Under the pieces are notes generated by a model. The model searched no databases. It had not been told where the DNA came from and saw nothing but the letters and a program-made list of their open reading frames with translations. A stretch of 64,000 nucleotides of DNA from Ginglymostoma cirratum (lineage: Eukaryota): assembly GCA_024137785.1 (NCBI GenBank), contig JAHRHZ010000139.1:39743411-39807410 (forward strand). The letters are read 5' to 3'. A program made the translations under genes and the position numbers. The first letter of the stretch is position 1; every line of letters begins with the position of its first letter. Positions 1-64,000 of this stretch are shown piece by piece.

Positions 1-1145
1 ATCAATGTAACGGAGGAAGAGGTGGGGTTTAGGGCCAGTGTAGGTACGGAAGAGGGATTGTTCCACATAACCTACAAAGAGGCAGGCATAGCTTGGACCC
101 ATGCGGGTACCCATGGCCACACCCTTTGTTTGTAGGAAGTGGGAGGAATTGAAAGAAAAGTTGTTGAGGGTGAGGACGAGTTCGGCTAGGCGGATGAGGG
201 TGTCGGTGGAGGGGGAGTGGTCCGTTCTGCGGGACAGGAAGAAGCGGAGGGCCTTTAGGCCATCAGCATGGGGAATACAGGTATATAGGGACTGGACGTC
301 CATAGTAAAAATGAGGTGTTGGGGACCTGGGAATTGGAAGTTCTGGAGGAGGTGGAGGGCGTGGGTGGTGTCACGGACGTAGGTAGGGAGTTCCTGGACC
401 AAGGGGGTGAAAATGGAGTCTAGGTAGGTGGAGATGAGTTCGGTGGGGCAGGAGCAGGCGGAGACAATGGGTCGACCAGGGCATTCAGGTTTGTGGATTT
501 TGGGGAGGAGATAGAAGCGGGCGGTGCGGGGTTGGGGAACGATGAGGTTGGAGGCGGTGGGTGGGAGGTCACCTGAGGTGATGAGGTTGTGGATGGTTTG
601 GGAGATGATGGTTTGGTGCTCGGGGGTGGGGTCATGATCCAGGGGGCGGTAGGAGGAGGTGTCAGAGAGTTGGCGCCTGGCCTCAGCATTGTAGAGGTCA
701 GTGCGCCATACTACGACTGCCCCTCCCTTGTCCGCGGGTTTTATGGTGAGGTTGGGATTGGAGCGGAGGGAGTGGAGGGCTGCACGTTCTGCGGTGGAGA
801 GGTTGGAATGTTTGAGAGGGGTGGAGAGGTTGAGACGATTGATGTCTCGACGGCAGTTGGAGATGAAGAGGTTGAGGGAGGGGAGGAGGCCTTGGGGTGG
901 TGTCCAGGAGGACGGCTTGTGTTGGAGGCGGGAGAAGGGGTCAGTAGAGGGAGGGTTAGATTCGCGGTTGGAGAAGTAAGCGTGGAGGCGGAGGCGGCGG
1001 AAAAACTGCTCAATATCCAAGCGTGAGCGGTATTCGTTGATGTGTGGGTGGAGGGGGACAAAGGTGAGCCCTTTCCTGAGGACTGACCGTTCGTCCTCAG
1101 TAAGGGGGAGGTCTGGGGGGATGGTGAACACTCGGCAGGGCTGCT
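1..1145 (-). mobile_element. Penelope-like element (family A) reverse transcriptase, 5'-truncated, runs off the window edge
   Basis: One reading frame from 1140 to 1 gives PCRVFTIPPDLPL..., IKPADKGGAVVV, FYLLPKIHK..GRPIVS, TMDVQSLYT, GVAMGTRMGPSYACLF and ends FLRYID at base 1. These are PLE RT motifs. Confidence 0.93.
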
Positions 1146-1440
1146 AACATCATCCCGCCCCCTTGACCTGTCCGTCCTCCCTGGACTGACCTATCTCCTC
1201 CCTACCCCCCTACCTACACTCACCTTTACTGGCTCCATCCCCGCCTCTTCGACCTGTCTGCCTCCTCTCCACCTATCCTCTCCTCTATCCATCCTCTATC
1301 CGCCTCCTCCTCTCTCCCTATTTATTTCAGAACCCTCTTCCCCTCCCCCATTTCTGATGAAGGGTTTAGGCCCGAAACGTCAAGTTTTCCTGCTCCTATG
1401 ATGCTGCTTGACCTGCTGTGTTCATCCAGCCCCATGCTTG
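1146..1440 (+). mobile_element. Inverted PLE family A 3' terminal segment (pseudo-LTR) joined to the truncated 5' end of the RT copy
   Basis: C/T-rich tract, then a hammerhead core and the tail gatgctgcttgacctgctgtgttcatccagc shared with 20472, 25643 and 39029. Orientation is opposite to the adjacent RT. Confidence 0.8.
1354..1381 (+). ncRNA. Minimal type I hammerhead ribozyme core (PLE family A)
   Basis: CTGATGA-A-GGG tttagg CCC-GAAAC-GTC: catalytic core, stem II, self-complementary ACGT stem III and GUC cleavage triplet. Confidence 0.8.
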
Positions 1441-1964
1441 AAGTCTCAGAAAATGTTATTTTCTCAAAATTGTTGTTTCTTTTTGCATGGACGCTGCCTT
1501 CTATGAAAGATTACCCTAATAACTCAATTTTACGAGAGAATAGAGCTGTTGCCTGTCAACATGTATGTTTAATTATCTATGATTCATGCCTCCAAACAAG
1601 TGTTCAAGTGGAATTCTTATATTATTTGTCCTTCCCTCAGCTAGAGATATTGACTGTCATTTTGTAACTTAGAAAGGGAAACCAGTGTCCCATTTTCAAT
1701 TCAGTCTAAGTGCTTGAAGTACAGAAAGAAGTTTACCTGTTGACACACACTCAATGGCACACTTCCTATAAAATCTTCAAATTTAAGAATGAAATACAAA
1801 ACAAGTTGTGAAAACAAAAGGTCTAGTCAACATAGGGCTCCAAACCGTATCATGCAGGAATGTCATTTTGAGTCAACTGACTCAGAAGGCTTTTAGAATT
1901 AGAATCCAGCTTCAGTCCTTCCAAATATTCTTTTTAAAATGCAAATTACTTTGTAGGAAGGGTC

Positions 1965-2250
1965 ATTATTTCAGGTGAAATATTGAACTGAGGCCCATTC
2001 TGCCTGTTCAGTGGATATGAAAACTCCCATTTGTGCCAATAATTAAAGAAATGTAAAGTTTTTTTCTGGTGCGCTGGTCAATGTTTATTCATCAATTGAC
2101 AGCTAGAAACAAATGATCTTGTCATTCAGTTCACTACTGTTTGAGACAATTTGCTGTGTGCAACTCTCAGGTGTATTTGCCTACAAAACAGTGATAACAC
2201 TGAAGTGCTGTGAAAGCCAATGCATAAATGCATTTTATTTTCCTTCTTTC
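1965..2250 (+). mobile_element. Decayed Deu-domain SINE (SacSINE1/AmnSINE1-like)
   Basis: Resembles the Deu core and L2-type tail (tttgctgtgtgcaa...gctgtgaaagcc..ataaatgca); similar to 41355-41690. Confidence 0.6.
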
Positions 2251-2804
2251 TAATGCCTTTGCCTCTCAATTGTATTTCCATAGTTACCATCTTCTGAATA
2301 TTTTCCTGGCACTGTCTTTCAGAGTCCCAATAGGAGGTTTGACATACCAAGCCATTAATTTCATGTAATTTCGGACTTGATGATTAGCAAGAACAAAACA
2401 GAGAAACAGAATGGGATTTCCTAAGACTGTGCACTTTCAATGTTTGGTTGTGTAGTCTGAGTAGAATTATCAATTATCTTGTTACATCATTTTTTGTATA
2501 AATAAACCTCCATAGCAACATAAAAATCACAGTACTGAATAGTGAAATCCTATGGCTAACACCAGACAAGAAGAGATATCACACTTAACTAAACAACTGG
2601 AATCAACAAGAAACTGAGGGGTTTAGGTTTACACTCGACTTGGTCCTACTCCCCAGTGAAATCGACAGAGAGTAATTAAGGAGAAAAAACAGCATTCCAC
2701 CTGATTCTGTAGGTCCCCTGCTAGGATTAGGGATAAATGACTGGCAATAGTTCTTAAAACGTAAACAAAATTTACTTAAATAGTTTTCTTCACTCATGTT
2801 GCAG

Positions 2805-2891
2805 ACTGAGGAGGCTGATGCACTGGCAGCTAGATATTTCAGGAACCATGTTTTTGCGTGCACCTCTTGCAGAAAATTTCCTATCTTTTAA
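2805..2891 (+). CDS. Candidate terminal coding exon of an unidentified plus-strand gene (TEEADALAARYFRNHVFACTSCRKFPIF*)
   Basis: Pyrimidine-rich acceptor ttttcttcactcatgttgcag| at 2804, a 28-codon protein-like frame with CxxC ending in TAA at 2889-2891, and ATTAAA at 3042-3047. No upstream exon or homologue recognised. Confidence 0.3.
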   Translation, partial: TEEADALAARYFRNHVFACTSCRKFPIF

Positions 2892-3234
2892 TATTTCACT
2901 GACTGTCAAAATGAAATGATGAGAGAATTGTAGGCGCTGTGTCCCATTTCTCAACTGTGGTGTCTGCCGTAAGAAAAATCCGCCTTTATAATGTACGTGT
3001 CAAGAGAAAAGTATGATGTTAAGATCATCTGCTTTACAATAATTAAACCATTTATTTTGCATTTGACTGGCTCTAACAGTAGAAGCTATTGTGTTGTGTG
3101 CTGACAATATCTGCATAATGTTCCTGCTTCATGCCAGAGCTAAGAGACCTAGGGGCACATGCACAAATTGTTGAAAGGCAGGGCAGGGAAGTAGTTAATA
3201 GGTTATCTCAAATCTTGGGCTTTATAAATAGTGG

Positions 3235-3792
3235 CATAGGATATGAAAGCAAGGAGTTTATGTGAATCCCTATAAAACAGTGGAGTGTTATATCTGATGA
3301 TGGGCACCATGGTCAAGGAAGGATGGGATAGCATTTGACAAGGTATAGAAAAGTTACAAGAATTGCCCAGGGATGAAACTACAAGCATCCACGAAAGCAG
3401 TTGGGCAACCTTTCTGAGTGGACTAAAGGTTGAGAAGAGATTTGATAGAGTGTTCAGAATCATGAAAGATCTGGGTAGAGTAGATGACAAAAAGCCATTG
3501 GCAAATAGATTGAGAATCAGATTTAAGATGGATGACTTTAGTACCAACAGTAAGGTGGGGGAAATGTCTTTTTACGCAGCAGTAACTAGGATGTGGAATG
3601 CACTGAGACTGTGGTCAAGAGAGCTCTAAGTGAGGCTTTCAAACAGAATTGGATAATTGTTTCAAAGGGAAGATATGCAGGGCCGTGGGAAGTGGAAGCA
3701 GTGGAACTAATGCAGCTTCTCTTGAAGAGAGCTGACATGGACTTGACAGGCTGAATAGTATTCTCCTGAGCTGTAATCATTCTATAATTCTA
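3235..3792 (+). mobile_element. Old CR1 LINE 3' fragment
   Basis: Degenerate ORF2 C-terminus (FDRVFRIMKDLGRVD..., FYAAVTRMWNAL) and CR1-type 3' UTR. Confidence 0.75.
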
Positions 3793-3802
3793 CGACTTCA
3801 AA

Positions 3803-4570
3803 GAAACAAAGAACAAAGAAAACTTACAGCCCAGGAACAGGCCCTTCGGCCCTCCAAGCCTGTGCCGATCCAAATCCACTGTCTAAACCTATCGCCCAAT
3901 TCCTAAGGATCTGTATCCCTCTGCTCCCCACCTACTCATGCATCTGTCCAGACGCACCTTAAATGAATCTATCGTGCCTGCCTCTACTACCTCTGCTAGC
4001 AACGCGTTCCAGGCACCTACCACCCTCTGTGTAAAGTACTTTCCCCGTGTATCCCCCTTAAACTTTTCTCCTCTCACCTTGAATGCGTGACCCCTCGTTA
4101 TTGAATCCCTCACCCTGGGAAAAAGCTTATCTCTATCAACCCTGTCTATACCCTTCATGATTTTGAAGACCTCAATCAGGTCCCCCCTCAATCTCCTTTT
4201 TTCTAATGAAAACAATCCTAACCTACTCAACCTCTCTTCATAGCTAGCACCTTCCATATCAGGCAACATCCTCGTAAACCTTCTCTGTACCCTCTCCAAA
4301 GCTTCCACATCCTTTTGGTAATGTGGTGACCAGAACTGTACACAGTATTCTAAATGCGGCCGAACCAAAGTCTTGTACAATTTTAACATGACCTGCCAGC
4401 TCTTATACTCAATACCTCGTCCGATGAAGGCAAGCATACCATATGCCTTCTTGACCACTCTATCCACCTGTGCAGCCACCTTCAGGGTACAATGGACCTG
4501 AACTCCCAGATCTCTCTGCTCATCAACTTTTCCCAAGGCTCTTCCGTTTACAGTATAGTTTGCTCTAGAA
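3803..4570 (-). mobile_element. Young 5'-truncated CR1 LINE
   Basis: Open ORF2 C-terminus 3889-4575 (LVRPHLEYCVQFWSPHY, LRGDLIEVFKIMKG, FTQRVVGAWNAL), (TTCTTTG)n tail, and TTCAAA repeated at 3797 and 4571. Confidence 0.95.
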
Positions 4571-5182
4571 TTCAAAAGTTATAACCGACCCAACTACATA
4601 AACTTGCTTTAAACTGTTACACAAGCTACAGCTGTAAGATACTTTTCCTAAATGAGAACAAAACACATTTATTGAACATGAAGCTCCAAATCAGTAGAAA
4701 ATGAAAATCTGTGATAATGAATGGAATGAACAGAAGCTTTTCTATTATCCTTTATCATCATTGATGGATCTACAAAATATCAATTAGTTTTCATTTTTGA
4801 ATAGAGTTTTAGCATCCCAAGTTAAAGCAATTGTCTTTGCACAGTAATGATAACATATAAATAAATCCATTCAGTTTTCATAACTTAATCTGAATTACCT
4901 TTAGTGTGTGCGTGTGAAAAATTGATAAGGATGCTGTATGAAGCGATATGCTCACAGCTCTACACATATTTTGTGAATATATAAAACCACAAGTCTTTTT
5001 TTCAAAAGGAATCACTTGCAAGCACAAAATTAAGCCCCACAAAATGTTGAGACACTTCGTGAAAAAGATCTACGCTGTGCCTGCAGTTTTGATGAGTTAT
5101 GCAGTGTTGACTTTAAGGTAAGAAATGATTAAGCCTCTACCTCAGTGTTTTGCTGCTCTTATTCACAAATAAAGCAGGAGTC

Positions 5183-5605
5183 ATAGAACGGTTTCATCAC
5201 AGAAGGTGGCCATTGAGGCCCTCTGCTAGAGCAATTCAGCTAGTTTCACTCCAAGCCTTTTCCTCTTAATGTGCAGCTTTTGCCCCTTCAGATAATTATC
5301 CAACCTCTGTTTTGAAAACCAGAGAAAAAGTTGCCTCCACCACCCTCACGGACAGTGCATTTCATATTGTAGCTAATTGTAGCATAAAAGAGGTTTTCCT
5401 TATGTTGCCCTTGGGTCTTTTGCCATTTCCCCTCAGTATCCTGGCTCTTGGCCCTTGGCCAACTGTTCCTCTCTGCCGACGCAGTCCAGAGCCCTCATGG
5501 TTTTCAACCTTTCTATTAGATTTCTTCTCAACTTTCCCTTCTCCAAGAAGGAAAGCACCAGATTTTCCAATCTATCCCAGTAGCTCAGATCCCTGGAAAC
5601 ATTGC
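5183..5605 (-). mobile_element. Decayed CR1 3' fragment
   Basis: Reverse-complement CR1 tail and degenerate ORF2 end. Confidence 0.65.
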
Positions 5606-5799
5606 ATTTTCTTTATGACAGCTAAACTAGCCACATTTTTAATAAACTAAAAATTATAGCAGAATCCACCTGAGTTCGAATTCAGGGTATGTTTGTCATT
5701 ATGACAGAAATATGGTGATAACAACAGCAAGAAACACTTCCCATAGCACTTCATAGAAGCGTAAGCAAAAAAATAAATCAATGTCAAGCCAAACATACT

Positions 5800-6900
5800 G
5801 TTGTTATGACAGTGCTGGAGGAGCGCACCAACTCCATTCTCTCACTGTCGTAACAAATTTCACATATAACCAGGTTGGTTATAGCCCAAAATCATAGGTC
5901 TCAGACTGTGTCTGATTCAGTTTTGTAACAATTCAAAAACATAAATTGCTGGCGAAATTCAGCCGGTCTGGCAACATCTGTGGGATGAAATCAAAGTTAA
6001 TGTTTCAAGTCCAGTGACTCTTCATCAGAACATAGAATTATATCATTGCGATCAATTCAGCCAGGTTTCTTTCACCCATGGAAAATAATGAGTCTATTAC
6101 ATAGAAAACTTACCTAAGAAAACATGCAAAGATTATTGACAAAATAGGTTTATACGGTGCCAATATTGATATGATTTATATTCTAACATCACAAAATTAA
6201 CATGATGCAAATTAGCGGAGCAGATAGGTGATGGTCAAGCACTTACAGATCACATCAAATTGCAATCCAACCAAACAGCTCCCATGGATTTCTCAGCACT
6301 CTCCTGCCCCTCAGATGTTTGTGATACTGGGGGTCGCCAAATCTCACAACCTCATTAAAACTTCACAAGGGATTACAATTCTTTACCTTTGACAACCTAG
6401 TCCTGAAATTCTCAGTAAAGCCATTCCATCATGGACTGCTTATGCAATTGCTCACGTTCTGGTGGTCAGCGCTCCTTTTCTAGAACTATGCTTATCTGGC
6501 TTCTTGGAAACTGAACTCCAGCACGTATTTATAATCAGACCTCCAGCTACGCACAAATAGCAGGTTTCTCCAAGCTAATACTGCCCTGAATTAGTTTCTT
6601 AAACTGTAGTCAGGCTCAATTGTACAAAGCAAATCCAGCTTCTGGGTTTTCAACCCTTACTCCCTGTTGTACTGAGCTATTATCTATGCATTGGCTTCTT
6701 TCTAGTCCTTAAGAGGGCCAGGAGTTCACTGACCCTTCACTACGGAACTTGTGCAGTTGTTCAGTTGACTTTAGCTGCACAGCTAACAGCAGCCCTGCCT
6801 GACATGGAGTAGACTTTTCTCTCCCCCACGCACTATCTTTCAATCTCACCACTTGTCACCTTTGAACTCCTCTTCCATGACACCACCCCCCCACCAACCT
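5800..6900. mobile_element. Possible LTR-like repeat interrupted by a PLE mini-element
   Basis: Begins tgttatga and has LTR-like composition; right boundary not defined. Confidence 0.25.
5933..6031 (-). mobile_element. PLE family B-like mini-element with hammerhead core (5999-6028)
   Basis: Minus strand reads gttCTGATGAagagtcactggacttGAAACattaac...cagatgttgccagaccggctga, homologous to 28089 and 32158. Confidence 0.75.
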
Positions 6901-8729
6901 GTTCTAAGTGACCCATTTAGAAACCTTGTAACATCAGCTTTGCTGGACAGAATTGAAGATAATGAATACTTTAGAATAGCTGAATGTATCAAACCCTTCG
7001 AATTCTCTGTTCCTTGAAAGATATCATTTTAACAGAATTCTGGCTTACAGCACAACTTGCATACAACAGAAAATTAGGAATTGATCAAACTGTGATAAAA
7101 GATATAGATGTTAAGGAGAATCTTACAAGAGCACAGAGAGATGTATGGACACAATGTTTTCAGCAGGAATTTTCCAACATGGGCTGAAACCAGGGCCATT
7201 TACAAGAATGGCCATTTACAGGATCGCAAACACATAGGTCAGGGTCAGAGCCCAAACAGTTTGGCTTGGTGTGATATCACTGGAGAAAATTAACAAGCTG
7301 GGAGTGGAAATGCCATGGAGAGTACCGAAATTTGAGGTGCTTATGGATCTAACATGGCTCATCAAGAGTAATAGTCATATTAGATTGGGTGTAGACAGGG
7401 TATGAGATAACCAAATTTCAGAAGATCTGAAAATTACAGGGTGTGGAAGATGGAAGGTGAGCCAGGAGCAGCGTTGGTACAATTCAGTATGGAGATGATG
7501 AAGCAATGGACAATGGACAAGGATTTTGTTGACAGATTGGCTGAGATAGGAGGAAGGCTCATAATACAGAAGAAAGAGTAAGTGTTTCTTTTGTGACAAA
7601 GAGGAGATAAGGTCAGAATCTCACCTCTGTGGATGAATAGGAGACTGGGATTGTCATCAGTCTGGTTCACCCTGAGATGGTGACTGGGGGTAGTGAGTGT
7701 CAGTTGTGTGGGGAGGGGGTGGTAGGGGTGAAAGCAGCTGAAGAAATTGGCGTTGCTTTCTTTGTGGGTTAACTCGAGGAAACGGTAGTTCATTTAAAAC
7801 CAGGCAACAATCTGATGACAAAGAGGCAGAGATCAAGTGGGAGATGGCAGAGGTGTCATCAATCCAGGCGTGGAATCCTGAACTTTGACCTTTAGATGTT
7901 GCCAAGTGCCAGCATGTGGATGATGAGGAGGAGGGGCCACTCCTGGATATTTGGTATGTTCCAGAGGTAACAACTTGGAGTGTGAAAGCACATTGTTGGT
8001 CGAGACGCTCAGGCCCTGATCAGAAGGTGATGCCATGAAGCTGCAGACAGACAGCAGGCTGTGGAGGGTGATACTGCTTGATTGAGCAATTGCAAAAGCA
8101 GCCTTGTTTTTATGTCTTGTGTAATGTTGCTGAATAATAATTACCATTTAACAATTTATATTCACCAGACTGAAAATAAACTAATTGCTTTTCTGCTATT
8201 TCATTTGCTAAATGTTTTAATTTATTACGCAAATTAATATGACTGTAATTGAATTCTTTGTTCTCTTGAAAGAAATTATAGCCAAAAATGTAATTGGAAA
8301 GGGGTTTAGAAATTAATGATAAGATAATTAAAAGGTTGGGTAATACATCTATTGATAGATACCACCAGTCTGACAGATTAAAGACAATTGCGAGACGTAA
8401 GGTTCCGTTATTTAAGGTAACTACTTGCAGACTTGATGGACCAACTAGTCTCTTTCTGCCTGTCATTCTCATATGTTTGTGTTTTCTGAGTGTATTTTTT
8501 CAGTAAATGTCCTCTGGCTATTCAACCCTAGTCCTGTCCTCATCCAGCAATTGCATGCCACAGAACTGGGAGTGAGAGATCAGACTGTTACTTTCCTTCT
8601 TAACTCTGAATCCAGCACCCTGACATGATACTTCAGCAGACTTTGGGCAACTCAGCACTTACAACAGATCACTCCCGTTACAGTCATGGAGGTTTGGCTC
8701 ATAGCATTAGGCTGTTTGCTGGCTAAGTG

Positions 8730-11390
8730 TGCAGGGGAGAAAATCTGATAATCCCAGAAACTGGGTGTGGGAACTGGTTAACCTACACAGGCAGATTGAA
8801 ACAATTGGAATCCTGGCAGCGCATTCAGCTCGTGCTAAGCTCTTCAAAGTCTTCAGGTTTCAGCAAAGGGATCAAAATCAGAAATTCCTAGTGCCACCAA
8901 AAGCTTGTCTGCACCTCTCCAAAAGGAAGTTGCATTGTTACTAAGACCGTGGCAGTCTTGTAGGAAATGAATCTGAACTGGAAACCATGGAAGCATAACA
9001 TCATATGGGGGCAGCTAGGTTCCTATAGCTTTGGAAATTGTACAAGAGAAGGAATTGGCATCCTGAATCTATTGGGTTGGGTGCGGGGTTTGCAGGAGAC
9101 CCTCTAGCCATACAATGAGAAGGCAGGAGAAGCGGATAGCTGCGGAGCTCAGTGTCAGAAGTCAAGAGGACCTGAGCACATTGCATGAAGAAGTTCAATA
9201 CCTCACAGAATTGATCTTCAAATCCCATATCTTGACTAACTAGTCTCATTCACTACTCCATTCTCCAAACCCCATCACTGACCTCACACCTACATCTCAA
9301 AGCTTATGCCCATTGCCAGCTATTCAACCAAGATAATCACATCCAAGAAACATTTTGCTCTAATTTACCTGACACACCTCCTGCTCTCTCGCAGGATAAG
9401 ATTTTGCACAAGTAGAGGCAGCTGCATCTGTCTAGTGACAGAAACTGACCTGAGGAATTTGGTGCATCTGCATATCCCAACCAACATGTAGGACGCCATC
9501 ACTAGAATGGGTATTGCTGAGGGTATGCAAATAGCAGCACTGGAACCATTGAAAATGCCAATATCTTCATGTCTAATCCTACTTCTCACATCTCACTTCC
9601 CCTTCATTCCCCATTGTCTCCTGGTTTACAAGTGGAAATATTGGTGTAAATATGTCCCTCCTGCTTTCTCCTTCCCTCATCACAACATTACCTCTGAGCC
9701 TTTTCCCTTTTAGATACCCCATGAAGGGTAATATGGACAGGCAGTCTTGAAAATCTGACTGGACAGTGAGGACGAAGACGCAATACTGGTACATGATTCG
9801 GAATCACCAATGCAGTTACAGATGGCGCACATAGCTTAGAGAGTGACTTATTGGTGGGATCTTCATATGGCAAGCCACTGGATGTGGGTATCCAATAGCT
9901 GGGGGAGCAAACAATACCAGCACTGGTCTCAGCTCCTCGACAGGTGAGTTTTTACTGCAGATATCACAGATGAGGACTGTGTTAGAATTGGTTACATAAA
10001 TAGAGAGATGGGTACGCACTATGACATTGCTGGGAAGCCTTTGGTCAAAGGGTGGAGGATGCCGTCACCACGGTTGCCACAGGGCTTTACATAGATCTGG
10101 AAGCCCATCGTTTTGAATATAGAACTAGCATATTTATGGATCTAATCATAATGGCCAATGTCCCAACTTTCATTGCAGCACAAGCAACATCTCAACGTAG
10201 AACATAGAAAAGCACAGCACAGGAACAGGCCCTTCAGCACACCGTGTCTATGCCGACCATGATGCCATTCTAAACTAATCATATCTGCCTACTCCACAAG
10301 CTATCCGGTATTTGCCCCTGCAGTAGAAACTCAGACTGCCACCATCATGGCTCTGGTTTATAAGTTCAAGGGGCCTACAGGCTCTCAAAGCAGAGTAGCA
10401 TTCTGTCCTCCAGTTACCGGGACTGAGGAGGTGCCACCCTGAGGCAATGGCTTTAAGGAATATGAATCAGCTGTCCTGACTCAGTGACTCCAATAGGCTT
10501 CCAAACCCTGCCACTTTGCCACGTGCATGCTGCTACCTATGCTGAGATGGTACGGCCTGCAGCTTTCCATGGCCCGGTGCTGCGTAAAATCATGCTCCAA
10601 GACCATCTACAGTTTCCTCCACTGCAAGCTGGCATCCTTCCACCAGCCAGTGGGGGCACCACTCTGCAGGAACATTAGCATAGGCAGCACAAAAGGGCAC
10701 CAATGGGAAATGCGAAGAGTAGTCTGTGGTGATATGCAATGTGGAATGATTTAATTTATCACATTAAATTTGAATGTTTGTTTAGTAGTTTGCTTTTGTT
10801 TTATTCATTGTTAGCAAAATGTGCTTGTCCATGGCCGAGGGAAGGAAGCTGGTGGGCTGTCGTTTAATGTGGAATCAGGGTTGCAGCTATTGGTATCATA
10901 ATCAAATTAGGTCTTCATAGACAGCAAGTGCAGAAAGAAAGGTAACGTTCTTACTTGCTCCTCTTCCTTTTTGTCTCCTCCTCCTCCTCATGCTCCTTCC
11001 CTTCCTTATGCTTCTCCTCTTCAGCTGCTTCCCAGCTGTATCTTTAAGATTATGTAGATTGTCATATGCCACTATGCTGTTCTGCAAAGTGCTATAGATC
11101 TCTTCCTGAGGATTCCAGTATTTGCATAGGTTGGTTCAGGTTTAGTGGAATCCCTTTCAGATATAATTTGGGGGCAGAGTTGACATGTGGTGCCAATAGC
11201 CTGATGCCCGTGTGGTCAGTGGCACCCAATGTCATGGGAATGCCTGTAATCCTAAAGTAGCAGCATGCTTGTGTTGCCTGTGAACAGAGAATGAAAGGTA
11301 ATTAATTCTCATTTAAATTGAAAGTCTCAGTGAATTTCATTATGCAACAAACTGTAAGATGTTGCAAATGACTCCAGCCCCATGCTGGGG
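8730..11390. mobile_element. Decayed PIF/Harbinger transposon (Myb/SANT-like gene on +, transposase remnant on -)
   Basis: RT*AHCMKKFN at 9167 resembles the RTxxQCRKKFNDL motif; next exon ctctcgcag|DKILHK at 9395. Minus strand 11087-10902 reads IVAYDNLHNL...ALAVYEDLI, like the HARBI1 C-terminus. Confidence 0.65.
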
Positions 11391-11395
11391 GATAT

Positions 11396-12200
11396 TGTAA
11401 TGAAAGGTTTTTGATTTTAACGTTGATAGAGCTTAGACTTCAAACTGTTGGCATATAAGTTACTTTTGTGGATACTTGGATAAAAAAAACCAATCAAGTA
11501 GTCTTTTCAGAACCATTAGCTGATCCTGTATGTGTGAGAGAGCAGGAAAACTGTACAATATTGTTGGAAGATGGTTTGCATTGTGCTGGGTTTAAGACTG
11601 AGAGTGTAAGCACTGAACGCTATCAACTTGTTGCGATTAAGATAATTAAGTAACCTTAAGAAATCTGGAAATTGGAAGCTGTTGAGCAATTTTTGTAGGA
11701 GATCTAACTGATGTCAGAAAAGAAAGAAGTGTAGAACAATTCAGTGTATAAATTATCTTAGTGGAAAGCTAGTTTGAGTAGCTTTGGTTAGAATTTGGTT
11801 AGAATTCTGCAGATTATTGAACCCTTAGGACACCTAAGTTTTCAGTTTTGTAAGTGTTGATATAAGAGGACTTCACAGTTCACAGGAAAAGATTGGGAAG
11901 AATCAACTGGTCAAATTTAAAGATTTGAGATAGATGTGGAATTGCTCTGAATGTGATGCTGCAAAGTGATGGTGATGGGGAACAGATGAAAACTTTGCTT
12001 CACTGTCCATTTTAAGATCAATAAAATAGTTTAGTTTATTTTATCTTTTTGTGTTTCCTTGTGTGTAATAAATACATGTTTCATTGTTAAAGAAAATCTG
12101 CAGCCTTCTGTGCTCATGTTTCAGTGAGTGACCACCATGTTAAACAAAAACAATGTGATCTACGAAGCCAGGTCTCTTTCCAGGTTCTGTGCTCTAATTC
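11396..12200 (+). mobile_element. Probable solo LTR
   Basis: Starts TGTAA, with a TATA-like gatataag and AATAAA near 12019 and 12066. 3' end and TSD not resolved. Confidence 0.3.
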
Positions 12201-12239
12201 CTGGATCTCTTTTCTCCGAGGCATGGGTCATCCTTCCAA

Positions 12240-14878
12240 GTTATTCAAGGACAGTATAACGGTGGCTGAAAGAACTTTTGACGAGGACTCGTCTACTGAG
12301 GTGGTATGGGCTGAGGTCAGAAACAGGGGAGGAGAGGTCACACTGCTGGGAGTTTTTTATAGGCCTCCGCAAAGTTCCAGGGATGTGGAGGAGAGGATCG
12401 GCAAAATGATTCTGGGCAGGAGTGAAAGGAACAGGGTGGTCATTATGGGAGACTTTAACTTCCCCAACATTGACTGGCATTGCTATAACTCTAGTACGTC
12501 GGATGGATCAGTTTTTGTCCAATGTGTGCAGGAGGGTTTCCTGACACAGTATGTCGAAGGGGCAACAAGAGGGGAGGCCACACTGGATCTGGTACTTGGT
12601 AATGAACCAGGCCAGGTGTTTGATTTAGTGGTAGGTGAGCACTTTGGAGAGAGTGACTATAATTCGGTTACTGGATAGGAACATGCCATTGGGCAAGAGT
12701 TATAGGTGGGGGAAGGGCAATTATAATGCAATTAGTCAAGACTTAGGAGGGATAGAATGGGGTAGCAAAATGCAGGGGATGGGGACAATCGAAATGTGGA
12801 GCTGGTTTAAGGAACAGATATTGCGTGTCCTTGATAGGTATGTCCCTGTCAGGCAGGGAGGAAGTGATAAGGTAAGGGAACAGTGGTTTACAAAAGAAAT
12901 TGTATCTCTTGTTAAGCGGAAGAGGAAGGCTTATGTGACATTGAGACGAGATGGTTCAGATGAGGCGATTGGGAGTTACAGATTAGCTAGGAAGGATTTA
13001 AAGAGAGAGTTAAGAAGAGCAAGGAGGGGACATGAGCAGTCATTAGCAGGTAGAATATAGGAGAACCCTAAAGCTTTCTATAGGTATGTGAGGAATAAAA
13101 GGATGACTAGGGTAAGAATAGGGCCAGTCAAAGACAGAAGTGGGAAGTTGTGTGTGGACCCTGTGGAGATCGGAGAGGTGCTAAACGAATATTTCTCATC
13201 TGTTTTCACTCGGGAAAAGGAGAATATTGTAGAGGAGAAGACTGAGATATGGGCTATTAGACTTGAAGAGATTGAGGTTAGTCAGGAGGAGGTGTTATCA
13301 ATTCTAGAAGGTGTGAAGGTAGATAAATCCCCTGGGACGGATGGGATTTTTCCGAGGATTCTCTGGGAAGCTAGGGAGGAGATGGTGGAGCCTTTGGCCT
13401 GATCTTTGAGTTGTCATTGTCTACAGGTTTAGTACCAGAGGACTGGAGGATTGCAAATGTCGTGCCCTTGTTCAAGAAGGGCAGTAGAGATGACCCAGGT
13501 AATTATAGACCAGTGAGCCTTACATCTGTTGTAGGAAAAGTTTTGGAAAGGATTATAAGAGATAGGATTTATAATCATCTAGCAAGCAACAATTTGATTG
13601 GAGATAGTCAACATGGATTCGTCAAGGGCAGGTCGTGTCTCTCAAACCTTATTGAGTTTTTTGAGAAGGTGACCAAGCATGTGGATGAGGGTAGGGCAGT
13701 TGACGTGGTGTACATGGACTTCAGTAAAGCCTTTGATAAGGTTCCACACGGTAGGCTATTGGAGAAAATGCGGAAGCATGGGATTGAGGGAGATTTAGCA
13801 GTTTGGATTAGAAACTGGCTTTCTGAAAGAAGGCAACGAGTGGTGGTTGATGGAAAATATTCAGCCTGGAGTCCAGTTACTAGTGGTGTGCCACAAGGAT
13901 CTGTTTTGGGACCATTGCTGTTTGTCATTTTTATAAATAACTTGGACGCAGGCAGAGGTGGATGGATTAGTAAGTTTGCAGATGACACTAAAGTCGGTGG
14001 AGTGGTGGACAGTGTGGAAGAATGTTGCAGGTTGCAGGGAGACGTGGATAAGCTGGAGAATTGGGCTGAAAGGTGGCAAATGGAGTTCAATGCAGATAAA
14101 TGTGAGGTGATTCACTTTGGGAAGAATAATAGGAAGGCAGAATACTGGGCCAATGGAAAGATTCTTGGTAGTGTGGATGTGCAGAGGGATCTTGGTGTCC
14201 AGGTACATAGATCCCTGAAAGTTGCCACCCAGGTTGATAGTGCTGTTAAGAAGGCATACAGTGTGTTAGGTTTCATTGGTAGAGGGATTGAGTTCCGGAG
14301 CCGTAATGTCATGCTGCAACTGTACAAAACGCTAGTGCGGCCTCACTTGGAATATTGCATACAGTTCTGGTCGCCCCATTACAGGAAAGATGTGGAAGCA
14401 GTGGAAAAGGCACAGAGGAGATTTACCAGGATGTTGCCTGGTCTGGAGCGAAGGTCTTATGAGGAAAGGCTGAGGGACTTGGGTGTGTTTTCATTGGAGA
14501 GAAAGCGGCTAAGAGGGGATTTAATAGAGACATACAAGATGATCAGAGGATTAGATAGGGTGGACAGTGAGAGTCTTTTTCCTAGGATGATGACATCGGC
14601 TTGTACGAGGGGGCATAGCTGCAAATTGAGGGGTGATAGATTTAAGACAGATGTCAGAGGCAGGTTCTTTACTCAGAGAGTGGTAAGGGCATGGAATGCC
14701 CTGCCTGCCAATGTAGTTAACTCAGCCACATTAGGGGCATTTAAACAGTCCTTGGATAAGCATATGGATGATGATGGGATAGTGTAGGGGAATGGGCTTA
14801 GATTAGTTCACAGGTCAGCACAACATCGAGGGCCGAAGGGCCTGTTCTGCGCTGTATTGCTCTATGTTCTATGTTCTA
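12240..14878 (+). mobile_element. CR1 LINE, 5'-truncated ORF2 (AP endonuclease + RT), inactivated
   Basis: GVFYRPP, MGDFNFP, LDLVL (endonuclease); NYRPVSLTS, QHGF, DFSKAFD, GVPQGSVLGP, FADD (RT). Deletion/frameshift near 12670, nonsense TAG at 13058, frameshift near 13400, (CTATGTT)n tail. Confidence 0.97.
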
Positions 14879-17344
14879 AGTACCTGAGCCTTAGTGTGGG
14901 CATCATTGGCTGGGTTGAAATTCTCACACACTTTCTTTGCCACCTTGGTGTCTTGTGAAACAAGGGTTCAGGTCCAGTTGGCCCTTAGGGGTGCTCTTAG
15001 TTCGGTCTGTCCATGCCACCAAAGACTCCTGACAATAGTGTTCACAGGCTCCTGGCAAATGCAATTAGGTGCTGGAGCTGCTGTTCTGAACATTTGAGGG
15101 TTGCAGGGTTTCAAGTTTTATGGAAAAGGCAAGTCAGGGGAGGTCCCCATTCACTACTCAGGGTGGCATAACTATTCACTTCCTCATCTACATCCTCTCA
15201 GTCTCTGGTGCGGTACTTCCCCTGGGGCTCTCACAGTGTTGAAGGTGCATACTTTGTCCTTGTGTAGCAACAGTAATGATGTCAGTCTGTCAGTCCCGCT
15301 CTGTCACTTTGGGTGATCAGCAGAGTGAGCTTTAGTTTCTTTACCTACTCAGTACAGGAGCCTGATCACTGTTTGCAGATCTACCCATTGTTCTGCCAGG
15401 TCAGCCATGTTTCTTTGGGCAGCATCGTGATCCCTGAGTGCTTGTTGCTCCTGCTAGTAGACCTTCTCAAACTTGGCCTGAAACTGCCCTGTGCGTGGTA
15501 AGTCTGCTTGGCTGAAGTACTTCAGGAGCTTTAAATCCATTCTTCCCCCAGTTTTAACCTCGTGTTCTCTCACGTCTCATTAAGTTTTAGGATCTCTGTC
15601 TCTCTCTGTCCCTCAACTTCTTCTCTATTACTTTTTGGTGGGTCCGATTTACTGGAGTATCCTTTCCAACGCTTCTCACTGGGACCACCCAGGGACTCCA
15701 ATGTTGTAAAGTGAAAGAAAAGGAGTAAATGTACCCTGACTAACCTTGACTCGTCATCGGTTTAGGCTACCCCTCTCATTCTGGGCTGTTTCTGGGCTGA
15801 ATCTGTGCTCCAATGGAGAGAGATCTGTTAAGCCACTGGAGAACAGGAGGGTCTGTTCACCCACTGGAGGGGGATCGGCTCACCCTCTGGAGGGGGATCT
15901 GCTTGCACTGGTGAAGCCCTTGAAGGGGTTAGTGCATCCACTGGTGCTGCCTGCAATGCTGCAGGAGTCCGAATAGTCTCTGGTCTCTTTGCAACCTTTC
16001 AGTGTGTAGTCATTCCACTATTACAAACTAACATTTTAAAAAGTAATCTTTTTATTCTTTCTCCTTCTCACTACTTACCATGTATCTCTCTAGAAGGTGT
16101 TCAATGTGCGCACAATTGCCTTTTCCTCATTCTGGGGCAACGGCTCAACTCTACGAATATTGGTCTATGAACTAGGACATGCCATGTGGAAAATAAATGC
16201 TGTGAACCCCTATCTGACCTCACCAGGGTGACATATGTTGGTAACCTGACAGTGTAATTCTCCTGTGAGTGACCAGCCAGTTTTCAATTGAGAGTCCCTC
16301 TCTTTGCAATCGTCTGAATCTGACTCCCCACAAATAATGTGGTGTACGTATATGGAGGTTACTGATAGAAATGAATGGAACTGTGATCCAAGGCAATCTA
16401 TGATCCATAAATATTGATGCCTGCCGCATCAGGTTGGTGGTAATAAATAGGAATGTGCAGCAATGTAAATGAATAGGGCTCTTAACAGCTGTGCATTAAA
16501 TACCTCTGAAATAATCGAGTCACAAGCAGAGAAAGCAGCTTTCCTTCACAAATCACATCTACTAATTTCCAGCAACACTTATGTTCCACTCTTAATACCA
16601 CTTTGTTAAAATATTAATGCAAACCATGCAATTAATTTTGGGTTTTAGTGCTGGTAATTGTGGTCTCTGTTTATTGCAATGGTATGGAATACTATATAGT
16701 AGTATAATGGTTGCCATGGTGATAGGTGGGTTGCACACAGATGCCAACACCATGCGGGTGCTCGATTGCTAAGTTGTGCGCTTGGCAGCATAAGGGTGCT
16801 TTTTTGGGCTACTGATGTCACAGGAAGCCGTTATTCGGTGCGCATCACTATGGTTACAGTTGGCACTCACTGCCCCCGAGTACTGCATTAAAGTCGTGCA
16901 AATGTTTTCCAAATGCCAGCAGCTCGTGGGCAGCTCCATTTGCATTATCATTTCTTATGCATTGTGTCCAACTCATCGCATATTTTATATATCTGTGAAA
17001 TTATAGCTATTTATCACGTGGTATTTTCAGTTGAAGTGAAAGGGTTTGCAATTGTAAGTGGTATCAATTCTGTGATTCTGTGATCTATAGAAAAGACCTG
17101 AAAAGTCAACACTGATAACAGGGAAATACTTACAAATGAATCACCTCAGTCACCCCAACAATCCATGGTAATAGTTTGTCAGTGAAGAGGGCAGCGGGGC
17201 ATATAATAGCGGGGAAGAGAGACTTGGAGGTTAATTTTATCACCATTGTATCTAATGCGGACACAACTATGGGAGACTTCGCTCTTATGCAATTCATAAA
17301 TAGCTATAAACTAATTGTTCTGCACTGGCTGTCTAAATGAGCAT

Positions 17345-18162
17345 CATGACTTAGTACCATTCACCTATCTTTTCCCTATACCCCTGCACATTGTTTCGAT
17401 TCAAATAATCATCCAATACCCTTTTGAATACCTCAATTGAACCTGCCTCCACCATACTTCCAGGCAGTACACTTCAGACCCAAATTTCTTTTGCATATCA
17501 TTTTAAATCTGTGCAAGAACAGATTTAAAAGAACAAGGTTGTTCTTTCAATTCTTGTTCTTGATTCTTTTACAATTCTCCCTAGCCCCATCATGATTTTG
17601 AAAATCTGTCAGATTTCATCCCAGCCTTCTTCTCTCCAAGGAGCACAACCCCAAACGTCTCCAATCAATCCTCATAACTAAAATTTCTCATTCCTGGAAC
17701 CATTCTTGTAAATCTCTATTGCATTCTTTCCAATGCTTTCACATCCTTTCCATTGTGTGGAGCCCAGAATGTTACACAATACTGCAGCTAAGATCTATTA
17801 ATTGTCTTTTTCTACAAGTTCATTATCACCTCATCGCTGTTGTACTCCATGCCCTATTAATAAAGCTGAGGACATTGTATGTTTTATTAACTGCTCCCTC
17901 CGCTTGTCCTGCCACCTTCAATAATCTGTGCACATATACATACAGGCCCCTCTGCTCCTGCGCTCCCTCTAGAATTTTACCCCCTGTCTTTCAATGTTCT
18001 TCCTACCAAATGCACATCTTCACACTTTGCTGCATCAAACTTCATCTGCTGCCTATCTGCCCATTCCAACTCATCAATGTCCTTTTGTAGTTCCACACTG
18101 TTCTCCTCACAGTTTACAATTCTTGCAAGTTTTACATTAGCCACAAACTTCGAAATTGTCCA
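17345..18162 (-). mobile_element. Decayed CR1 LINE fragment
   Basis: Reverse complement follows the CR1 RT-to-3' order with many lesions. Confidence 0.8.
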
Positions 18163-19842
18163 TTAAGGGCAAAAGACCAACTAGGGAGAGATAGGGCTCC
18201 TTAAAGGTCAATGAGGTTGCCTAGGTGTGGAAGCTCAGCTATTGGGAGATATACCAAACAAATATTTCACATCAGTTTTTACAGTGCAGAAAGAAATGGA
18301 GGCTAGGGAACTCAGGGAAATAAATATTAATGCCTTGAGAACAGTGCACATTACAGAAGAGGAGGCGCTGGAGGTCCTTAAAAAATATAAAGACAGATAA
18401 AACTCCAGACTTGATCAAGTGTATGCCAGGGTGTTCTGGGAAGTTTGGGAAGAAATTGCTGGGCCCCTAGCAGAAATATTTGTATCATCTACAGCCATGG
18501 GTCAGGTGCTGGAGGACTGGAGGGTGACTAATGTTTATTTAAAGAAAGGCTGTAAGGAGAAGCCTGGGACTATAGACCAGTGAGTCTGACATTGGTGATT
18601 GGTAAATTGCTGGAGAAGATTCTGAGAGATAGAATTTACACGCACTTGGAGAAGCAAGGAATGATTTGGAATAGTCAGCATGGCTTTGTGTGTGGGAAAT
18701 TGTGTCTCAAAAACATGACTGTTTTTTGAGGACATAGTCAAAAAGATTGATGAGGGCAGAGCAATACGCATTGTCTACATGGACTTTAGTAAAGCTTTTG
18801 ACAAGATTCCGCATGGTAGACTAATTCGTTAAGTTAGATCAAATGGGATACAGGGTGAGCTTGCTAATTGCATACAAATTTGTTTTGATGGTAGGAGACA
18901 GAGCATGCTGGCCGAGGATTGATCGTATATTGACAGTGAAGAAGGTTATTTAAGATTACAAAGGGATCTTGATCAATTGGGCCAATGAACTGAGGAGTGG
19001 CAGATGGAATTTAATTTGGATAAATGTGAAGTATTGCATTTTGGTAAAACAAATAAAGGCAGGACTTTGCCATAACACAGTATGGAGCTGGAGGAACACA
19101 GCAGGCCAGGCAGCATCAGAGGACTTAAAAAGCAGGGCCCTGGGTAGTGTTGTCAAACAGAGAAACCCCAAGATTCAGCTACATAATTCTTTGAAATTTG
19201 CCTCATAGGTAAACAGGGTGATTAAGAAGGCATTTAGCGTGCTTGCCTTCGTTGCTCAGACCTTTGAGTATAGGACTAGGGACGTCATGTTGAGGTTGTA
19301 CAGGATGCTGGTGAGGCCAGATTTGGCGTGTACAGATCTGGTTGCCGTGCTATGGGAAGGATATTATTAAATTGGAGACAGTTCAGAAAAGACTTACCAG
19401 AATGTTAGTGGGATTGGAGGGTTTGAGTTATAAGGATAGGCTGGGACTATTTTCCACTGGAGCATAGGAGGTTGGGGGGTGACATTATAGAGGTTTATAA
19501 AATCATGAGGGACATACATAAGGTGAATAGCAAAGTGTCAGGGAGTTCAAAACTAGGAGGCATATTTTTAAGATGAGAGGAGAAAGATTTAATAGCAGCG
19601 TGGGGGCAACTTTTTTTACACAGAATGTGGCTCGTATATGGAATGACTGCAAGAGGACGAAATAGATGCAGGTGCAGTAACAACATTTAAGAGACATTTG
19701 GACAGGTACGTGAATAGGAAAGGTTTAGAGGGATATGGGCCAAACACAGGCAAGTGGGACTAGTTTAGTTTGGAAAACTTGGTCTGCATGGACGAGTTGG
19801 ACTGAAGGGTCTGTTTCCATGCTGTACGATTCTATGACTCTC
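18163..19842 (+). mobile_element. Decayed CR1 LINE with internal deletion (~18920) and a PLE-tail insert
   Basis: DWRV, YRPVSLT, QHGF, MDFSKAFDK motifs and CR1 3' UTR ending (ctatgact)n. Confidence 0.92.
19071..19122 (-). mobile_element. ~50-bp PLE family A tail fragment inside CR1
   Basis: Reverse complement ctctgatgctgcctggcctgctgtgttcctccagctccatactgtgttatg matches the tail at 39074-39123. Confidence 0.8.
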
Positions 19843-20471
19843 TGACTTTGTAACCTCTGCACACCAAGGTCCGGACCATAAATATATGTCAGGAAAAGCA
19901 AAAGCCCTGTTAGATCCTATAGTTTTCAATGTGAGTCTCAGACCAGTGGTCGGTTCAGGCAACCGTTATTGGGATACACACATCAGTTACAGCTTCAGAC
20001 CTTTATAGCAAAAAAGCACGCAGAAAATTTCTAAGTAGCTTTGTTTATACAGCTCAAGCTCATATCGCACCCCCCCACTCCCCGCATGCTATTGGTCAGT
20101 AGGGCTGAGTCATCCAACTCTGATTGAACCTTTGGTACAGCATTTTGTGTCAGCAATTTGCCTCAGCAATTTACTAGCTATCCCGTCCTGATTGGACCGT
20201 TTTGTCCGTACACAGTTTCACTGTTGATAATAACCTTCCATCCTTAACCCAAAGGAAATACTGCTGTATTCAGCAATTTTAATGTATTTCCTATCACCAC
20301 CTTTAACACTTACAAACCAATCACATTTATTTATTAAGCTAATCACAATCACTGCATGGCTACAGATGGACAGGTTTGTGGTCAACCCCCAGTCCTTCAT
20401 GGTTTCATGATGTTTCCTAAACTCTCTTATCTCCCTTCTTAGGGCTTTTTACAATGGATACTGCATTCAAC

Positions 20472-20570
20472 CCATTTCTGATGAAGGGTCTAGGCCTGAA
20501 ATGTCAAGTTTTCCTGCTCCTATGATGCTGCTTGGCCTGCTGTGTTCATCCAGCCCCACACCTTGTTATC
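20472..20570 (+). mobile_element. 99-bp PLE family A mini-element with hammerhead core (20478-20505) and 12-bp TSD
   Basis: CTGATGAagggtctaggcctGAAAtGTC plus tail; ACTGCATTCAAC at 20460-20471 and 20571-20582. Confidence 0.88.
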
Positions 20571-21459
20571 ACTGCATTCAACTTTATTCCTTTTCAAGCA
20601 TTTGCCAGCTGAACCATGTCAAATACCAATTAATTGGATACTTGCCTATCACTTAAGGACCTTTTAAATTCATTTCTCCCTGTCGTGACATGGAGACTGC
20701 TTTTACTGTCTGAGGCTGGTTTGCTCTCGTAATTTTATTTGAATCTTTTCCTCTAATGCTTTTAATGTTTATTTTTGTATATAGGTGAATCTATAACTAC
20801 TTCAGAATCTCTATCTATGAATATTTGAAGGATCTTAACTAAAACCTACTATTGATATTGAAATAATTCGAGAGATTCATTAACAAAATGTAGCATGAAA
20901 TGTTCTTGTCTATATCTTATATGTAAATACCTGCAGCTGTATATTCTATCTCAGTTCTGTTCCCTTGATTCTAGAGAGCTACTATTGTTCTACTTGTGAA
21001 GACTACATTAAGCAAATATTTTCCCAAGCTCTCTAACTACTGTCGGCCATGTTCTGCTGCATTAGCCATGGGCAGCCATCGGCCATTTTGTGTTGTTCAG
21101 TCATAGGCAGCCCTAATAAGACCCAATACTAACCTCTGGAAACCTTCCACCAGCCCGAAATATATCCTTTTGCTGTTGCTGTCTGTTTCCTATCACTCAG
21201 CCAATTTCTATCTGCTGTGTCATCCTGGGAATTCTGCATTTGTTTGTCCTACCTTCCCGTTTTCAGGGAATATCCCTTGATAATACCTGAATCATCTCCT
21301 CTTTGAAAGTAGCCGACTGGTTATAAAAACATACACCCAGAGTGCCATATTCACTGTCGTACTGCAGTCAGGTACAGAGCAACAATGGTCTGAGTCCTCC
21401 AAGCATAGCAATGATTGTGGGATTGCCATTGCATTTGTAAATTCCCTTCACCACATGTA

Positions 21460-23042
21460 TTCCCTCTGAGATTTTCTGGGAGAACTGCTGCATGCACGAT
21501 GCAACTCTGTTGGAATGGAATATAATTGGAGGGAAGATGGGACATTCCATAGTTGGGTGATTGGTGTAGGTTAATCAGGTAGGGATGGGTTGGGTCAGAA
21601 TAGTAAGGGGTGGTCAGGTAGTCAGAGGCGTGGTCAGATAGTTAGGAACTCCTCCTCCTGGAGGACTGATAGAGGAGGCCAAGGTACAAAAACCTGGCAG
21701 ACTGGTCTGAGATACCACACCACCGATTGCAGTCTGGTGAATTATCCAGCCATGTAGAAAGAGGTCCTTCAATCTGCCAGGCTAAAGCTTACCATTTTCT
21801 CACTGCTTCATCATATTCACTCTGTCTCTTCTACTTACCTCCCACCACACCCTACTGCTCTCACTATTGCCTGCAACATCTTCCCTCAATCACTCTCACC
21901 CACTCAATGCCTAATCCTGCATGTCCTCTGTGTCACCTACCCATTCATTTGGGACACTTCAGCACCCTTCTCCCATGTGCACTAGTTTCACCATCCAGTT
22001 TCATCTCAATTATTCTCTCCCTTTCCTTGTTTCCAGGAGAGGACAGCCCAGGATCGGGCTGAAAATGCTCAGACGGGCGTCTGACATTTGGTCCTCATCC
22101 ATGATGAGGAAAGGATCCTGAACAGCCTGACTGGCTGAATGATTGTGCCAAAGTCCCTGGATCGATCTCATAGGCTGCCCTTGACATACTGCACTAGGGC
22201 CCCTGCCTGCATATCTTTGACAAAATACTCTGGTCTAATCCCCTTAGACTTTGAGACATGACCATTTGGTTGAAGCCCATGCAGTGTGTTTGCCACATAA
22301 TCTGCTGGCACTTGGTGTAGGTGGGTGGTTGGCATGACATGGTACCTACAACAACCTGTCCACCCTATTGATTGATCTCTGACAACAATCGGGACTAGTT
22401 TCCTGTCTTTACTAAAAGGCAAATTAAAATGGAAGTACTCTGAGGCTTTAAGGCCTGGCTGAGGGGGCAAAGGCAAGAGGTGCTGTGAACTCTAAGAAAG
22501 CAGTGAGCAGCCCTGAGTTGCAGCCAAGTCCAATCCATGACCCTGGTATCTGTCCCTGACTCAAATTGTCCTTGCAGCAGCTTTCAAATGACAGTGGCTG
22601 GTGTGCTTAATGTACAAGTTTACCATAGGTGGGTTAGTGATAAACTGTAATGATGCAGAGAGACTGGCAGGCGTCAGATGCTGACATTCCTGCTCTGAGA
22701 TGTTGGTGCTTGATACCATTGAAGGAACTTCGGATCACCAAATGGCAAGCTAAAGGCACTCAATAACCTGCTGTGACCTTCCTGATGGGAAACTTCAGCA
22801 TCTGGTTTCTGTCGGACAGGTAGCGGGATAGGACACATTAATGAAATGAGATTAAGTAATAATGAGCATTAAAGACCTCTTGCCATTCAGTAGTGAGAAT
22901 TTTATCTTGATGTCTAGCACTTAGTTGGAAAATGCAGCTTGTTGCTCTTGCCAATGAGAAAGGCTTTATTTGCCCTTTCACTTGGTTCCACCAAATTTCC
23001 CACCATAGCCCATGACATTCAAGGCTTGGGAAAATTTAATCC
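21460..23042 (+). mobile_element. Decayed Harbinger-derived element (Myb/SANT-like gene remnant)
   Basis: Acceptor ttccttgtttccag| at 22036 followed by ERTAQDRAENAQTG, homologous to the exon at 56672 on the minus strand. Boundaries approximate. Confidence 0.55.
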
Positions 23043-23990
23043 TTTGTATCTTCTGCTGTGAAGACAGACACAAAGTACTTATTTAGTTTCTCTTCTATTT
23101 CTCTATTTCCTATTGTAAACTATCCTGATGATTTGATGACAGACCCACATTTGTCGTTGCTAATCTTTTCTTTTCATGTATCGAGAGAAGCTTTTACAGT
23201 TTTCATGTTTCTTGCTATTTTCAATCTTCCTTCATCAATTTCTTTGACCTTCTTTGCTGAATTCTAAACATTTCCCAATGCTCGGACTTACTTCTTTTTG
23301 GGGCAACTTTGGTATCCTCCTCCTGCGATTTAATACTATCTTTAACTTCCCTTGTTAACCATGGCTCTCTTGCTATTCCTGTTATATATCTTTGCCTCAT
23401 AAAAATGCCTGTTTAATGAAGATCAAGCATTAATCCTTTAAATATTAGCTATTGCTTAATACCAATAAACCTTTTCTTGTACGTATCCAAACCACTACAG
23501 CCAACTACATCATCATGAGTAGCACAGTGGCTCAGTGGTTAGCACTGCTGCCTCACAGTGCCAGGCGCCTGGGTTTGATTCCACCTTTGGGTGATGGTCT
23601 GTGTGGAGTTTGTATTCTCCCCATGTCAGCGTGGGTTTCCTCCCACAGTCCAAAGATGTGCGGGTTAGGTGGATTGGCCATGCTAAATTGCCCATAGTGT
23701 TCAGGGGTGTGTAGATTAGGTGGGTTATGAGGAATGAGTCTGGGTGGGGTGCTCTGAGGGGTGGCTTGGGCTGAAGGGCCTGTTTCCACACTGTAGGGAT
23801 TCTGTCACGCCTTCATTATTGCCCTAGTTTAGATTTAAGGCCCTGATTTCAGGGAATTACACATTTTTCAATCTCAGTAGAAAATTCTATCATATCATGG
23901 TCACTACTCTGTAAAGATTCTTTACAGAATGATTATTAATTAGCCATTTCTCAATGTATGAAGTAGCTAAATATTTAATAGCTAAAAATC
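23043..23990 (-). mobile_element. Decayed CR1 internal fragment split by a SINE
   Basis: Reverse complement resembles the CR1 endonuclease-RT linker (ELNKYFVSVFTAED). Confidence 0.7.
23520..23804 (+). mobile_element. HE1-like tRNA-derived V-SINE
   Basis: A-box tggctcagtggtt, B-box-like gtttgattcc, V-domain ctgtgtggagtttg..ttctcccc..gtgggtttcc, and CR1-type tail. Confidence 0.9.
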
Positions 23991-24309
23991 TAAAATGGCC
24001 TATACCCTAGATGGCTCCTTGACATATTGCTCAAAAAGCTACCTTGAATACATTGGCACAGAATCGGTGCTCATTAGATTTATCCCTGGTGGCTCTCCTG
24101 ACAATGTAGAACTGCCGGTGTCTGATTGGACTGCCTCTCTTAGGGGTCACGTGGTCTCTGGGACCTTATCTCATAGCGGTCTGACACTGCCCAATGAACT
24201 GCCCGATGGACACTTAATTGCTTTGGGTCTCCTCCACAGAAGTGATGTGGTGTTCCTGTCAGTTATCCAACCTGTGGAAGGGGCCCATAATGCTAAAATG
24301 CAGCATCAA

Positions 24310-25622
24310 AGTTAGCAGTTGAAGAAGCGAGGGTTAATTAGAAATGACGAGCATGTCTTTCATAAAGACCAATTTTTTCTGAAAAACCTGACTGAGTTAT
24401 TTGTTGACAGAGGAGATTGGTGAAGGTAGTTTAGTAGATGTGCACATAAGGTCATTCTAACAAAATTTGATTGGCTCACATGGGAATACAGAAACACCAA
24501 ATAATAAAGGGGTGGTATTAACTTGGATACTCAAGAGGCTAAGGGATAGGGAATAGAGTGAGGAGTGTTGGTGAACAGATCTTTTTCTGATTTCCCCAGG
24601 CATCAGTTTTTCTAGTTTTGGTGACAACATAATAATAACAATCAGGACAATTCATGAGTAAATGGACAGAGTGGCAAAATGAGTGGAAATGTGATGGATG
24701 CAATTGAATGTGTGCAATTGTGAAATTTCGGGAGGAAGATTGATAGGGTAACAAAGAATTATGTTCAACATTTGCAAACCTATTCAGGCCTCGGTTGGAG
24801 TATTGTGTACAGTTCTGGATACCACACATTAGGAGGTCTGTCAATCTGTTGAGGGCACAAGGGAAGTTTACCAAGATGTTATCAAAAATGAGGGAGCAAA
24901 ATTTTAAGGTGAGAATGAGGAGGGGTTGATCTTTAAGTAGATTAAACAATCACAGAATTTGTACTGTGTGAAAGCAGGCCGTTTGGCCCATTGAGTCCAC
25001 ACCAACCCTCCAAAGAGTGTCCCAACCCCTATCCCTGTAACCCTACATTTCCCATGGTTAACCCACCTAGCCTACACATTCCTGGACACTACAGAGAATT
25101 TAGAATGACCAATCCACCTAAGCTGCACATCTTTGGTCTGGGGGGAGGAAACCAGAACACCCAGCAGACATCCACACAGTCACGGGAATAATGTGCTAAC
25201 TCCACACAGGCAGTCACCCAAAAGTGGAATCGAACCTGGGTCCCTGGTGCTGTGAGGTAGCAGTGCTAGCCACTGAGCCACTGTGCCACCCTAATAGTGA
25301 CTTTCAAAATTATATTGGTTGATAGAACAAGTAGAGAGAAGCTATTTCTTCTGGCAAATGGGTTAGTCAACAAAAATCATCGATTTAAAATAATTGGAAA
25401 AAGAACTAGAGGAGAAAATTCTTCATAGAGGAGTTTATTAAGATCTGGGATTTACTGGCTGAATGTGCGGTAGAATCGCATAACATGGGAGTTTGAGTAG
25501 GCAAAGAGCTAGGCCGAAGCAAAAAAGCTGAGAAACTGGAGTGTAGAATTTAATCGCTTAGCTGTTTTAAAGAACTGGCACAGACAGATGGGTCAAGTGA
25601 ACTTCTATTATCTACGATTCTA
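24310..25622 (+). mobile_element. Old CR1 fragment interrupted by an HE1-like SINE
   Basis: RPRLEYCVQFW at ~24786; continues after 25295 into the 3' tail. Confidence 0.75.
24950..25292 (-). mobile_element. HE1-like V-SINE
   Basis: Reverse complement of the 23520/45764 family; tRNA head at 25292. Confidence 0.9.
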
Positions 25623-25642
25623 GGACTGTATCAGTGAAGTGT

Positions 25643-25773
25643 TTTCTGATGAAGGGTTTAGGCCCGAAACGTCAAGTTTTTCTGCTCCTATGATGCTGCT
25701 TGACCTGCTGTGTTCATCCAGCCCCATGCTTGTTATCTCGGATTCTCCAGCATCTGCAGTACCTTTTATCTCT
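25643..25773 (+). mobile_element. PLE family A mini-element with hammerhead core (25646-25673)
   Basis: Core identical to 1354-1381, followed by the full tail ...gttatctcggattctccagcatctgcagt. Confidence 0.88.
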
Positions 25774-26317
25774 GTTTTAACTGGAGCCTGGTTAAGACAC
25801 AAATCCAGTTTCTGGTCTGGGGCACCCATTAATTTAAGAATAATTGATTGGATATTACAATGTCCTCATGCAACATAGCCAACGCAGCAAGATTCGCTGT
25901 TGTATATCTTTGATTTGAAATATGATTCCAGATTTCAAACGTCCATGTTGCCCAAAATCAAATAATCCTAAATAACATGAATTAAAAAAGATAATCTATC
26001 AACAAACATAGTGTCACAGGACATTGGTTGCAAACTATTTAACTCTTAGGTAATCAGACAGCAACACCACAAATCTTCAATGTTCCTTTAGTATTTTTGT
26101 TCTGAGTGTGCACAGTATCATGGCTTCAGATTCACTAACTGTTCTAATGAGTTTCAACTTAATTTGGTTCAATCACTACCTGAACTCTACTATGCATGGG
26201 TTCCTTCAAGCCCAAAGAGATTTTGTATGAATTAGGACCAGGGAGGTCAAACTAGAAGAGACTTTTTGTGTAAACAATGTGAAGTTTATTGTATCATTGC
26301 AATTATTTACAGATTAT

Positions 26318-26717
26318 NNNNNNNNNNNNNNNNNNNNNNNNNNNNNNNNNNNNNNNNNNNNNNNNNNNNNNNNNNNNNNNNNNNNNNNNNNNNNNNNNNN
26401 NNNNNNNNNNNNNNNNNNNNNNNNNNNNNNNNNNNNNNNNNNNNNNNNNNNNNNNNNNNNNNNNNNNNNNNNNNNNNNNNNNNNNNNNNNNNNNNNNNNN
26501 NNNNNNNNNNNNNNNNNNNNNNNNNNNNNNNNNNNNNNNNNNNNNNNNNNNNNNNNNNNNNNNNNNNNNNNNNNNNNNNNNNNNNNNNNNNNNNNNNNNN
26601 NNNNNNNNNNNNNNNNNNNNNNNNNNNNNNNNNNNNNNNNNNNNNNNNNNNNNNNNNNNNNNNNNNNNNNNNNNNNNNNNNNNNNNNNNNNNNNNNNNNN
26701 NNNNNNNNNNNNNNNNN
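26318..26717. other. Assembly gap (400 N); right flank 26718-26758 is a PLE family A tail
   Basis: Run of N followed by gttatctcagattcttcagcatcggcagttcctactatct. Confidence 0.98.
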
Positions 26718-26999
26718 GTTATCTCAGATTCTTCAGCATCGGCAGTTCCTACTATCTATGTTATAACTCTTCCCTTTTAAAAATTTCAATTGTTAAAATT
26801 CTGAAGTAGTCAGTCTGTTTTACTGGTTGCTTTTCAGTATTTCTGATCTCTTTTCTGAGGCCACTTCACATCTGTAAAATGACTATAGATAGCCAAACAT
26901 GATTTAAATCTTAACATAGGAAAGGTCTTTAGTTACATTCTTGATGAGTACTGGGGCAACTGAAGACATTACTCCTGATGATACTTGAAATGTTCATAC

Positions 27000-27326
27000 A
27001 TAGAATCCATACAGCATGGAAGCAGACTATTCAGCACATCACATTCACACTGACCTTCTGATCCCACTCAGACCCACCCCATCCTTGTATTTCCCATGGC
27101 TAATCCACCCAGCCAACATATCCCTGGAAACTACAGGACAATTTAACATGGTCTGTCCACCTAAACTGCACATCTTTGGACTGTGGGAGGAAACCAGAGC
27201 TCCCAGGGGAAACCCACACAGACATGGGGCAAATGTGAAAACTCCACACAGACAGTTGCCTGAGGCTGGAATTGAACCTGGTTCCTGGTGCTGCGAGGCA
27301 GCAGTGCTAACCACTGAGCCACCATG
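27000..27326 (-). mobile_element. HE1-like V-SINE
   Basis: Same family as 24950-25292. Confidence 0.9.
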
Positions 27327-27987
27327 CCAACATGCCAACCCTCTTAGAGATGCGGTGCCAACAGTATGGATTTCCCTACCTACCTATATTGTCTGACTTT
27401 TAGAAGAACTTTTTGGAGACAAGGGTTTGATAATGGAGAACAAATCTAATTTTCCTGCATGTCTAGCATGTTGACAAAATCTCCAGGCAATAGCAGACGT
27501 TCTTGTTCAGATCCTCTCACCGCTTCCCTTCCCACCTTTAGCACTGCAAGCAATTTGAAACCATAATAATGAGTCAAGAAACTGTGCGAAAGGATTGATT
27601 AAAAATGTATTTAGTATTTGATTTTGATCTTTTAATTTTGAAGTTGCTTCCCCATGTATCAGTGTGCCTTTTGCAATAGAGCGTTCTGCTCTTCTCCCAA
27701 CCTCCATTCTAAAGTAGCTACAATCATTTTTTCTATTGAACATTTCATTGTATTGCGCTGCTATAGAGGAGAGGGAGGACTAACAGAGAGATGACAGGCC
27801 AGCCAGTGCGGATACAGCACCCATCCCTTGGTGCCTTCATTCCAGGATACACAGGCTAAGGTAGTCACATGCAGTACTTGTAAAGGCTGCATGGTGTCCC
27901 ACCTGTGAGTAATACCACATGCTGCGACTCAATGTGCAGTCTGGTTACACCATGGATACAAACCCAACAGTAATTGTGAAGCAACAT

Positions 27988-28225
27988 AAACAAAGTTACT
28001 GGAAAAGCCCAGCAGGTCTGGCAGCATCTACGAAGGAAAAGACGGTTAACATTTCCGGTCCAGTGACACTTCCTCAGAACTGAGCAAAGTTCTGAGGAAG
28101 CATCACCGGACCTGAAACATTAACTCTGTCTTTTCCTTCACAGATGCTGCCAGACTTGCTGGGCTTTACCAGCAACTTTGTTTTTGTTCCCGATTTACAG
28201 CATCCGCAGTTCTTTTGGTTTTTGT
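27988..28225. repeat. Palindromic PLE family B derivative: ~95-bp inverted arms, 6-nt loop, one hammerhead core per strand
   Basis: 27988-28081 is the near reverse complement of 28088-28183; CTGAGGA at 28092 (+) and 28077 (-). Confidence 0.9.
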
Positions 28226-29544
28226 TTAGTGATTGTGAAGACCATAGCTAGTCTGAAAATAGATATTAATCTAACATCTGCAAGGTTAGTTAAAATGAAG
28301 TTAAATGAAATAAAGAAGAATCATATGAAGCCAGAGGATGAACTAATGATTAGAAAGGCCATTGGTTTTAAAGTGTTTTTGTATTTTGCTGAAGGAATAT
28401 GTATGCGCTAAGACTGAGTGCTGTAAGTCAGCACTAATGGACCAAACTGTCACCAAAAAGTGAAACTTCTGCGCAAACATACACAGTGAATCAGATGTGA
28501 TGATGTGGTCTATTTATCAGATGAATTTGTGACTGTCATAGAATTGTACTGTATCAATATCATACATTTCACTGGCTGACATAAAAGTGGAGAAAAGTGA
28601 TGGCAAGCAAAAATTTTATGTCAAAGTCCACTAAAAACAAGAGATAAGCATTTTTCCAAGGAGACACAAGCAAGCCCTAATGAGTTAATTGATCAAAGTG
28701 ACATGGAAAACATGACACATTTGTGATGTTTACCAATTTTCAAACTATCATTTACTGGAGACTTAAGAGTGTTAAATCACAGCCTCTTTGTATGGAAACA
28801 GTATGAATAAAGCCATACATCACAGCACAGTTAGCCGGCTAGGGGTATAGGTCATTTGATCAATAGTTAGAAGTTGGGACAGAGCAGGCTGATCACCTTC
28901 AGACAAGTCCACATAAAAGAGTTCACTTGTGATTGTAAGCACTGCATAGATAAGATTTCTAGCAGTATTTTTGTGGTGTATTTTCCTTTAATAAAGAACA
29001 TTGGGTATATTCTGTTGTTAGACCTTTCTTGGCTTAATGATATCCAGAGTAAACTCGATGTTTGAGGAAAAGTGGGAATAAAAGTTTATGGAAACTTCAT
29101 CAAAGGAGGTTGCTCCAGGATGCCACTAAGGTATGAGAAACATGAGCCGATCAGATAAACACAAAAGCATAACATCAGATCTATTGCTTTCTTCAGTGTG
29201 TTAGTTAATTCATTATCCATCTGGATAATCAGTAGTGATATTGCAGGAGACTGGTACCTCACTGAGTGACAGCAATCATAACCTGCCCCCAGGTGACAAA
29301 ATATTATTGGTGGATCTATCGCCATCATTGGGAAATTTATATACTTTAATATCCTCTTCCTCTGTGTCAGGAACACCAAACCACTTCGACAACCAAATTA
29401 AGGCAATTGTCTATGTATCCTGTTGACATAGGGAAACAAATTTCTTGAGCATCCTGAAAGATTATCACGGCTGACGGCACTTGTACCTTTTCGACGAGAA
29501 CCGGTTGATACCATGAAAGTGAGGCCTATTCTGTCACCAGGCAG

Positions 29545-29835
29545 TGGAATTTCAACTTAATTCATAAACCTGGACTTGAAAGCCAGTCTCAGTAAAAATG
29601 ATCACAAAACCATCATTGATCATTGTAAAAACTCATCGACTTCACTGATGTTCCTCAGGAACAGAAATTTGTCATGCTAAGCCAATCTGGGCTATATGTG
29701 ACTCCAGGTTCACAGCAATTGCATTGGCTCCTAACTGCCTTCTGAAATAGACTAGCAAATCATTCAAGGGCATCTCTGAATAAGCAACAAATGCCTGCCT
29801 TACCAATGACATCTACATCCCATAAAACAAATAAC
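29545..29835 (+). mobile_element. Degenerate tRNA-SINE of the 49985/57095 family
   Basis: tgtaaaaactc..ttcactgatg..atgtgactccag..cacagcaat..aactgccttctg and the shared tail. Confidence 0.7.
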
Positions 29836-30521
29836 AAATCATCATGCAGCAAACAGTTGGATCAGTTTGTGACATGGCCCAATTAGGGTCACTTGGTCGT
29901 GTGCTGCTTTCTGTATAAACTTGCCTTTTGACAAGGTCAGTTCAGAAATTCCATGAGAAAATGAAGGACCCAAGGACATGTATCAGCCAGAAGACCACAG
30001 TTTGAAGAAGATGCCAAGGACATTTCTGGTAACTGCAAGAAGACAATGCGATATCCACGACATACCTATTGCTGGAATTATCTTGCTTACATCCATCATC
30101 TCTGTTCCACCACAAAACATGCTGTCACCGCTCGACAAGTCTCTATCTGCATCTACACGTGTTCTATTTAAAGGCGCTCTTAACCTCGTCAACATGTGCA
30201 TGCAGATCTTATTGCCCAGAAGGCAACTGATAATACTTTCCATAACATTTCTCCATGGCCCAACTATATAATGTGTTGCCTATTAACCTTGATCGACTGC
30301 TTTCTCTAGAAGTCGCCCGAATGGTAAAAGATTGTGATGTGGCTGGCTGCAATGGCGCATTTGAAACCTTGTTGATTTGCAAGCATCTCAGGATGAGGAT
30401 GGAGATTGGCATGTACTGCTGCTATCCTCAGAGACTGCAACTTCGTGCAATGCATTCCTGCCGTGATGCTAGCTCAGAATAGTGATGGATTGACTGGAAA
30501 GCAGGCCTCAGCAGTTTTTAA

Positions 30522-30820
30522 AATAAATTCATTCACTCATGGCATGTGGATGTTGCTGGTTGGGCTAGCATTTACTGCTGTTCTTTGGTAGCCCTTGAGA
30601 AGGTGGTTCTGAGCTGCCTTCTTGAACCACTGTAGCCCTTTTGGTGTAGGATCTCCCCCGATGATGTTAGTTCCAGGATTTTGAGCAGCCACAGTGAAGG
30701 AACGGTGATGTATTTCCAAGTCAGGATGCTGAGTGGTTTGGGGGGGGATCTTGCAGCTCATGGTGTTTCCATGTATCCACTGCCCTTATCCTTCTAGATG
30801 CTAGTGGTATGGGTTTAGGA
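30522..30820 (-). mobile_element. LINE 3' end (CR1/L2-group) sharing its tail with the 49985/57095 SINEs
   Basis: Minus strand encodes GLQWFKKAAQNHLLKG followed by a tail like the SINE tail; a related fragment lies at ~51275-51600. Confidence 0.7.
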
Positions 30821-32041
30821 GAACTAGATATTTACTGGGAACTTGTTCAAGGGAATCAAATAAAATTTACCTGGAAATTTCCAAGGTGGTTCAGGATGGT
30901 GAGGGATAGATGGTAGGCAGCATTGGACGGACAGAAATCTCATCCTGCCACATATCAGGTAGACATTGTGCTGAGGTGGTCATTCTAGTTTGAACAAGTC
31001 TATTTCTAGATTGGACCCTGTTTTTCTCAGTCGACCAAAACATTCCTTGGGTTCATCTTTAGATGTGAATGGTTAAGTGTTAAAAAACTGGAATGGTGAA
31101 GTGTATTGGCCTCTTTTCACATTTCTGCCTTCGATTCAAACTTCGATCGTCTGGTTTCTCAGACCTGCATTTTAAAAACCAAAAATACACTATAACTTTT
31201 AAGTCTCACTAATTTCTAATGCAAAAAAGTTTATTCTCATTAAATTCCTAAGAATTGAAGCTGAAATCTGTTTTCAGTCTTCTTTGTGCTTTTAGTGGTT
31301 GATAATGCAGCAAAGATATGATATGATTTGTGTATCCCCTCTTCCCAGCACAGAACATTCACTGATATAAAACCTTGTACAAAGTTTCTTTATTAATCCA
31401 AATGCAATATGTGTGACCTCAGGAGCAGGGCATTGTACCTGTATTGCACTTAACTGATATGACCATCTATCATACCTCTACTCTGTTGTTTGTTCGAAGT
31501 TTGAATAAAAAGGGCAATAAATACTATAAGACACCAACAATGTAACATTCAGGCAAATGGAAGCATATACAAATACAATTTTAAAAAGCTCCAAAAATAT
31601 AAATAATCATGCACAAACAGAACGTAACCACCATTGGCATATATCAATGAAATGGCAGTGCCTGAAGTATCAAGATAGAGTAATGAAACTTTAAAAATGT
31701 TATTATTATAAAATTGTAAATATATACAAGCATAAATTCACATTTAAAATCTATTATCCAGGTGGGATGTAACACATTCTCAGCTTTGACACTGTTTGCT
31801 AATTGTTTAAGTTTAAGAATCACTTTAGTCTCTTTACTGATTTTATATTGTGTCTCCTTCTGTGACATGGTTTAGATGGGTACCCAAGGCAAAGACAGAG
31901 GGGAGAGCTCCAAAATGTTTGAGTTTGGGTTCATTTGGATGCTGGAATATTAAAAATCTGAATCTCAAACCAAACTGGCTCCAACTTGCCCACTCCAGTT
32001 TTTTGGGCATAGCGTCAACAATCAACCTACTGGAAAAGGAT

Positions 32042-32676
32042 AAAAACCAAAAGAACTGCGGATGCTGTAAATCAGGAACAAAAAATCAGGAACAAAAACA
32101 AAGTTGCTGGAAAAGCTCAGCAGGTCTGGCAGCATCTGTGGAGGAGAAAACAGAGTTAACGTTTCAGGTCCCGGTGACCCTTCCTCAGAACTGATGGTGG
32201 CTGGGAAAACGTCAGTTTATATGCAGAAAATAGGGAGGTGGGTGGGGCAGGGAGTAAATGATAGGATAGAGCCCAAAGAGAGAGAAAGGCAGATGGACAG
32301 ACAAAGGAGTTGCTAACGATCAGGCTGGGAAGGTGAGTAGTTGTTAATGGGGACTGTTAGTGACTAACAACAGGGGGTGTGTAATGGCAGGCTATGTGTG
32401 ACAAGGCCTGGTGTGTGGGGTGGGGGGCGGGAGGTGGGGGGGGGTTGGCTGGGACATGGGAGAGGGCTGGGACATGGGAGAGTTTAGGTCCTAAAATTAT
32501 TGAACTCAATATTGAGTCTGGAGGGCTGTAGGGTCCCCAAGCGGAAAATGAGGTGTTGTTCCTCCAGCTTGCGTTGGGCTTCACTGGAACACAGCAGCAA
32601 GCCAGAGACAGAGATGTTGGCCTGGGAGCAGGGTGGTGCATTGAAGTGGCAGGCAACAGGTAGTTCAGGGTCTTGA
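32042..32676 (-). mobile_element. PLE family B 3' fragment: GIY-YIG endonuclease C-terminus, 3' UTR and hammerhead (32158-32188)
   Basis: Minus strand PELPVACHFNAPPCS...RKLEEQHLIFRLGTLQPSRLNIEFNNF, then CTGAGGAagggtcaccgggacctGAAACGTT. Confidence 0.9.
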
Positions 32677-35391
32677 AAACCGGAAAAGAATGGCAGCTTA
32701 AATGGTTATCATGTGATTGCTTGTACTATTCAGCAATCATTTTAACTGTAACTCTAATCAGTGGTGTTTTCTCAGGTGAAAGGAACTGACAGCTCCTGGA
32801 TCCAGGAGATAAGTGTCTTTCCACTTTACCTGCTGATACATCAACTTCACCAAGGCCCTACAGCCACCTTACCAATGTGCTTCAGGCTGCTGCCGATGCT
32901 GATTCACCTTTCTTGAGCATTGTGATCTCCCACCTCAATTTTTACAAATCCCTCCATGCAGTTTCCAATCTCTCACCCTGATCCTTCCAATTTCTCCTGA
33001 CCCTAGCTTCTGATCTTCCCCTGGCTACCAGTTTGCCCAGTCCAATGCTGGTCTCCCCACTGCTGTCTAGCTGTGTACCCTGAACAATCCCAGCTCTGTG
33101 ATTTTACCCAACTCTGGATGATATTCCTTGGAACCCCAAACACCTGGCCTCACAGATCCCATCCTCCCTCATCTTCTCTCAAAAGGCTGTAACCTGGCAG
33201 CAAAAGCTGTATCCTCTTGAAACATCTCAGTCTTGCTAGCCACAACAAGGAAACCAGGGCAAAAAGTATTTTTATAATTAAGCAGAACTTTTGGGAATCT
33301 TGTCCTTCTGCAGTTTCTGACTTCAAACCAATACCATTCATCCCTCCCACCTTTGATTTAACATCCTCCCGAAAAGGAGCATTTAAAACAAGATAAGCCC
33401 TATAAGTCAGAACACAAAACTCGTGGACATTGTCTTCAACGTTTCAGCTGCATTCCTAATGCTTGCAGACTCATAATGGAGTCAGTCTTTTCACTGCAAT
33501 AGATATCACCAGACCATGTGTCATTTGGGTTCAATAAGGTAATTTGTTTTCTAATCTCTTCTAAATCTAGGATTCTAAGTATTCCGTGTACTTACAAAAA
33601 ATAAATATTACAAGATCGGCAAAACAGTGATTTTGTTATGATTCAGATCTGGATATTATGTTCAATCACCTGAACATCCCGAGGAGCAAGTGTTCTGAAG
33701 CCAAATGATTAGCTAAGCCTCAATGCAGAATGGTACGTGGATTAATCATTGGCAGTTTAATAAGAAGGACCTGTGCTTGCAATAGTTTGCTTAATGGAAT
33801 ATTCTTGGGAAAGATACTTCACATGAACTGCAATTTCAAGCAACAATTATTCCTGTGTAAATACAATAGATAGCAAATAGTCATGAACAACAGGTTTGCT
33901 GTAACAAAGCCTAATTGGATGAAACTGTCAAAAAGTATGGAAACATGTTTTTTTCAAGATCTGCTGTCGCTTGACAATGATTAATGATCGGCAATGGTCC
34001 CTCTAAATTTTCCTTGTTATGCACAGCCTGTTTATTTTAATGCATGACAACTTTGTATTTGTTGTGCAGCTGTACACACAGCACCTTAGGGGAGACAGCT
34101 TGCGAGCAGCCTGTTTCCATGTCCGTACCATACCCATGCACTTTTGAGCAGCTTGGAGGGAGTGTTGGCATGTAGTCTTTTATGTGCCTACCTATCACAT
34201 CCACAAACCATATCCAAAGTAAGGAATGTTTTTTTTTTCTTGTGTGAGCATTCAGTTCCACTCAAATACAATTTGTTCTTGATGGCTACACAATCCTGAA
34301 CCTAGAAGAATTTGTCCAACTATAAATTGCATTGCAGAACGTGATATATATTAAACATTGAACAGCGATGACAAAATCCGACATGAACATATATTCTGCG
34401 CTTCACATTTTGATTTTCACATTTCATACAACTTACATTACAAGAAGGGAGGCACAAAGCCAGATACAAAACAGCTTAACTCATGGAATAGTTAACTTGT
34501 GAAGTGTATGGAATAGTCTTCTACTTTGCTGACATCAGCTATCTTGAAGGGTTTCCATCCTTCAAATGATAAGATATCCATCTTATAATGCAGTAGCTTG
34601 CAAAACTTTGATTCTTTCTAAGGAATTCTGAGGATACTTGAGAAAACCTGTAAAATTTCTGTCACATTGCCATGGGATTGCACGATAATGGGATGTCCTT
34701 CTCCATCTCTGTGTAAAGTTCAAGCATCAGCACAAAAGCACTTGTTTGTTTTGGCACAGAATTAAAATGCACTGACAATAATAATCCTAACCAACGCGAT
34801 ACAGGAATCGGAGGTGATATGATCATAGATTTGGAAGGATGGCTGTCAGTTGTTGAATGAAAAAGACCCTAAAAAGAGCATGATCTATTTTCATTCCAGA
34901 ATCCACCACACAGCAAAGGGACCTAAACAGTGGCAGGGAACAGGGAGGCCTGAACTAGGTAAATTCAAACACTATCATGAATCCAATTTACCAAAAGCAG
35001 TGTCTGCGCATTATCCTGGCAACAGCATTGTTTGATATGTGTATGAGTAGTATTCCATGGAGCTGCTTATCAATTGAATCCTGATGAAGTAATGTCTAGG
35101 AGGAGACAGTAAGCTGGTGGAATAAATAATTTTTTATTGGACTCTGAGGTTCTTTTTCAGATAGGTGGCAGCAATGAATGAATAACATGCCATGCCAACC
35201 ACTTACTGCCCAACGATTCTATCAAATTCTTTACAGCTTGCTCATTGTAAGGGATGGTCTTTTTACATTCAATGAATGTTCAGACATTCAAGTCAAAAAG
35301 CTTTGTGAGCCTCTAGACATCAATATGTCTCTGTAATATTGATGAATCAAATGAAGAACACTTGTTAGGACTTAATTAAAATTGGAAAATT

Positions 35392-38300
35392 AGAGTCATT
35401 GTTATAGTCATACAGCACGGAAACAGACCCTTTGGTCCAACTGGTCCACAGCAAATGTTCCCAAACTAAACTGGTCCCACCTGCCTGTATTTGGCCCATA
35501 GCCCTCTGAACCATTCCTATTCATGTACTTATCCAAATGTCTTTTTCACAATGTAACTGCGCCTGCATCCACCACTTCCTCTGGCAGTTCATTCCACACA
35601 GTAAGCACTCTCTGTGTAAAAAACGGTGCCCCTCATGTCCTATTTAAACCTCTCTCCTCTCACCTTAAAGATATGCCCCTAGTTTTGTACTTCCCCACCT
35701 TAGGGAAAGGACCTTTGCTATTCACCTTATCTATGCCCCTCATGATTTTATAAACTTCTATGAGACCATCCCTTTAACCTCCTACAATCCAGTGAAAAAA
35801 GTCCCAGCCTATTTTTATAACTCAAACCCTCAATTCCCAGCAACATCCTGGTAAATCTTTTCTGAACCCTCTCCAATTTAATAATATCGTTCCTATAACA
35901 AGGGAACCAGAACTGCACATAGCACTCCAGAACAGGCCCCACCAACATCCTGTACAACCTCAACACGTCATTCCATCACCGATACTCAAAGGTCTGAGCA
36001 ATGAAGGCAAGCATGCTAAATGCCTTCTTAGCCACCTGGCCTACCTGTGATGCCAATTTCAAAGAATTATGTATCTGAACACCTAGGTCTCTCTCTCGCC
36101 TAGGGCTCTACCATTAATTGTATAAGTCCTGCCCTTGTTGTTTTACCAAAATGCAAGACCTCACATTTGTCCAATTAAATTCCATCTGCCACTCCTCAGC
36201 CCATTGACCCAATTGATCAAGATCTCTTTGTAATCTTAGATACCTTTCTTCACTGCCCACGATACCACCAATCATGGTGTCATTCACAAACTTACTAACT
36301 ATGCCTCCCTTATTCTCATCCAAATCATTGATATCAATGACAAAAAAAAATTGGACCCAGTACAGATCCCTGCGGAACATCGCTGGTCACAGGCCTCCAG
36401 ACTGAGAAACAACCATCCATCAGCACCCTCTGCCTCCCATTGTAAAGCCAATTCTGCATCCAATTAGTATGCTCACCCTGAATTCCATGTGATCTAACTT
36501 TATTAATTAGTCAGCCATGCTGAACCTTATCAGGGACTTTACTAAAGTGCATGTAAACAACATCTACAACTCAGCCCTCATCAATCTTTTTGGTTACTTC
36601 CTCAAAAAAATCAACTAAGTTTGTGAGACACAATTTCCCTCGCACAAAGCCATACTAACTATCCCTAATCATTTCTTGCCTTTCTAAATGCACGTAAATC
36701 CTATCTTTCCAAATCACCTCCAACATCTTACCCACCACCAATGTTAGACTCACAGGTCTACAGTTCCCAAGCTTCTGCTTTCATCTTCTCTTAAATAAAG
36801 ACACAACATTAGCCACCCTCCAGTCCTCCAGCACCTCATTTGTGGTTATAGGTGATACAAATATCTCTGCTTGGGGCCCTGCAATTTCCTTCCTAAATTC
36901 CTACAGTGTCCTGGGATATACTTGATCAGGTCCTGGAAATTTATCCACTTTTATGTTTTCTAGACCTCCAGCACTTTCTCTTCTGTAATGTGAACTGTTT
37001 TCAAAACATTAGTATTTATTTGCCTGAGTTCTCTAGACTCCACTTCTTTCTCCACAGTAAAAACTGACATGAAATATTCATTTACTATCTTTCCCATCTC
37101 CTGTGGTTCAACACAAAAATGACCTCTCTCATCTTTAAGGGGCCTTACTCTCTCTCCTTTTCCTGTTTTGCTCTTGATGTACTTGTAGAATCTCTTTGGA
37201 TTATCCTTAAACTTATTGGTGAAGGCTATTTCATATTCCTTCTTTGCTTTATCAATCTCCCTCTTAAGAATGCTCCTACACTCTATATTCTTTAAGAGAT
37301 TCATTTGATCCCTGTTGTCTATATCTAACACATGATTCCTGTTTATTCTTGACTAGAACCGCAATATCTTCATTCATCCATTGTTCCCTGATCTTACTAG
37401 CCTTAACTTTCACTCTAACAGGAACGTAAAGTCTCTGAACTCCTGTTGTCACACTTTTGAAAGCCTCCCACTTGTCAGTCAAAACCTTAAGCCATGAACA
37501 GTCTATTCCAGTCAACTTTTGAAAGTTCTTGTTTCATACCATTAAAATTTGCCTTACGCCAATAAAGAACTTTAACTTTTATGGAAGACTTATCCTTTTC
37601 CATAACTACTTTAGAACTAATAGAATTATGATCACTAGGTCCAAAATGTTCCCCTGCTAACACTTCAGTCACTTGCCCTGCCTTATTTCCCAAGAAAAGG
37701 TCAAGTTTTGCTCCTTCTCTAGTAGGAACATCTTTATATTGATAAAGAAAATTTTCTTGAATGCATTTAAACTCCTCACCATCCAAACATTTAACACTAT
37801 GGCAGTTCCAGTCAATGTTTGGAAAGTTAGAATCCCCTACTTTTACAACCCTATTATCTTACATACATCTCAGAGTCTATATAATTTTCGCTTGATGATC
37901 TCTCAGAAATAACCTCTCTGATTACCGTAAGTAATGGTTTTCTTAATCAAAAACGTCACTCCCCCTACTCTCTTGCCTCCCTTTCTATCCTTCCTACAGC
38001 ATCTAAAGACCAGAATATTGCGCTGCCAGTCCTGTCCCTCCCTCAGCCATGTTTCTACAATAGCTATGACATCCCAATCCCATGTTCCGATACATGCTCT
38101 GAGTTCATCAGCCTTACTTGTAAGACTCCTTGCATTGAAATAAATGCAGTTTAATTCTTCTAGTTCTTTTGTTCTCTGACTTGCTCTTGTCTGTCTTTTC
38201 TAATTAACTCGCTCTTTTCTGATTCAGGTCCATCCTCATCTGTCTTTCTGTTTTCACTGCTATTTAGGAACCCCAAACGCTTCCTCTCCAATAGTTTACA

Positions 38301-38430
38301 AGCTCCTAAAATAGAAATAACAAATCTCCCTGTGAGGATATTGATCCCTTTCCAGTTCAGGTGAAATCCACCCCTTTGAACAGGTCTTTTCTACCCGAAA
38401 AGGGATCCCAATGATCCAAGAATCTGAATG
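35392..38430 (-). mobile_element. Long decayed CR1 LINE (endonuclease + RT + 3' UTR)
   Basis: ORF pieces PTREGAKLDLFLGN..SDHN, NPKRFYKYIKSK, SKFVNDT, VGPVLECYVQFW with multiple frameshifts. Confidence 0.95.
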
Positions 38431-38628
38431 ATTTTCACCTCAGTAAACAATTGAAAAAAAACCCAATTTTCTACCCCAATGTATTTTTCACTTCTAGTTG
38501 TTAATTTGAATAGGAAGCTTGAAACTCACCTTCCAACTAAAAGCCAACTCTCCATGTCAGTGGAATAACAAAACCTATTAAACCAAGTACTATCCTTCCT
38601 AGATGAACCCAGCAGGCCAAGCAGCATC

Positions 38629-39028
38629 NNNNNNNNNNNNNNNNNNNNNNNNNNNNNNNNNNNNNNNNNNNNNNNNNNNNNNNNNNNNNNNNNNNNNNNN
38701 NNNNNNNNNNNNNNNNNNNNNNNNNNNNNNNNNNNNNNNNNNNNNNNNNNNNNNNNNNNNNNNNNNNNNNNNNNNNNNNNNNNNNNNNNNNNNNNNNNNN
38801 NNNNNNNNNNNNNNNNNNNNNNNNNNNNNNNNNNNNNNNNNNNNNNNNNNNNNNNNNNNNNNNNNNNNNNNNNNNNNNNNNNNNNNNNNNNNNNNNNNNN
38901 NNNNNNNNNNNNNNNNNNNNNNNNNNNNNNNNNNNNNNNNNNNNNNNNNNNNNNNNNNNNNNNNNNNNNNNNNNNNNNNNNNNNNNNNNNNNNNNNNNNN
39001 NNNNNNNNNNNNNNNNNNNNNNNNNNNN
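38629..39028. other. Assembly gap (400 N) flanked by inverted PLE family A termini
   Basis: Left flank 38602-38628 is the reverse complement of the PLE tail; right flank starts at a hammerhead core. Confidence 0.98.
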
Positions 39029-39160
39029 TTTCTGAAGAAGGGTCTCGACCCGAAACGTCAACTTTCCTGCTCCTCTGATGCTGCTTGGCCTGCTGTGTTC
39101 ATCCAGCTCCACAACGTTTTATCTCAGATTCTCCAGCATCGGCAGTTCCTACTATCTCTC
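39029..39160 (+). mobile_element. PLE family A variant terminus with hammerhead core (39032-39059)
   Basis: CTGAAGA-A-GGGTC tc GACCC-GAAAC-GTC with a perfect 5-bp stem II. Confidence 0.88.
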
Positions 39161-40039
39161 TACTATCCTTCCTATATGTGTTTCTCAAACTATCTCCTGC
39201 AATTCTAAAATTAATGGACAATGTTTCCAAAATTAGGCTGGATGTTACACAGGAAGGTTTAAATAGTTTCCATTCACTTTATCTGAAGTGGTTGTATGAA
39301 GTACCACTGTGCAATTAGCTTTAATTCACATCTCCCTATTCTTGGTTGTTCAGTGACTTTTTCTTCATTTGTCAAGAGTTAAAGTTCTTCAAGAGTTAAA
39401 GTTCTGTTTCATTGAATGGAATTGCTTGGTGCAAATTATACAAGATTCTCTCTGTGGAGACATAATCAGAAATTCCTGATAGTGGCACCAAGGATAGAAT
39501 TAAACGCAAGGACAAAATTGTGAGAACTGCGATGTTGGGGAACGAGGAACCAAATAAAAGGTATACGAATGTTACTGGTCTTTTGTTGAATTTATCTACC
39601 CTCACAGTTTTAAGGAATTTATGTACCTCATCCCTATGTTTCTTTATTGTCCTTTGCCTACAAAGAAGGTGTTCAAATCTGATGTAAACTATTTATAATT
39701 TCCCACAACAAGCCTATCAAATTTTCCAATGAAGGCTATACAATAAATGAAAACAATCGATGCCATCTCAGCTGAAATTATTCTAGGGTCTCTGTAATAA
39801 AGAACCCAATTGTAAACACTGGGATAGAATAATGACATTCAAATGCTGTTCTTAAAATTCTTGTTGCAATTTTCACCCACATTCTAACCTCTGATCACCT
39901 GCAGTGCAGGATGAATGTATGAATGTATGTGTCAGGAGCAGGAGTAGGCCCTTTGCCCTTCGAGTCTACCTCACCATTTAATAAGATTACGGTCTATCTC
40001 ACCTCTGCATTCCCACTTAATCCTGATACCCTAGGTTTT

Positions 40040-40500
40040 TTTTAAATCAACCTGTTCAGAGAATGAAATAACTGCACAGAGGCCGGTATCCGTCACCAAG
40101 TCACCTTTTATTTACTTGGGCACAATACACTGGCTGTTCCCAGCCAGCGTAGTCAGTCCCCAGGACTGAGGAGATTTTAAATCTCCTGTTTATATTGGTC
40201 AGCCAGGGCTTCCTGATTATCCCAGGTTAACAACCCCAATTAAGGATATTGTAGTCAACAAGATCCACCTGGTTCCAATCACTACAAAGATGTTACGACG
40301 TATACTTGGGACAGGCAGGATTTGAACTTAAGCCTTCTAACCCAAGGTAGGGACAATATCACTGTGTCACCAGAGCCCCTTTTAAAACACTACATCAACC
40401 AACCTGTTCAGGCATGTTTTGACATACCTCTGGGGCAGTTGGGTCGTGAAGCCAGGCCATCTGGTCCAGAGTTAGAGACATTACTAATGCATCTCAAGAC
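40040..40500 (-). mobile_element. Two short (~120 bp) tRNA-derived SINEs in tandem, the first split by a solo LTR
   Basis: aacctgttcagaga[LTR]tgttacgac..tttgaac..cactgtgtcaccagagccc; second copy at 40395-40500. Same family as 43496, 44884, 46135, 61227 and 61598. Confidence 0.7.
40064..40286 (-). mobile_element. Short solo LTR
   Basis: Minus strand TGTAGTGATTGG...aatataaac (TATA)...aaataaa (polyA)...gttatttCA, inserted in a SINE. Confidence 0.7.
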
Positions 40501-40749
40501 CCAACTAAACATTACTAGGTTTCTGGATTACTAAACCAGTAACACTACCACTATGCCATCATTGCTTAACCTCATGGCTAGATGTTTCATTGGCTTCCCA
40601 TTTTTCACAGTTTGGATGCAGTGCTGGAGAATGCTTCCAAGTTAACACTGGCTCATGTTTTATCCTGCATTTTCATTCAAGCATCCAGATACTGAAAAAA
40701 GAACCAACTGAAAATGTTCGAAACATACAAAGGGAATGAATGTTACACT

Positions 40750-41690
40750 TGTCAGCTGTAGCTCAGTGATAGCACTTGCACCCCTGATTCATGTGTTCAA
40801 GTGCTATTCTAGAGACTCAAGCACAGAAGCTTACATATAGTTTATTTTTCCATTGGAGGTAGTTTTGAGAAGTTGACTGAGAAGATTCTTGGGTTAAAGA
40901 TGCTGTTTTATAAGGAAAAATTGAGCCCACATTTTTTGAAGTTTAGAATAATGGAGGATGATCCAATTTAAACACTTAAGATCTTGGTTGGGAGAGGGTG
41001 TAGGGGGTGGGATTCTGACCCAGTAAATGCTGAGATGTCTGCTGTCATGGGGAATCTAGAATTGGGGAGCACAGTTTACAAACAAAGGGTTTGCATTTAA
41101 GATGAAGATGAGGAGGAATACCTTCACATAGGTGATAGTTAACATTTTGAAATTCTCGTTAGGTCATTGATTGAGTTGAGTCAATGCTGAGTTATATTTT
41201 TGTTCTTTAGGTGAATCAGGGATTATGGGATGGAGGTACAGGTAGGAAGGTAAAGTTACTTACAATCTGCCATGATCTTATTGAATGAGGGAGCAGGCTT
41301 GTTGGACCAACTGGCCTACTCATGCTCCTGGTTCTAATAATCTCATGGTTTTATTGAGGGTGTGCTGCACTGTTGGTGAATTCCACTTTTCAAATGAAAT
41401 GTAAAACTAACAGCCCATTTGCCTTCCCAGGTAAACATAAAAGATCCATGTCACCATTATGAAGAAGCTTAGAGGATTCCTTCCTTGTTAAGTATTTACT
41501 CCTCAACCGGCACCTAAAACACATTCTCCAGTCATTATTATGATGGGAATTTGCTGTGTATAAATTAGCTGCTGCAATTTCATCAATTTAACAACGGATA
41601 CGCTTTCAAAATGTACTTAATTTGCTATAAAGCACATTGGGAAGTCCTGAGGTTGTGACAGGCACTACATAAATGCTGGTTCTTCTTTTA
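40750..41690 (+). mobile_element. Deu-domain SINE (SacSINE1-like) split by a decayed CR1 3' fragment (~40845-41350)
   Basis: tRNA head tgtagctcagtgatagcac at 40757; Deu core and L2-type tail (taaaagatcc..., ttgctgtgtataaattagctgc, taaagcac..gtcctgaggttgtga..ataaatgc) resume at 41355. Confidence 0.75.
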
Positions 41691-42505
41691 ATCATTACCC
41701 CTTCTAATATACAATCAAAGTTGTTAATAATGACTCCAGAAGTTGGGAAGTTGCAATGCTCAACACAGGCTATTCTCCAAAATATGTTGGGGGGTCGGGT
41801 GGTGGGGAAGAGAGCTGGCAGAAAAGTAAGGGATCTGTGAAACAGAAATAGCAGTCCTGAAAAGGTGGGGCCAATTTTGATGGCTTACTCATCTCATGGC
41901 GACATTGATTTTGAAGGGACTGTCTTCTTTGGGTGGAAAAGCAATGGGAGAGATCAGAGGCACGAACCATTTTGTTTTGGTGTTTGGAGATGCTCGCTGA
42001 TTGAGAAGAAAATAAAGCACGATAACTGGTCTGCAGACCATACCTGGTTGCAATAGGTGACAAAAAGAAGGGACGGGGTGCAGACACTCATCCATCAGGG
42101 AAAAGTGGGTGCATGCTCTCAGGGGGAGCATTATGCAGTAAAACGCTGGTTAGGCCATTCTATGTTGAGTAGTAGCAGAACTTATCCCACCCATTGGTAC
42201 TTCACCATTGCATCCTGGGCCTAATGATCTCCTAAGATCCCAGGTTGATTGGGCTAATGAAGAGTCCAGTGGGAAACTGAGTACTTCATTACATGATGCC
42301 CACTAAAAAGGCTGAGCTACTATTGTACTCCCACGTTATGGTATCTTTAGAACCAGCCCATCTCAGGGAGTCACTTTGCTGCATGAAAGACACCTGATGA
42401 ATGAAGCAGTTTCTAAAGAGCCAAGACCCAGCAACAACAGTTCACAGACTTTAAGAGAACTCTTCTCTCCCTGAGGTATTTCTGTTTCCAAGTACCTTGT
42501 CCTTC

Positions 42506-43259
42506 TTACAGTACCAGTTCTGGCCTCTCTGCCAGCTTTAGAGCTTCATGCATGCCCGCAGCAGAAAGTTTACGATTGATATTCCTGTACCTGCACCTCA
42601 ACAGATTGTGATAGGTTGTCCGCAAGTCTCTGTTGAATAATGCATAAATGAATGGGTTCAGTAGAGAATTTGTGTAGCCGAACCACATGATCGTTCTCTC
42701 CAACCAAAGGGGTATACAGCTGCATTTGGTGCCACAGATAAAAGGCCTTGCAGTGGACAGTATGAAAAATGGCAGCCAGCACACAGTGAATGCCCCGACC
42801 ACGATGCCTAGGGTCGTTGCAGCTTTCTGCTCCCTTTTGAAGATTGACATGTTCTTCCTGTCGTTTTTCAGAAGTCGAGCAAAGTGGGCGCATTCCTCGG
42901 ATTCTTTGCGTGGTTTCCCTCCTATTTTTGCGGCTTCACTCATGCGTTTGTCACCTGGCCGAGGGAATCCTGCAAATGTATGTTTAGCAGCGCTCTTCTT
43001 GGCAGTCTTGAAAATCTGATGGTACATAAGCAGCATGACTGACATTGGGATATAGAATGCCACTGCTGTAGAGTAAATGGTATAACCAAAGTCTTGGCTG
43101 ATCAGGCAGACCTTGCCATCATTGATATTCTTGGCCCAGCCAAACAGAGGTGGCAGTGTGATGGATGCAGCCAGGAGCCACACACACAGGATCATTTTAG
43201 CCATGCCTTTCCCATTCTGTCTGACAGGATATGTCAATGGTCTGGTTATTCCTAAGTAC
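42506..43259 (-). CDS. HTR7: 5-hydroxytryptamine receptor 7, coding exon 2 (DRY-motif Arg through TM4-TM7 and C-tail)
   Basis: Translation (R)YLGITRPLTYPVRQNG...CLISQDFGYTIYSTAVAFYIP...KREQKAATTLG...CWLPFF...NPFIY...RNINRKLSAAGMHEALKLAERPELVL* closely matches vertebrate HTR7. Acceptor ttttctgttgcag|G TAC at 43260/43259 splits the DRY Arg codon as in mammalian HTR7. The track's MIALNSHQLPFLFCC extension is intronic. Confidence 0.96.
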
Positions 43260-43495
43260 CTGCAACAGAAAAGAAATGGTAATTGGTGACTGTTCAGTGC
43301 AATCATTCCTATTCCACTGAGAGTTAAGAAAAATGTCTATCAGTAGGACTGCCACCACAAAACAAAAGGATCTTTGCAGGCCACTCTTAATTCCACGTAC
43401 ACAATTGAGTCTACAACAACTTGCATTGATATAGTGCCTTTAGCGTAATAAAAGGCTCCAAGATGTTTCACATTCTATCAAATAGAATCTGCCAC

Positions 43496-43612
43496 TGGGG
43501 GTGCTCTTGTGGCACAGTTATAGCATCTCTACCTCTGAGTCAGGAGGCCTGGGTTCAGTCCCACCTATTCCAGCGGTGTGTAATAACATCTCTGAACAAG
43601 TTGTTGAGAAAA
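43496..43612 (+). mobile_element. Short tRNA-derived SINE
   Basis: tgtggcacagttatagc..cctctgagtcaggaggcctgggttcagtcccacc..taataacatctctgaaca. Confidence 0.75.
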
Positions 43613-43685
43613 TAGCTGAAGAGGCACAGACCATTTCCTACTTATAGTTACTTATGACATTGTGCACCATTTACTATACAATTAC

Positions 43686-44710
43686 AGTCATATAGTCATA
43701 GAGATGTACAGCATGGGAACAGACCCTTCGGTCCAACTCATCCATGCCATCCAGATATCCTAGATAAATCTAGTCCCATTTTCCAGCATTTGGCCCAACT
43801 CCCTCTGAATCCTTCCTATCCACATACCCATCCAGATGCCTTTTAAATGTTGTAATTGTACCAGCCTCCACCACTTCCTCTGGCAGAGGAACATGCACCA
43901 CCCTTTGCGTGAAAAAGTTGCCCCATAGCTCTCTTTTAAATGTTATCCCTCTCACCTTTAACCTATGCCCTCTAGTTTTGGACTCCCCAACCCCGTGGAA
44001 AAGACCTTGTCTACTTACCCTATCCATGCCCCTCATGATTTTAGAAGCCTGTATGAGGTCACCCCTCAGCCTCTGACGGTCCAGAGAAAATAGCCTCAGC
44101 TTATTCAATATCCTTGTCAATCTTTTCTGAACTCTTTCACATTTCACAACATCCTTCCGATAGTAGGGAGACCTGAATTGCACACAGTATTTCAAAAGTG
44201 GCCTAACCAATGTGCTGTACAGCCACAACATGACCTCCCACCTCTTACACTCAACACACTGACCAATAACGGAAAGCATACCAAACACCTTCCTCACTAT
44301 CCAGTCTAACTGCGACTCCACTTTCAAGGAACTATGAACCTGCACTCCAAGGTCTCTTTGTTCAGCAACACTCCCCAGGACCTGACCATTAAGTGTATAA
44401 GCCCTGCCCTGATCTGCTTTTCCAAAATGCAGCACCTCACATTTATCTAAATTAAACTCCATCTGACACTTGTCAACCCATGGGCCCATCTGATCAAGAT
44501 CCCATTGTGCTCTGAGGTAACCATCTTCACTGTCCACCACACCTCCAATTTTGGTGTCATCTGCAAACTTATCAACCGTACCTCATATGTTCACATCCAA
44601 GTCATTTATCTAAGTGATGCAAAGTGGTGGACCCAACACGGATCCTTGTGGCACACGACTGGTCACAGGCCTCCAGTCTGAAAAGCATTCCTCCACCACC
44701 ACGCTCTGTT
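43686..44710 (-). mobile_element. 5'-truncated CR1 LINE
   Basis: ORF 43770-44540 is the RT C-terminus; (ctatga)n tail. Confidence 0.95.
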
Positions 44711-44884
44711 GATAACTCTCTTGATACTTCTACCAGTTGCAAAGAAATACCAGTTTCATGTGAATGCCAAGAGGCTGGATGACAAACACTCACTGGGATA
44801 AAATCCATACGGTGCAGATAGGATTAAAATTAAATGTAAATGTATCATTTCATAAAAGAAAAATAAATAAAACCTGCCACTGAG

Positions 44885-45474
44885 GGCAGTTGTGGCACAG
44901 TGGTGGTGCCCCTACCTCTCAGCCAGGAGATCCAGGTTCAAGCTTCACCTGCTCAAGAGATGTGTACAAGATAATGCATGGCTTAGAAAGGGTGGACGCT
45001 AGGAAGTTGTTTCCGTTAGGTGGGGATACTAGGACCCGTGGGCACAGCCTTAGAATTAGAGGGGGTCAATTTAGAATGGAAATGAGGAGACATTTCTTCA
45101 GCCAGAGAGTGGTGGGCCTGTGGAATTCACTGCCACGGAGCGCAGTGGAGGCCAGGACATTGAATGTCTTCAAGGCAGAGATTGATAAATTCTTGATCTC
45201 GCAAGGAATCAAGGGCTACGGGGAGAGTGTGGGTAAGTGGAGTTGAAATGCCCATCAGCCATGATTAAATGGCGGAGTGGACTCAATGGGCCGAATGGCC
45301 TTACTTCCACTCCTATGTCTTATGCTCTTATGCTCTTATTTGTGAACAGATCAGTTAGAAACTATCACAGTAGTAATGTCCTACCTCTGAGCCAGGACGC
45401 CAGGGTTCAAGTTCCACCTGCTCCAAATGTGTGTAATAATATCTTTGAATGGGTTGATTAGAAAGTAAAGGAAG
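44885..45474 (+). mobile_element. Composite insert: short SINE + nested CR1 3' end (44962-45337) + second SINE, flanked by a 15-bp direct repeat
   Basis: AAACCTGCCACTGAG at 44870-44884 and 45475-45489; the CR1 portion encodes VYKIMHGLERVD..FFSQRVVGLWNSLP. Confidence 0.85.
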
Positions 45475-45763
45475 AAACCTGCCACTGAGCAGATTTTGCC
45501 TTTCATATGGGTAAAGAGGTAGGTTTGAAAGAAAGTGGAAAAAAACTTGATTAGGTGGGAGCTTTAAGGAGGAAGTTGCAGAGCTTAAGCCTAGCATTAA
45601 CCCTAACCCTATCGCAGTTATGGGTAATTACAACTGGAAATTTTTAAGAGGATTAGAGAATTACAGAAGTAACAGAGGGTAGTGGAGTTGAAGGAGATAA
45701 AAGAGAAAGGGAATGGGTGAAACCATGCAGGGATTTGAAAATAAGGATGTGATTTTTTTATTT

Positions 45764-46122
45764 GGGGGCATCATGGTGACTCAGTGGTTAGCACTGCTGC
45801 CTCACAGTACCAGGGATCCAGGTTCGATTCCACCCTCAGGCAACAGTCTGTGTGGAGTTTGCACATTCTCTCCGTGTCTGTGTAGGTTTCTTCCGGGTGC
45901 TCCAGTTTCCTCCCGCAGTCCAAAGGTGTGCAAGTTAGGTGGATTGGCCATGCTAAATTGCCCACAGTGCTAGGGATGCACAGGCTAGTTGGGTTAACCA
46001 TGGGAAATGTAGTGTTACGGGGATAGGGTAGGAGGGTGTGTCTGGGTGGGATGCTGTTCAGAAGATCAGTGTGGACTCAATAGGCCAAATGGCCTGCTTC
46101 CACACTGTAGGGATCCTATGAT
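45764..46122 (+). mobile_element. HE1-like V-SINE, near full length
   Basis: A/B boxes (tgactcagtggtt, ggttcgattcc), V-domain and CR1-type tail. Confidence 0.92.
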
Positions 46123-46129
46123 TATTTAA

Positions 46130-46250
46130 TCTATTTTTCCGATTGACCTATTCAGAGATGTTATTACACACCTCTGGAGCAGTTGGGACTTGAACACTGG
46201 CCTCTGGGTCCAGGAGTAGGGCCACTACCACTGTCTCACAAGAGGGCCCC
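46130..46250 (-). mobile_element. Short tRNA-derived SINE
   Basis: Reverse complement of the 43496 family. Confidence 0.75.
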
Positions 46251-47329
46251 TAAAACATTCATCTGAGGTTCATAATTACTAGTCTAGGGATATTGCCACT
46301 ACACACATAAAATTAAAACTTTTCCAGACCAGGAACCAAAGCTAGTCATGGTGATTAACTGTACTTGGTGCGCGTCAGAATGTGGGTACAAGACTAATGG
46401 ATAAGCTCAAACTTACGTCGGGGAAAAAATGGGAGGTCAACCGAGAGAGCTTTAGTATACTCCAGTCTACAGGTAACAAAGACATGGATAAAACATTAGC
46501 AGTAAATGAGCCAAGGCAGGAGTGGTGTTGGGCAATGTTTTGAAAGTGCAAGATGAATATGTGTTTGGAAACCCACCTTGCAGTCAAATATAACACTAAG
46601 ATTGCGAATTGTTTGCTTTAGCCTCAGAGGGCTGTCAGTGAGAGAGATACATTGATGCCTAGAGAAAAGAGTTTGCGGTGAAGATGGAAGCTCCAATATT
46701 TAGCTAGAGGAAATTTCTGTTCATTGGATATTGAATGTCAGAGAAGCTGTTTGGTGGGGACAGATGGGGGATCGAAGGAGTTGGTGGTGATGTACAGCTG
46801 AATGTCATCAGTGAACAAAATGCTGGGTTTTCAGGTGATGCTGTTATGAGGCAACTTGTAGATGAGAAAGAGGAGGAAGCCAGGGATGGACCCTACAGTT
46901 AATGGGGCAGGAATGAAACCACTGCAGGGGAGCTCTTCTGGCAAAGACTAGATAGATATGAGGATAGATATAGATATGAACCTGGACAATAGGGAAGGAT
47001 GACATGGTTATGTAGGGCATATAGACCTAGAAGGATGAGAATGAATAGCTTACCACTGTCCCAGTCTCACAGGATGTCTTTTGCAATGTTAACAAAAGCA
47101 GTTTGGTATTGTGACGGGGGCTGAAACTTGACTGGAAGCATTCAAATAAGGAATTACAGGGAATTTGTGCCTTGGTGTGAGAGATGACAGCACATTCAAG
47201 GACCTTGGAGAGAGAGAGGTTGGATGGCACTTGCAAGGACAAGGGGATCAAAGGTGCAATTTTGAGGAAAGCAATGATGATGGCAGATTCGAAGGAGCGG
47301 GAGGCAGTACCTGAGGAGGAAGCCATTAA

Positions 47330-47420
47330 TTGTTCTGATAAAAGATCATTGAACAGAAACCTTAACTCTACAGCTGCTACCAGACCTGCTGAGTACTTTC
47401 AGCTTTTTCTCTTTTTCTGA
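47330..47420 (+). mobile_element. Old PLE mini-element with degenerate hammerhead and 7-bp TSD
   Basis: gttCTGATAAaagatcattgaacaGAAACcttaactct..ctgctaccagacctgctgag; CCATTAA at 47323 and 47421. Confidence 0.65.
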
Positions 47421-47571
47421 CCATTAACAAGATCAGTGAATGTAAGGACTGGAAAGAGAGGTTGAGTGGGCAGCAGTTTTATGCAGTACTTTCCAAACAT
47501 TTACCCACTAGTACCTCACGTCGAAGTTTGAAGATTGTCATGAAGCCTCAGTGGGAATGGAGACAGTTGGG

Positions 47572-47902
47572 TAGAGGGACTGTGACAGTGGAGGGGAGGG
47601 GCTGTGAGTGGAGGAGAGGGGCTGTGAGTGTGGAGGGGAGGAGCTGTGAGAGTGGAGGGGAGGGGAGGGGCTATGAGAGTAGAGGGGAGGGGCTTAGAGC
47701 ATGGAGGGGAGGGGCTGTGAGGGTGGAGTGAGGGGAGGGGCTGAGAGAGTGGAGTGAGGGGAGGGGCTGTGAGAGTGGATGGGAGTAGCTATGACAGTGG
47801 AGGGGAGGGGTTATGAGTATGGAGGAGACGGGCTGTGAGAGTGGAGGAGGGGGGCTGTAACAGTGGAGGGGCTGTGATAATGGAGGGGCTATGAGAGCTG
47901 TG
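47572..47902 (+). repeat. G-rich minisatellite, ~22-bp unit GTGGAGGGGAGGGGCTGTGAGA
   Basis: Roughly 14-15 degenerate tandem copies visible directly. Confidence 0.9.
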
Positions 47903-47989
47903 ACCTGTTAGGACAGGAGCGCAGCTCTTATAACTCAGTCAGATCTCCATGGTGGTTGTGCTGCTTCAGCAACAGAGGTTTGACCACAG

Positions 47990-48210
47990 CTAAAGTACTG
48001 TGTACAGTTCTGAGCACTGCATTGTCAGAAGGCTGTGAACACAATGGAAAGAGTGCAGGAGAGATTTACAACAATGGCTCCAGGAATGAGACACTACGTT
48101 AAATAAAACCTGCAGAAGTCCAGACGGTTTTCTTTGGAGAGAAGAAGGCTAAAGGGAGATTTGATAGAAGCTATAAAAATTATGAAGGGTCTGGAGAGGA
48201 TGATAGGCAA
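47990..48210 (+). mobile_element. Decayed CR1 fragment
   Basis: YCVQF, ERRRLKGDLIEAIKIMKG. Confidence 0.75.
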
Positions 48211-48217
48211 TTTATTA

Positions 48218-48462
48218 GGGATGGGGGAGGGGGGTTCAGTGGGGGAAGGGAAGGGTTGGTTCTGTGGGAGAGGGGAAGGGGTTTTCAGTGGGGTGGGGAA
48301 ATGTTGGTTCACTGCAGAAGGGGACGGGTTGGTTCAGTGGGGGAGGGGGATGGGAAGGGGTGTGAGTGGGGGAGGAGAGGGTGGTCACTGTGGGGAGCCA
48401 GAGGAGAAGGGGGGGCCAGTGGAAGAGGGGAGGGGAGTTCAGTTGGGGAGGGGAATTCAGGG
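48218..48462 (+). repeat. G-rich degenerate tandem repeat (GGTTCAGTGGGGGAGGGG-like)
   Basis: Repeated ggttcagtggg/ggtcactgtggg units. Confidence 0.75.
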
Positions 48463-49984
48463 AAGCAGTAAAGGATACTTAGTAACTTGTTTAGCTTTTT
48501 GTTGGAAGTGAGGGTGGCTGGGACAGGGTGGGTGGGGAATGCTTAAGAAGAGAATTTCTAGTGGGGTATATCTTGAATTCGAATAGAATCTGGAAATAGT
48601 GAGCATTTTGGCAGAGTCAAGCAGGAACTATTTGTAGTTTCTGTGATCCAGCTAGATCTGGCAATGATTAACTGAAATAATTGTTCGTCATGTCCATCCA
48701 AGTCTGTGTACCTTCAGCTTAAGGAATCAGAGTCAGTGGCTGTACCCTGATGTCAGCTCAGGTGTGAGAGAAACTAATGGTTTAATAGGGACTGGGGCAT
48801 TAAAAATAGACATGAGGGTGTAATTGAGCAGGTCTAGAGATATAAAAATGCCATAATATACGAAAGTTCAAAAGCTGGACAGCCTGAGGTATGTTTTGTC
48901 TGAGGGGAGGGGATGTGTGTGTGTAGAGGGATACAAGCAAGTGATCAGAGATGCACTTATCTGTGACTGATATGAGGGAGTAGTGAAACCACAAGCAATG
49001 GCAAGGCACAGGGGTGGACTGTGAATATGTGGAAGGAAATCTATATAAAGAAAGAAATTGACAGAGAATAGGAAAACAGTCACCTCATAGGAAATAGCTC
49101 TTAATGAATTGAGATAGAGAGCAAGAGCCAGTCTACATTTCCAATAATAATACCACAAATGAATCAAATTTAGACAGTGAATGCAGGTAGATTGTCTTCG
49201 AAAATGAGATTTAAAATTGCAGTGAAGGTTAAACATTGAATCATGAGCCAGTTTAAAGTATAATAGAAAGGTAATGGATGAATGTAATCAGATGGGTTCA
49301 AAAGCAACCAGTTTATCAAATATTCTAGACGTAAGTGCGGTCAATGTGAGTATCAAGTGACTTATTCAATGTTGATTTCTTGAAGAAGGAATGGTTGTGA
49401 TCCAATACCATGGCAATCTAGTCGATTAAGTGCTCTTTATCAGGAACCAACACCACATTTTTCTAATTGGCTTTTAAACAAACAATGCATTTCTAGAAAT
49501 CTTATTCCTTCTTCAGACATAAAACCTTGAAATTTCAAGTGAAGCAGATTAGTAAATCCATCCAACTCTTCATTACAATTGATCATTCTTCTCAATTAAA
49601 TATTGTTGTGAATTGAGTCAAGGCTTTTTCTTTTCAATACATAATTGGTCTCTGTGAGAAATCTAGGTTATTGCTAGTGACTGAATAAGTTTAGAGCCGG
49701 AAAGTGCTCTGTGACAAATAATCGTTTGAAAGTCAAGTTGCATGTTGCTCTCAGCATTACAGAAGCCTTTATAATTGTTTCATCACCCTATTTGTAAAAT
49801 GTAACAATGGACAGTTTCAGATTCCAGCTGGCAATTCTTTGGTCATAAAAGCAGATTGGAAATCTGCACTGCTGGATAGAATTGGTGTTTTCTGAAGGAT
49901 AATGCGTGTGTAAAAACACTTGTTGTATTCTAATGGTCATGTGTGTTTTATGCACAGTAAGTAAGACATCACTCATCGATTTTT

Positions 49985-50310
49985 TTAAATTCATTCATAG
50001 GATGAGGCAGGATTTATTGCCCAGAGGGCAGTTAAGAGTCAACCACATTGCTGTGGGTCTGGAGTTACATGTAGGCCAGACCAGGTAAGGATGGCAGTTT
50101 CCTTCCCTAAAGGACATTAGTGAACCAGATGAGTTTTTCCCATCAATTGGCAAAGGATTCACAGTCATCATTAGACTGTTAATTCCAGATATTTATTGAA
50201 TTCAAATTCCACCATCTGCCGTGGTGGGATTCGAACCCAGATCCCCAGAACATTATCTGGGTCTCTGGATTAACAGTCCAGCGATAATACTACTAGGCTG
50301 TTGCCTCCCC
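49985..50310 (-). mobile_element. tRNA-derived SINE (~330 bp)
   Basis: Head ggggaggcaacagcctagtagtattatcgc..gggttcgaatccc on the minus strand; closely similar to 57095-57417. Confidence 0.88.
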
Positions 50311-52423
50311 TTATTGGGATGCTACATTGTTTTATATTGAAGAAGAGACTATGCAAAAACACCTTTGAGACTACCTGAAGAACCTTTCTACATTCAATAG
50401 GTCAGCAATGACTGAACACAGGTTTGAACCAGATTGACACGAATCTAGAGAATAGGTAACAGTTCTCACTAAAGTCTTGTTCAAGGTTCCAGGGCAAGTT
50501 TTTGAAGTGTCCAACTACAGCATATTGGTACCTACAGCAACAGGCTGTATTTTCCTGGCCCAGTGGTGATGGGCTGGGGGTTTTTAGATCTAGAAAAATA
50601 GCAGGTAGAGATGTCAAGACAAGATCCTGATGTCTTCTCATCACCACGTTATCTTGCCTGCAACATGGTCTGCTATGTTAAGGGTCGCTCCCTGCCAGTG
50701 AAGATATCTTGCCCATATTGGGCAGACCTGTCACTGTGTGGAGATCCTGTCAGGTGAAACCTGGGAGCTCTCTGTTATGGATGTTCCTTGGCCCATGGAA
50801 TGATCCCCCTTTGGCAACAGATGGCTTCACATCAAAAACGCTGCTGGTATTGAATGACTACCGTGTCAGAGTTCCTTCACCTACCACCCCTTGACCATTG
50901 GGACCTGTTTTCCAAGCCCTTGCTTCCCACCATTTGACCCATTAGGCTTTGAGATTGCCCCACCAATGCAGAGCTCTCTCCCTGGGTGTCCATGTGCACG
51001 TAAAGTGTTGCAGCTTCAGCGATAGCCACTTTGAACAGGTGCTGCTGAGTGGCAAGCCGTCTGATTGGGCCCACTGCTCTTGAGGTCTGATCGCTGCCCT
51101 CAATCGGATGGTCGTGCCATTCAAGTTGACTAACAGTGAAAACATACCACTCCAGATTCTGCCAACCACCTAAGTGGGGCATGACTTAGTTTTGACTCAA
51201 GTGGTTGTACTTCCAAGCTGGCCACAAAATACGGTTCATTGCATTTTTAGTTCTTGTGCTGTGACTATTTCCATCATGGCCTTATTTATTGCCCATTCCT
51301 GGTTTCAGCTTCTGCCTTCCCTGAGGCAATGGTGCTCTCACAATGCTGGTCGGTAGGGAGTTCCAGAAATGATGAAGAAATGGAGGCAATATATGTCTCA
51401 GTCAGGATGGTGTGTGACTTGAAGGGCAATGGGGAATGTGTGTTTGTGAGGCACTGCTGAATTTCTTTTTCTCAGTGATAGGGGCTAAAGGGAGGTAGCT
51501 GTTGTCAATTTAACTTTGTTGATTTGCTGTGGAATATCTTACAATTGGTATGTGCTATAATCATGCTGCACTGGTGGTGGAGTGCGTGACTTGCATTGTT
51601 CGATCTAAGTTGCACCTATTCAAACTATTTCTAAAGTGACCGTATAGTGTAACAAACAAGTTACATGCAACAATGAAAAATTAGAGGAACCATTGGTGAT
51701 GGCTACAGAGGCAGGAATATCAGCCATAGATACTGCTCCATTATGTGTTGCAGTCATGTGCAAATTAAAGGCAAGAATCTGCCAGCATTTCCCACCAAGT
51801 TAGGGGTGTTGTAACATGAACACACTGCCTTTTGACTGTTGTTCTGTACGTATTTGACTCAATTGAAAGCATTGCTTGAGAGCTGAAGACTTGAGACATG
51901 GGACCTATTTATTATCAGATCCACGTACTTGATAAATCCAAAATACACCTTTAAATTAAGAGCTGTTTCATAGGATGGGATGTATATAAACTCACAAAGG
52001 AAACCACCAAGTGCTGTTATATCAGAGAAATCTAAACTTAGAATGAATGATGCAAAGTACAGAAGCAAATCCAAAACACAGTGTCATTTACGCACTGTGC
52101 TTACATTTCGACAGTACTAAATTTAATAATACAGCATTTATTATCGAGAACTTTCCTGCTGTTCCCGCATAGTAGCTGGTCTGTGGGGGTGAACTATACA
52201 GAAAAATATCTGCCTATGGAGACTCAGTGAGAAAATAGAGTTTGGAAGGTGATACTGAGACAGTGCAGGATTAATAATGAACTGATTGTGAGGGGACAGG
52301 CAGGAATGGCGTTGTCTCCAATGCAGGAGATAGAGTGCCATCATTAAAAATGGCCACTATGATCCATCGATACATGCGCAGTTACAGACACCAGCACTTC
52401 ATGACATGAATGAAACACAACTC

Positions 52424-52987
52424 ATTTAGAATATTGTGTACAGTTCTGGTCGCCACATTACCAAAAGGATGTGGAAGCTTTGGAGAGGGTACAGAGAAGG
52501 TTTACGAGGATGTTGCCTGGTATGGAAGGTGCTAGCTATGAAGAGAGGTTGAATGGGTTAGGATTGTTTTCATTAGAAAAAAGGAGATTGAGGGGGGACC
52601 TGATTGAGGTCTTCAAAATCATGAAGGGTATAGACAGGGTTGATAGAGATAAGCTTTTTCCCAGGGTGAGGGATTCAATAACGAGGGGTCACGCTTTCAA
52701 GGTGAGAGGAGAAAAGTTTAAGGGGGATACACGGGGAAAGTACTTTACACAGAGGGTGGTAGGTGCCTGGAACACGTTGCCAGCAGAGGTAGTAGAGGCA
52801 GGCACGATAGATTCATTTAAGGTGCGTCTGGACAGATGCATGAGTAGGTGGGGAGCAGAGGGATACAGATCCTTAGGAATTGGGCGATAGGTTTAGACAG
52901 TGGATTTGGATCGGCACAGGCTTAGAGGGCCAAAGGGCCTGTTCCTGGGCTGTAAGTTTTCTTTGTTCTTTGTTTTTTGTTCTTTGT
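52424..52987 (+). mobile_element. Young 5'-truncated CR1 LINE with 7-bp TSD
   Basis: Open ORF 52471-52890 nearly identical to the 3889-4575 protein; ACAACTC at 52417-52423 and 52988-52994. Confidence 0.96.
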
Positions 52988-55948
52988 ACAACTCCTACTG
53001 TACATTCTACTTAGTTCTGATTGGTTGGGGATTAAATTTCTCAAATAGTCCAAAAGTAGAACAAGCATTTAATTGTTTTATCTCCACCGAATCAAACAGA
53101 AGAAAATGGAAGTAACAGCAGCCAAAGGGTAGCCTATTTAGCCAGAAGAGTTGTGATAAAGTTTAGGCTATATTCAACTACACCAGGCAGTGCTGAATGC
53201 TTCTTATGTTTGATGTTTCAACCCTATCCATTCCCCATTAACCTGATTATTGGACTGTGTGCTGATAAATCACTGAGTATTGGCCTCTCACTTTGCAGCA
53301 AACTTGTCACAGTGCACAAGGATTGAGCTCAAAAGAAACGCTCCAATATTGCACACTGGCATACACTCCTCCGCCTAGTGGTGGTCCCAGCCACAAATGC
53401 AGCATACATTGGGCAGAATCCTCTGGGTTCTGAGTGATGTGGGCTGTGGCAAAGTCAGACATGAATTAAGGCCCGGCATGATGTCAAAACCGTGGTGCTC
53501 CTTCACAAGCTTTTCATAAGTAATGCGGTGAAATTCTCACTAGGCAGCAGCGAGATGCCAAATGACTGTCATTATTGATTGTTCAACATGTTGATAATGC
53601 CACCACTCACCTCATTAATATCCTGACTTCTATCTTACTAAACTCACCAAATAAGCTCAATATCAGGGAACCTTGACAAGGAAACCAGAGCTTTTCCCTG
53701 GCAGATTGAGTTTGCCGCTTGCCTTGGAACAACATCCATGTTGCCTCCAACCAAACCATAGGCCAGCGTATGATCAACACGCACCTCGTGCATGCACCCC
53801 CTCTTCCCCGGACATTGGCATTCAGCATCTTCCAACTCATCACAACCATCCTGACACTCCTATTATTCCCTGGCATTGCACTCTGGAAGCACAAGCTTGC
53901 AGTGAAACACCAGTAACTAGTACTGAAAAGCTGTAGTGAGGATGCTTAGTGCATACAGACAGGCATCCAGCTCACAGACTGGACCATGCTGTAATACAGG
54001 GCTGCTCATGTGCTCTGTTAACACTCACTCACTTAGCACCGACATGTTTGTTCATAGCGTCACTGCCCTGGTTTGACGTGCCAATTAGAGCAGTCACAAA
54101 AACGGGCAGTTGCCTTGCTATGAAGCAGCCCTCAGTCTAGGGGGCTATACATCTTGCTGTACAGCAGTGTGCTACATTAATCTCTCACTCTATGTGCCAG
54201 CAGCTTACACAGCAAATAAACTACTTGCACAACGAGTGGGCAGCCATGTCTCAAACACTTTGGCAAGTTGTCCTCGCTGAAATCCACGGTGGTACCAGTC
54301 AGTCAGGGTGTTCTGCCTACAGTAAGTTAAAGGCAACCTCTAATACAGGTCAAGGGAATTGGCCACGCTGAGGTGTCTAGTATGGGTGTTCTCGATCAAT
54401 GAGTCTATACCTCTGCAGTCCTGGGATTTGGTCACAGTCAGTTCATTGGCTCAGAACAGTTAGCCCAGGAGATCAGGCTAACACAACAGAGATACAGGCA
54501 CGGGTAGGGGTTTGGGCAGATCCTGCTGTCCGGTCTTTTAGATTGAGTGGGTGGGCTATAGTCAGTCCATCACGTACATCCACACAAAATGAGGAGAGTT
54601 TGGAGTGGGAGGGTACTGTGTGGGATGCTGTCGCCATCGGACTGAGCCTCATCAGGTAAGTCTTCAGGACTGGGGGCTACAGGCTTTGGGCAAGGGCAAA
54701 GTACCATCGTGAAATGGGGCAACTGGATCGACAAGGTGCCAGATACAGTAAAGTGAGGCTGGGCAGGGTACCATGGAAAAAGGAATCATCCACAGGGAGG
54801 AGCACCTTGGTCTCAAGAGGGGGCAGCGAAGGACTAAACTTGGCATGGTCATCTCATATTCCGGGGGCTGGTGGAGGGGCAGGTCAACAAGTTAAGTGGG
54901 AACTTGAGGGTAGCATGAAGCCTTTTGAGATGTCGATGTTTGGGGATCATTGGCACGTTCAGGCTGAGGCTGGAAGCCACTGTCCGAGGGACACTCACTT
55001 TCTGTGCTGGACCAGAAAGCGTGCAATGGGGAAGAAAACGGCTGCAAGTTCACTCAGAGTGGGCAGGGTAAGTGACTCGAGCTACCACTGATTATAGGGC
55101 TTTAAAAAGGAAAGATCATTGGCCTCAGGCCCATGCAGTGTACACTACACAGGCGGCCTACTCCCTGGCCATCCTACAGCGTTGATCCTCTCTGTATGTT
55201 ACACCTCATCATCATAGCCACTGCTGGATACTCTTTGACATCTACAACTTTGCACACAGAGGGAGCCAAACATAAAGGATGTTGAACAAGGAGAGACAAA
55301 TGACCCAATGCCCATGTGTATCCAATATGCCCCCTGCTGGTACAGTATCCTCACAACACAGAGCTCCACCCATGTAACCATGAAGTGTTGTAGTATGGTT
55401 TGTAGATGTGTTTACCACCTCCGCAGAGACACTCTTTACCACATGAAAGTTAACATCAGGAGCACTATGCATAAACTGAGAGTCTTTTTCAACCATGCCA
55501 ACAAAGTGCCCGCGTTAAGTTTTCTTCTTTTTCTTCCTCAGGCTACATCTCAATGCACTCTGTAGTTTCATAGCTGTGGTGGAGGCAACCTGCTTGGCAG
55601 TGGAGCCAGTTGCCCTTGGAAGGTTGGCAAGATAAGCCCAGAGGGCATTTGTACATGGATGGGCCAGATATGCACAGGGTGTTCTTGCCAGAGGAACATT
55701 GACCCTCCTCGGCTTGAACTTCCATGAGTCAGAAAGGAGCAGGCAGGGTGGAGGTAAAGGGCCCAGCCTCCTCTGGAGTATCCTGCGTGGAAACTGCCAA
55801 GGTGCCTGTGTGTGCGTCCATCTGCAACTGGCTGCCTCCTGGCATCGCCCTGTCTCTTTGTGAGGAGGGATGGCACAAGGACTGGGCTCAAGGTCCCTAT
55901 GACCCGCCACCATGCCTTCAGCCCTGAGGACCACCGGCAGGGGCAATG

Positions 55949-55950
<2 letters not shown>

Positions 55951-55980
<30 letters not shown>
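55951..55980 (+). repeat. (GT)15 microsatellite
   Basis: Direct reading. Confidence 0.98.
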
Positions 55981-55982
<2 letters not shown>

Positions 55983-57091
55983 AGTCCCTGAGGGTGTTGG
56001 ACCTGGTATCCATGGTAACTGCCAATCTTGCTGCACTGCTGCAGTTTCTGGACAATGAGAGCCATTGCCTCCCACATAGCTGCCTGCTTCCCCTGACCCT
56101 CCATGTGCATGAGGATCGCTGACAGCACTGCGTCCCTCCTGCCTGGGCCTGAGTTAGTGCCTGGTCTCTGGCTGCCCTCCAAGGGCCAGTGGCCTAGACC
56201 ATTTCTCCCTTGGCCAGCCGCAGGGCTGTCACTGTGAGGTGATCACCAGCTAGTGTACCCTCACACTGCGTCTACGGGTCTCCCCGAGGTGCCAGTGACT
56301 GGGCTAGTGGGGGATGCAGGCAACAGCCCTGCTGATGATGCTTCCTCTGAGGCCTCTGTACTCTCATCCTCAGAGAGAACGGGAGTTTCTCTACAGATTT
56401 CAGGGGCAAACGAGTGGAACCTGGTAGACAGAAGAGAGAAAGAGGTTGTCATGCCCAGTGGTTGGAAGTGATGAGATGAGAGTGACAGCAGGATTACTGT
56501 AGGAGCTGCAGTGGGTGAAGACTGGTACTTATTCATTTGGTATTCCCATTGGAGTGGTCCTGGTCTTGTCCTGTGAGGATCAGGATTCTCCCCTTTAGGG
56601 GATGAGGACATGGATTTTGGGCCCTCCTTCACCCACACAGACTCTCTCTGTCCTGTTATGGGCTGTCCTCCCTTGGAATGAGGAAAGGGGTGTGGGGAGG
56701 AGTGACATAAGAGTAGGTGGAACGGTTGTTGGTGTTGATTCATGTGAGAGAAAGACGGTGAGGTGTTCAGAGGGAGTGAGTAGGCAACACAGAGGGCATA
56801 CGGGAGTAATAGCGTGGGAGGTTGAGGGGGAAGGCATCTACAGTGAATGAGGGAAGGTGCTGCATGTAAAAGTATGAGTGACAGAGATGGTAGGAATTGG
56901 GTGCACTGCAGAGATGGAGTGAATGTGAGGTGGCGGAGAGAAGAGTGTGGCACTTACTATGGCGAAGTGAAGACTTGTCATTGACTTTCTCTTTACATTA
57001 CTGGCCATTCCTCCACAACCTGGAGATGGCAATGACCTGGGAGGTGGCCTGAGATGCGGGTCCTTTATGCATTCCTGCGATGAGGGCTTCA

Positions 57092-57417
57092 CTGGCTAGG
57101 CAGCATTTATTACGCATCCGTAATTGCCCAGAGGGCAGTTAAGAGTTAACCACATTGCTGTGGATCTGAAGTCACATGTAGGCCAGACCAGGTGAGGATA
57201 GTAGCTTCCTTCTCTAAAGAACAATAGTGAACCAGATGGGTTTTTCCCAACAATCAGCAATGGATTCATGGTCATCATTAGACTCTTAATTCCAGATATT
57301 CATCGAATTCAAATTCTATCATCTGCCACAGCGGGATTTGAACCTGGGTCCCCAGAACATTATCTGGGTCTCTGGATTAACAGTCCAGCAATAATACCAC
57401 TAGGCCATCAGCTCCCC
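57092..57417 (-). mobile_element. tRNA-derived SINE inserted in the Harbinger element
   Basis: Same family as 49985-50310. Confidence 0.88.
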
Positions 57418-57961
57418 TTATGGGGTGGTCTGATGGTATGGCCTCCTTTGCCAGTCCTCTGGGAAGAAGATGCCATTCCTCTAGACCACTCCGCCCCACT
57501 AGGACATCCAGGAAAATCACAATGCCATCTTTACCTTCTCTGACATTTTCAGACTCTATCTTTCACCAAGCAGGGCATCTTCAGAATGGACTTTTAAAGA
57601 TGGCAGTGGAGCAAGGAATGCTGACGTCTTGGTAAATATCCACTGAGTGGCAATGTTTGGGAAAGCTGCCTGGTAAAATGGGATTGAGAGTGGATGTGAG
57701 AGACACCACAGGTAACTAATGAGGTTGAGTTTGGTAAGGTAGGGTGTAGAAACTTGTTAGGTCTTGAGGCAAGAAACTCTCCAGAACTCAATGTAAGGCA
57801 GATTTAGCCAAACAAAACATAACCTTAATCCCCACAGAATTACCTGGAATATACAGCACTGAAACAGGCCCTCAGGCCTAACTGGTCCCTGCCAATTGAA
57901 AGATTCCACATGGCTTCCTCTCACCCTGTTTCATCCATTCCTATTCACCATATCCTCTTAT

Positions 57962-58188
57962 TGGGGGTGGGGGTCAGTTTGCTTGGATGGCTGTTGAATG
58001 ATGCTAATGGCATGCATTTGATTCCCACAGCGGATGAGGTTATCATGAAGCACTTTCTTTCTCAACCTCACCCATTGCCTGAGGCACAGTGATCCTCAGG
58101 TCAAACCAGCACCAGTCATCTCTCTCCCTCTCTCTTTCAATGAGAGAGCAGCCCTATGATAGAGTAGGACTATGGCAAATTTATCTTT
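57962..58188 (+). mobile_element. tRNA-derived SINE (fourth family) within a CR1 tail remnant
   Basis: Degenerate head gtcagtttgcttggatggc..tttgattccc, body cctgaggcacagtgatcctcagg and tail ggactatggc..tttatcttt. Confidence 0.55.
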
Positions 58189-60094
58189 GTCCTGCATTTT
58201 CTTAACTAAATGTAATCTCCCTTAAATGCATCTACCTTAATTCTGTCACTTGGAGACATTTCTGTATTCTAATCCTCATTCTGTAGTCAGGCGTTTTGTT
58301 TGTTGGTTTCTATTTGTACTGCATCAATGCACCAATCTTGAAAATGCTGCACCATAAAGTCTGCAATAGCCAGTAATGCCTAAGGAACTCTTTTCAATGA
58401 AAGTACCATCATTACGACTAAGAACCACTTATGGGAACAATTCAGTGCAGTTTGCATGAATAGGATTTTATAACACTTTGGGAGTCATTTACCCTCACAC
58501 ATCTGAGCTGGCTCTCTGACAGAGATTTCCCCCGAGAACTATTCATCATCTGTCCCTTCCCTGTATCCTATAACATGTCATTTTTGAAATATTTATCCAC
58601 TTATCTTTCAAAGTCGATTCCAGATTCTGCTTCCACTCACTATGAGGGTAATTTTTATTTTTATCATTTGTGTTCCTTGCCACTTAGAAAATGATCTATT
58701 CCACGAGAAAGAAAAGCAGAATTCTGTGACGATTCTGTGATCAGTAAAAAACATCCACCTTCATGCTGTGTTGTATCTCATTGTCAGAACAGCAGAATAC
58801 CTTTCAGAAAAATGCTCATGGTATCATTGCTGAGTCATAGCATATCTCCTGAAGGTATAAGCCTCTCAAATTTCCATCTTAGCTTGGATGAATTGAAGCA
58901 TGACACCCTATTGGAAACATACTCCTCTGTTGTAACATAATAGCTCAATGTTAACCCAGGCACTTATGTCCCTGAGGAATGTAATGTTTGTACATAATAG
59001 TTAGTTGTAATAAGTGTTTATTGAATTTTTCAATGCCACAATATCCATAAAAGGTTTATTTTGTTATGGGAGATAACATACGTGTTGCTGCGTCGTGTAA
59101 AACAACTTTTTGAAGGCAACCTCACTATATTATAACAGTGTGGTGGCCATTTATAAAAGACTCCAAGATCTTGGTGGCACATACTTAGAAAACTAATCAA
59201 AGACCAACTGGACAACAGAGAAGTCAGAGAAAGGGAGGTTTCCACACCCTTAAGCAGTATTAGTTTATCTGGGTGTAGACAGTGGTACAAATCTGTAAAT
59301 GCAGCACTCAGCACCAAAAAAAAGCTGTTATTTTTGAGTAGAATGTAATTTCTTTCAGGATGAAATAAATTTATAAGATTGCATTTTTTAAAATAATAGA
59401 AGTACTTGCTTAAGCTGCGATACAAAGCCAGTACATTATAATCCAGAAAGCTGGAAGGTTAGGCCACTCTAGGAAGTCCCCAGTCCATGGATGAGTTTGT
59501 GAGTTCTTTTGTTTATGAGTTAGAATAAAATGCGGTACAGTGTAAAAAATCATTCTTAAGTATGAGTGAGCATTTGTGTGTCAGATCCTTAAAATTAATA
59601 GTAATATGGGATCTCATTTGTAAGTATGAACATTCTTAAATTGAACACTCATAAATCCAGGATCCTTGCATTCCTGACTGTTGGTAAACAAGTAACAATG
59701 TCTTATTTCAACAGCTGGAAAATCTTTGTTACTAAAGAAGGAGCAAGTTTAACTTATACTCACCCAAAGTCAAGGATACGTGACTTGGTACATTGATTGA
59801 TTCACTGCAGTATATTTATCGTAGCTAGCAAAAACCTCATTATGGATTGGCCATCCAGTGGCACCCTTACTACATTACCACTGTTCAAATAACCTATGCA
59901 GTTTTGTTTTACGGATCAAGCAATAGCTGATTCAAGAAAACAGGTCTAAAATTCTTGCTCACCATTGCAAATGAGGGACTTCATGGGATGAATACATCAG
60001 ATATATCCATGCATGATGAGAAAGCTCTAGAAAAGATCTGGAAGGTTCTCAAAGATTTGCTCAGATAAATAATTAACTTCAGGATTAATTTAAG

Positions 60095-60520
60095 GATTCC
60101 TGGGATGGCAGGACTGATATATGAAAAGAGACTGGTTCAATCAGTACTATATTCACTGGAGTTTAGAAGAATGAGAGGTGGGATTTCATAGAAATCTATA
60201 AAATTCTAAAAGAAGTAGATAGGATAAACACAGGGAGTTTATATGGCTATTTCAGACTGAGATGAGGAGGAATATTCTCACCCAGACAGTGCTAAGTCTG
60301 TAGAATTCTCTGCCACAGAAAGCGGTTGAGGCCAAAACATTGAATGTTTTCAAGAAGGAGTCAGATATAGTGCTTAAGGCTAAAGGGATCAAAAGGTATG
60401 GGGAAAAAAATAGGAACAGGGTACTGTGTTGGATGATGAGCCATCATCATATTGAATGGCAGAGCAGGCTTGAAGGGCTGAATGGTCTATTCCTGCTCTT
60501 ACTTTCCATGCTTCTAATGA
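60095..60520 (+). mobile_element. CR1 3' fragment
   Basis: LYSLEFRRMRG, LNVFKKESD..LKAKGIKRYG and CR1 3' UTR. Confidence 0.85.
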
Positions 60521-60544
60521 TCAGTTTGATGGAAGGACTATGAG

Positions 60545-63230
60545 CGTGACTTTACCAAAGAGGAACTGTCAGAGACATCCATTAAGTTGTCATCACCTCT
60601 ACCCCAATTCAAGCCTTTAGGGAGTATTTTTGAACAACAGAAAGAGGCCATAATATTCACACATTACTTGAGGTTGAATGCAAGTATGGAGCCATATTGG
60701 CTGACCAATGACAATAACATGCTTTAGGTGCAGCCAACACTATTGTTACAGTTAGCAAAGCATACCAAATCAACAACATCTGTAACAGATGTGGTTTGTT
60801 GATATCTGTAAGGTATGTGGCACCAAATGACATTGGGCACACGTGTATGGGACATCTGGTTCCGAAGCCAGATCCCACAACAAAACACAGATGACCAATA
60901 AGACAGCACAATGCCATAAAACTGGCATCAAGTTAAGTGTTAAGAAGGTGCACAAGGACAAATATATCAGTGAAGTTCAAAGTCAACCAGGTGGTGGAAG
61001 ACAAATTTCAGAAGATGACCATGCTGTTTACACCATGTTGATGATATAAGATGATTGGAAGCTTTTACAATCAATTGTCCTGCTGCTCAGCACACACACT
61101 AAAAGGTAAAATCAACATGGGAACTAGTGCTAACTTAATATCACATCTTGATAGACACACATCCCAGCAAGTTGGGTTCCATGGCACAGCCTAGACACAG
61201 TCTCACTCTATATAAGGGCTCACTAAGGGCTCTTGCAGTGCAGTGGTAGTGTCATGCCTCTTGGTCAGAAGGTCCAAGTTCAAGTCCTACCAATCCTGGA
61301 GGTGTGTCTTAACATGACTGAACAGGGTGACTAAAAATCCTTATAATCGAGCACCAATTCCATACATTGGCAGATTCATACTACAGTGCCAATACATAAA
61401 TCTCGCAAAATCATCTACCTAGTAGGTACCAATAGTCCAGCACTGCAAGGACCACTAGTATGCATCAATCTTGGTGCATGATCTTGATACAGTCACAATT
61501 TATGAAATTTGAACCTTACTCACTGTGACGGTGCAAACTGTACATAACACAATCAAAAGAGTCAACAATCTTCAAGGAAATGGCTATAAGGAGAGAAGGA
61601 CTGCTGTAGTGCAATGGTAGCATCCCTACCTTTGAGCTAGGGGACCTGGATTCATGTCCCACCTACTCCAGTGTTAAAGACATCTCTGAACAGCCTGATT
61701 GGAAAATATCTACTACTATAAGGTGAGAAGAAGCCGAACAACAGTTTGATTCTGTCTCAGGCACTGAGCAGATTATCCTACACACATAAAGCCCAAGTTA
61801 TTCCTCTTGATTTACTTGTTGATGCTGTTGAATTCCAGGTTTAATTTCACAAAGTTTGATCAGTCACACTTTGCCAGAGTCAGTGTGAACAATTGCAATT
61901 GGCAACTGCTGAAGTTGAGTAAAATTAGTTGCAAACTGAGAACATTAGTTCATTCTGCTCATGCAGAAATTAACTTGGTATATCTTGACCTATTATTTTT
62001 AAGCTCAAACAATTTCTAACACCAAATGCATTAAGACATCATGTCTATGTTGCATGGAGGAAACATGAGCATTGATTGCATAAGATGACTAGAATGTGAA
62101 TCTGAGTACTGGCCAGGAATGGATCAGGATATTCGACAACTTGTGGATGCATGTGAGACATACCAAACATATCAACCCCAGTATTGGAGAGAGCCTCTAC
62201 ATCCACATGATGTTTCGTTCACTCCTTGGGTGAAAGTAGCATTCACAATGTACTGAGAAAATCTCATTCTTGTGACAGATTGCTTCTCTGAATTTCCCAT
62301 TGTTCAACAACTTAGGAACACAAGAACGTGCCTGCTGCTGACAGGATGAGCACTAGATTCAGTTTGTTTGGTATATGGATCAGAGAGTATCTTTCAATGG
62401 ACCGCACTGTACTGGAAAACTATTTAAAGACATGGGTACGAGAATGACCCATATCACTTGTTCACTCCACTATCCAGGATCACACAACTTAGCACAATGT
62501 ATGGTGTGTGTTATCAAATCAATGGTCATCAAGTGTTCAGCAACAAAGCAAGGTTTTTCCATGGCATTGCTACTTTTTCAGGAAATACCAGTGGAAATAA
62601 ATTACCATCCCCAGCACAACTTAAGCTCAGAAAACAAGTATGGATGACCTCTCTCAGCAAACAATTATCAACTGTCCGTAGGCACAAGACTTGCTTCTTG
62701 AAAGATAGAGAAGAAAGAAAATAACATACAATGAGCAAACAAAATTGTGCACAGGGCAGAGATTTTGAGTTGGAAATACAAATTTGAATATTTGGATACC
62801 AGCAAAGGTTTCTAAATTTGCAAACAGCCCAGATCATACAATGTCATTATTAATCACGACACTACATTGCAAAGGAACAAGAGCCAGCTCAGACCAAAGT
62901 AAAGTGCATCAATCAGGCACAAAATGAATGAGGAAGAACACTTTGATAATGATGATTGTGTTGAGTCACAGAAACCAGAATCAAGAAAACATAATGGTCA
63001 AACAGATGCAACAGAGAAGAATGCGTATCTATCCTGCGAGGGATTTGGTCAGCAGGTTAGGGCAAGTTGGCAAACCTCCAAAGCCTTATATTAAATTTTG
63101 AAATATTTGGCCAGCCAGTGATGCCAACATTCTGAGTGAATTTTAAAACAAAAGCCATCGTGCCATCCCATTTTATCATTAGAAAAAAGAGGCTGGTGTA
63201 TTATGTCACATAGTCAGTATGTCAGTTACC
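60545..63230 (+). mobile_element. Ty3/Gypsy LTR-retrotransposon relic (integrase clear at 62040-62900)
   Basis: YWPGMDQDIRQLVDACETYQ..EPLHPHDV..PWVKVA at 62107; NGPH..HITCSLHYPGSHNLAQCMV resembles DNGPQ..TSSPHYPQSNGLAERMV; purine tract agaaaaaagagg at 63181 followed by TG. Upstream extent inferred. Confidence 0.8.
61225..61340 (+). mobile_element. Short tRNA-derived SINE (another copy at 61598-61712)
   Basis: gtgcagtggtagtgtc..gttcaagtcctacc..aacatgactgaacagg. Confidence 0.7.
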
Positions 63231-63619
63231 TTGAAAAGGCATGTGGTGAGCCTTATCTTCTTTGGCCTAGAATCAGTTTCATTAAGTTTCATGGAGGGTT
63301 TCTCTCTGCAAGACCGAGTGTGATCGCTTGCTGCATTTTGCCAAACTTGGTCATGCACTACCTACCTCATCCCTAATGTGTCCCTCTCCTGCAATTCTAG
63401 GCCCATCTCACCACTGAACATTCCTGGTAGAACGCATCACTCACCTTCGCCTGCATCATCTTTGAAAGGTCGCAGTGCACCTGAACAAGTGTTGACAATC
63501 TGGCATGGCCCCTCTCTGGCAATGTCATGGCACAGCAAGTGCAAGGCAATGGTATTGCTGACTACAATTCCTGCAGACACTCACCTTACTCATTACTTAA
63601 CCATTGAGCCACATACTTT

Positions 63620-63676
63620 ACATCTCCTTAGCTATATCCCATCTAAACATCTCCTTAGCTATATCCCATCTAAACA
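63620..63676 (+). repeat. Tandem duplication, 2 x 28 bp
   Basis: acatctccttagctatatcccatctaa repeated directly. Confidence 0.9.
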
Positions 63677-64000
63677 CCGTCTCTAAGTCACCGCTACTCT
63701 GTCCCCAGTGCCCACTGTAGACTTGCGTCTTGTCATTGTCCAGTATGGGTACATGACATACTGGCGAGCAATTGGACAATTCCAAAGATCAGTATTTATT
63801 TACAGCCATTGAAAGTGAATACAAACAAAACTATTAGAAGCAGGGTTCACCAAAATAACACAAACCAAATGCTGGCATGATGCTCAGTGACTATTTTCCA
63901 ATCCACAACAGTCTGCTGCACCTGGTTCCCCTCTACAGGATCCAGGGGTCAGTCAGGTCCTGTCTGGCTTGTAGCACCTGATGCAGCTGAGCCCTGTCAA

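Follow-up and report, generated by a model that had tools for sequence, protein, structure and literature searches.

A 99-bp insert in the 64,000-nucleotide stretch of DNA analysed here (the window) consists of a hammerhead ribozyme motif and a short tail, and related units at other positions begin at nearly the same place, a few nucleotides before the ribozyme core. This locus raises the question of what these units are and what sets their common 5′ boundary. The initial annotation had offered two readings, a defined non-autonomous retrozyme-like RNA mobilised by the reverse transcriptase (RT) of a Penelope-like element (PLE), and a structure-dependent RT stop at the ribozyme. Positions with a sign are counted from the core CTGANGA.

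Hammerhead inserts and their parentage

The insert at 20472-20570 was found to be flanked by ACTGCATTCAAC at 20460-20471 and 20571-20582, a perfect 12-bp target-site duplication (TSD) for which the chance of such a 12-mer pair was ~2e-5 with 225 offsets considered. The annotated 99-bp unit of hammerhead and ~65-nt tail within a 12-bp TSD was thus confirmed at 20460-20582. The insert comprises CCATTT, the core CTGATGA (20478-20484), helix II, GAAATGTC and then 65 nt past the cut, with cleavage predicted after C20505; the motif was read as a minimal type-I hammerhead following PMC4209133. Two CpG-type decays in this copy disrupt a base pair of helix II as well as the ACGU palindrome, and the focal hammerhead is therefore likely inactive.

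A search with nhmmer using four window-derived queries revealed 12 related pieces belonging to two families. Family A has pieces at 1354+, 20478+, 25646+, 39032+, 38628- and 26718+ and a tail-only piece at 19123-; family B has pieces at 32188-, 28092+, 28077-, 6028- and 47335+ (Table 1). The sister units annotated at 25643, 47330, 6031 (-) and 28089 were all present, with edges at -3 or -4 from the core. The unit at 28089 is not solo, however, but shares one 9-bp TSD with a second arm to which it is joined head-to-head; arm 28077- begins at -6 and lacks the tail, and arm 28092+ begins at -4 and carries it. Beyond what had been annotated, the window contains two families, a head-to-head pair, long copies and one tail-only copy. 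Copy 47335+ begins at -3 plus two extra T and has a degenerate core (CTGATAA), and the long family B copy (32188-) extends ~490 nt upstream of its core and has a possible 7-bp TSD. The long copy at 1354 and the short copy at 25646, the one pair compared, were identical at 89 of 90 nt over core and tail. The motif CTGANGA alone was not enriched in the window (51 matches versus 45.6 expected), and Rfam returned no hammerhead match. The hammerheads have the core CUGANGA with GAAA and helices I and II, and helix III is absent, as in a minimal type-I hammerhead.

Table 1. Positions of the inserts and of their component parts in the window
Feature	Position	Strand	Remarks
Left TSD, 12 bp	20460..20471	+	Final C perhaps also element-templated (1-nt microhomology)
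Focal 99-bp insert, family A pseudo-LTR (pLTR) end module without optional tail	20472..20570	+	
Initiator-like CCATTTC, A at -4	20472..20478	+	ATTT doubles as helix I 5′ strand
Minimal type-I hammerhead (CUGAUGA, helix II, GAAA, helix I 3′ strand) without helix III	20478..20509	+	
Right TSD	20571..20582	+	
Family A short copy, from -3, ~35-nt tail	25643..25772	+	6-bp TSD TGTTTT, 3-nt overlap with element
Family A long copy, ~213 nt upstream of core at 1354	1141..1450	+	
Inverted PLE RT fragment, 380 codons open	1..1140	-	Head-to-head with family A long copy
Family B head-to-head pair, 4-nt spacer	27982..28231		One 9-bp TSD, 27973-27981 / 28232-28240
Family A inverted pair spanning N gap	38602..39160		14-bp TSD, 38588-38601 / 39161-39174; tail on + arm only
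Degenerate family B short copy	47330..47420	+	7-bp TSD CCATTAA, 47323-47329 / 47421-47427
Family B short copy, from -3	5935..6031	-	Weak 6-bp TSD
Family B long copy: endonuclease C-terminal end, 3′ UTR, hammerhead at 32188, tail	32039..32681	-	
Family A tail-only copy, beginning ~10 nt beyond cleavage site	19068..19126	-	7-bp TSD; counter-example to the shared edge

Both N gaps of the window (26318-26717 and 38629-39028) adjoin family A modules. The second lies between inverted arms under a 14-bp TSD, and head-to-head inserts may therefore have broken the assembly. The window additionally contains a rhodopsin-family GPCR exon at 42506-43336 (-) (Pfam 7tm_1, E 5e-41), which we take to resemble the serotonin 5-HT7 receptor; an inverted pair at 3801-4356 and 52423-52978 (556 nt, 98% alike) with LINE-type RT-end ORFs, presumably CR1-like; a LINE RT ORF of 470 codons at 13375-14787; and a tandem array of a G-rich ~22-nt repeat at 47562-47900.

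To identify the parent elements, we compared the coding remnants with known proteins. The RT fragment at 1-1140 (-) gave an RVT_1 match with an E value of 9.5e-5, below the curated cut-off, and 989 longer homologues at E <=1e-30 among 3,500 candidates; these are single-ORF RT-GIY-YIG proteins, and many carry PF01541. A CX4CxxC linker between RT and endonuclease was present in all four homologues inspected of the 120 listed, and the corresponding region lies outside the window. A CX2-5CxxC zinc-finger-like linker marks Neptune PLEs and also occurs in Nematis (PMC8557442). Judged from these sequences, the inserts appear to derive from two Neptune-type PLE families, with the linker trait common to Nematis. 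The segment 32490-32690 matched the C-terminus of a PLE endonuclease homologue (E 1e-9); the hammerhead at 32188- lies ~300 nt past the endonuclease stop and hence beyond the ORF, in the pLTR. Because the window holds no whole ORF, the RT is tied to family A by adjacency only. Its 380 codons are stop-free, which suggests a young subfamily. The optional tail and the adjacent inverted copy, both PLE traits, were also present among the window copies.

We found that helix I covaries, with 3.8 bp versus 2.0 in 1,000 partner shuffles (maximum 2.29) among 126 distinct matches from other animals; the first pair is mostly A-U in these matches and U-A in the window. As the TSDs abut the inserts, these are insertion products and not deletion remnants of longer elements. 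The PLE parentage of both families supports the annotated view that PLE machinery made the units, and very probably they are PLE insertion products and not a separate family.

Counted from the core, the window copies had two classes of 3′ end, +86 to +98 and +127 to +139; in copies from other animals, most right-hand TSDs lay at +74 to +88 or at +114 to +144. In both inverted pairs of the window, the longer 3′ end was present on one arm only, with a single TSD per pair. The PLE tail is known from only one end of inverted copies (PMC8557442); in the anole element, two internal RT start sites define the tail and both target strands are extended (PMC11167929). The two 3′ end classes fit this known PLE tail biology, which explains them. 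The template of the anole element is the uncleaved RNA (PMC11167929), which accounts for the retention of the hammerhead core in the copies.

The 5′ edge in the window, in reads and in other animals

Insertions were counted as informative when their core was intact and their 5′ junction could be seen. Five of the seven informative window insertions begin 3-7 nt before CTGA (-6/-7, -3, -3, -3 and the pair at -4/-6), and the remaining two are long (~-213 and ~-490). The seven do not include the 38602-39160 pair and the 26718 tail, whose 5′ junctions lie in N gaps, or the tail-only piece 19123-. For five of seven starts within -7..-1, the binomial probability is 2e-7 at a loss of 0.37% per nt, the upstream loss rate taken from the X23 reads, and 3e-5 at 1% per nt.

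Reads or contigs of four of the 24 listed runs were placed on window positions 1151-1450. Run X23, which consists of poly(A) RNA reads from organism A, contributed 38,863 reads, and X24 only 47. In X23, the depth climbed gradually upstream, from 2,716 (1201-1210) to 4,409 (1331-1340) over 130 nt, that is, 0.37% per nt, and was then 5,034 (1341-1350), 11,203 (1351-1360) and 14,318 (1361-1370). Depth rose threefold in 16 nt, from 4,649 at 1350 to 13,759 at 1366, a loss rate ~18 times the upstream rate. Part of this step may come from subfamilies that differ in their upstream region, and short copies within genes may be over-represented, as these are RNA reads. A further rise at 1381-1400 was largely due to variant cores clipped at 1386-1387. 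No class starting at the cleavage site was seen in X23, where this variant-core clipping overlies the region, and no pile of molecule ends, including at the cleavage site, was seen in this library, which has roughly equal strands and is not suited to showing one.

The opposite-strand joints in X23 pointed to the same position. Among the 13 joints listed, 10 had one end at 1347-1351, with 159 further joints and 1,096 loose ends outside these 13; joint 1351-1351 was represented by 114 reads with 72 starts. Five of the 10 recur in contigs of organism B, organism C or both, the two being related organisms. The strongest opposite-strand joint, 1355-1376 (354 reads, 90 starts), was absent from both contig runs; it may be a library fold-back artefact or come from one expressed locus, and was left out of the evidence. 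The contig depth showed little or no step and was high upstream (3.1M to 5.0M in X10, 4.3M to 4.6M in X17). This depth, which is not copy number, argues against short copies being most of the genomic copies.

To understand whether the edge is general, we examined copies from other animals. Pattern scans gave at least 123 loci from metagenomes, of which 10 of 64 parts were covered, and 4 from genomes, together holding 132 core matches. Of these, 96 copies in 9 clusters were retained; dropped were 27 copies from clusters with one or two members, 3 whose cluster lacked a long reference, 3 representing one locus thrice and 3 duplicates. With breakpoints placed by hand to about +/-3 nt, 32 breaks fell within -1..-23 per 1,860 nt at risk, versus 27 per 6,928 nt further up, a ratio of 4.4 (p 3e-8), although some of these breaks may be mimicked by divergent subfamilies. 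The mode, at -14 to -23, lay off the edge of the proximal helix I, which has 3-6 bp in these families. At 8 distinct loci, a second core lies inverted 15-50 nt upstream of the first. The excess is common to unrelated families but lies at other distances, and therefore the break excess is general and its distance from the core family-specific.

Many families among the metagenome loci L001-L123 have a short conserved motif, TTGACACTT or TTGGCACTT, ~20-30 nt past the cleavage site; it is conserved though the tails otherwise differ, and is possibly a candidate protein-binding site. Two bacterial MAG contigs (L124 and L127) carry hammerhead modules that cluster with animal PLE-type families and probably represent host contamination, whereas the hammerheads of L125 and L126 seem to be bacterial and unrelated. 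A scan of viral contigs gave 0 matches.

Taken together, the five of seven events, the X23 step and the excess in other animals bore out the annotated claim that random 5′ truncation does not give such a boundary. Self-cleavage after GTC cannot make the 5′ edge either, because of the type-I topology, as had been argued. The units carry a real shared 5′ edge.

Explanations for the edge

We see about an even chance that the inserts are TSD-flanked pLTR end modules made when an internally primed RT runs off the 5′ end of its RNA. RT would be primed, likely at the nicked target, inside the RNA ~90 or 130 nt downstream of the core, and would reach the RNA 5′ end, probably 3-4 nt upstream of the core, to give a short unit. 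If the RNA begins in the upstream pLTR, an initiation site would lie only ~100-140 nt from its 5′ end; priming in the upstream pLTR would then give the short unit, and priming in the downstream pLTR the long, randomly truncated copies. If both target strands are extended, the two resulting run-off cDNAs would become joined head-to-head. Short units would themselves be dead ends, since in the anole element the RNA needed for activity reaches 3′ of the initiation sites and stays uncopied (PMC11167929).

The RNA 5′ end would be a putative Pol II start at an initiator-like motif (CCATTTC in family A, TCAGTTC in family B). The initiator consensus is YYANWYY, and both window families match it with the A at -4, a match noticed post hoc; each 203-nt upstream stretch holds only 3 such motifs. 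A conserved ATG lies 47-54 nt downstream in both. PLEs have a start site inside the pLTR (PMC2377424, PMC8557442) and a promoter in the pLTR (PMC6765202). Several observations stand against run-off at the A as +1. The focal copy reaches -6/-7, overshooting the initiator-like motif by 2-3 nt, and arm 28077- reaches -6. The putative +1 A is T in 36% (X10) and 24% (X17) of the contig depth, and a variant without A at the putative start exists. In a test for a cap-derived extra G, G stood next to the element in 2 of 5 copies with untemplated letters, which was not significant. In Penelope of D. virilis, 46 nt separate the start site from an intron of 75 nt that runs up to helix I (PMC2377424, PMC4209133); the start is therefore ~120 nt upstream of helix I and away from the ribozyme edge.

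The edge of helix I and the initiator A coincide in the window families, and the same bases can be read in another way. The template 5′ end could be set by the ribozyme fold or a bound protein, through 5′-3′ exonuclease trimming to a hammerhead RNP or through RT drop-off past helix I, the latter possibly paired in trans within a dimer; we regard this as unlikely. In both window families, the edge is the helix I 5′ strand (-4..-1), whose covariation is described above; in some other families the breaks lie close to what may be a longer helix I (for cluster 5, edge at -19 and breaks at 17, 17, 6), and the ends at -5 to -7 are accommodated. However, helix I in the window has just 2-4 bp, monomer folds did not exceed shuffles in stability (z -0.98 to +0.76), and constrained folding gave inconsistent extended-helix edges, from -3 to -32. 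A simple structural block would be expected 3′ of the fold. As an RT moving 3′ to 5′ should stall at the 3′ side of the fold and the whole fold is copied, the annotated RT stop at the ribozyme fits poorly.

An edge made at the DNA level seems quite improbable. Here the endonuclease would resolve an intermediate at ATT, or a longer cDNA would be trimmed to T-rich microhomology with the AT-rich target. The anole enzyme favours 5′-ATT-3′ on both strands (PMC11167929); ATT is found at -4 in family A, and many junctions have a 1-6 nt TSD overlap, but family B has AGT instead. Furthermore, upstream ATT (-30 and -34 in A; -43 and -71 in B) is not accompanied by a comparable step for family A, and head-to-head junctions, which are free of target sequence, meet at the same bases.

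We consider it very unlikely that the units are a small non-autonomous element in their own right, akin to a retrozyme or SINE, that has master copies and is mobilised in trans. Such an element would have a defined length and 5′ end and TSDs, as the units do, and its internal promoter would be kept; retrozymes do stem from PLE pLTRs (bioRxiv 10.64898/2026.07.22.740005). Against this, the short and long copies of the one pair compared are 89/90 identical and give no sign of an own lineage, both 3′ end classes occur in each of two families, and no tandem head-to-tail units are present within the window. In addition, retrozyme monomers begin and end at the cleavage site (PMC7761336), and the ends here lie off it, at -3..-7 and in the tail. 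The annotated retrozyme-like RNA was thus unsupported. Random 5′ truncation with ascertainment on CTGANGA, or subfamilies with unlike upstream sequence, would suit the long and tail-only copies and the contig depth without a clear step, but is largely refuted and highly improbable in view of the window p of <=3e-5, TSD-defined and head-to-head junctions that are independent of upstream alignment, and the break excess in unrelated families.

Other candidates were rejected. A 3′ splice site conserved at this position would need AG, which family B has but family A and most other families lack, and the joints listed include no splice-like skip. A DPE at +28..+32 failed, with a 3/5 match to the consensus. 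A G-quadruplex stop was rejected as a general cause, the other-animal families being AT-rich upstream.

The run-off reading can be carried further, to a PLE strong-stop cDNA. In LTR retroelements, minus-strand strong-stop DNA is a short cDNA, primed internally and extended as far as the RNA 5′ end; it is tRNA-primed and RNase H-dependent, whereas the window units would be target-primed and directly integrated, so that the likeness is an analogy only. We put this forward as a speculative and rather doubtful extension: cDNA would be target-primed from the 5′ pLTR tail, run to the cap before the hammerhead and then normally jump to the RNA 3′ end, where the pseudo-LTR would be built; the palindromic hammerhead would chiefly dimerise two RNAs for an enzyme that is itself a dimer, and failed jumps would leave solo and head-to-head units.

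Relation to known elements

The inserts were compared with known systems. Truncated copies of Neptune-type EN+ PLEs (PMC8557442) are alike in a parent with RT, linker and GIY-YIG, a pLTR hammerhead, an adjacent inverted copy and a 30-40-nt tail at one end; the truncations are frequent, but in the accessible part of that source they have no focus at the hammerhead 5′ edge, and no core-to-core pairs a few nt apart are described there. Solo metazoan PLE hammerheads (PMC4209133) share the minimal type-I core, the ACGU palindrome and a 4-bp helix I. Dispersed single motifs are there called 'probably related to truncated PLEs' and opposite-strand pairs are also noted, although these pairs are 100-700 bp apart and the portion consulted contains no TSD or breakpoint analysis. 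The anole Poseidon element PAc (PMC11167929) is alike in its two internal RT starts and in the cutting and extension of both strands; it belongs to another clade, and the insertion 5′ end and the RNA start are unmapped in the sections available. Animal non-LTR retrozymes (PMC7761336, bioRxiv 10.64898/2026.07.22.740005) are likewise non-coding, PLE-related dispersed monomers with a type-I hammerhead, but from what these sources give their defining features are units in tandem and circular RNAs that run from one cleavage site to the next, and the window is without tandems.

The literature searched, mostly non-subscription papers, whose supplements may bear on the point, did not mention 5′ ends concentrated at the hammerhead. 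Truncation of PLE copies has been described before, as have solo minimal hammerheads; the focused 5′ edge is apparently unreported. The completion of PLE insertion, the formation of pseudo-LTRs and the role of the hammerhead are open questions in the field (PMC11167929, PMC8557442 and PMC7761336). The base-precise 5′ edge common to solo and head-to-head copies would be the genomic footprint of an intermediate, and the run-off reading, if true, would pin down the missing step of PLE copying. The edge gives a sharp prediction for RNA 5′ ends and for in vitro PLE assays. Run-off would also explain inserts flanking assembly gaps, and the solo minimal hammerheads that animal genomes contain by the thousand would then be by-products of PLE copying and not a mobile ribozyme family.
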